A program made the translations under genes and the position numbers. This document shows positions 1 through 37,138 of a stretch of 37,138 nucleotides of DNA, one piece after another. A model generated the notes under the pieces. The model was given only the letters and a program-made list of their open reading frames with translations, did not search any database and was not told where the DNA came from. The stretch covers positions 1-37,138 of the forward strand of contig UYFQ01000686.1 of NCBI GenBank assembly GCA_900617105.1, given 5' to 3'. Positions within the stretch are counted from its first letter, which is position 1, and every line of letters starts with the position of its first letter. The stretch comes from Hydrurus foetidus (lineage: Eukaryota).

Positions 1-3000
1 TAACGGTGCCACTATGTTGGAGTGGTTTGGTACGAAACCTCTATGGTGTAATCAAGCTCTTGTAGAGCCATAGACCATCTCCCTACCATCGAGTTAGGAG
101 AGGATTTCATGTACGTCAGATTTTTATGATCTGTATGAATCGTAAATTTGCGATCATGTAATAGTAGATCAAGTTTGGTACAACACAAGTAGATAGCATA
201 AGCTTCTTTCTGGATTGTTGACCAGTTCAACTGCGAGAAGGTGAGTGACTTACTTACAAATGAAATGGGTTTCATCTCATCTCCAACCTTTTGGAACAAT
301 ACACCGCCTACACCATAATCAGATGCGTCGGTGTATAAATGTATTGGTGATACATTGTCAATGAAGTGCATCAGGGGGCATTGAGAAATGGCCTGCCTAA
401 TGTCTTGAAACGCTTTAATGGTTTCAGCATTCCAGGTTACCCTGGAATGTTTATGAGTTTAGACACCGTCATTTTATGTAACGGTGCCACTATGTTGGAG
501 TGGTTTGGTACGAAACCTCTATGGTGTAATCAAGCTCTTGTAGAGCCATAGACCATCTCCCTACCATCGAGTTAGGAGAGGATTTCATGTACGTCAGATT
601 TTTATGATCTGTATGAATCGTAAATTTGCGATCATGTAATAGTAGATCAAGTTTGGTACAACACAAGTAGATAGCATAAGCTTCTTTCTGGATTGTTGAC
701 CAGTTCAACTGCGAGAAGGTGAGTGACTTACTTACAAATGAAATGGGTTTCATCTCATCTCCAACCTTTTGGAACAATACACCGCCTACACCATAATCAG
801 ATGCGTCGGTGTATAAATGTATTGGTGATACATTGTCAATGAAGTGCATCAGGGGCATTGAGAAATGGCCTGCCTAATGTCTTGAAACGCTTTAATGGTT
901 TCAGCATTCCAGGTTACCCTGGAATGTTTATGAGTTTAGACACCGTCATTTTATGTAACGGTGCCACTATGTTGGAGTGGTTTGGTACGAAACCTCTATG
1001 GTGTAATCAAGCTCTTGTAGAGCCATGACCATCTCCCTACCATCGAGTTAGGGGAGGATTTCATGTATGTCAGATTTTTATGATCTGTATGAATCGTAAA
1101 TTTGCGATCATGTAATAGTAGATCAAGTTTGGTACAACACAAGTAGATAGCATAAGCTTCTTTCTGGATTGTTGACCAGTTCAACTGCGAGAAGGTGAGT
1201 GACTTACTTACAAATGAAATGGGTTTCATCTCATCTCCAACCTTTTGGAACAATACACCGCCTACACCATAATCAGATGCGTCGGTGTATAAATGTATTG
1301 GTGATACATTGTCAATGAAGTGCATTAGGGGGCATTGAGAAATGGCCTGCCTAATGTCTTGAAACGCTTTAATGGTTTCAGCATTCCAGGTTACCCTGGA
1401 ATGTTTATGAGTTTAGACACCGTCATTTTATGTAACGGTGCCACTATGTTGGAGTGGTTTGGTACGAAACCTCTATGGTGTAATCAAGCTCTTGTAGAGC
1501 CATAGACCATCTCCCTACCATCGAGTTAGGGGAGGATTTCATGTACGTCAGATTTTTATGATCTGTATGAATCGTAAATTTGCGATCATGTAATAGTAGA
1601 TCAAGTTTGGTACAACACAAGTAGATAGCATAAGCTTCTTTCTGGATTGTTGACCAGTTCAACTGCGAGAAGGTGAGTGACTTACTTACAAATGAAATGG
1701 GTTTCATCTCATCTCCAACCTTTTGGAACAATACACCGCCTACACCATAATCAGATGCGTCGGTGTATAAATGTATTGGTGATACATTGTCAATGAAGTG
1801 CATCAGGGGGCATTGAGAAATGGCCTGCCTAATGTCTTGAAACGCTTTAATGGTTTCAGCATTCCAGGTTACTCTGGAATGTTTATGAGTTGTAGACACC
1901 GTCATTTTATGTAACGGTGCCACTATGTTGGAGTGGTTTGGTACGAAACCTCTATGGTGTAATCAAGCTCTTGTAGAGCCATAGACCATCTCCCTACCAT
2001 CGAGTTAGGGGAGGATTTCATGTATGTCAGATTTTTATGATCTGTATGAATCGTAAATTTGCGATCATGTAATAGTAGATCAAGTTTGGTACAACACAAG
2101 TAGATAGCATAAGCTTCTTTCTGGATTGTTGACCAGTTCAACTGCGAGAAGGTGAGTGACTTACTTACAAATGAAATGGGTTTCATCTCATCTCCAACCT
2201 TTTGGAACAATACACCGCCTACACCATAATCAGATGCGTCGGTGTATAAATGTATTGGTGATACATTGTCAATGAAGTGCATCAGGGGGCATTGAGAAAT
2301 GGCCTGCCTAATGTCTTGAAACGCTTTAATGGTTTCAGCATTCCAAGTTACCCTGGAATGTTTATGAGTTTAGACACCGTCATTTTATGTAACGGTGCCA
2401 CTATGTTGGAGTGGTTTGGTACGAAACCTCTATGGTGTAATTAAGCTCTTGTAGAGCCATAGACCATCTCCCTACCATCGAGTTAGGAGAGGATTTCATG
2501 TATGTCAGATTTTTATGATCTGTATGAATCGTAAATTTGCGATCATGTAATAGTAGATCAAGTTTGGTACAACACAAGTAGATAGCATAAGCTTCTTTCT
2601 GGATTGTTGACCAGTTCAACTGCGAGAAGGTGAGTGACTTACTTACAAATGAAATGGGTTTCATCTCATCTCCAACCTTTTGGAACAATACACCGCCTAC
2701 ACCATAATCAGATGCGTCGGTGTATAAATGTATTGGTGATACATTGTCAATGAAGTGCATCAGGGGGCATTGAGAAATGGCCTGCCTAATGTCTTGAAAC
2801 GCTTTAATGGTTTCAGCATTCCAAGTTACCCTGGAATGTTTATGAGTTTAGACACCGTCATTTTATGTAACGGTGCCACTATGTTGGAGTGGTTTGGTAC
2901 GAAACCTCTATGGTGTAATCAAGCTCTTGTAGAGCCATAGACCATCTCCCTACCATCGAGTTAGGAGAGGATTTCATGTACGTCAGATTTTTATGATCTG

Positions 3001-3867
3001 TATGAATCGTAAATTTGCGATCATGTAATAGTAGATCAAGTTTGGTACAACACAAGTAGATAGCATAAGCTTCTTTCTGGATTGTTGACCAGTTCAACTG
3101 CGAGAAGGTGAGTGACTTACTTACAAATGAAATGGGTTTCATCTCATCTCCAACCTTTTGGAACAATACACCGCCTACACCATAATCAGATGCGTCGGTG
3201 TATAAATGTATTGGTGATACATTGTCAATGAAGTGCATCAGGGGGCATTGAGAAATGGCCTGCCTAATGTCTTGAAACGCTTTAATGGTTTCAGCATTCC
3301 AAGTTACCCTGGAATGTTTATGAGTTTAGACACCGTCATTTTATGTAACGGTGCCACTATGTTGGAGTGGTTTGGTACGAAACCTCTATGGTGTAATCAA
3401 GCTCTTGTAGAGCCATAGACCATCTCCCTACCATCGAGTTAGGAGAGGATTTCATGTACGTCAGATTTTTATGATCTGTATGAATCGTAAATTTGCGATC
3501 ACGTAATAGTAGATCAAGTTTGGTACAACACAAGTAGATAGCATAAGCTTCTTTCTGGATTGTTGACCAGTTCAACTGTGAGAAGGTGAGTGACTTACTC
3601 ACAAATGAAATGGGTTTCATCTCATCTCCAACCTTTTGGAACAATACACCGCCTACACCATAATCAGATGCGTCGGTGTATAAATGTATTGGTGATACAT
3701 TGTCAATGAAGTGCATCAGGGGGCATTGAGAAATGGCCTGCCTAATGTCTTGAAACGCTTTAATGGTTTCAGCATTCCAGGTTACCCTGGAATGTTTATG
3801 AGTTGTAGACACCGTCATTTTATGTAACGGTGCCACTATGTTGGAGTGGTTTGGTACGAAACCTCTA
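1..3867 (-). repeat. Tandem array (8 full copies plus a 43-bp partial; continues off the left edge) of a 477-479 bp gypsy RT-connection/RNase H segment
   Basis: TAACGGTGCCACTATG recurs at 1, 479, 956, 1433, 1912, 2390, 2868, 3346 and 3825. Each unit encodes LYTDASDYGVGG...IQKEAYAI...HTDHKNL. Identity ends at 3867, where unique pol sequence resumes. Confidence 0.97.
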
Positions 3868-6032
3868 AAATAGTTCGCCAAACCGAGAAATCCCCTAAGG
3901 GCAGTAACGGTTTTAGGGCGAGGAAAATCTAAAACAGATTTTATTTTCTCAGCCGACATAGATAACCCCTCTTTGGAGATCACACGTCCGACGTATTCGA
4001 GGCGTGTAACTCCGAACTTACATTTCTTAGCTTTCAAGAATAAATTCTTTTCTCGAAAACGGATGAAGACATCACGAAGTCTCTGCAGAAACTCGTCAGG
4101 CCCATTACCAAATACAATGCAATCATCGAGATACATCTCACATGTTACATATAAAAGGCCCGCAAGGACAACCGTGGCCATCATCTCCTGGAAGTATGAT
4201 GGGGCACGTTTGAGGCCGAAAGGCAATCGAGTGAATTGATAAATTCCAGAGAAGCATATGAATGCAGTCAGGATTTTGGCTGATGCCGTAAGGGGTGCTT
4301 GATGGTAGCCGGACGTTAAGTCCATAACCCCAAAGATGTCAGGTTGACGAGCGCCAATGCGTTCAAACATTGCTGGAATGTTGGGGAGTGGCCAACTGGC
4401 CGACTCCGTACAGTTATTAAGTGGCCGGAAGTCAATACATACACGGTATTGTCCGGGTGACTTCTGTACTACTACAGGGTGACTGTAGTATACCGCATTA
4501 GACTTCTCAACCACCCCGATCCGTATCAGATCCTGAAGGTTATTGTGAATCGCCTCCTCCTTCTGTGAGGATTGGGGGCGGAGCGGGGTCCTGTTACCAG
4601 GTACTTCCCATTGTGCCGCCTTATGATCAATATCAAAAGGAGGTATTCGGGCCGGTTCACGGGCCACCTCATCTTGAAAGATGTCAATAAATTCGGTACA
4701 TAATGCTCTGCATGCTGTTTGCAGAGCTTCCGACCCACCAAAGGTGATTGTCGAGATGACATCGTTCGCCCTACCTGTTGGGGTAGGGTCTTTCATCAAT
4801 GCAGAAAGAAACGGACCGAATGCATCTGTTTTGTCATCATCAATCTCATCTCCATTGAGATTGATTCCGCACGGCAACACGCTCGCGGCGTTAAGTGTTA
4901 CTGTGTTCACTCTCGTCCCGGTCTCAGAAGGGGGGCGGTTAAGACCACTGCCCGTCCATAGCGCAGATGGACCCCACTCTTCTCCCACTGTTGGAATACG
5001 GTGGGTGCTCGAGTGACCTTCGTCTCCATTGTCAGCAGTGTCGGTAATTAGGCGACACTGTGTACAAGGACTACGCGATCCGACAGCGTCACTATGATGA
5101 CAACAGACGTCGGTATGTGAATCTGTACCGATGTCGGACTCTGCCCTTAAGGGAAGTAGACCGATGTCATCCGGGCTATGTGACGTTTCGACTAACGTAG
5201 GGTCAAAGCCCATACGTGTCGGTGTCAGCACAAACAAGTTGTGTTGATTCAGGGACTTGCGTCCGATGATCAGATCCAGTTGTGCAAAAGGATTAACACT
5301 AAAAGTGATATAGATAGTGTGCTTAATATTACTATCATCGAGAAAAGTAAGGCCTAAATCGACTAAGGTATTACACCTATAACAAGTGCCATCGAGCCCG
5401 CTACAAACGTTAAGTGCGGTTGAAGACACATAACAATGAGCAAGTGCATCGAGTGAGACAAGCAGTGATTTGGAAACAAAATCGCCGGCCATGCTACCCG
5501 TGTCTAGGAGCGCGTGCGCTGTAAGACTAAGTCCCGTGGACTGGGGTGCTGACGCGACTGTGGTGGGGGCGTGTCCCTGCAAGGTTCTTCGTTCATCCTT
5601 GAACACCAATAATGAGAGAAGTTCATTAGGATTCGTTGAATGTACCGCTGCTACAAGTGAGTCAGACGGTAACGTACCTGTGAGCGGTATTTCCGACATG
5701 TCGGGTTGGTTATGACATGCCGCCAGCACCTCCGAGATTAGCGGCAGGGAGGTATGGTGTGGCTGTAACACGTGAAGACATGTGGGGAGAACATCGTTAA
5801 TGTTATCCGAGATATTATTGGAGGGGGTTGAGACCTCTAATGCATCAGTTATGAGTATATCAGAGTTGAGTATACATAAAGATGGTGGTGTATCGGTAGG
5901 GCTACATGTGTTAGCCGCATGTATCGCCACTACTAATGCATTCACCACCGTGGTATGAGTTAACGTACCATCGCATGGGGCTGGGAGTGGTAGGCCACTG
6001 TTGGCTGCGTTGATGGAGGTGTTGTTGGCCAA
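3357..6032 (-). CDS. pol: G1 pol: aspartic protease, reverse transcriptase and RNase H; truncated by the tandem-duplication junction
   Basis: LLDTGS...DLIIGR (protease); RVCIDFRPLN, DLTSGYHQ, LPFGLKRAP, YLDD (RT); TDAS, KEAYAI, TDHKNL (RNase H). Confidence 0.95.
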   Translation of the reverse strand: MANNTSINAANSGLPLPAPCDGTLTHTTVVNALVVAIHAANTCSPTDTPPSLCILNSDILITDALEVSTPSNNISDNINDVLPTCLHVLQPHHTSLPLISEVLAACHNQPDMSEIPLTGTLPSDSLVAAVHSTNPNELLSLLVFKDERRTLQGHAPTTVASAPQSTGLSLTAHALLDTGSMAGDFVSKSLLVSLDALAHCYVSSTALNVCSGLDGTCYRCNTLVDLGLTFLDDSNIKHTIYITFSVNPFAQLDLIIGRKSLNQHNLFVLTPTRMGFDPTLVETSHSPDDIGLLPLRAESDIGTDSHTDVCCHHSDAVGSRSPCTQCRLITDTADNGDEGHSSTHRIPTVGEEWGPSALWTGSGLNRPPSETGTRVNTVTLNAASVLPCGINLNGDEIDDDKTDAFGPFLSALMKDPTPTGRANDVISTITFGGSEALQTACRALCTEFIDIFQDEVAREPARIPPFDIDHKAAQWEVPGNRTPLRPQSSQKEEAIHNNLQDLIRIGVVEKSNAVYYSHPVVVQKSPGQYRVCIDFRPLNNCTESASWPLPNIPAMFERIGARQPDIFGVMDLTSGYHQAPLTASAKILTAFICFSGIYQFTRLPFGLKRAPSYFQEMMATVVLAGLLYVTCEMYLDDCIVFGNGPDEFLQRLRDVFIRFREKNLFLKAKKCKFGVTRLEYVGRVISKEGLSMSAEKIKSVLDFPRPKTVTALRGFLGLANYFRGFVPNHSNIVAPLHKMTVSTTHKHSRVTWNAETIKAFQDIRQAISQCPLMHFIDNVSPIHLYTDASDYGVGGVLFQKVGDEMKPISFVSKSLTFSQLNWSTIQKEAYAIYLCCTKLDLLLRDRKFTIHTDHKNLTYMKSSPNSMVGRWSMALQELDYTIEVSYQTTPT

Positions 6033-6781
6033 CGTGGTGTTTTGTCCACCCGAACCGTATCGCGGTTTGTTGGTGGGACCTCGATTATAGTTCCCCCCAT
6101 GATTGGGGTTTCCTTGGTATTTTTTCTTATGACCACCTCCTGGGGGTGGGCTTTATTCAGTACCTCATCAGTGAAGTTTGTTTCACGACGGGGTATCTGA
6201 ATTTTGAAGCGGCCCAGACCAGGGATGCGGTCGTGGAGAGGATAGGTCGCATGACCGTACTGTGCCCACGTGCGACCCATGTTGGAGTGGTCCCACGGGA
6301 CATTGTGGTTGGTGTTCGAGTCCACCATCCACATGTGTGGGCAACTCTTAAGCAGGTGGTCCCTGTGTCCACAAGAGTTACACTGTGGGAATGGTGTTGT
6401 TGGCAGTTCCAGCGGTGGTAATGCTGGGAGTGCCGCACCAACCAACAGGGTTTTGGGGTTTGTGGTGAGAGATAACCCATACGGATTTTGTCTCGCGGGG
6501 TGACAGTAAATGTCGTTGGGGTCCCCGAAAGCCGCTACGTGTAGCTGGAGCTGTCGTACCGCATTGACTTGGGAGAAAAAGCGACGCATCGCGAATTCCC
6601 AATCGTCCACGTCATGCGGGTTGACGCGCTTATGCTCTTTGTACTTGGCGGTGATAGCACCGTTAAGAGGCATCTTTTTCTCTAAAATAAGAGTAAGTGC
6701 GGCATGGTCGGAAGCGCTGAGTGTGCCATGTACTTGTACATGATTCTCAACCACCTCACGAAACTGCGTCATGCAGCGCAT
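5960..6781 (-). CDS. gag: G1 gag C-terminal part with CCHC zinc knuckle
   Basis: CNSCGHRDHLLKSC matches C-X2-C-X4-H-X4-C; lies immediately upstream of pol in another frame. Confidence 0.8.
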   Translation of the reverse strand: MRCMTQFREVVENHVQVHGTLSASDHAALTLILEKKMPLNGAITAKYKEHKRVNPHDVDDWEFAMRRFFSQVNAVRQLQLHVAAFGDPNDIYCHPARQNPYGLSLTTNPKTLLVGAALPALPPLELPTTPFPQCNSCGHRDHLLKSCPHMWMVDSNTNHNVPWDHSNMGRTWAQYGHATYPLHDRIPGLGRFKIQIPRRETNFTDEVLNKAHPQEVVIRKNTKETPIMGGTIIEVPPTNRDTVRVDKTPRWPTTPPSTQPTVAYHSQPHAMVR

Positions 6782-9096
6782 CTCAATCTCCCTTTTGTTG
6801 TAACAAAAGGCGAGATGTACTTCGGAGAAATGCTCCGCCAGTGACTGCCCAAGTTGCGTGTCCGCGCGAAAGTAGCGCAGGACTCAATGCGCAACTTGAG
6901 GGACCGTCAAAGTTTGGAGCCACACTTTACATGTCTCCTCGGAGTATGGATAATCTTGATCCGTATGGATCTGATCATCAATGCATCTGACTGCTTTAGT
7001 CGAGATGACTTGACCAACATCATAGTTGTTGGTCCATCTCTGGGAGTGCTCATAAAACTTCCGCGCTGCATCCTGTCTGATAATGCCGGACGCATTCACG
7101 TTGAGAACGTAAAGTACCGTTTGCAATGCAATAGCGGATATAGGTCGGGAACCATCATCCACAGCACGTCCACCCACTACAAGCGCTGTAGGGGTCGCAC
7201 TGGGTGTGGCAAACTGTACCGCGGGTACGTTGATCGGTGACGTACGATCATGTATGTACCGTGGTATCGGCGGTCGTACTGGTTGCGCTGCATTGGGGTC
7301 GAGACCGCCCCCTGCAGCTCGGAACGCTGCTGTTTGCAGCTCGTAATCGATGATGCGATCCGTTGCGGGTAGCACCACGATGTCTGGAGGATCCAGGGGA
7401 AGTGGGTTAGGAACCCGAATTTCCCGTGGGATCTCCTGGATGACTCGTTGGGGTTGGGGGTTATAATCGGTGTCACCAGTAAACGTACGTACGTACGTAG
7501 GACGTTCCGGTGACCCTGGTGGAGAAGCTTGTCGCTTGCGTGACGTTGGACCCTCTTGCGGGGGTAACGCGCGTTTGCGAGGAGCATCCGCTGTGCGGGT
7601 TACTGTCCCCACATCTTCGGGGATGCGCGTATCGCGACTCTCGAGCAATCTAGAGTTGTCGGTCACGCGTATGGACGCACGTGGAGTCGTACGACTCTCA
7701 GTCGCACGTTCGTCCTCATATTGATTTTCGTTGTACTGACGACTGTCAGTATTACGATTGCCTCTGTTCGAGGTATCATGTTGGCGACGATCGTCCCCTT
7801 GGTGATAGTCCCTGGGGGGACTGTCGTCGTAACCCTGTGGGGTTTCTCGACGACTTCTCCTGTTGGGGTTGTTATCTCCCTGACGGAAGTTGTCGTTGTT
7901 GTCGTCGCGAAAATTATCGAAATTGCGAGTATTCGTCGAATAATTCCCCTGTTTGGGTTGTCATTACGACGAGAATCCTCGTAATTACGATTATCCCTTT
8001 GGGGGTTATCGTTGAGACGTTGGAAGGTGTCTCTACGGTTATCCCTATTAGGGTTGTCGTCTTGTTGACGATTATCGTTATCGCGACGCCCGTCATTCTG
8101 ACGTGGGTTGTCGTCGTTGCGACGATTGTCGCTGTTGCGTCGATCGTCATATTGACGTCTGTTATCGTCATTGAATTGGGTGTTGTACCCGCGACGCCCT
8201 TCGTTGTCGTACTCGTGACTGTCGTCATTCTGACGGTAATTGTCGTTATAACGACGATTATCGTTCTGACGTTGATTGTCATTGCGGCGATCATCGTTAT
8301 ATTGACGTCCATCGTTATCGTAACGGTTGTCGTTACGGTGCTCCGTACCGTATGAAGGGCCCGTATTACGGTTGTCCCTGGGAGGGTTGGAGTCATCGTA
8401 GTTACGACGATTGTCGTTGTGACTTTGATTGTCATCATTAAAACGTCGATAATCGTTGTTGTTTCGATTATCGTCATTGTATTGGCGTTGGTTAGAATCG
8501 TTGCGTTGACGGTTATCGTAACGATTATCGTCACCACCGTCTTCGCTACCACTCTGTTGATTCGGAGTGGGCGGATAGTCGCCCGTTGCATCTCCGTCGA
8601 TGGGGTTATTCCGACGAGTTGAGTTGTCGTAACTGTCGAGGCCCTGACGACGGAGGTATCGTTGCGGGGGTGAATCTATACGGCGGCGAGGGTTAGTATC
8701 GCCGTCGTCATCATCCCGGTCAGGGTCGCTGTTATGGCGTGTCTGTTGACGGTTTGCGTCTGACGAACGCAACGTGACATTGTCATGTTGTCGCGTTGTG
8801 TGAACGTCGTCGTCGTCGTCGTTATGACGATTAGGCGGCGCCTGATTGGAACTGTTGGTAGGTCCCAGTATTGTTACTGGGAATACCGGTCGATCAGTTC
8901 CATCAGACGCAGCTACTGCTGTCGGCGCTGTTGGTGTCGACTGAGTTTTTGAAACTGTCGTCGCTGCCGGAACTAATTGAGTAGTTAATTCGGCGAGCGA
9001 CGGCGATATCTCCGAAGAGTCATCGGATAACGGCATCGTTAGATGACTTATGTCTTGACAATTTTCAATAGCGAGAGTCGCCAAAAACATTTGCAA
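6782..9096 (-). pseudogene. G1 gag N-terminal region, frameshifted into pieces (ORFs 7663..9096 and 6884..7666), with a long Asn/Asp/Arg-rich low-complexity tract
   Basis: Consecutive minus-strand ORFs between the leader and the zinc-knuckle ORF; repeats such as DNRRNDD and NRRYNDN at about 7930-8600. Confidence 0.65.
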
Positions 9097-9235
9097 GGGC
9101 TTCGCCTCGTGCCGTTTGGATGAAAATCAAACAGTCGATTAGGCAAAACAAAATAAGTCAAGTGTGTTCTGGGCGGATGAATTAATCAATCCGTACAAAA
9201 TGAGCCGGGATTGGGAGACTTGCTCGACCAACCAC

Positions 9236-9770
9236 GAGAACGGCGTGGAAGACAAAGCTATCCACGGACGTCAATCAAGCCACGCTTGAAGCGAAATATG
9301 AGCAGAAGTTAACTGGGTCAACTCTGCACAATGGTATGGGATTGCCGAGATGAAACTCGAGCAACCACAAGACAGTCAAGTATCGGGAGATAAATCTCAA
9401 TCCGAGTGACTAAGAGAACGGCGTGGAAGACAAAGCTATCCACGGACGTCAATCAAGCAGAGCTTGAAGTGAGAGATGGGCAGAAGTTAACTGGGTTAAC
9501 TCTGCACAATGGTATGGGATTGCCGAGATGAAACTCGAGCAACCACAAGATAGTCAAGTATCGGGAGATAAATCTCAATCCGAGTGACTAAGAGAACGGC
9601 GTGGAAGACAAAGCTATCCACGGACGTCAAACAAGCAGAGCTTGGAGTGAGAAATGGGCAGAAGTTAACTGGGTTAACTCTGCACAATGGTATGGGATTG
9701 CCGAGATGAAACTCGAGCAACCACAAGATAGTCAAGTATCGGGAGATAAATCTCAATTCGAGTGACTAAG
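9236..9770. repeat. Three 178-bp tandem repeats in the G1 5' leader
   Basis: GAGAACGGCGTGGAAGACAAAGC starts at 9236, 9414 and 9592, with few substitutions between copies. Confidence 0.95.
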
Positions 9771-9941
9771 TTTACAGCAATCAGACTTCGGAGACTTGCT
9801 TGCGATAGTAAGAATTGCCCGTAAACGAGAATTTCGAATAAAATTCTCGCAGGGTAATAGGGAGAGTTAGGGCAGCAGGTTAGCGTAGAAGAGGGTAGCT
9901 TAGAGTAGGAGGATAGGGTCTAAAGAAGATAAACTAAAGGA

Positions 9942-9953
9942 AGTAGATCTACT
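9942..9953 (-). other. Perfect 12-bp palindrome at the G1 PBS position
   Basis: AGTAGATCTACT is self-complementary and includes the terminal A of the candidate LTR; no TGG-type PBS is present. Confidence 0.7.
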
Positions 9954-10159
9954 GTGACCTTTGAGGGCTAGGAAGAAGGGAAGTCTAAAGGCTAAAAGAA
10001 GCTGATTAGTTAGGGAGAAAGCAGAAGGTACGCTAGTAACTTCTGCAAAGCAGCACAAACTAGCTAGTGACTGATAGTCGTGGCTGTGAACACGAAGGTA
10101 CTAAGGTGGAAACAGCATCTAATCGGCTGAATGGGGTAGCAGACCCTGAGGGAGCCACA
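9953..10159 (-). repeat. Candidate 5' LTR of G1 (207 bp)
   Basis: On the minus strand it reads TGTGGC...GGTCACA (TGTG/CACA inverted termini), upstream of leader and gag. The second LTR is not in the window, so the bounds are unconfirmed. Confidence 0.6.
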
Positions 10160-10291
10160 GGAGTACTGTAATACGCTCAGAATCAACCCTAGACACTTAT
10201 TTAAAAAGTTATAGCGAAAAAACGGTAAAGAATTACGACGAGAATCTCATTAGGATTGCATGCAATACTGGAGATCTTTCAAAATCAAAAA

Positions 10292-11897
10292 TTACGCCAT
10301 GTAACTACGGTATGACTCTGGAATAGGATATACAATTACTGGTAAATAGACTGGTTTCGCCATCGATCCTTTGGCAATTCTAGCTAGGTCAGTTACATAA
10401 TCATCAAAAATCATACGAATAGTCTCAACAAATGATGTCATTATAGGGTGTGAAGTTGGGAAGGAATCGTTCATTTTGCGGTTAAATCTTTCTAATGAAT
10501 TATTTTTTCTATTGATTAATGTAAATTCAGGATTTTCAGTAACAAAAGAATGCACATTCCACACTCTGGGATTGTATCTCACCATCCATGTGCTGATGAA
10601 ATAGCTCCAGAAAGAATTGAATTGGACCTGGTGTGAGGATTCATGAAATCCACAGCGGCAATATGGAATGCCTTTCGACAGAAAATCTTCGATGGGTATC
10701 ACTGTCAGAATATTCATCACTCTATCAGTCCCTATCAACATGCGGATGAGGTGTTTAGGAATATGAAAATCTACCGACTTTCTTTTGATCGCCTGCTTCC
10801 AGTGAAACAGGCACCCCACTGCCACTCCGGCGGGAAACTCAGCCTTCATGGATGACATAATCCCATGCTCGAAATCCGATGTGTACGTTGTCGCCTGCAT
10901 CTTCCCCTCACTCGACGAAGTGCACGCTTGCAACGCATGCCTGTAGGTCAATTCCTTTTTTTTCTGTAGTAGCATGTAATATACGGGCACGTACATTCCT
11001 GTACATACAAAATTTTAGGGGTGTTTTGCAATAATTAAAAAGAATCGTGTAAACATTATATGAAAATAATAAATGCATACAAAGAATACAACGTACAATA
11101 CGTCGTACCTACAGACCTGTTGCAGCCGTGTAAATCATTATGATGAAAAGCTGTTTGAATCCCTTTGGGACACAAGAGAACATACAGTCAACGAACATAG
11201 GGCACGCACTGTACTTCATCAGATGTATCAAATCAGGATGCCCCCATCCAATGATCATTTCAATTTCAGTAGCGGTTGTATAGTTGAGGAAGAATTTGAG
11301 GAATGACCTTACATCAGTAATGGAACATGACCGCATCGAACGCGCATGGATTTTTGATATCCAATCACCGAATTCCCTCGTCCTCACTTGGTATACATAC
11401 GCCAGTAGCTGCGGATGTAGTTATTTTTAACGACCGATAAGAAATAGAAATCCGCGTTATTCATTTGCATTGAAATACCTTAATATTTTTTTAGGGTGCA
11501 GTCAAATACGTGCTATGCAACATCGGTGGCGCTTTTCGTGGCGTCATCAATGTAGCTGTCGAGAATCATTTGCTTCGTGATTCTTTCAACTTCCACTTCT
11601 TTCGTTGTGCCCTTCTGAGAACAAGTATGGGCAATATTTCTTTCGACGATTGCTCCATGACACGTGGACTTTATTGAAACTTTACAAAAATGTGGTGCAC
11701 GGTAGCTAGGACGTTGGTAGAAGGCGTGTTCGCCTCTTGAAGCAGTACTCTTTTTTGAGTAACTAAACCCATCGAAGGATATTTTATTCTCAAAATTTAC
11801 CAGCGAACTCCGCTTTTTCTTCTCAGGAGTCGCCAGAAACGAGAAGTCGAGAGAGAGCTCATCCTCGACATTTTAGTCATCCACATCGCTGAACATT
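10292..11897 (-). pseudogene. Mutator/MULE DDE transposase, decayed, with a probable intron 10999..11116
   Basis: FVDCMFSCVP..FKQLFII, SDFEHG, GCLFHWKQAI (CxxH) and NNSLERFN are MULE motifs. A GT..AG intron joins ...ATG|MYVPV in frame. The upstream part has stops. Confidence 0.8.
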
Positions 11898-11967
11898 TGA
11901 GAAAATACAGGGTATGGTATGCAGCAGGTAGCAGATGGCATTGGAAACCCATCGTTAGATTGAAACC

Positions 11968-12240
11968 CAGGGTCATTGAGGGTCATTCAAAGTCGGTATC
12001 TTGAGGGGTTACTTCCCCTCAGGGTCATTGAGGGGCACAAAAAAAGTCCATTTTTTAGTATCATTGAGGGTCATCCAAAAAGGGAGGTCATTCAGGGGCA
12101 AAGTATCATTCAGGGTCATCAAAAGAGAAATACTGTGCTAAATCGTATATTAATGACCCCCAATGACACTGGATGACCCTTATGATCCTTAGGGGCATTC
12201 AGGGGCATAGTGTCATTCAGGGTTATAACTATTATAACCG
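11968..12240. repeat. Cluster of (A)GGGTCATT motifs in both orientations; probable DNA transposon end or MITE
   Basis: CAGGGTCATTGAGGGTCATT (11968) is an 18/20 inverted match to AATGACCCCCAATGACACTG (12152-12171), with many further motif copies. No TSD found. Confidence 0.5.
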
Positions 12241-13641
12241 ACCGAAGGTCGATATATTTAGAACCGTACATGTACGTACAACTATTTTGATGGATCTCTA
12301 CAGGCGGGGCTCCAAATCGACGATAAGAATTCATACTCGAAAGGTGGCTTCATCACGACCACTTCTTACAAATTTTCGACGTTGTTGGATATCCTAGGTA
12401 ACTCTAGCAGCCTCTAAAGCTAGCATTCCGATTGTTGTGCATTTCTAAAACTAGAAAAATTGAAGATAGCAATTTCCTGTAATCTGTGTCTCTGAAAATT
12501 CGATTTTGCGTAGAATGCCTCTCAGGAAGCGTCGTCTACAGGACATAGCAGTGCCCAAAACGAGCAACGAGCATTAAGTACTTGCTCATCAGGTATGATT
12601 CTCGAGTTTCATCGCTGCAACCTCATCAATTCTTTATCTCATGATCGAAATATGACCATTTTACGATGCATCCTCTGAAAAATCACTCTACAAGTACTCT
12701 CAAGAAACTGATAGAGCCCTCCGGAACAAAATTTGACCTGCAAAACCACTCTAAAATGTGTTCATTACTGTAGGTGCAGAACATGGATGCTAGCCGAGCT
12801 GTAATGCTCCTTCCAGCTGTGGGGAGCAGAGGGTTCATCAGGTAAGGTATTCCTGGACACACTTGATTTTGAATTCACTCCAGCTCTGATTTCGTTTCTG
12901 AAAATTGATCTGATCTTCAAATATAACTGACAATCCAGGATCGAAATCGTGGAGCAATTGGAGCTGCATCTGAAAAGTCAGTTTCGGAGAGCAGAGGCAC
13001 TGCTGTAGACGCAAAATGTTAGATAGCATATTCTGTATGTAAATACGCTGGCATATTAACACTCCAGCGATATTTGAATTCATTAATTCTATTCATGCTT
13101 TGAATTATTTAAAGATAAGAAAAGGAGTGGCAGCCCAGGCACTTCAGCTTTCACGAAATATATCCTCTGGGGAGTGTTCTGCGGGTTCAGTTGCAGTTAT
13201 GATTTGTTGCAAAACATAGTCATGAGTAGTCTGAGAGTAGCAGTTATTTCTAAAATGAAGCGGAAGGGCTACTCAGGAAAGAATTCTCAGGAGATTCCTC
13301 GTCAAAACTATCTATTCAGTACAGAACAAATCATACTGTATAACTACATCGCAAAGCCTACGGCAGTAACGGTCGGTTCTTTATGCACAGCATACACCGT
13401 TATAGATTATCAAAAATTTACCGAACGAACGCACGTTGTATTTCACATCATTGACTTATTCCATCTCGCAAGAAACAAGAGTTGATGTGTGAGGGCCGTA
13501 AAATTTTAGACCGGAACTCTTAGAAACGGATGTAAGTCGAAAGTTCACGATAAGAGTTGAGTTCATGACGCATCGTGAAACTCAGACACATCATTTGCGC
13601 AACAACAGATCAAAGTATAAAGGATTCTCAACATTGACAGC

Positions 13642-15207
13642 ATGGACGATGCAAGGGATAGAAACCTTGAGAATCATGATCCCGAAGAGGCAGCAGCAAA
13701 TGTTGGGCTGAGGAAACGAGTGATCAGCATGATCTGTGGAATTATTATCGTTATGAACTTGTTCATGATCAGTCAGAAACGGGAACCAATTCTACCGGAA
13801 TTCCTGACTCCGTTCATCAACGACCTTGCTGGGACAGTGAATTGTGACGACACTGATTGTGATGATGCAGTGTTTGCAGCAGCTGCAAAATTTCAGCAGA
13901 ATCTCTAGAATCGAATCATTGCAATTGACCTCTTTTGTATCGATCCTACTCGTAAGTCAGAGCAGTTATTTTGGGATACTTATCGCGGCCGCGAGTCCGA
14001 CTGGTACAAAGAGTATCGAATGTCGCATTCAACGTTTAATGGCATAGTGAGGGATTGCGTTCCACTTCTTTATTCCCGTCCAACTTATTCGTTGAAGTCT
14101 GCTAAATTCCGATACATCAGGAGCAAAGTAGTCATAGCTACTCTGGTTCGTTATCTGGCAGTGCAAAGCGACCAACATACTCTAGGAAAAGAATTTGGAG
14201 TTTGACAACCATGCGTCAGCTAAAGACTTGAACGAGCTTGTCAAGCGCTCCTCTCAGCATACTGGTTTCAGGGCTGTCCAAATCCCAAAATTGCATTTCC
14301 GTTAGAAGAGGGTCGCTGAGCTTCTGCGCGATGGTATCTTTCCAAATGTCAGATTTCATTCCTCTGCGGGTCCATCGATGGGAGTATCATTAAAATCTCT
14401 GCGCCACACTCTGATGCATATATTCCAAGAGAGTTCTCGTGCAAAAGGAAGCACTCATACTCGCTGAATTTGATGATTATCTGCGACCATAGAAAGCGTT
14501 TTATTTTTGCAGATTCTCGATGGCCTGGGTCAACATCAGATACTGGGGCGGTATCTCGATCAAGTTTTTTGACGAATCTGTTTGTGCGTAGGGATGCCAC
14601 CTTATTCCCCTATCCTTTTATGATACTGTCAGATGGTTCCACAAACGATCTTGCTTTACAGCTCCTGATTACCACGCAAGAAACAGATTAGAAAATTTGT
14701 TCAACAGGAATATCAGCCGTGCTCGGTGTGTCGTAGAGAATGCTTTTGGTCTACTCAAAATGAAGTGGAGGCGTCTGCATCAACACTCGATTGCAGAGAG
14801 CACACGATTGATTCCGCAGTTGGTTCTTTGCGCATGTATTTTGCACAATATTTGCATATATGCTGGCGATGTGAACGAAGTAGAAGATGGAGCTGTGCGA
14901 GATGTAGACGAAGCAGCTGCGGACAGAGTTGAAATCAATGCTGCATGTGGAAGAGTACTTCGTAATAACGGTAGGATTAAGTGCCTGATCTTCAAATTAT
15001 TTACTAAATTAATTTGCACATGCACATCATGCAGGTGTGCCATTCGCCCATAACGCTGCCAACCTTGTACAGGAATATCGCACAAAATTGGGAAGAATGT
15101 ATGATATGTGGGTTGATTTACGAGAGGGTGTTGTTGTTACACTAGAAGAGCTGAAAGTAATTTATGGACCTGCTGCTTACGCATACGATGATGAAGTTGA
15201 AATTTGA
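13642..15207 (+). pseudogene. Harbinger (HARBI1/DDE_Tnp_4-like) transposase with stops and frameshifts; probable intron 14971..15034
   Basis: GSIDG, YSLNLMIICDH, WPGSTSD, ILSDG and SRARCVVENAFGLLKMKWRRL. Splicing GT(14971)..AG(15034) extends the frame to TGA at 15205-15207. Confidence 0.88.
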
Positions 15208-15214
15208 TAATCAT

Positions 15215-16495
15215 TCAGATTTTTTTTAGCACACTAGAAAGAATGTTCGAAAAAGTATTCTGTACATTAATGCTATCCTGGCGCGCTTCTGCAAGTCTCG
15301 TCTGTTCCGCGTGATACCTTTGCTGTTCAATAGCATCTTTTTTTTCTCTATACTCGACGTCACGTACGTCCTTCTCTTCGCGTCGCTCGATATCTTGTAG
15401 CCTGCTCTCCTTGTGATACTCGAAGTTTGACTTACTGAAATTCATATTTTCCTCATGATGCTGTACAGCAGTCCTTGTTAAGTCGATGATTAGTGACGCC
15501 TTGCTGACCTTCTTTGCTGCACCATCTCCCCCCTCGGCAGAATTTTGTTGCACATCAGATTCTCGGAAACCGTCCATTTGACAAAATTCTCTTTTGCTAC
15601 CAGCACCGCTCGTTAGATCACTCTCAGACATGAGGCCAACTCCAGAAACTGACTGAGGAAATGTGTCCATGAAGTGCTTGATGATCTTTATACACTCCTC
15701 ATCAACGCCATCGGCATATCTAAGGTCGCGTTTGCCATCTCTGACTACGACAGCGGCTGATTCTGCTACCATGCGAGGATCATCGAGCCCGTTTTCATCG
15801 CTGCTGCCGCCTGTCGGTCCTTCTATATCTGGCAGCTCATCCTCTCTACCATCAACCTGTGCGGCCTTATAGTCGCTTACCTTCCTGCACATTGCTATCC
15901 ACTTCGACTGGTAAGGCGATGATGCGAGGAGGTTGTTAGGAGTCGCACGAACACGGCCGAACTTTTTCCCCATCAAATCCGGGATGTGAACTAACCACAG
16001 CTTACTAATAGGGATCAACTTTTTGCTCTGGGATAGCTTCGCACCATCATCCCAGGCTTTGTACGACGTAATCAAATCCAATAGCTCCGTTGTTGACCAC
16101 ATCGATCGAGCAGCTAGAAGTGGATAAGTGTGCTCGCCAATTTTTATGATCGCTCCGGAAGCAGTAGTTGTATCTTCAGCAGATTTTGATGTCTTTGTTT
16201 TCGGAATCGTAATTGACTTGACATCCAAAATAACACTTTTGCTCGAAGATTCGGATGCTTTCGCAGCCTTGTCAGACTGTATCTGGGCGTTGGTCCTGCG
16301 TATTTTTTTCTTTGACGGTGTCGGAGTCAAGAATGAAATCTCGACATTCGATGATGAGCTGATCTGGCTCGCTTCAAAATTCTGAGATTGGTCTTCATCA
16401 GTTCTCGATGACTTTCTACTGCTTCCAGTCTCAAATCTAAAACATGTTGAGCTGTCGACGGAACTCTCATCATCTTCTGACTGGTTGGCAGACAT
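15215..16495 (-). CDS. Harbinger ORF2, putative Myb/SANT-like DNA-binding protein (426 aa from the first ATG)
   Basis: Uninterrupted ORF with WSTTELLDLI...W...KW tryptophan spacing, a charged coiled-coil C-terminus and KKKIRR NLS-like motif; tail-to-tail with the transposase, 7 bp between stops. Confidence 0.72.
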   Translation of the reverse strand: MSANQSEDDESSVDSSTCFRFETGSSRKSSRTDEDQSQNFEASQISSSSNVEISFLTPTPSKKKIRRTNAQIQSDKAAKASESSSKSVILDVKSITIPKTKTSKSAEDTTTASGAIIKIGEHTYPLLAARSMWSTTELLDLITSYKAWDDGAKLSQSKKLIPISKLWLVHIPDLMGKKFGRVRATPNNLLASSPYQSKWIAMCRKVSDYKAAQVDGREDELPDIEGPTGGSSDENGLDDPRMVAESAAVVVRDGKRDLRYADGVDEECIKIIKHFMDTFPQSVSGVGLMSESDLTSGAGSKREFCQMDGFRESDVQQNSAEGGDGAAKKVSKASLIIDLTRTAVQHHEENMNFSKSNFEYHKESRLQDIERREEKDVRDVEYREKKDAIEQQRYHAEQTRLAEARQDSINVQNTFSNILSSVLKKI

Positions 16496-16734
16496 TTGGA
16501 CGACACCTCCGCAAATTATTTGGGTGATGACGCAGCTTGAAATGTGAGTACTGCGATCAAATGATGTTTTACGAGGCAGTCTGTCCAACTCTTATTTTTA
16601 TCCTCGAATCCTTGCTTCTAAACTTTAGAAACAAGAGTTGGGAGAAGAGTACGTAAAAATCCTGTAAAAAGAGTGGGGAACGCTTTTATCCACTTTTTTA
16701 CGGTCACAACTCTTGTTTCTTGCGAGATAGAAAA

Positions 16735-17326
16735 GAGTGTTTGCGAAATCTCGTAAAAAAATAAACCGGATTTATCCCGGTTTTAAAAGAGGTCGTTTTT
16801 ATCCCGGTTTTATCCCGGTTTTTATCCCGGTTTTTATCCCGGATTTGTCCCGGCTTTTCAGGGTCGTTTTTTTTCAGATTCCATGAAAAATTGCTCGTGA
16901 AAAACAACAAATGCCCCTTTCATAGCAGAAGTCGTTTAACTGCACAACTTGTACAATAAACTGCCAAACAGTGTCTAATCAGTGGCTGCCTTCATCAACA
17001 GGGGCATTGCGGTTCTTTTGGGATGTTTTTCACTGCGAATGCTTACGAACTCTGATTGTGGCATACTTTCAAAATACCTCATATTCTACCGTATTAATCC
17101 CAACTGTGTCTATCATGGAGCACGATAAGCGGAGGACCATGAGGGACATGCCTGACAGTAGAAGGTATGAAGGACTGTCTGTCGACGACATTTTCATGTC
17201 TAAAACCTTCATTTTCGTTTTTTTTTTCATGGCTAAAAAAAGGGAAATCGCACGAGATTTGGTTCCAAGAAATTAACAGATTAAAAAAAACGGGTTTTAT
17301 TTTTTTACAAGATTTCGCAAACACTC
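16735..17326. mobile_element. Non-autonomous TIR element (592 bp), probably Harbinger-related
   Basis: GAGTGTTTGCGAAATCTCGTAAAAAAATAAACC (16735) is inverted at 17293-17326. Right flank is TAA, left flank AAA (imperfect TSD). Confidence 0.8.
16771..16853 (+). repeat. Subterminal TTTATCCCGG repeats (6 copies)
   Basis: Directly visible just inside the left TIR of the 16735..17326 element. Confidence 0.9.
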
Positions 17327-17329
17327 TAA

Positions 17330-17590
17330 GTGCATTCCTTGTGGGAGTGCAAAAACAAAGTACAAAATTGGAGTTTTTGTTGACTTTGTCTCGCTCTATC
17401 GTACCTTTGTGGTGACCAAAACAAAAAATAAAAATCCATTTTTTTGTTTTTCAACTTTGTCAGGTCCTTCCGAGACAAAAAAGACGTGAAAATTTGTCTG
17501 GCAAATCGTCGAGACAAAGTTGCGCCAAATATCACCAAAAAAAAAACCCAAGTTTTGTATTTTGTGCTTCGTCTCCCACAAGGAATGGCC
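17330..17590. mobile_element. Tourist-like (PIF/Harbinger) MITE, 261 bp
   Basis: TIRs GTGCATTCCTTGTGGGAG / CTCCCACAAGGAATGGCC (16/18); TAA on both sides (17327-29, 17591-93). Confidence 0.85.
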
Positions 17591-18373
17591 TAATAGGTTA
17601 GGGTCTGACCGATCCGACGTCCCCGCTTTTTCGACGTTTTAGTATGGGAGACCAAAATCAGTCAGTTATTTTCCGATTTTGTGAACATTCCTCGCTAACC
17701 ATAAAAGGGTTTTCAATTCATTGCATCGTCCGACTCTCAACGAGATACATCCAAAACAATACTAAAAACTGAAAACTAAAATGCGGTTTTTATTTCGGGT
17801 CCCTCCAAATGTCCAGATCATGCTATAGTTAACGAAAAAGAGCGATTTTAAAGGAGCCACTAAATTGACAGAAAGTGATTTTAATTATTGTACAGTGGGA
17901 GTCACCTATAAACGGAATAGTGTGAGTGGTGGAACCCAGAACTCCTAAAACTTTCGTATATGTTTTTTTAGTGCTTTTATCGCTCTGTTATCGTGTAAAG
18001 CAAGGTCATTTGACATTTCAACAGAGAGTTTTTTTTAAAATTCAATTCCAATGAGAAGTTGTAGTCGATTCAATTTGAGTGGGGACCAGAAAAATGGGAT
18101 TAGTATGGTGAGAAATCATGTAAGTACGTAAACGTTCTATGACATCATGTTATAATCGTCTTTAATAAGCTCAATAGCTTCGATGAATTCAGTAAACGTT
18201 TATTGTGTAATTCTCAGCACTATGCGGAATGTTTAGAACGTTCCAAGGTCCAAATTATTGAATTTTGGGGTCGAAGGTACCCGCCCTCCGAGGTGCAAAA
18301 GTAAAGTGTTCTATCTCACACACTGGTCTATTGTACACCTATATTTAAATAGCCATTTTAAATATTTATTGAC

Positions 18374-19113
18374 ATGCCGCGAAAGAAAAAGGCATTCCGC
18401 CAATTGGTATCTGCAAGAGTGAACGCGACAGCTGCAAAAATCGCAAGAAAGAACACTGATCATGCGCCTGATGTTGAATTTCTCGACAATATTTCATCGG
18501 ATGCTGCTAGTATCGTTGATGACAGAAACGAAGATGAGGAGATAGATTCATCCTTCTTCATTGATGGTATTCACTGGAGAATATTGCCAGATGAACCATG
18601 TGACTCTCAGCATAATGATGATGAAGACAGGATGAATAACGATCTCCAGGACGATCAAGTTGCTCTCAGATTGGAGTGGCGTGCCGTTGGTGATAATTTC
18701 GGATATCATGGGACAACTAGCTCCGTACGTGATCCTCATCCCAAGCAGTTGATGGAATCTATAACACAATTCAAGAGCTCTGTCGTTATCTACGACGGTC
18801 TAAAAAACTCTTCCTTCAGCGACAGATGAAGCTGTAGTGAAATCTCGAAGAGGTGCGCATATTGAAATTGACGCTTGGAGCGACAATGTTATAGCGATAT
18901 GCTATGTACAAAGCAAGACTCCAACGCTTGAATGCCGACCATGTTTACAGAAATACAGTTGAGTCATTCAAAGTGAAGCCAGTTTCGCTTCCAGAAGGAT
19001 GCCAAGGTAATATGACGAATGCATGCAATCCATTGCGAAAATTCCGGGCTGCTGGTCACTTTCGACAACTATTCTCATGGTCTCGCAAATCAGAGCTGGA
19101 TTCCCATGGTTGA
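18374..19113 (+). pseudogene. Probable N-terminal transposase remnant of the Tc1/mariner-like element
   Basis: ORF MPRKKK... (basic NLS-like start, acidic tract), followed by broken frames; position inside the TIRs. No catalytic domain visible. Confidence 0.4.
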
Positions 19114-19568
19114 TTTCTCGTTGCCAACACTCCTAATCGCAAATCTCTTGTCTTCAATCATCGGTGCGGACACAAGGAACACCACCCATCGAAACATATC
19201 TTCACAGGAAATCGAGATTTAAGATGCCATGCCGTCAACGATGCAATCATACTGATTACCGTCAACCGTCAACTATTGATTGCAGCCAACTATTGATCGC
19301 TGAGTCATGAGGCTTTTTCTACCGCTGAACTTTGGAGATCAGCGCCTTTTGAATTGCTTGGCGTGACGTAGCTTCTTGATGATCTAAGATTCTGTAGAGT
19401 TACACCGTTATATCTGACTCCGTAGATCCCATCTCTGCGCATTAGATTGCCGAACTGATGTAAGAAATCTGAATTGAAGTTGTCTGCATTAAACTTGTGT
19501 CCTCTTCGAATGCGTTTGGTCATGCCTTAGTCTGGGACCGCCATCTTTTGACGACAGAGAATTCTCTA

Positions 19569-19649
19569 CTTCGAACCCGCACGTGCTTCCATCCAGAAAC
19601 AGCTCTGCAGCTTGAGGCCTAAGCGCTCTACCAAGTGAGCTTCCCAGGA
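19569..19649 (-). other. tRNA-like sequence (pol III A and B boxes); SINE head or tRNA pseudogene
   Basis: Minus strand TCCTGGGAAGCTCACTTGGTAGAGCG (D-arm GCTC/GAGC, A box) ... GCGGGTTCGAAG (B box); the 3' T-stem and acceptor stem are missing. Confidence 0.6.
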
Positions 19650-20078
19650 ACTGAGATTTTCCGAGAAATCAGCCAACAGAGAGATCTAGCCTATCGTTGT
19701 AGGGCTCACAGCTCACAGCAAGACTGCTCGTGACAGTGGTATATGTACTGTACACATGTCACGTACTTACGGCTGAACGCACGTACGTCTGTACTCGGTT
19801 TTATCTAGGACAACTTTAACCGGAAAAGATGGAACTATTCCGTTTATAGGTGACTCCCACTGTAAGATAATGGCACTATATGATCTACACGCATACAAAA
19901 CAGTGAAAAAAATCTATATTTTATATTTTGCATGTATACAGCATGAAAAAGGTTCCGACGTTTTGGGGCCCTGATTTCGTTGTTTTGGGATTTTGAAACG
20001 TCGGATCGGTCAGACCCTATATTGTGGTTTCACTTTTGATTGGCAGCACTCCCCCCCCAGCGAGTTGTGAAAAACACT

Positions 20079-21257
20079 GCGCGCCATCAGGGAACTCAAC
20101 TCAGCACCCAAAATTTGACTAATTCGGGGGTCTAATTTCGTTTTTTTTCTAGAATCTGACCCAGGGACCAAGATTTTTTGCAAATAGACCCCCCTGGTCG
20201 GTAAATTTTGGGTGCCGAGTTGAGTTCGCGACCGAAATAACGGGCAGCTAAAATCTAGAAAATCCAACTTTTTCTATGGAATTACAACTACTTCCTGGGA
20301 AATGGCACTTTAACTAACATAGGTGGCACTTTATTTTTTCTGCCACTATAAAAATAGAATCAACACTTTAATACAGAAAAAAACACTTTACTCTAGAAAG
20401 ATCAGCTTTTTCTAAGAATCCACAGCTAAAATTTTGAGATTCTCACAGAAAGAATCACTCGCAACCACTATTTTTGACATCCACCAACTTTGTCATTTGA
20501 GATACCACCCAAATCAGTGCAGTACCTGATAATTCGAAGTTTTTTTTACTACAGTAGTTTCACCGCTTCCATCCCAAATTTAAAAAAATGGACGACACAG
20601 ATGCTATCGACGAAGAAATCACTGTTGTCGAAGCCGTTCGGATGGTCTCAACTGGCAGAGAAATCAGACATTTAGTACCGGTAATATTTTCAACATCTTA
20701 GATTGCACTCATTAATGCAGAATGTAACGAGTTAATTATCTGCCTCAAACAGTTGCCCAGGTCAACGAATTCGTCGAGGAGATGAGGCTCTCTCACTACA
20801 GGATGAATCACAATATCGGAGTGAGAGTTACATACCTCAAGTGCTCAGTAGTAGGGTGTCCGCACATCTGCAGATTGCTTGAGAATCTGACGCACGCTGT
20901 TCCTCCATTCGAGGTAGAGACCACTGCAGACTGCAATCACAACCATCAGGTTGAAGTCCCACGTGAGCGTGGGCTAACAGTCCCTCAAAAAGATATCATG
21001 ACGCTTTGAATAGAGCGAGGCCAGGCAGCACCAAAGAAAGTGTGATACTTTATTAAAGTGCTGATTATTCGGTAAAGTTGAGATTCTACCAAAATAGCTG
21101 CGATTCCGTAAAAATAGTTGCATAATATTAAAAATAGTTGCCACTTGTCTAATAGTGGCAATTCCATGAAAAAAGTGGTGATTCCATAAAAAAAGTGGTC
21201 CATTCCAGATTTTAGTTGCGCATTATATTTACCCGGTTGAGTTCCCTGATGGCGTGC
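20079..21257. mobile_element. Nested TIR element (about 1.18 kb) carrying a truncated WRKY/FLYWCH-like gene; superfamily uncertain
   Basis: GCGCGCCATCAGGGAACTCAAC (20079-20100) is inverted at 21236-21257 (21/22). No clean TSD (CTG/CTA at best). Confidence 0.8.
20588..21009 (+). pseudogene. Truncated transposase N-terminus with a WRKY/FLYWCH-like zinc finger; probable intron 20681..20760
   Basis: YLKCSVVGCP...HNH (C-X4-C...H-X-H). A GT..AG intron joins the ATG-20588 exon in frame to ORF 20782..21009. Confidence 0.55.
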
Positions 21258-21687
21258 TAGTAACCGAGATGTTTTTCGAGACCATAAAACCGAGATGTTT
21301 TTCGTACCGAGGGCGAAGCCCGAGGTTCGAAATACTTCGAGGTTTATGGTTGAGTGTACGAACGTTACTTTTTATTCCGATGGGTTCATAAAGACCCGTT
21401 TCGGTCCTGCGGGTCGAAAAGGAATCCTTTTCGCACCTCCGGTGCGAAAAGGATTACTTTTCGACCCGCGCGTGAAAACGGTGAAATTTGGCCGGAAGCT
21501 CATGACCGGAAAAGGGTCTTTATGAACCCTGAGGGATAAAAAGTGTTTTTCACAACTCGCTGGGGGGGATCTGCTGCCAATTAAAAGCTGCGTAGGAGCA
21601 AAGGATATTTTGAGAAACCCTAGACCCTAGATAGGGACCCTTGCCAGCATCCGATCCTAGACCCTAGATAGGGTGCCCGTCTAGGGT

Positions 21688-21952
21688 TGTGGTCGTCGGT
21701 GACCTGAAGACGAAGGACGAAGATGATGGACGAGGACGGAGGGTGAAAAACGAAGACGGAGGAGGTGGAAGAGTATTCTTATAGTTTACAGCGAGAAACA
21801 AGCAGTAGTATTTACAGTGATGTGTACTCGCGTGGAAACGAAAAGAAAAGAAAACTGTACCGGACTTTGGGTCCGTTCTAGAATCTGCAGTACAGGTATA
21901 GTATACAGTCACAGTGTATCCGTACATGCAGTACAGATGCAGTGAGGCTACA
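21688..21952 (-). repeat. 3' LTR (265 bp) of a third gypsy/chromovirus, preceded by a polypurine tract (21953..21978)
   Basis: Minus strand GGAAAAGAAAATGGAAGAAGGGGTAG|TGTAGCC...GACCACA, downstream of the chromodomain ORF. Confidence 0.8.
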
Positions 21953-22161
21953 CTACCCCTTCTTCCATTTTCTTTTCCAATGAACTCTACTAATATTTGT
22001 ATGAGAGTAGGAAAGAAAGACGAAACAAAACACATTTTGAAAAAAAAATGAGAAACTTCGAAAACGATGATGTCAGACTCTTACTGACTAAATTCCTCCA
22101 AAAAAAGAATATAAAAAAATAGGAGGTAAATTCTTCATGAATAACGTTTCGAGTGAAGAAA

Positions 22162-22482
22162 TCAACGGTGTTGTTTATTGATTAATTTTGTTAAATTATT
22201 TTGACGCAAGTAATCATGAAGTTTATCAACATCACGAAGATTGGAGTAAGGCTCCCAAGTGTTTTTGTCAGAAGGGTAATTTAACCATTTGACTAAAAAC
22301 TCAATTCTGGAGCGTTGATGAGGTCCACGGTGATCAAGGATGTCTTCTACGAGGTATTTCATATGGTCATGACGCGCGACATCAACAGGATTTGTAATCG
22401 CTAGATCATACAGAAACGGTTTCATGGCCGATACATGATATACCGCTGTTTTTTGTGTGATCAAATCGTATAGAGTGTAACG
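22162..22482 (-). pseudogene. Chromovirus integrase C-terminal fragment with chromodomain
   Basis: YTLYDLIT...VYHVSAMKPF (GPY/F-region tail), then YLVEDILDHRG...FLVKWLNY...NTWEP (chromodomain). Confidence 0.9.
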
Positions 22483-22694
22483 ACACGTGAATCAAAGTGC
22501 GTTGCCACAACTGTTTTAGATCCTGTAAATTCCTTCCCGCACAGCTTGCAGCGGTACACATTATTTCCTCCAGTAGATTTCCTAATTATCCAGCAGTATT
22601 TTTCGATTGGCCCCACAGGCTGAACAATCCCTACGTCTGTATCCGCAGGCGCTTCGTCGGCCACAGCATTGGCACTAAAGAAAGAATGCATCAC
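22483..22694 (-). pseudogene. hAT transposase N-terminal BED-type zinc finger remnant
   Basis: CW...YRCKLCGKEFTGS....ATHF; ends where the gypsy fragment begins. Confidence 0.7.
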
Positions 22695-22934
22695 AAATTT
22701 ATTAACTGCTCAACGCATTGATGTGTACTGCTCACTGCTCGCTGCTAGATGACTAACTTTTAACTTCTAACTTGTGATGGTGACCTCAGGAATCAGGGAA
22801 CCGGGATAGTCCCGGTTCCCTAGGACCACCCGGTTCCCTAGATAGGGCCCTATCTAGGGAACATCTGAAAACCTTAGATAGGGCCCTAGCCCTTTGCTCC
22901 TACGCAGATTAAAAGTGAAACCACAATATATATA

Positions 22935-23251
22935 TGTTGGGATTCCTCAACTTCCGGATGCTTTGTGGCGCGTGTGACCAGTGACCCAATGCTCGTAAAA
23001 TAGACTTGTATTGCGTAATTACTTGATAATTAAACTTGTGCACCGGCATCAATCAAGACGGCAACGAAGCTTTATATATCAAGACAATTGCACGTTTTCA
23101 TCCATGTTGAAGACAGACGAATGGGTGGCTCCATGAGCCCACATATCTAACGGTCAGCGGTACTTACCCTCAGGGCGCACACCGCTGTCCGTCAGGATCC
23201 ATGCATACACTATACAACTACAGCAGTGTCTTTTCTCCGGATACTTTAACA
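22935..23251 (-). repeat. Copia 3' LTR
   Basis: Direct repeat of 28223..28539 with 5 differences by manual comparison. Confidence 0.95.
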
Positions 23252-23382
23252 CACCCAACAGGCACGCAGTAGTTGAAGCACCCGGGCACGCATCGGATCT
23301 TCATGTCAGCAATAGAATAAATGTGAATTGATTTGCAAGCAGTAATATCTAACTAAATAATGTCGTGTGGTCTCAGGCGTCT

Positions 23383-25401
23383 TCATTTCTCTGCTTTGTC
23401 GGTAGCCCATCCTGTGAGCCCGTCTCTCTCTCTGCGGAACTGAGATCCTTGGAGCGGCTTTGTCAGCACGTTGGCGTACATGTCCTCGCTGCGCAGGTAC
23501 TGCACCCGCACTTCCCCGGTGTCCACTCGCTCTTTGACCCAGAAGTATCGGATTTGTATGTGGCGTGTGCGCTCCGCTCCCGATCTGCCGCGTTCCACTA
23601 ACGCCATGCAGGACTGGTTGTCCTGGTATATGATGACCGGCTCCATCTTGTAACCCTGTGCGATTAGAAATGTACGGATAAAAATGCTCTGATTGGTGGA
23701 ATCAGATAGGCCGACCAGCTCAGCCTCTGTACTCGACTTTGTCACAATTAGCTGCTTCGATGATCTACAGTGCACCGCTCCGATGTCCCCGATCACTACG
23801 CAGCTCCCTGTGTGGGACCGTCCGTCAGTGTGCACCCCGTATGACGCATCCACAAAAAGCCGCACTACTATACCACTGTCGCCTGGTCGCAGCACTACGC
23901 CGCTGTCCCTTGTCGCGTGGATGTATCTCACGAGTCGCTGGAGCTTGTCCACGTCATCTGCTGTGCACTTGTTCACCCGTGTGGACAGGAAAGCCACTGC
24001 GACTAGGCACTCTGGTTTGGTGCGCTTGGCCAGGTATAGGATCATGGCTACGACTTTGTGGAACCATACCCTCACTGGCTCCGCCACCGCTGCTGCATCC
24101 TCCCTAGTCTCGAACAGTCCGTCTGTGGCGGGTGACCTCGCCGTCCCCTTCACCCCTGATGTTCTGACGATCTCGTCGCAATATCCCGTAGTTGTGATCA
24201 TCGCCGTTCCTGGTATGTGCATATCTATTGCCATGCCGAGATAATTTATAAGAGGTCCATGTGACAATGTAATCGAACCGTACCTCTTGCGCAGTCCGTC
24301 GACTAGGTGGGACATGGATCCCTTGCTGTTGCTTGTTATTAACAAGTCGTCGACGTGTACTGCAACAGTGCACTGGTGCCCGTCCGGGCCCGTTCGGTTG
24401 AATACGCATCTATCACATATATTCCGTGTGTACCCCAATCCCAGCATGGTGGCGTACAGATTCTCGTACCACAGACCGGAGCTCTCGACGCACCCGTATA
24501 GTGCTTTTTTCAGGTGTACCGTCACTCCGCCTCTTGCGTCTGTGTACTTACCGTACTTCGGGTCGATGTCTATGATGAGGTCAGTCATGGTGCGATCCAG
24601 TCGCATGTGTACTGGCACCTCCAGTGACATGTCCGCGTTCAGGTACGCCCCGCTGATGTCGACTACTGCAACTCGGCGCTTCTCATGTGCTGCAACTGCC
24701 AGCAAGGTGAACACAGCGCTGGTCGACACGGTTGGAGATGATAAATCCTCGTATAAGCTCTTATCCTGTTGGTCGCCTCCTGCGACCAGTCTGGCTTTGA
24801 GCTTGTGAAAGCTCCCATCTGGATTGTTCTTCTGCTTCAAGAACATGGAGGACCTGATTGTTGTTGCTCTCTGCATCGCTGACAACTTGCCTCCCATAAC
24901 AGGCGCCCATACTCTCTTGTCTAACATCTGCTTCAGCTCTGATACGATGACACTCTTGGCCTCGTCACCTCTCGTGCGGAGTGCCTCTCTAACACTGATG
25001 TTAGCGGTGTTGCTCTTGCTCAGTTCCTCCCTGTGGCGCTTCATCACTTCTTCAACGTGGTGCGTTGGTACTACTGTGCTCGCAGCTGCTTCGCCTTCGG
25101 CCGTTACGAATGCCCCCTCGTTGGTGTGAGACGACCGAGTCGTCATCCTCTCAGTCGGTGCTGGTACCCTGCGCTGCTCTCTAAGCGGTGGGTGCAATGG
25201 TTGCACTGCTGGTTCTGTGTCAGGTACGGGTGCATCGCCGGAAATGTCGCTTGGGATTGTCGGTTCGTACAGGGGTGTTGGTGGTGGTGATGGTGTAGGC
25301 ACGTTCCGTTCGTGCACCCCGACTGTCTCGTATTCCGAGATTCTCATTTCTTCTTGAGCTACTGTCGTGTCGGCTGATACTAGCACCCCCCCTCCCCACA
25401 T
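23383..25401 (-). CDS. pol: Copia pol: RT and RNase H (separated from integrase by a frameshift near the C-run at about 25390)
   Basis: KARLVAGG, DISGAYL, LKKALYG, HVDDLL; DASYG, SSTEAELVG, QDNQS. Confidence 0.95.
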   Translation of the reverse strand: MWGGGVLVSADTTVAQEEMRISEYETVGVHERNVPTPSPPPTPLYEPTIPSDISGDAPVPDTEPAVQPLHPPLREQRRVPAPTERMTTRSSHTNEGAFVTAEGEAAASTVVPTHHVEEVMKRHREELSKSNTANISVREALRTRGDEAKSVIVSELKQMLDKRVWAPVMGGKLSAMQRATTIRSSMFLKQKNNPDGSFHKLKARLVAGGDQQDKSLYEDLSSPTVSTSAVFTLLAVAAHEKRRVAVVDISGAYLNADMSLEVPVHMRLDRTMTDLIIDIDPKYGKYTDARGGVTVHLKKALYGCVESSGLWYENLYATMLGLGYTRNICDRCVFNRTGPDGHQCTVAVHVDDLLITSNSKGSMSHLVDGLRKRYGSITLSHGPLINYLGMAIDMHIPGTAMITTTGYCDEIVRTSGVKGTARSPATDGLFETREDAAAVAEPVRVWFHKVVAMILYLAKRTKPECLVAVAFLSTRVNKCTADDVDKLQRLVRYIHATRDSGVVLRPGDSGIVVRLFVDASYGVHTDGRSHTGSCVVIGDIGAVHCRSSKQLIVTKSSTEAELVGLSDSTNQSIFIRTFLIAQGYKMEPVIIYQDNQSCMALVERGRSGAERTRHIQIRYFWVKERVDTGEVRVQYLRSEDMYANVLTKPLQGSQFRRERDGLTGWATDKAEK

Positions 25402-26992
25402 CAGGGAGGGTAGTCTCGAGGATGATGTCGGCAGAGGGTAGGTCGGTGAGGGTTGGTTGGTTGTACACCGCTACTTCGTCGGCAGGTGCATCCTGAGTGG
25501 GGGGGTTGGTATTGAAGGTTGGCAGGTTAGATTTGTCGAGGCTGTTGGCAAAGAGCAATTCATCAAACACATGTAGTTTGGTTTGGGTGATTTTCTTCCC
25601 TTCTCTAAGCGCCATCGCGTTCAAAGTCATAATGACTGACTGAGGCATCGGCAGTATCTTGAACTGGTCCCGAGTGACGATCCTGCCGGTTGCAAGCGAA
25701 AGCATCTTGAATGATCCAGTCCTGTTTTGTGTTGGTAGCATGACAATGCAATCTTCAGTACGCGATGTCATAGTATTGTCAGTGTTTGGTACTGTACAGA
25801 CTGCATAATCCCCGAATGCGGCGCGGAAGTCCAGGTTCCCATCAACCCGCCGTCCTGAGAAGAGCTCCCTTGGGGAGAGACCCCCTGGCCTCGATCCTGA
25901 CTGCTGGCAGTTGATACGTGAGACGCAGTATAGGGCTAGGTAGGTTAAACATAATTCATTCGGAGTGAATGGCAATCTACCGCAGATGTGAGCACGTGCT
26001 CTCTCCTTCACCATCTGGATACGCCGCTCAATTCTTGCAACATGACCTCCTGCTGCGCTCACGTCCACCTCAATCCCTAGGGCCATCAAATCCACCCTCA
26101 TTTTCCCGATGGCACCTTCTCCGTCAGACATGATGACATGCACTAGAAAGTTCCTAGATTTCAAGATGGATATCATCTCGCACAGTGCCGGCTTTACAAC
26201 TGCCGCTGCACGCGAGGTCTTTGCAGTGTCGAGTCGGATGAGGCTCACGGCGAGTGTCATGTCCAAAGGGGTTGAGACTGCAATGAGTATCGCTGTTGAC
26301 TCCAGGTACATGATGTCAACGCTCAGGACCTGCTGCTGTTGTGCTGGTGCAGGTGTTAGAGAGATGTCCGCTGTAGGTGAGGGTTTCTTGTGAGTCTTGC
26401 CTCGTAGGCTGGCCAAGCATTTACCCCAGATAGTGTGAGCGTTTCTGAAGTCGGCCTCCGAGACGCTGAAGTTATTCCCACCGCGTATCATCGCGATCGC
26501 CATCTCTACTGGCGGGTACCCCATACGAGCTAGCAGTTCCCTAGCAGCTGTGGCCGACGCGATCTCGCGTTTCGTGAACTTCCCCATGTTCTCACTGACC
26601 GTTGCTACCATAGCCTGTTCGGTGTATTGACGCGGTTGCTTCTGACCAGCCATACCTCTCACGTCGCACACATAGAATCGACCCGTTGAGCCTGGCAGGT
26701 TCTGCCTGCTGAAGCTGTATGCTGCTTTACTGCCTGCCGGTCGCAGGATGAAGCATCCATTCTCCTGATTGTAGCTAAGGTCAGCGCCTCTATCCGCCAT
26801 AGCTGCGAACGACAATATGTTAGCCGTAGCCCTGGGGCTATAGTAGACTGGCCCGATCTCCCCGAAGTCACCTTCTTGGTCGACTCTGACACTCTCTGCT
26901 TCTCGTTGAACTCCGTTCAAGAGGATTGACTGCTGTGATTTCCGGATATCTGTCAGGAGGCTCGAATTGCAAAATATGCTGACGGATGCCTG
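25220..26992 (-). CDS. pol: Copia pol: protease C-terminal part and integrase
   Basis: NILSF (protease), LSVDIM, SDGEG, IERRIQMVKER (DDE); in frame with gag across a single TAA. Confidence 0.9.
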   Translation of the reverse strand, partial: QASVSIFCNSSLLTDIRKSQQSILLNGVQREAESVRVDQEGDFGEIGPVYYSPRATANILSFAAMADRGADLSYNQENGCFILRPAGSKAAYSFSRQNLPGSTGRFYVCDVRGMAGQKQPRQYTEQAMVATVSENMGKFTKREIASATAARELLARMGYPPVEMAIAMIRGGNNFSVSEADFRNAHTIWGKCLASLRGKTHKKPSPTADISLTPAPAQQQQVLSVDIMYLESTAILIAVSTPLDMTLAVSLIRLDTAKTSRAAAVVKPALCEMISILKSRNFLVHVIMSDGEGAIGKMRVDLMALGIEVDVSAAGGHVARIERRIQMVKERARAHICGRLPFTPNELCLTYLALYCVSRINCQQSGSRPGGLSPRELFSGRRVDGNLDFRAAFGDYAVCTVPNTDNTMTSRTEDCIVMLPTQNRTGSFKMLSLATGRIVTRDQFKILPMPQSVIMTLNAMALREGKKITQTKLHVFDELLFANSLDKSNLPTFNTNPPTQDAPADEVAVYNQPTLTDLPSADIILETTLPDVGRGGASISRHDSSSRRNENLGIRDSRGARTERAYTITTTNTPVRTDNPKRHFRRCTRT

Positions 26993-28195
26993 TTAGTCCA
27001 GTAGTACGTGGCTTCGAGTGAAGAGGACGGTTTCGTTCGTAGTGACGAAGGCCGCCTCGACACTCTCATCGTCGTCTTCGAGTTGGTCTTCTATGGCGGT
27101 GAGCAGCGCTTGCTCGCCGACCTTTCGTTCTTCGCAATCTTTCGCGTAGTGGCCAGTCTGTCCGCATACGAAGCAGATCACTGATGATGATTTCTTCTTC
27201 GATGCAGCTGTCTTGCCTGTCGATCCTTTTCCTGGGACTTTTTCCTTTGTTCTCGGCAAAGTGTCGGTGAGGAATGCGGAATGTTGTTCGGCTCCGAGGG
27301 GGACACCCCCGCCGGCGTTCGTCCAAGATGACGCTACCCTGTATGCTCCGGCTAAGGTGGAAGGGTAACTGTTTGGTAGGTTTTGCACAGCGTTATTCCG
27401 CATAAAAGTCAACATACCGGTATACCTTTTTGGGTCTAACTTACTGAGGAAGTCGATAGCTCTTATCGGTTCTTCCACTTCAGTCATGCCGACACCCCTG
27501 TTGGCTAATACCTGGTTATCAAATCGCGTTTTGAAGTCGCCGATTACCTCACGTTCACCCTGTCTGAGGTAGTTGTACCTCAGTGTTTGTTCGTGGACGT
27601 TCACTGCTCTCATTGAGTCGTCTTCACCATAGATGTGGGTTAGATGGCTTCTGCGGATGAACTCCCATAGTTGCACACTGTCGAGTCTGAGGCGGCATGC
27701 CTCGAAGCCTGGCTCCTCTCGAACCTTGGACTTGGACCCAGTCGACATCCTCGACCACATGAGTGGAAATAGCTTTTGCTCGTCGATTTTCTGGGCCTCG
27801 ACTGCCTTACGGCGTCCCTCAAACGCGCCAGCCCGCAGCTTGTCGATGAGCGCCTCAGAGTACACGGCAGGAGCTTCTGGAGGAAGCTGTGGCCCGATCA
27901 TGACATTTTCAGGGTCTACGGATTCGTCCTCATCTTCCTCCCCGTCTTCATTTTCGATACCCGCTGTCGTGGTATCGGTATCCACCGTTTGAAAGGTGGG
28001 GTTGTAATCCTCCTCACGAGGGTACGGATGGACGTATCTCTTGTTGGTGCTGAAGAACATGCCGGTCATACCGTACAGGCCACATGCCTCGTTCTGCATG
28101 TCTTCCTTCCATTGCACCACGTTGTTTTGGCGTCCGATTTTCAGCATGCAGTGCTCTGCACCTGATTTCGGTTCTTCTTGTTTCTTCGGCGGCAT
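26993..28195 (-). CDS. gag: Copia gag with zinc knuckle; ends at an in-frame TAA inside the protease motif (LLD*QAS)
   Basis: LRQGEREVIGDF; CFVCGQTGHYAKDC. Confidence 0.92.
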   Translation of the reverse strand: MPPKKQEEPKSGAEHCMLKIGRQNNVVQWKEDMQNEACGLYGMTGMFFSTNKRYVHPYPREEDYNPTFQTVDTDTTTAGIENEDGEEDEDESVDPENVMIGPQLPPEAPAVYSEALIDKLRAGAFEGRRKAVEAQKIDEQKLFPLMWSRMSTGSKSKVREEPGFEACRLRLDSVQLWEFIRRSHLTHIYGEDDSMRAVNVHEQTLRYNYLRQGEREVIGDFKTRFDNQVLANRGVGMTEVEEPIRAIDFLSKLDPKRYTGMLTFMRNNAVQNLPNSYPSTLAGAYRVASSWTNAGGGVPLGAEQHSAFLTDTLPRTKEKVPGKGSTGKTAASKKKSSSVICFVCGQTGHYAKDCEERKVGEQALLTAIEDQLEDDDESVEAAFVTTNETVLFTRSHVLLD

Positions 28196-28212
28196 CTCTT
28201 ATGCGCTGATCT

Positions 28213-28223
28213 AGTTTAATTAT
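28213..28223 (-). other. Copia PBS position, complementary to LTR 28314..28324 (candidate self-priming site)
   Basis: + strand AGTTTAATTAT (28213-23) is the exact reverse complement of ATAATTAAACT (28314-24); no TGG PBS. Confidence 0.7.
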
Positions 28224-28539
28224 GTTGGGATTCCTCAACTTCCGGATGCTTTGTGGCGCGTGTGACCAGTGACCCAATGCTCGTAAAATAGACTTGTATT
28301 GCGTAATTACTTGATAATTAAACTTGTGCACCGGCATCAATCAAGACGGCAACGAAGCTTTATATATCAAGACAATTGCACGTTTTCATCCATGTTGAAG
28401 ACAGACGAATGGGTGGCTCCATGAGTCCACACATCTAACGGTCAGCGGTACTTACCCTCAGGGCGCACACCGCTGTCCGTCAGGATCCATGCATACACTA
28501 TACAACTACAGCAGTGTCTTTTCTCCGGATACTCCGACA
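28223..28539 (-). repeat. Copia 5' LTR with candidate TATA box (TATATAAA, 28366..28359)
   Basis: Direct repeat of 22935..23251; the gag ATG lies 28 nt downstream. Confidence 0.95.
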
Positions 28540-28677
28540 ATATATAGGTCCAATTATGCTTGATACAAAACTACTGCGCACAGTAATTATGCATGATATA
28601 AAACAACTGATCACAGCACACTGGCATCTTAACAAGTTCGACCGCATACGCTGAGACTACCACTGAGACGACCACCA

Positions 28678-30324
28678 ATGGTGAAGTTCGTTCCGGTAAC
28701 TGACGTCGAGAGGCCAAAAGCAGCCCAGAACCTGAACACGTCAGCGAATGATAAGCATAGGAGGTTCGACAATCCTCATTCTGTGGGGAAAACTGTCGAT
28801 CGAGGATGGCAGCAGGGAAATGTAGGCTGGGGTGTTCTCGGCGCCTTCGGGAATTTGGATAAGGATGATGCAGCACAGGTCATCAAGCGTGCTGAAGGAG
28901 TCAACAAAATGGTGAAAAACGAAAAAGGTCTCTGGGTTAAGGTCAAAAGTACACATACCGACGCAGTTTCTGCAACGAGCTCGAGCCGAGGTCGTGGAGG
29001 AGGTATCAGCGTCCTTGATTCCCTTGGATGTAATTCCAATTCTTCGTACGATAAACAACACTCCGAGGACGATGGGATGACAATAGAATCAAGGGGTAGA
29101 TCTGACGATAGGTTCAGAGATAAATCTGGGGAGAGATATCAAAGTAAACGTAGTGAAACGGTGTGTAACAGAAGCAAAAGTAGGAGTAGAAGCAGAAGCA
29201 ACAGCAGCAGCAACTATCGGAACAGATGCAATCGTCGGAGGAGCAGGAGCACGGAGAGGAGATCACGTCGCTCAGATCACCGAAGGAGTGATAGGCATAG
29301 ACGAGAGCGACACGACAGGTGTTCCTCCCGATCGCGATCGAAATCGTCTTCTGTATCTCGAACGCGTCACAGGAAGAGTGATGGATCTAGACGCGACAAT
29401 GACCATCGGTCGCACCTTCCCTCTGGCGGCAGGAAGCGAGACCGCTCCAGCTCTAGTCATACCGACAGAAACAGAAGACGCAGCAACGATCGGTACAATG
29501 AAAGCAATAGAGACAGCGACAGAAATCTTAAAAGCGAGAGGAGGCCTAATGAGAGCTCGAGCAGTTCCTCAGGGACTGATATCACTGAGGGGAACAAGAC
29601 CAGCAGATCGAACACCGAGAAGGACGATGAGTTGCGAGATCCACCTTCTCCTGAAACAGAAGAGGAGCACGTTTTTGAGTTCTCTGCCACTCAGCTAGCT
29701 AATCGTTTCCTCGAAGTCTTCTCAGGGCTTGGGCTGAACTTGACGAAGAGATCGAATACAGAAGATGAAGAAGAGGAGTCAGGCAACAGACGTCTCGATG
29801 CTATCGCTGATCTCCTCTCTGAAAACTCACAAGTGCTCAGCCTCAAGAGCGGCAAAGTGATGCTGAGCGGGAAGAGCTCTATCCGATCCAGCTTCACACG
29901 TACGTCACCGGAGGAGTCGAGGTGCTCCCACCGTGTCGTTCTGAACATCCCTCAAGACACGGTCAGCAGTGACACCTATTCCATCAGTGAGAACGCACCT
30001 AAAGGGAGCGTTAGTTACTGCCTCGACTTCCACGCCCCCTTCACTTCACCCGGACTGGGAGACCGAACAAAGGATACCGCCCTCCTATACCGCTGTGTGG
30101 GGTCCCTGCTGACGCACATATGGGGGGCAGTCGACCCGGACAAGTTCTCTACCGCATGGTCCGTGAAACAGTCCACATCTTCGAAGGAAGCTGTTCTGGA
30201 CACGAAATGTTGGGCTTGGGCTACTGCGATGGTCTCGAAGGAATTTCCGTCCTTTACAGACCTTGTTACTGATAGCGAAGTAGTGATATTCCACGACTAC
30301 AATACTATTGAATCCTGGGGCTGA
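28678..30324 (+). CDS. Host gene: Arg/Ser-rich protein (548 aa) with a globular C-terminal domain, possibly NTF2/SnoaL-like
   Basis: Long intact ATG-initiated ORF; central RS dipeptide region; non-repetitive C-terminus. Confidence 0.75.
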   Translation: MVKFVPVTDVERPKAAQNLNTSANDKHRRFDNPHSVGKTVDRGWQQGNVGWGVLGAFGNLDKDDAAQVIKRAEGVNKMVKNEKGLWVKVKSTHTDAVSATSSSRGRGGGISVLDSLGCNSNSSYDKQHSEDDGMTIESRGRSDDRFRDKSGERYQSKRSETVCNRSKSRSRSRSNSSSNYRNRCNRRRSRSTERRSRRSDHRRSDRHRRERHDRCSSRSRSKSSSVSRTRHRKSDGSRRDNDHRSHLPSGGRKRDRSSSSHTDRNRRRSNDRYNESNRDSDRNLKSERRPNESSSSSSGTDITEGNKTSRSNTEKDDELRDPPSPETEEEHVFEFSATQLANRFLEVFSGLGLNLTKRSNTEDEEEESGNRRLDAIADLLSENSQVLSLKSGKVMLSGKSSIRSSFTRTSPEESRCSHRVVLNIPQDTVSSDTYSISENAPKGSVSYCLDFHAPFTSPGLGDRTKDTALLYRCVGSLLTHIWGAVDPDKFSTAWSVKQSTSSKEAVLDTKCWAWATAMVSKEFPSFTDLVTDSEVVIFHDYNTIESWG

Positions 30325-30440
30325 TAGGCAGTGCGTGTTACTGCAGATATCTGTATTAGTCCCTCTCAATCATGACGTAAGGAATGAGTCGTATAATAAG
30401 AAATTACTTACATCGAGTTTTACAGCACCACAAATTTCAT

Positions 30441-31495
30441 CTATTCCAAGAGTTTCGGTATAGCCCGGATAAGTCTTCCTAACTTTTCTGACAACTGAAT
30501 CATAGCATCTTGCACGACCTCTTTCGCGTACAAGGCCCCTGTGGTCTCCACTGTGAATGTGAATCGGTCAGGAGAGTGCCGCACCTCGACTGCTAATTTG
30601 TCCTCTGGAGACCTTCTGAAATCTTCCAACGTGTAGATGCACTCCTTGCAGAATATGCACGCAGAAGAATCTGTTATAACAACTGCACCGGAGTTCTCTT
30701 CCATTGCGAACACCTCTGTGGGGCAGCAATCTACTAACGTCGCCTTCTGTTCTTCTGTATATTGATCCAAACTACAAAATTGGCAACAATCCAATATGAA
30801 TGATGTAAGACAAATCAGGAGACTCAGGCATGTGCAGTTCTCTTCAAAAGAACAGAATTTCCAATTCAAAATACTTACATTTCGTCGTTAAGTTTTACTA
30901 TTGGGTCATACTTCAGCGCAACTGTAGCGACAGGGGACCACTTCGCATGTTCCTTTCCGATGCCCTTTATCGCAATGGCTTCAAACTTGATGCGCTGGCC
31001 GGGGCCTAACTTAATAATCACAATACCTTTGTCATGCGATGTTACTTCCTCATTCTCATCGCAAAAATGCACCGGTTGTACGTTGTCATTGTGGCTAATA
31101 AGATCCTGAGACGTTACGTTGATAGCCAGTCCGAGAGGATGATCAGCTAATTTCTCCACCATTGTATTATAGTCGCAATCTAAAGAGAATCTGACAGAAC
31201 AGGCATTGCAGTTTCCGTCACCAATGCAGTCACAGGCATGTATGTAATTCCAGTCTTTCATGGGTTTTCTGGACCGAAGAGGTATGAGTCCCAAACGATG
31301 GGCGATAAATTCGTCTTGCAAAGCGGAGTTATTATCCTCGAATTCGACTTTGTCGATACACATTGTTGGAACCTCTGCAATCATTATCCTTCTTAGGGAA
31401 TTTGCCATGCTGACATCTGTTTCTGTGAGTTCGAAGATCGCCAAGTCTTTCTTCAATTCGAGTATTTTGATGTTTGGAAGTCGACTGTTGGGCAT
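30441..31495 (-). CDS. RPB3: RNA polymerase II subunit RPB3; exons 31495..30879 and 30771..30441, intron 30772..30878 (315 aa)
   Basis: ANSLRRIMIAEVPT, DEFIAHRLGLIPL, zinc motif CDC...CNAC, KGIGKEHAKWSP, FTFTVETTGAL. GTAAGT..TAG intron restores the frame. Confidence 0.93.
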
Positions 31496-31683
31496 TTTGG
31501 ACAGCAATCACTCCCTTGAGGCACTCCGATTCTTTTGTAAAGACACCTCAATTTAACCTTGTCCTGGGGCAGTTCGACACGATCTCGCGTCTTCAGAAGA
31601 GTCTTTCTGTCTCTCGACCCAGCAAAGAATACAACTCAACTCACATACGGAATACGAATGTAATGTGAAGCGGGTATAATATG

Positions 31684-31970
31684 TAGAGCTTGTGGCCGGT
31701 GCCTTGGCCGGTGCCTTGGCCGGCCGGCCTGGCACCGGCCACATCTGCACCTACCATATTAGGGGTAAATTTACCGAAATATAGGGTGACTTTCTAGAAT
31801 TTTAGGGGTAGCTCACAAAATTTTCGTACTTTTGGGGGGTTATTTCACGGTTTTGGGTATTTGACTCCCTTACACGGTTTAAATCATTGGCCGGCCGGCC
31901 AACAGGCCAATGGCAGAAAGTTTAGGCCGGCCAGGCCGAAGCCTGATTTGGTCGTCGGCCACAAGCTCTA
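31684..31970. mobile_element. hAT-like MITE (287 bp) upstream of RPB3
   Basis: Perfect 15-bp TIR TAGAGCTTGTGGCCG (31684-98 / 31956-70); GGCCGG-rich subterminal repeats; TSD not clean. Confidence 0.8.
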
Positions 31971-32419
31971 ATATTGTTGAGGTCAAAACAAAACGCAAAA
32001 TCTGTGAAATTCTCTCAAAAGAAATTTTCTCTCTCAAAAGATTTTCGTCCCCAAAGCAAGGGGGTATAGAAGGAGAGGGGGCGGTTTCGAGACCCATCCC
32101 CACTCAAACAAATTCTCACCTCAGTCTCACTCAACTCTGAACTACCCGAATGCAAGAGACATCATGAATGCTGCAATAGAACTCCACTTTGGCAGCATAG
32201 GGCAAATCCAAGAACTTCAGCGCGTCCTCGTCGATCGGCCATGACGGTTCGACTCATTTTCCGCCCCTCCTGACATACAAATTTTGTCTGCGACGGCGCG
32301 TCGCTATTTGGCTCGTCCCAACCAAGGTAAGCTTCTCTCGACCAAGTTGAAAACCGAATATTGATCTTCACCTTGGCAAATTTTGAGAGTAGCTCAACTC
32401 GTGCACAACTAGATGATTG

Positions 32420-32692
32420 TGTAGCCTAGCACGTACGTTCACCGTACGCTTCGTATACGTTTGTATATATTCACGTATGTATATAATTCACGCACCCATA
32501 GTCTATTTTCATCCACATCAACTGTCCACCGGTAACGGACGCTCATCAGCATCAGCACCCTTGTAGCCTATCGTTTGTGTCTGTTGTTAGCTGCTTGCTC
32601 GCTTCTTTCACAAACTGTAACTAACCTAACAGTTTACTCCAGCATACCGTCTTTACCCGGATTCTTCGTACTCGAATCCGGCCGCGACTACA
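32420..32692 (+). repeat. Candidate 5' LTR of gypsy element G2 (273 bp)
   Basis: TGTAGCC...GACTACA termini (same style as the LTR at 21688..21952); TATA-like motifs at about 32464-32486; 100 bp upstream of the gag ATG. Confidence 0.72.
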
Positions 32693-32704
32693 ATATTAAT
32701 ATTG
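32691..32704 (+). other. Perfect palindrome at the G2 PBS position
   Basis: CAATATTAATATTG; the 12-bp core AATATTAATATT starts at the LTR terminal A. No TGG PBS. Confidence 0.72.
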
Positions 32705-32792
32705 AGAGTTGTTAGACGAACTCTCGTTACTGGAGAGCTAGATAGATTTTCAACCGCCGACATCCGACGACCATCTGGCACTGATCACCAGT

Positions 32793-34886
32793 ATGGTTTC
32801 CAGCAACCGACGAAGACTTTCCAGGGTATCGGCCGTTTCGACGGCTCCCCTGTCGATTTCACAGGAAGCGCCATCAACTGACGCTGTCGACGAAATCGTC
32901 GCCAACAGCCAGGACGCTAGCACAACGGGAGATTCCGACTCGGCGAATCCTCCCTCGCTTCCAGATCCATCTGTTGCTGCGACTGATGTCGCAGCCCATC
33001 TATCTATCGCCTCTAACCCCTTCTCGAATTTGGCCCCCGGCGTGGGAGGGGGAAACCCCTTGCAAAATTTTTTGCAGCCATCTTCCGCTCCATCTGGAGC
33101 TTTTACAGCGGATCTAGCGATATCCCAAGCGGGGGAAGTCTCTGTTGAACATCAACAACTTCCCCAGCGAGTGGATGGAGTATTTTTGGAGCCGGCGCCT
33201 TCGCCACCAGCACCATCACCATCATCATCCACGATGATAGCCGCCACCGCCGACATCACCGCCATCACCGCCATCACCGCCATCGCCGCCACCGACATCA
33301 CGCCACTACCTGTCATTGTGCGTGATGTCTTACCTGCTTTGCCTGTGCTGCCTGTGTTATCTGCCGCAGTTTTGCCTGCAAACCCGGTGCAAACCGATTC
33401 CCTGTTGCCCACTTCCGACAGCAATGTCATGAACAGTAATGTTCAGAGTGTGGCAACTTTTGCTACCGTTGGTGGTGTTACTACCGATGTTGTTGTTTCA
33501 AACCTTGCTGCACGCTATCTATTACCTCATGAAAAGGTTAGAAAGCTCAGCAAGGTTCCAACTCATCTGGAAGTTTTAAGCATCACCAACGACCTTCGCA
33601 AGAATGGTTGCCCCTATACGTTTCTTGACGTGGTACCATTAGACGTCGAGCAATCTCTTGTAACACTCCTGCAAAGGCAGTATTGCACTGAGAGAGCAAT
33701 TCGCGACGAGTGCGAAGAGTGGAAGTCATGGACTACCGAGAGATTCTGCAAAGAACTCCTCAAGGCAGTACCTGATGAGTCCATCGATACACCTTTGGGT
33801 CAGGCATCGTTCCTCGAGCAAGTCTCATCGTTCAATTTCAGATTTGATTTGAACAACATTGAGACTGACTCCTGTAACGATACTGCCCTTGGTGCATTGG
33901 TAGCAAATTTCCCCAGCACTACTGCTGAGGAACAGCTTAAGGCTGTTAAGATTCTAGAGCGTCAGTTGCCTACCCACCCCGTCAATTGGCAGCTCATCTT
34001 ACGCCGCAAGGTGAACGGTGAGACTGTTCCAATCAACGATTTGAAAGATTTTCGATTCGTTTGGTGGACGCAACTGACTACTCTCAGAAACTCAGCTAAC
34101 GAGCTTCGGGCTGCTGGTTATGAGGTTACTCCAGGCCCAGCTACGCGTTCTAAAGATAAGCCTATCTCCAAACGCGCTGCTGAGCCTGATGAGGACACCA
34201 TCAAACCACGTGCTAAGTCCGCGAAGACTGCAAAGTCTTCGAATCCCTCAACCACTCGCACCGTACAGGTCTGTGTTGGTTGTGGAAGATCTAATCACAC
34301 TATCTCTGTGTGTAGATTTACTGCATCACCCTACTTCAATTCTTCTGACAGTGCATATGCTGATAGCAATGCATTTAAGAAACTGAAAAAGGATTACCCT
34401 GATGCATTGGTTGCAAGAGGAGCGTACGTGCCTACCACCTCCTCTTCTTCCTCTTCTTCTACTGCTACCGCGTCAGCCTCGGCTGTACCGGAGGGTCCGT
34501 CTAAGCCGGTCACTAAGCAAAAGAGCTTAAAGAAGACAAGTAAGTTATCATCAACTATTAGTTTCACTGATGTTGTTATTCCTTCTTCCATATTGGGAGC
34601 TCTTACGAACCTTTCGTCAGCCGACTTTCTAACTGCTACTGTCACCTATGTGTCACAGCCCAGCCAGCCAAGAAATGAAGTCCAAGTGCTGATCGATACG
34701 GGATCGCTCGCCGGCAATTTTGTTGCCATGCGTGTAATTAAGAATTTTCATTTAGAAGAATTTATTATTTTCGACAAGACACTGACTGTTTGTTCAGCCT
34801 TAGATGGAAAATGTTATAACATTTCTAAGTCTATAAATTTGAAAATGACTTACTTTTCTGAACGTTTAAATAAAAATACTTTTTAA
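32793..34886 (+). CDS. gag: G2 gag fused to the protease N-terminal half
   Basis: CVGCGRSNHTISVC zinc knuckle; LIDTGS. The frame breaks at a T-run (34880-84) and the protease continues in the -1 frame (DVVIGR). Confidence 0.9.
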   Translation: MVSSNRRRLSRVSAVSTAPLSISQEAPSTDAVDEIVANSQDASTTGDSDSANPPSLPDPSVAATDVAAHLSIASNPFSNLAPGVGGGNPLQNFLQPSSAPSGAFTADLAISQAGEVSVEHQQLPQRVDGVFLEPAPSPPAPSPSSSTMIAATADITAITAITAIAATDITPLPVIVRDVLPALPVLPVLSAAVLPANPVQTDSLLPTSDSNVMNSNVQSVATFATVGGVTTDVVVSNLAARYLLPHEKVRKLSKVPTHLEVLSITNDLRKNGCPYTFLDVVPLDVEQSLVTLLQRQYCTERAIRDECEEWKSWTTERFCKELLKAVPDESIDTPLGQASFLEQVSSFNFRFDLNNIETDSCNDTALGALVANFPSTTAEEQLKAVKILERQLPTHPVNWQLILRRKVNGETVPINDLKDFRFVWWTQLTTLRNSANELRAAGYEVTPGPATRSKDKPISKRAAEPDEDTIKPRAKSAKTAKSSNPSTTRTVQVCVGCGRSNHTISVCRFTASPYFNSSDSAYADSNAFKKLKKDYPDALVARGAYVPTTSSSSSSSTATASASAVPEGPSKPVTKQKSLKKTSKLSSTISFTDVVIPSSILGALTNLSSADFLTATVTYVSQPSQPRNEVQVLIDTGSLAGNFVAMRVIKNFHLEEFIIFDKTLTVCSALDGKCYNISKSINLKMTYFSERLNKNTF

Positions 34887-35349
34887 ATTTCAAAGCAATT
34901 ATTTTAAACAAGTCTTCAGTCGATGTTGTGATCGGACGAGTGACAATTCGGGAATCACAAATATTCCTCGAGTTGCCTAGTCAATTAGCATCGACTAATA
35001 TAGTGCACAGGGCAGCGACCTCAGTAACACCCCAAAGGGTTATTGTATCAGGTCTACTAGCTTCTCTCGTCATTCAATCCGAGAATACATCTCAACTGGC
35101 TATGCCAGATGATGATGAAATCGGTGAACATGAGGCTAGTACCTTTTCACCTTGGTTACCGGATACCAATCCGGAACCGGTTGACCCAGTATCCCTGATT
35201 AACATATCGGGTACTCCTGAACTTCAGGAGTTGATTAGACTACTCTGTATTGAATACAGAGATATCTTTTCAAATACACTTTCATCTCAGCCTGCTTCTA
35301 TTCCTCCTTTTGATCTGGTTGTTCAGGACCCTAAGTGGCGTGTCTCTAA
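34880..35349 (+). pseudogene. G2 protease C-terminus and linker, bounded by two homopolymer frameshifts
   Basis: DVVIGR...LCIEYRDIF...PASIPPFDL aligns with G1 LCTEFIDIF...PARIPPFDI. Confidence 0.8.
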
Positions 35350-37138
35350 AATAGACAACCACCTAGACCTCAATCAGCAGCCAATCAGAAGGAGATTACT
35401 AGACAATTAAATATCCTCATTGAGCAGGGTATTATTGAGAAATCCACGGCGGCTTATTATAGCCAAGGATTTTTAGTAACTAAGGCTGACGGATCTAAAA
35501 GATTCGTTATAGATTACCGTAACTTGAACGAATGTACGGAACATGCCTCTTGGCCCGTACCGAACATAACGGAAATGTTACAGAGAATCGGTTCTCAGAA
35601 ACCGACGATCTTTGGCACGGTGGATTTTGCTCAAGCATACCATCAAGCCGCATTAACACTCGCTACTAAAAAATATACTTCGTTTATATTATATAGTGGT
35701 GTCTATCAGTTTACTAGACTACCTTTTGGTCTAAAGCAAGCACCTTCTTATTTTCAAGAGATGATTGCTACTGAAGTGTTAAATACGTTACTTTATAGAA
35801 TTTTAGAAATTTATATCGATGACGTTAACATTTTTGGAAACAGTCCTGACAACTTTGTTGCACGACTGCGAGAATTCTTTTCTCGCGTTCGTCTCCATAA
35901 AATGATCCTTAAACCATCCAAATGTTATCTTGGCTATGCCGATTTAAAATTTGTTGGTAAGGTTATATCACAAGAGGGACTTAGAATGTCCCAGAGTAAA
36001 ATCCAATTAGTTTTGGATTTTCCTTGTCCTACTGTATCCAAACAACTTAAAAGTTTTCTTGGATTGGTAAACTATTTCCGTGATTTCATCAGAAATCAGT
36101 CTACGATAGTAAGACCGTTACATGCGTTACTTACAAATTATCAAAGAACAAAACGGATAGTATGGACACCAGAAGCAACTTCTGCTTTTAATGAAATAAA
36201 GGAACAAGTATCGAAATGTACTACCATTCATTTCATTAGTGATACTGCACCAATCACGTTGCACACTGATGCATCTGATTATGGTATCGGTGGTTACCTC
36301 TTCCAGACTATTGATGGAAAGGACTATCCGGTTGCATTTGTAAGCAAATCTCTTTCTGGGTCTCAACTTCGTTGGTCCACTATTCAAAAGGAAGCTTATG
36401 CAATTTACTATTCTTGTATTTTTCTACAATCACTTTTACGTGATAGATTATTTACAATTCGAACGGATCATAGAAATCTGTTATACATATATAACAATTC
36501 TAATCCAATGATTGTTCGGTGGTATGTAGCACTCTCAGAGTATACATATAAAATTGAATTTATTAAAGGTGTTGATAATGATATCGCCGACTCTATGTCT
36601 CGACTATGTCGTAACAATATGATCGACTCACCTAAGGAATACTCTGCAGATATGATTCTTGCAGCAGCTATTATTCCGAAAATTCAACTCACCGATATGC
36701 AATACAATGCTATATCATCAGTTCACAATTCTATGGTTGGTCATTTTGGACTAGCCAGAACTATGAAACGATTGAAAGCAAATCAACATAAGTGGGAATT
36801 CATGGAAAATCATGTTAGATATTTCATTGACTTTTGCCCACAATGTCAAAAGATGAGTATGATTAAAATACCTATTCATGCTCATCCTTTTACGACTTCG
36901 TCGTATTACCCTATGGAATGTTTAAACATCGACTTTGTCGGTCCATTTCCTGACGGAGGACATATCCTCGTTATCATTGATACATTCACTCGTTGGACTG
37001 AATTGTATCATACTACTGATTCAACTGCACTATCCGCCGCCCAATGTCTAATACAACATTTTGGTCGTTTCGGAGCACCTCATCAGTTAAGATCAGATAA
37101 CGGTCCCCACTTTATTGCTGACGTAATGCGTGAGTTTA
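35350..37138 (+). CDS. pol: G2 pol: RT, RNase H and integrase (open to the window end; absent from the ORF track)
   Basis: Manual translation, no stops: RFVIDYRNLN, YIDD, TDASDYG, HNSMVGH...CPQC (HHCC), IDFVGP, RSDNG. Confidence 0.95.

Follow-up and report, generated by a model that had tools for sequence, protein, structure and literature searches.

In the gypsy lineage to which two elements of the analysed DNA belong, the tRNA primer site behind the 5' long terminal repeat (LTR) is replaced by a palindrome that begins on the last A of the LTR. This replacement is confirmed as real, occurs throughout the lineage and shows covariation between the paired positions. Based on the sequences and on calculated folding energies, the palindrome may pair with the same site in a co-packaged RNA, which would be cut at the end of the duplex and would then act as primer. 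A probability of roughly one half is assigned to this reading. That the site serves as its own primer in one way or another, be it in trans or in cis, appears probable.

The window, i.e. the whole stretch of 37,138 nucleotides that was analysed, is repeat-rich eukaryotic DNA. Its two gypsy elements, G1 on the minus strand and G2 on the plus strand, comprise the following features:

9942..9953, minus strand: G1 primer-site palindrome, 12 nt, consisting of the terminal A of the 5' LTR (9953) and 11 nt
9953..10159, minus strand: G1 5' LTR, 207 bp, TGT...ACA; an independent copy (L067) spans exactly the same, and contigs of public runs have loose ends at both borders
9231..9770, minus strand: tandem repeats in the G1 leader, 3 x 178 bp, repeat family D11
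5960..9126, minus strand: G1 gag-region frames in the pieces 7663-9126, 6884-7960 and 5960-6883, role assigned by position
3357..6152, minus strand: G1 pol with protease-like motif, reverse transcriptase and RNase H, stopping before the last RNase H aspartate
1..3867, minus strand: tandem array of 8 copies of a 478-bp G1 RNase H piece, replacing the 3' part of the element
32420..32692, plus strand: G2 5' LTR, its end shown by a second copy (L068) and its start placed by inverted termini
32692..32703, plus strand: G2 palindrome, 12 nt, consisting of the terminal A and 11 nt, with an extra pair 32691/32704
32742..37137, plus strand: G2 gag-pol with reverse transcriptase, RNase H and integrase, running off the window

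Both elements belong to Ty3/gypsy (Metaviridae), as seen from their TG...CA LTRs and from the domain order reverse transcriptase (RT), RNase H, integrase in G2, G1 being cut after RNase H. They share 53% identity over RT-RNase H, and all four acidic motifs of RNase H are retained in G2. The integrase C-termini of G1 and G2 lie outside the window; P0001, a protein with 98% identity to G2, carries a chromodomain (PF00385), as do most of the homologues of full length. The copy of G1 in the window is defective, and neither an integrase nor a 3' LTR belonging to it was found within the window. The copies of the 478-bp array are 98-100% alike and reach the window start, and would represent either a satellite derived from pol or an error of the assembly. 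None of the G1 gag-region frames has a Pfam match, including the first (7663-9126, minus strand), which contains a long Asp/Asn/Arg-rich repeat region. The G1 leader is about 900 nt long, and its 178-bp tandem repeats are also present in contigs of the family.

The LTR border of G1 and G2

The sequence AGTAGATCTACT at 9942-9953 is a perfect palindrome of 12 nt, as had been claimed in an earlier, sequence-only reading of this DNA. The chance of one such 12-mer in a fixed register is 2.6e-4. Because perfect palindromes of at least 12 nt are numerous in the window (22 compared with about 9.5 expected), the case for G1 rests on its register. The end of the LTR is located where that reading had placed it. 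In L067, a second and independent LTR copy aligns with the window from 10159 to 9953 (207 bp, 93%) and has unrelated DNA on either side, with no matching target-site duplication around it. In contigs assembled from public runs, the summed depth falls about 500-fold beyond 10159, and the loose ends at this position read as a polypurine tract in three of four runs. At the other border, loose ends of low agreement (0.44-0.63) with varied flanks occur just before 9953 in all four runs (2, 8, 5 and 2 contigs). Contigs of the family list no variant of at least 1% in 9938-9961, while the adjoining positions 9928-9937 and 9962-9973 do vary. The absence of both a TGG after the LTR and a complement within the LTR was also borne out for G1, the longest complement found being 5 nt.

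The LTR end of G2 is fixed at 32692, where L068 departs after ...GACTACA. The terminal A is followed by ATATTAATATT, with which it forms a palindrome that has one additional outer pair. Thus, in G1 and G2 alike, the palindrome begins on the last A of the LTR. The sequence-only reading had put both palindromes in the same register with the centre between +5 and +6 as the invariant. The shared register stands insofar as both start on the terminal A, while the fixed centre had to be given up: the palindromes of relatives measure 10, 12, 14, 16, 18 or 20 nt and all start on the terminal A. The invariant is this start, and with it the outer pair, rather than the centre.

Palindromes and covariation in related elements

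An alignment of 44 RT-RNase H sequences used as query yielded 145 loci (2 in viral contigs, 64 in genome contigs and 79 in metagenome contigs), many of which do not extend as far as the LTR end. The G1 protein alone gave no match in viral contigs. Sixty-four gypsy RT loci (L003-L066) lie inside prokaryotic metagenome-assembled genomes and represent eukaryotic repeat contigs that were binned as bacteria or archaea.

LTR starts were called by a polypurine tract plus TGT and hence blind to palindromes. Elements entered the test set if 330 nt or more followed the called start. The resulting 60 comprise sisters as well as three outgroup elements and a number of 3' LTRs. A perfect palindrome of at least 12 nt on the A of a CA, located at +60 to +470, was found in 40 of these 60 elements compared with 0.84 in dinucleotide shuffles (maximum 4 in 100), an enrichment of about 50-fold; at 10 nt, the respective values were 46 and 3.1. 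At least two of the 40 positives (L053 and L142) are palindromes internal to the LTR. Fourteen elements had no 10-mer on a CA. In L002, L111 and L117 the LTR ends in TA and a perfect 12-mer is present, and L084, L093, L101 and L108 have a single mismatch at the outer pair, i.e. the terminal-A pair is missing. The LTR start was miscalled in L038 and L054, which do possess the palindrome, L034 is a 3' LTR with its flank, and L060 and L061 are outgroups, which leaves L107 and L140 unexplained. Sister families do carry palindromes at the same register, whose absence would have counted against the sequence-only reading, and these palindromes covary.

The four elements in which the terminal-A pair is lost (L093:6524, L101:1124, L108:3956 and L084:4268) all retain an inner 10-mer that is perfect. 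L093, L101 and L108 have an LTR with TA at its end, and the sequences that border their palindrome on the left and on the right are complementary over 4 nt. As natural variants, these elements would be useful in mapping the predicted cut.

A caller of LTR ends that used 7-nt inverted termini alone was too noisy: of its 32 unique calls, no more than 11 had a palindrome. The claim thus rests on the blind enrichment test and on 3'-LTR copies. In nine families (G1, G2, L028, L080, L081, L112, L135, L138 and the L141 group) a second copy of the U5 end meets unrelated DNA at the A in question, the LTR end of L138 being ambiguous by 3 nt. Opposite-strand matches to second copies of L072, L079, L105 and L120 were set aside as chance. 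A curated table of 77 ends, chosen on palindromes and thus no estimate of their frequency, contains 73 perfect ones: 50 of 12 nt, nine of 10 nt, five of 14 nt, seven of 16 nt and one each of 18 and 20 nt. Removal of 11 near-duplicates from the table left 66 non-redundant sites.

Among these 66 sites are 33 different palindromes of 10-20 nt. In the 42 12-mers the outer positions read A-R-T-A, each Watson-Crick type is found at both central pairs, and the central tetramers number 12 out of a possible 16. Blind sites that have the outer four pairs of a 12-mer form both inner pairs in 39 cases, one in 8 and none in 20, chance for both being about 1/16. In a quick tree of 88 rows with SH-aLRT support, built from these elements with no named references (Tf1, sushi, Tcn1, GyDi), those bearing a palindrome form a single group of 80 rows (SH-aLRT 99), which L057 joins by a long branch. 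Seven distant elements stand apart from this group, among them L053, which has a TGG site. Compensatory changes, often of the central pair, separate sisters on the tree (L141/L144, L139/L145, L072/L074 and L088/L089). Two related LTR ends on one contig, L120:509 and L120:6857, likewise have palindromes that differ by a compensatory change of the central pair.

Opposite the terminal A, 49 of 66 blind sites have the T needed for a pair, and the next pair further out forms at the level of chance (15 of 63). As pairing stops sharply past the terminal A, the helix ends where DNA synthesis must start. Two-fold symmetry would also suit a double-stranded DNA site bound by a dimeric protein, and a palindrome might arise as a mutational by-product. 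These readings are very unlikely, since a protein site should keep its letters, which here make up 33 sequences in six lengths, and the enrichment over shuffles speaks against both.

Candidate primers

None of the known modes of priming appears to account for the site. Among the 66 sites there is no TGG after the LTR and none that fits the geometry of an anticodon arm as used by Ty5, copia, Osser and Bianca, while a relaxed anticodon-loop pattern fits eight sites other than those of G1 and G2. A comparison with 52 surrogate tRNA calls, mostly bacterial and not those of the host, gave matches no longer than in shuffles (6.6 compared with 7.0 nt), so that the lack of a tRNA-type site asserted by the sequence-only reading agrees with these data. 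Alternatively, a fragment of a host tRNA, such as an anticodon-arm half of the kind used by Ty5, Drosophila copia and fungal Copia/Helenus, could bind the site and the palindrome would be incidental. The centre of the G1 site presumably resembles the anticodon region of tRNA-Tyr over about 7 nt. Anticodon-loop priming by tRNA-Tyr, -Ile, -Asp and -iMet is described for fungal Copia (PMC10886601), but the accessible text of PMC6317226 reports priming by half-tRNAs in copia lineages only. In addition, near-identical sisters differ by paired changes and could therefore not be served by one tRNA, which makes a tRNA fragment highly improbable here.

Chromodomain gypsies include the self-primers Tf1, sushi and Tcn1 (PMC6317226), and the transcript 5' end could in principle prime in the ordinary Tf1 manner. 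However, complements of the site within the LTR are at the level of shuffles (mean longest 5.6 compared with 5.4 nt), with one of 52 elements reaching the 10 nt used as criterion for such self-primers in PMC6317226 and with 5 nt in both G1 and G2. For the lineage this mode is extremely improbable, and for G1 it is refuted as long as the transcript begins within the LTR. The palindrome core occurs only once in 72 of 73 loci over the stretch that each contig covers, and a second arm 12-41 nt downstream (at most one mismatch), as known from the fungal GalEa elements, was found in none of the 66 sites with about 2 expected from shuffles. In the 60 nt of leader downstream, a complement with at most two mismatches occurs in 4 of 66 sites compared with about 12.6 in shuffles, which suggests that pairing between leader and palindrome is avoided.

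As the 33 sequences change between sisters, no single host RNA can be the primer. Nothing else within the element is complementary to the site, which therefore likely serves as its own primer. The 3' end of a primer sets the U5 border, the plus strand copies the primer, and second-strand transfer needs this copy to match the site (PMC7175516). In Tf1, RNase H cuts an RNA duplex and thereby releases a primer of 11 nt (PMC7175516). By analogy, two RNAs of the G1/G2 lineage would form an antiparallel duplex of 10-20 bp with its outer pair on the last base of the LTR, and the RNase H of the element would cut one strand at the duplex end or one base before it, in a Tf1-like manner. Minus-strand DNA would then start from the new 3'-OH, at the U5 border of the partner RNA that stayed intact. 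Plus-strand DNA would copy the retained primer, and second-strand transfer would both work and rebuild the site because primer and site share one sequence. A point mutation would lead to a heteroduplex with the mirror change on the opposite strand. Since repair of this heteroduplex can fix both mutated positions, the rebuilding step would explain the fast compensatory change.

The palindrome might instead act in cis: the RNA would be cut just 3' of it, and the end would fold back into a hairpin and prime. Such a hairpin would have a stem of 3-4 bp and a loop of 4 nt, perhaps supported by a longer stem between U5 and leader, and its centre would be palindromic only through rebuilding. Folding back would account just as well for palindromes that always start on the terminal A and are perfect up to the centre. 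In fact, a perfect centre separates neither possibility from the other, because a cis primer must also equal the site after copying; covariation of the central pair was for this reason dropped as proof of a dimer, even though that pair cannot form in a hairpin. An interrupted U5-leader stem is weakly enriched (own leader within the best 5% for 10 of 63, mean z -0.49), but the extended stem of G1 is no better than cross-element controls (rank 0.77). Moreover, the sites have only 11% G+C, the 10-mers allow a stem of just 3 bp, and there are no odd-length or loop-bearing forms among the 77 curated sites, a set chosen as palindromes. The median energy of forced hairpins is +2.3 kcal/mol, with values below zero in 2 of 63 cases, the other 61 being unstable, compared with a median of -10.4 kcal/mol for the duplexes; the values for G1 are 0.0 (hairpin) and -16.2 kcal/mol (duplex). 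Priming by fold-back in cis is thus considered unlikely, and a duplex of two RNAs is favoured over the hairpin on predicted energy only. The difference in cofolding energy between dimer and monomer, negative in 63 of 63, was not counted as support, as any palindrome scores as a dimer.

Perhaps the palindrome is merely a signal for dimerisation or packaging, in the style of the retroviral DIS or Ty3 PAL6, and something else is the primer. Dimers driven by palindromes are known in Ty3, Ty1 and HIV-1 (PMC11381356) and the central covariation would fit. Yet such a signal leaves unexplained why palindromes of six lengths all end exactly on the terminal A of the LTR and why another primer site is absent, and a role in dimerisation without priming is accordingly rated as rather unlikely. 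Mutual priming by two RNAs, the preferred reading, has difficulties of its own. One of the two RNAs must escape the cut, as otherwise no template would retain the site, and the model leaves unexplained how this symmetry is broken. The curated sites without a terminal-A pair (L084, L093, L101 and L108) also count against it, as do the blind elements that lack a 10-mer on a CA, the LTR-internal positives, the low yield of the caller based on inverted termini, and the palindromes near the 5' ends of Ty3 RNA, which serve as dimer signals and not in priming (PMC11381356). Taken together, there is good support for the first part of what the sequence-only reading proposed, a self-pairing site in place of the tRNA primer site, whereas the second part, priming by a dimer, is plausible and owes its preference to folding energy.

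Precedents, implications and neighbouring elements

The closest precedent is found in copia rather than gypsy elements. Fungal GalEa Ty1/copia elements contain a Conserved Hairpin Site (Donnart et al. 2017) of 9 nt that is palindromic together with the final A of the LTR (PMC5445492). Its authors suspect a role as primer site and mention DIS, and the accessible text proposes no priming mechanism (PMC5445492). The sequence-only reading had not recognised the dimer-primed mechanism as described; for the feature itself, to speak of something undescribed would be too strong. GalEa resembles the G1/G2 lineage in lacking a tRNA site and a Tf1-type complement and in a palindrome that includes the LTR final A (PMC5445492), although the elements described here are gypsy by domain order and RVT_1. 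The GalEa palindrome measures 10 nt and has two main sequences, compared with 10-20 nt and 33 sequences in this lineage, and it is accompanied 12-41 nt downstream by the second arm (CHSeq2) that is missing here (PMC5445492).

Tf1, Tf2, sushi and Tcn1 share with this lineage the gypsy superfamily, a tRNA-free site of about 11 nt that abuts the LTR and an RNA duplex, here a predicted one, which RNase H could cut (PMC7175516, PMC6317226). Going by the homologues of G2, they probably also have the chromodomain in common with it. The difference lies in the primer, which in Tf1 is described as the first 11 nt of the transcript, complementary to a sequence of the LTR, while here the site complements itself. 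Ty3 PAL6, Ty1 PAL and the retroviral DIS are also short palindromes near the 5' end that pair two genomic RNAs, but they coexist with a tRNA site and are not bound to the LTR border (PMC11381356). The Skipper chromoviruses of dictyostelids are chromodomain gypsies of protists that, like the G1/G2 lineage, have neither TGG nor LTR complement, and a new kind of self-priming has been suspected for them (PMC5006619); according to the same source they differ by a polypyrimidine tract and the absence of a palindrome.

A full-text literature search, with subscription journals and Repbase Reports outside its coverage, returned no paper on palindromic primer sites of gypsy elements or on priming by dimers. 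Repbase entries for gypsies of the diatom Thalassiosira pseudonana, a stramenopile, reportedly list a 12-bp 'self-priming palindrome', a term that would suit fold-back in cis, at the start of the internal region where a tRNA site would be expected. If so, the feature in gypsy elements may already exist in database notes, which would not extend to the covariation and the dimer mechanism. The accessible portions of PMC5006619, PMC6317226, PMC10886601, PMC11381356, PMC7175516, PMC6934838 and PMC2806351 describe no palindromic gypsy primer site, and the main text of PMC2806351, as far as available, does not mention a palindrome in diatom gypsies. A site of this kind would amount to a novel form of priming without tRNA, foreshadowed by the copia elements, and the mechanism that we infer for it is open to direct testing.

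How LTR elements prime when they lack both a tRNA site and a Tf1-type primer is a question raised by the respective authors for GalEa, Skipper and Tcn2-5, and this lineage supplies dozens of natural variants of a palindromic site. Dimer priming predicts that RNAs with complementary, non-palindromic sites would rescue each other. Should it prove true, dimerisation and priming would be one step, the element would be free of its dependence on host tRNA and of silencing by tRNA fragments, and palindromes specific to each family would limit cross-priming between families. Tentatively, and with somewhat more doubt than belief, mutual priming by packaged genomes could be seen as a third start mode for LTR reverse transcription, tRNA-free and with a self-repairing palindrome, that marks a protist gypsy lineage and had a separate origin in fungal copia. 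For annotation, LTR finders that score a match to tRNA would miss such elements or misplace their boundaries.

The remainder of the window contains further mobile elements. A fragment of a MULE transposase (PF10551) at 10292-11014 lies directly upstream of the insertion point of G1, and several nested pairs of inverted repeats at 13459-21587 are likely non-autonomous DNA transposons. An RPB3 exon is also present, for which the sole named eukaryote among the best 120 matches is a protein of Ochromonadaceae (55%), a weak pointer to a chrysophyte-like stramenopile as the probable host. A copia element at 22935-28533 on the minus strand is apparently intact; its LTRs of about 311 bp are 99% identical, and its target-site duplication reads TATAT. 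TGG is absent, and the 9 nt past the LTR complement positions 8-16 (D arm) of a surrogate tRNA-Gly, which may hint at a short 5' tRNA fragment as primer or could be due to chance. Adjoining the 3' end of this element is a perfect palindrome of 30 nt at 22833-22862.

Follow-up and report, generated by a model that had tools for sequence, protein, structure and literature searches.

We identified, on contig UYFQ01000686.1 of the Hydrurus foetidus assembly, a Ty1/copia retrotransposon that likely primes reverse transcription with approximately the first ten bases of its own RNA, a reading drawn from sequence comparison to which we give a probability of about 0.85. The element lies on the minus strand of the window, by which we mean the whole stretch of DNA that was analysed (37,138 nt). 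Self-priming of this copia had been proposed in an earlier note, made from the letters of the window, and is now well supported by the conservation of both pairing arms among copies of the family and by their covariation in related families.

Structure of the element

The reverse transcriptase (RT) of the element matches Pfam RVT_2, and its gag carries a CCHC zinc knuckle. Comparison of the repeats identified a 5' LTR of 317 nt (28223..28539, minus strand, TG...CA) and a 3' LTR of the same length (22935..23251, minus strand), which form a direct repeat with five differences and are flanked by a 5-bp target site duplication, TATAT, at 28540..28544 and 22930-22934. The LTR end at 28223 was set independently of the complement described below, from the pair of LTR copies together with the TATAT duplication. 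Three of the LTR mismatches are adjacent, at U3 positions 4-6 (28536-28534 against 23248-23246), with only two others in the pair; this three-base block possibly reflects a template switch.

Open reading frames and Pfam matches place gag, with its CCHC knuckle, at 26993..28195 (minus strand), terminating at an in-frame TAA within the protease motif, a position through which the relatives read. The protease and integrase region follows at 25220..26992 (minus strand); a Pfam search of these positions returned no match, and the D,D,E residues of the integrase were assigned by eye. The coding region is closed by the RT (Pfam RVT_2) and RNase H (23383..25470, minus strand; open reading frames and Pfam), in a frame that differs from that of the integrase. 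A short, polypurine-tract-like GGGTG (23252..23256, minus strand) precedes the 3' LTR, and the ends of relatives are similar. This copy is young yet defective, given the TAA in the protease motif and the frame change between RT and integrase, and would therefore need proteins supplied in trans.

In the Atlas, the clusters closest to the RT (3-4 members each) are eukaryotic and, where the phylum is known, diatom most often, and from these diatom-type neighbours the label 'CoDi-like' is plausible for this copia. The element resembles the diatom CoDi elements (CoDiI, CoDiII and CoDi6) in its diatom-type copia RT and its TG..CA LTRs, and we take its RT motifs to resemble those of CoDiII. DNA of the element was found in one organism and in freshwater, sediment and air metagenomes.

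Complementarity between the primer site and the LTR

We predict a primer-binding site of 10 nt (28213..28222, minus strand) that abuts the LTR and is not tRNA-like, and a self-primer of 10 nt inside the LTR (28315..28324, minus strand), with a possible eleventh pair between 28314 (minus strand) and the LTR-terminal A. The sequences ATAATTAAACT (minus strand, 28223..28213) and AGTTTAATTAT (minus strand, 28324..28314) are exact complements at the places where the earlier note had reported a perfect 11-nt match, and the downstream arm comprises the LTR-terminal A and the next 10 nt, which is where a primer must bind. The claimed absence of a TGG primer-binding site was likewise borne out: the 7 nt that follow the LTR contain no TGG. 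An anticodon-loop-like (half-tRNA) motif, sought as a generic pattern and not from the tRNAs of the host, was absent from the primer site, and no tRNA genes were found in the window.

Under a mononucleotide model, the expected number of occurrences in the LTR is 4.6e-4 for this 10-mer and 1.2e-4 for the 11-mer. The complement was also significant against 1000 dinucleotide shuffles in which any nearby CA was allowed as the LTR end (p<=0.004). Each pair of the arm helix has a pairing probability of 0.81-1.0 in predicted folds from four start points, while the 5' region overall is no better folded than shuffled sequence (z -0.06 to -0.92). Beside the primer site, the predictions show a U5 hairpin, with sites at 28237-28241 that vary among copies, and an Rfam search gave a single sub-threshold match, which we take as chance.

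Conservation of the arms within the family

We investigated variation within the family by aligning contigs from four runs to positions 28185-28385 at 80% likeness. A total of 35 substitutions were listed, including one at 28334 and those at 22 of the 72 loop sites (28231-28302). In this contig table, which can miss sites (the change at 28363 is missing from it), no substitution is listed in either arm, a significant difference from the variable loop (Fisher p=0.0014; upstream arm alone against the loop, p=0.03). One contig of run X1 carries G at +1 after the LTR, within the downstream arm. Insertions and deletions occur at 28199-28212, beginning directly past the primer site. The upstream arm sits within a wider block of 31 nt (28303-28333) that has no listed substitution, so conservation of this arm may be owed in part to the promoter.

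Covariation across related copia families

We identified 1262 relatives of the RT-RNase H at E<=1e-40 among the 7992 sequences scored. Relatives for the junction comparison were drawn from lake metagenomes (13 loci) and from eukaryotic contigs within prokaryote MAGs; viral contigs were also scanned for relatives and gave no match. The prokaryote MAGs G001-G005 are rich in copia contigs, with 65 matches in G001, indicating that they carry eukaryotic repeat DNA. From a pool of 73 fetched loci (L014-L086) and the 13 metagenome loci, only readable LTR-to-gag junctions, chosen by hand, were used, and loci with too little upstream DNA (e.g. L001, L006, L009, L015 and L026) or duplicating a family (L005) were left out. 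We tested 11 relatives and L004, together with 11 control copias. The twelve regions tested comprised the window element, L002, L003, L008, L012, L016, L021, L023, L028, L029, L033 and L047; L012 belongs to the same family as L008, and the addition of L004 brings the number of different site sequences to twelve. The identity of the relatives to the window element over RT-RNase H is 26-48%.

Among the relatives, most are collapsed metagenome contigs with a single LTR, in which the LTR end was placed by inference, and with the ends so placed a perfect complement of 9-15 nt begins right after the CA in all twelve regions (p 0.001-0.022 against shuffles). The longest inverted repeat begins at the CA in 12/12 regions even when the CA is not required. 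For L004, the LTR end is set by two LTR copies, and the complement is 15 nt long.

The letters of the site differ between families, and each site mirrors its own LTR. In L047, whose gag is 39% identical and whose R region can be aligned, one A-U pair is swapped for G-C and one pair is lost, on both arms. Two swapped pairs distinguish L003 from L008, L002 has one additional pair present in both arms, and L023, which is richer in G+C than the window element, has a complement of 15 nt. Conservation of the complementarity in sister families had been named in advance as a check on self-priming; it was kept in 12/12 junctions, with changed letters and compensatory swaps. Neither TGG nor the half-tRNA loop pattern was found by the pattern test at any of 11 sites, and L004 also lacks them, as judged by eye. 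A single tRNA could not match all twelve sites, which differ from one another and each mirror the LTR of their own element.

Nine of the 11 control copias were non-significant for the complement, the other two being L042 (8 nt, p=0.047) and L076 (10 nt, p=0.006), and several controls have TGG or half-tRNA-like sites as judged by eye. In an RT-RNase H tree (FastTree, 32 rows, with long branches and no named references), ten self-complementary rows fall inside one clade of 16 rows with SH-like support of 98 and no tRNA-type row, yet L033, with its 11-nt complement, is placed outside this clade on a long branch. L033 (11 nt) and L076 (10 nt) both have self-complements at a CA and both lie outside the clade; they may represent further self-priming lineages, or chance.

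Proposed mechanism, RNA start and primer length

Under the proposed mechanism, transcription would start at 28324 or one base before, and the 5' end of the RNA would fold back across a loop of about 92 nt and pair with 28222-28213. The RNase H of the element would then cut after base 10 (in Tf1, after base 11), and the RT would copy U5-R, beginning at the terminal A.

A TATA-type box had been noted upstream of the partner. We did find TATATAAA at 28366..28359 (minus strand), 35-42 nt upstream, but it is peculiar to this copy, the family reading TATGTAAA at 28359..28366: the T>C substitution at 28363 accounts for 142778 of the 143171 depth in X1 and for all depth in X2, X8 and X11. We accordingly rejected the box as evidence for the RNA start, since nearly all other copies lack it.

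The 5' edge of the partner offers a different guide, as it coincides with a Y|A step in 7/12 junctions and lies within 1 nt of one in 10/12, an enrichment with p about 0.01 when kin are merged and a rate of 0.16 is assumed. In the window copy, the partner begins one base past a C|A step. A partner edge at or near such an initiator-like step points to a predicted RNA start at 28325 or 28324.

As to the length of the primer, the 11 nt first suggested (the terminal A plus 10) did not survive the comparison. An eleventh pair with the LTR-terminal A is present in only 4/12 junctions, and a primer that covered this A would prevent its being copied; we therefore dropped the 11-mer, and the primer is probably 10 nt long.

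Alternative readings of the duplex

It is unlikely, in our judgement, that the duplex is real and its partner is something other than the 5' end of the RNA, so that the primer would be cleaved out of a longer leader, or be supplied by the 3' copy of R or by the second RNA of a dimer. Such an arrangement would fit the presence of the partner 11-mer in both LTRs, the lack of conservation of the TATA box, and a distance between partner and site that ranges from 62 to about 244 nt across junctions; against it stands the 5' edge of the partner, which in 10/12 junctions is no more than 1 nt from an initiator-like Y|A step.

The helix might alternatively be structural, serving in packaging, in dimerisation or in blocking 5' polyadenylation, with a host tRNA or tRNA fragment as the primer. 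Copia elements with half-tRNA primers and without TGG do exist, as described in PMC6317226 and PMC5445492. We consider this reading very improbable here, as the twelve different sites change in step with their own LTRs, as neither TGG nor the loop pattern is found at the sites, and as the helix would occupy the sole place available to a primer.

Finally, a chance complement within A+T-rich sequence is barely credible and is already largely refuted by covariation: the arms are A+T-rich and the whole-region fold is no better than shuffles, but the complement has p<=0.004 here and is repeated in all testable relatives, including L047 and the G+C-richer L023 with its 15 nt.

Other elements and features of the window

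The window additionally contains two gypsy elements, G1 and G2 (RVT_1), each with one LTR in the window, where the LTR ends cannot be fixed. At plausible LTR ends within the window, neither element has TGG after the CA or an anchored perfect complement of at least 9 nt. These results do not confirm the earlier note's view that all three LTR elements are tRNA-independent. In G1, TGGCGACTC at 9083-9075 (minus strand), some 8 nt away from the closest CA, presumably resembles a tRNA-Arg primer site and may be coding. A perfect 14-nt palindrome (32691-32704) follows a possible LTR end of G2 and recalls the CHSeq1 of the fungal GalEa elements.

At positions 1-3867, a 478-bp piece from the RT-RNase H region of G1 is repeated eight times head to tail with 99-100% identity, the product either of tandem amplification in the recent past or of an error in assembly. 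Three tandem copies of 178 bp (9231-9770) lie upstream of the G1 gag, probably within its LTR or leader. We also observed MITE-like elements with terminal inverted repeats (31684-31970 and 16734-21587), fragments of MULE and DDE transposases (10292-11014 and 14592-15053), and a host gene for an Rpb3-type RNA polymerase subunit with an apparent intron (30441-31495, minus strand). An open frame of 563 codons without a Pfam match (28633-30324, plus strand) begins some 95 nt from the copia's 5' LTR and points away from it.

Relation to known self-priming systems

To our knowledge, gypsy elements are the only ones in which self-primed reverse transcription has been demonstrated; in copia it has only been predicted, for one plant lineage. 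The primer letters of the window copia seem to us to resemble those of the Tf1 primer; this is probably a coincidence, because the letters differ in sister families. Tf1 and Tf2 of Schizosaccharomyces pombe, Tj1 and the Tf1/sushi group share with our element a primer site that is complementary to part of the 5' LTR and a similar primer length, but the Tf1/sushi elements are Ty3/gypsy chromoviruses, whereas the present element is a copia, with RVT_2 and not RVT_1. In Tf1, the RNA's initial 11 bases anneal to the site, and RNase H cleaves between bases 11 and 12 (PMC7175516). In this copia, both the start of the RNA and the cut are predictions from sequence, and the Tf1 duplex of 11 bases compares with 9-15 nt in the copia clade. 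The priming structure of Tf1 has been described as a 'pretzel' of three duplexes (10.1101/2022.12.06.519325); as a counterpart of its flanking helices, the copia has only the predicted U5 hairpin, with sites that vary between copies.

The closest precedent among copia elements is the TAR lineage of plant Ty1/copia (Houba, Osr-1), in which self-priming was predicted for 89% of 203 elements, on the criterion of a complement to the 5' LTR of at least 10 nt starting 0-5 nt after the LTR (PMC6317226). By that definition the window copia scores as self-priming, with 10 nt at offset 0. The prior art given in the earlier note was correct as to the demonstration in gypsy, and the plant copia predictions, as given in the available part of PMC6317226, are broader than it had stated. 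TAR elements are likewise copia with predicted self-priming, but belong to land plants, whereas the Atlas neighbours of the present RT are eukaryotic and, among those of known phylum, diatom most often.

A second comparison is with fungal GalEa, also a copia that lacks a tRNA site and carries a self-complementary motif immediately past its LTR. According to the available part of PMC5445492, the partner of its Conserved Hairpin Site lies 12-41 nt downstream, and no complement was found in the LTR; the partner in the window copia lies upstream of the site, inside the LTR. The primer site of one relative, L021, overlaps a 12-nt palindrome, recalling the palindromic CHSeq1 of GalEa. For the CoDi elements, the words 'tRNA' and 'primer binding' are absent from the main text of PMC2806351 in its available part. 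A literature search, conducted outside subscription journals and the entries of Repbase and GyDB, found no description of self-priming for copia elements of diatoms or stramenopiles. Self-priming as a mode is already known, proven in Tf1 and predicted in TAR; from the sequence comparisons, the diatom-type copia clade is likely a new setting for it.

Implications

The compensatory changes over twelve different primer sequences constitute strong comparative evidence for self-priming in a protist copia clade, and since the RNA start and the cut are each predicted to the single base, the proposal is directly testable. Annotation tools that demand a tRNA site would miss such elements.

We lean somewhat towards a broader view, in which a large, deep-branching protist copia clade would be wholly tRNA-independent and would use a copia-type RNase H to cut its own capped 5' end, having either acquired this mode apart from Tf1 and TAR or retained an ancient state of hairpin priming that predates tRNA priming. 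Hairpin priming before tRNA priming is an order of events that has been proposed (PMC3601003). The finding bears on whether tRNA priming is ancestral among LTR elements, and on the escape of these elements from tRNA-based control.

What the first reader, a model, noticed from the sequence alone, without database searches (positions are those of the whole stretch)
32657..32725. Gypsy G2: palindromic PBS framed by two hairpins, an independent second instance
Seen: the LTR ends GACTACA (32692) and AATATTAATATT (32692-32703, extendable to 14 bp) follows in the same register as in G1 despite different sequence, which looks like conserved structure with compensatory change. It is flanked by hairpins CCGGATTC/GAATCCGG (32657-64 / 32674-81) and GAGAGTT/AACTCTC (32704-10 / 32719-25), which would leave it exposed. 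Inference: a combined dimerisation and priming signal. Caveat: AT-only palindromes arise more easily by chance.
Basis: partly seen in the sequence, partly recalled or inferred. Interest (0 to 1): 0.82.

Follow-up and report, generated by a model that had tools for sequence, protein, structure and literature searches.

The report
Palindrome replaces retrotransposon tRNA primer site
A jumping gene in a likely algal genome has a 12-letter self-complementary sequence exactly where such elements normally bind a tRNA to start copying themselves, and dozens of relatives keep it self-complementary while changing its letters, which suggests that two RNA copies pair there and likely prime copying without a tRNA; the hairpins beside it are not conserved.

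Summary
The palindrome is real and lineage-wide; the hairpin frame is not. G2 is a multicopy Ty3/gypsy element of a chromodomain-bearing family. Another copy confirms that its LTR ends at 32692, and AATATTAATATT starts on that last A. In 26 of 31 related elements with a readable LTR-to-gag path, a perfect palindrome of at least 10 bp starts on the A of a CA (shuffles 1.9, maximum 6). Among 47 palindrome-bearing elements there are 26 different palindromes, no TGG primer site and no excess of Tf1-type LTR complement. The central bases stay complementary too, which a fold-back hairpin does not need, so the pairing is most likely between two molecules. Five distant relatives have ordinary TGG sites. 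Both flanking stems occur in only 1 of 47 (G2 itself). G1 and G2 share a clade, so they are not independent origins. Likely mechanism: tRNA-free priming by a partner RNA cut at the palindrome (untested). A palindrome in the same register is in print for fungal GalEa Copia elements. This scan noted it five times before on other DNA.

The parts
32415..32419 (+). candidate 5-bp target site duplication GATTG (unverified)
   Evidence: flank before the LTR; the 3' LTR of this copy lies beyond the window
32420..32692 (+). G2 5' LTR, 273 bp, TGTAG...CTACA
   Evidence: start: purine-rich loose end before 32419/32420 and depth step; end: L155 diverges after 32692, loose end behind 32692
32657..32681 (+). 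U5 hairpin, 8-bp stem; specific to G2, not conserved in the clade
32692..32703 (+). perfect 12-bp palindrome AATATTAATATT from the last LTR base, in place of a tRNA primer-binding site (14 bp with 32691 and 32704)
32704..32725 (+). 7-bp inverted repeat in the leader; not conserved, absent from the printed minimum-energy folds
32793..34886 (+). gag-protease frame (first in-frame ATG 32793; CX2CX4HX4C knuckle at 34272; DTG protease motif near 34689)
   Evidence: no Pfam hit
34874..35410 (+). protease-RT linker in another frame; pol of this copy is broken by two frame changes
   Evidence: other copies differ by one-letter indels there
35350..37138 (+). RT, RNase H, integrase zinc finger and core, cut by the window end
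   Evidence: Pfam RVT_1, RT_RNaseH, Integrase_H2C2, rve; 98%-identical relative P0006 ends in a chromodomain
9953..10159 (-). G1 5' LTR, 207 bp (start verified, end inferred)
   Evidence: loose ends and depth step at 10159; terminal inverted repeat
9942..9953 (-). G1 palindrome AGTAGATCTACT in the same register
   Evidence: contigs of two runs match up to 9942 and differ after it

Best explanation
G2 belongs to a clade of chromodomain-type Ty3/gypsy retrotransposons in which a 10-16 nt perfect palindrome, starting on the last base of the 5' LTR, stands in place of the tRNA primer-binding site; two copackaged element RNAs likely pair antiparallel there, and one would be cut at the 3' edge of the duplex to give the 3'-OH that primes minus-strand DNA on the other. 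Shown: position, register, absence of TGG and of a Tf1-type LTR complement, paired sequence change including the centre. Inferred: that the duplex is RNA:RNA between two molecules. Untested: the cut (by analogy with Tf1, probably the element's RNase H) and the priming. In such a duplex the partner's 3' side points into U5, so a cut after the terminal U, which faces the LTR's last A, puts a primer end at the LTR border. The same self-complementarity would let plus-strand strong-stop DNA pair with minus-strand DNA in the second strand transfer. The flanking hairpins are incidental.
For: (1) LTR end fixed by a second copy running into flank, exactly at the A where the palindrome starts, in 6 of 6 families where such a copy was on hand: G2, L011, L012, L039/L042, L113 and L014. 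(2) 26 of 31 elements with an LTR-to-gag path have a palindrome of at least 10 bp on the A of a CA; shuffles 1.9 +/- 1.3, maximum 6 of 200; for at least 12 bp, 23 against 0.49. (3) 26 different palindromes and 12 different central tetramers among 47 elements; 32 paired changes on the tree among 33 twelve-mers, 22 of them at the two central pairs, none at the terminal A-T. Close relatives differ: L039/L042, 98% identical in RT/RNase H, have AATATTAATATT and AATATATATATT. (4) When only the outer four pairs are required, 20 sites have a complementary centre (null 0.38) and 8 do not (null 6.4 +/- 2.5). (5) TGG within 6 nt of the LTR in 0 of 47; longest LTR complement 5.1 nt against 4.9 shuffled, 4 nt for G2. 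(6) Five relatives at 26-32% identity have TGG sites. (7) All 7 ten-mers contain G-C pairs and all 7 of the 14-16-mers are A+T only, as if duplex stability were held in a range. (8) Two copies of 32648-32737 co-fold through the palindrome, -69.4 against -57.2 kcal/mol.
Against: No experiment and no RNA or cDNA ends: all four runs laid are contigs. Sequence cannot tell an RNA duplex from a DNA-stage duplex, nor priming from packaging. The G2 duplex is weak (-6.8 kcal/mol for 12 bp). 5 of 31 elements miss the strict test. L002 and L060 have perfect 12-mers after a TA end; L046, L053 and L056 (one lineage) have a 10-mer from +1 with an A-A mismatch at the terminal pair. No host tRNA set was available, so a bipartite or internal tRNA site was not tested directly. 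In MMTV, palindromes within the primer site proved dispensable for dimerisation (PMC8096270, passages). The co-folding result follows from the palindrome and is not independent.
Confidence: 0.55

Rival explanations
1. The palindrome dimerises or packages the RNA like a retroviral dimer-initiation site, and a cellular RNA (a tRNA fragment, or a tRNA bound at a split site as in Ty3) primes nearby.
For: Palindromes mediate dimer contacts in Ty3 initiation complexes, and Ty1 and Ty3 use bipartite primer sites (PMC5371799, passages). The covariation data fit any pairing between two molecules.
Against: The palindrome fills the primer position from the last LTR base on, with the terminal A-T pair unchanged among 33 twelve-mers. 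A dimer signal needs no such register, and 26 different sequences there cannot all match one tRNA.
Confidence: 0.17
2. The palindrome acts at the DNA stage (plus-strand transfer or pairing of two strong-stop DNAs), and minus-strand synthesis starts by an unknown route such as a protein primer or a nick.
For: The primer-site copy is what pairs in the second strand transfer (established knowledge). Flanking RNA structure is not conserved, unlike the structured RNA reported for Tf1 (titles seen in reference lists).
Against: Plus and minus copies of any sequence are complementary, so transfer alone does not require symmetry. A second unknown is needed.
Confidence: 0.15
3. One RNA is cut after the palindrome and its new 3' end folds back as a small hairpin to prime in cis.
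For: The minimum-energy fold of G2 puts the palindrome in a 5-bp hairpin inside a U5-leader stem.
Against: A hairpin leaves the central four bases unpaired, yet they stay complementary through at least 22 changes, and there is no excess of sites with a non-complementary centre. U5-leader pairing is weak across the clade (mean z -0.38; 8 of 47 below -1.64).
Confidence: 0.06
4. The palindrome is a DNA-level dyad (protein site or cruciform) used for transcription or integration, unrelated to priming.
For: A loose consensus A-(A/G)-T-A at the outer positions is kept.
Against: It is absent after 3' LTR copies (L155, L040, L117, L059, and the second LTRs of L011 and L014). The centre changes freely but stays perfectly paired, and the element would still lack a primer site.
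Confidence: 0.05
5. Chance A+T-rich palindrome, or ordinary Tf1-type self-priming.
For: 22 palindromes of at least 12 bp lie in the window. L016 has a 10-nt A+T-only LTR complement, and L060 and L065 have 9 nt.
Against: 26 of 31 against 1.9 in dinucleotide shuffles; G+C-containing versions are common; G2 and G1 have only 4-nt LTR complements.
Confidence: 0.02

Closest known systems
Conserved Hairpin Site of fungal GalEa Ty1/copia elements (Donnart et al. 2017, PMC5445492; read: abstract and passages; supplements not read)
   Same: No tRNA primer site; a palindrome that includes the final A of the 5' LTR (10 bp, variants CTGATCAG/CTAATTAG at the core); proposed to replace the primer site, with no fitting model given.
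   Different: Copia, not Gypsy. GalEa has a second inverse copy (CHSeq2) 12-41 nt downstream that forms a hairpin; none here (0 of 47 within one mismatch). Here the palindrome is 10-16 bp with 26 variants.
Tf1/Tj1/Tcn1/Sushi self-priming chromoviruses (PMC4600332 and PMC6317226, passages; Levin 1995 and 1996 not held, titles only)
   Same: Ty3/gypsy with chromodomain; no tRNA; primer made from the element's own RNA by a cut.
   Different: Tf1 uses the 5' end of the same transcript, complementary to a non-palindromic site. No such LTR complement here, and pairing is most likely between two molecules.
Dictyostelid Skipper chromoviruses (Spaller et al. 2016, PMC5006619, passages)
   Same: Protist chromodomain Gypsy elements without TGG and without LTR complement; the authors suggest a novel kind of self-priming.
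   Different: Skipper has a polypyrimidine stretch at that place; the word palindrome does not occur in that paper. Kinship to this clade was not tested.
Retroviral dimer-initiation sites and primer-site palindromes (MMTV, HIV-2; PMC8096270, passages)
   Same: A palindrome near or in the primer site can link two RNAs.
   Different: Those sites still bind a tRNA, and the MMTV primer-site palindromes are not needed for dimerisation.

Membership tests
Ty3/gypsy LTR retrotransposon | gag, protease, RT, RNase H, integrase in that order | tested here: met
   best solved-structure match Ty3 Gag-Pol, E 9e-66
Ty3/gypsy LTR retrotransposon | TG...CA LTR preceded by a polypurine tract at the 3' copy | tested here: met
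   family level; this copy's own 3' LTR is outside the window
Ty3/gypsy LTR retrotransposon | target site duplication of this copy | not testable with these tools
   no genome held
Chromovirus | chromodomain at the integrase C-terminus | tested here: met
   in the 98%-identical relative P0006, E 4.8e-10; the window ends before it
Chromovirus | RT-RH-IN tree placement with named chromoviruses | not tested
   no named reference sequences were on hand; the tree holds unnamed loci only
tRNA-primed elements | TGG 0-5 nt after the 5' LTR, complementary to a tRNA 3' end | tested here: not met
   0 of 47; met in 5 distant loci
tRNA-primed elements | complement to an internal or half tRNA, or bipartite site | not testable with these tools
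   no host tRNA set; no tRNA gene in the window; 26 different sequences argue against one tRNA
Tf1/Sushi/Tcn1 self-priming group | at least 10 nt complement of the post-LTR sequence within the 5' LTR | tested here: not met
   G2 4 nt, G1 4 nt; 1 of 47 reaches 10 nt (A+T only); mean 5.1 against 4.9 shuffled
Tf1/Sushi/Tcn1 self-priming group | primer released from element RNA by RT RNase H | not testable with these tools
   needs biochemistry; feature known here from paper titles in reference lists
Fungal GalEa Conserved Hairpin Site | palindrome including the final A of the 5' LTR | tested here: met
Fungal GalEa Conserved Hairpin Site | downstream inverse copy CHSeq2 | tested here: not met
   0 of 47 within one mismatch in 60 nt
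Fungal GalEa Conserved Hairpin Site | Ty1/copia superfamily | tested here: not met
   RVT_1 with integrase after RNase H

The most novel reading that the evidence does not exclude
A third way to start LTR reverse transcription, besides tRNA priming and Tf1 cis self-priming: one of two copackaged RNAs is sacrificed as primer for the other through a palindrome, so dimerisation and priming are one step. It defines a large aquatic chromodomain Gypsy clade and, with fungal GalEa and the scan's unchecked notes on microsporidian and other protist elements, may have arisen several times. Because the progeny site would be copied half from template and half from primer, mismatch repair could turn one mutation into a matched pair, which would explain how fast the palindrome changes without breaking.
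Probability: 0.5. Interest if true: 0.87.

Novelty: new variant of a known kind. Interest (0 to 1): 0.72.

Why it matters
How LTR elements without a tRNA site start reverse transcription is open for GalEa (PMC5445492) and Skipper (PMC5006619). This clade gives a natural mutagenesis series of 26 palindromes in one register that argues against chance, a Tf1-type complement and a fold-back hairpin, and names the exact base where a cut and a primer end should be found. If priming by the partner RNA holds, these elements need no host tRNA, would escape control by tRNA fragments, and are missed by annotation tools that require a tRNA site.

Tried and rejected
No whole genome is held, so this copy's 3' LTR and target duplication were not found. 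Single-protein scans of viral and metagenome contigs found nothing; the alignment A1 did. Hairpin framing: rejected as a clade feature, although flanks are slightly more structured than shuffles (mean z -0.67 upstream, -0.93 downstream; 7 and 9 of 47 below -2). U5-leader stem: weak. Picking the LTR end blind by best inverted-repeat score was unreliable: it often chose another site. GalEa CHSeq2 and Tf1 complement: absent. Rfam: only a chance-level match, E 0.53. Variation inside the palindrome among G1 and G2 copies: none among the rows shown, but the tables were cut (306 and 42 rows hidden), so this is no evidence. RNA-run contigs cover the element but cannot show transcription, start or strand. 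Cluster look-up gave no organism names. Helenus/Ajax (PMC10886601), Candida Tca (PMC4139406) and bivalve TRIM (PMC6934838) papers, passages read: no palindrome at the LTR border as a primer model. Earlier-finding look-ups by sequence and by place returned nothing. No structure prediction was run; it would not bear on the claim.

Full report
Observation. Every stated motif is present. The element G2 runs from 32420 to beyond the window: LTR, a 100-nt leader to the first in-frame ATG at 32793, gag with a CX2CX4HX4C knuckle and a protease motif, then RT, RNase H and integrase. The pol of this copy is broken by two frame changes. A 98%-identical protein ends in a chromodomain. No genome is held, so I fixed the LTR from other copies. 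Contigs of four public runs show a depth step and a purine-rich loose end at 32419/32420 and a foreign loose end right behind 32692. Locus L155 matches the LTR to its last base and then enters unrelated DNA. The LTR is 32420-32692 and the palindrome starts on its last A. Summed contig depth is more than twenty times higher inside the element than on the flank in run X1, which points to many copies, though the tool warns it is no copy number. The host is likely a chrysophyte-type protist: of the 120 listed relatives of the neighbouring RPB3 gene, the only one with a eukaryote's name is an Ochromonadaceae protein at 55%; one is labelled as an archaeal MAG. This is a weak inference.

G1. Its palindrome AGTAGATCTACT lies at 9953-9942 on the minus strand. 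The LTR start at 10159 is verified by loose ends; the end at 9953 rests on the terminal inverted repeat. Contigs of two runs match up to 9942 and differ after it. G1 and G2 differ at three of six pairs, each on both sides. They are 53% identical over 403 residues and lie in one clade (21 rows, SH-aLRT 99), so they are two states of one inherited trait, not two origins.

Relatives. Set A holds the 31 loci of at least 36% identity in which the contig can be read from the LTR start to gag: 15 circular, 10 tandem with a gag match, 6 with a 5' LTR copy. The criteria do not use the palindrome, but I fixed the set after seeing many of the palindromes and set the LTR start of L012, L023 and L131 by eye. 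In 26 of 31 a perfect palindrome of at least 10 bp starts on the A of a CA within 700 nt; 200 dinucleotide shuffles give 1.9 +/- 1.3, at most 6. For at least 12 bp it is 23 against 0.49, and other dinucleotide anchors give 0-8. At 90% RT identity the 31 are 28 lineages, 25 of them positive (identities). The misses: L002 and L060 have perfect 12-mers after a TA end; L046, L053 and L056 have a 10-mer from +1 with a terminal A-A mismatch. In 28 further loci, where the LTR may be followed by flank, 21 score, a few of them at chance-looking sites. L018 and L067, left out because no polypurine tract was called, also show it. The remaining loci are too short or lack the region. Where a second copy fixes the LTR end without reference to the palindrome, it falls on the palindrome's first A in 6 of 6 families, and three circular contigs break at that base or one before it. 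After 3' LTR copies there is no palindrome.

Covariation. The 47 palindrome-bearing elements taken on (G1, G2, 45 loci; chosen for having it; L043 and L054 are the least sure) hold 26 different palindromes: 33 of 12 bp, 7 of 10, 4 of 14 and 3 of 16. On a quick maximum-likelihood tree of 68 rows, the 33 twelve-mers need 0, 4, 2, 4, 10 and 12 changes at pairs 1 to 6; these are two-sided by construction. The test that does not presuppose a perfect centre is: requiring only the outer four pairs gives 20 sites with a complementary centre (null 0.38) and 8 without (null 6.4). A fold-back hairpin cannot pair its central four bases, so the partner is most likely a second molecule. Extension by one base or more into the LTR occurs in 14 of 47, about what chance gives, so the left edge is the terminal A. 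A clade of 62 rows (SH-aLRT 100) and its sister L139 carry the trait wherever the site could be read, apart from the one-mismatch lineage. Five loci at 26-32% identity have TGG sites (L133, L136, L145, L146 by both LTRs; L143 by eye). The tree warns of long branches among these five, and the root is assumed.

What fails. Both flanking stems of at least 7 bp occur in 1 of 47, G2 itself; G1 has neither. The palindrome is no less paired than with shuffled flanks (0.54 against 0.53). In both printed folds of G2 the downstream hairpin gives way to a U5-leader stem with the palindrome folded on itself, and that stem is not a clade feature either. There is no TGG, no excess of Tf1-type complement in the LTR and no GalEa-type second copy.

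Mechanism. Established knowledge: minus-strand synthesis starts at the primer site next to U5, and Tf1-type elements cut their own RNA to make the primer (PMC4600332, passages; the RNase H step is from a title in its reference list). Here the primer position is filled by a sequence whose only constant is that it pairs with another copy of itself. In that antiparallel duplex the partner's 3' side points into U5, and a cut at the duplex edge gives a primer at the LTR border. I put this at 0.55. Pairing for packaging with another primer (0.17) and a DNA-stage role (0.15) are not excluded by sequence. A cis hairpin (0.06), a DNA dyad (0.05) and chance or Tf1 (0.02) are unlikely.

Known systems and novelty. 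Donnart et al. 2017 (PMC5445492; abstract and passages) describe a 10-bp palindrome that includes the last A of the LTR in fungal GalEa Copia elements and say no model fits. That is the same register, in another superfamily and with a second arm that is missing here. Skipper elements lack both TGG and an LTR complement but have a pyrimidine stretch (PMC5006619, passages). Nine full-text searches (listings seen, passages read in nine papers) showed no report of a palindromic primer site in Gypsy elements or of priming by the partner RNA. The library lacks most subscription journals, the Levin papers were not held, and no supplements were read; Additional files 4 and 6 of Donnart et al. and 1 and 5 of PMC6317226 may bear on how wide the trait is in print. 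The scan's index holds five earlier unchecked notes of the same kind on other genomes; I did not test them and do not count them as support. Verdict: a new variant of tRNA-independent priming signals, strongly supported as a conserved pairing site between two molecules, with the priming step inferred. Interest 0.72.

Noticed in passing
window 22935-28538: Ty1/copia element on the minus strand (RVT_2, zf-CCHC) with an ATATA target duplication. Its two LTRs start differently (TGTCGG and TGTTAA), no TGG follows the 5' LTR (TAATTAAAC...) and no clear purine tract precedes the 3' LTR.
   Followed up: partly
window 1-3870: Eight near-identical tandem copies of a 478-bp unit coding for G1's RNase H domain; an assembly artefact or a very young tandem amplification.
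   Followed up: partly
window 9231-9770: Three 178-bp tandem repeats in the long 5' leader of G1.
   Followed up: no
window 22833-22862: Perfect 30-bp palindrome just left of the Copia insertion, near ends of scattered inverted repeats; probably part of a DNA transposon.
   Followed up: no
window 10292-11014 (-) and 13459-22930: MULE transposase fragment and several pairs of long inverted repeats that look like nested MITE or DNA-transposon ends.
   Followed up: no
window 28633-30324 (+): 563-residue open frame without a Pfam match, low in complexity, right of the Copia LTR.
   Followed up: no
L046, L053, L056, L060, L065, L070, L071: One subclade has non-canonical 5' LTR ends before the palindrome (CCTCA, CCATA, CCTTA); in three members the terminal pair is broken but CCTT/AAGG extends the duplex.
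   Followed up: partly
L082-L154: 73 loci in prokaryote genome bins carry Ty3/gypsy-like pol, up to 73% identical to G2; most likely eukaryotic contamination of those bins.
   Followed up: no
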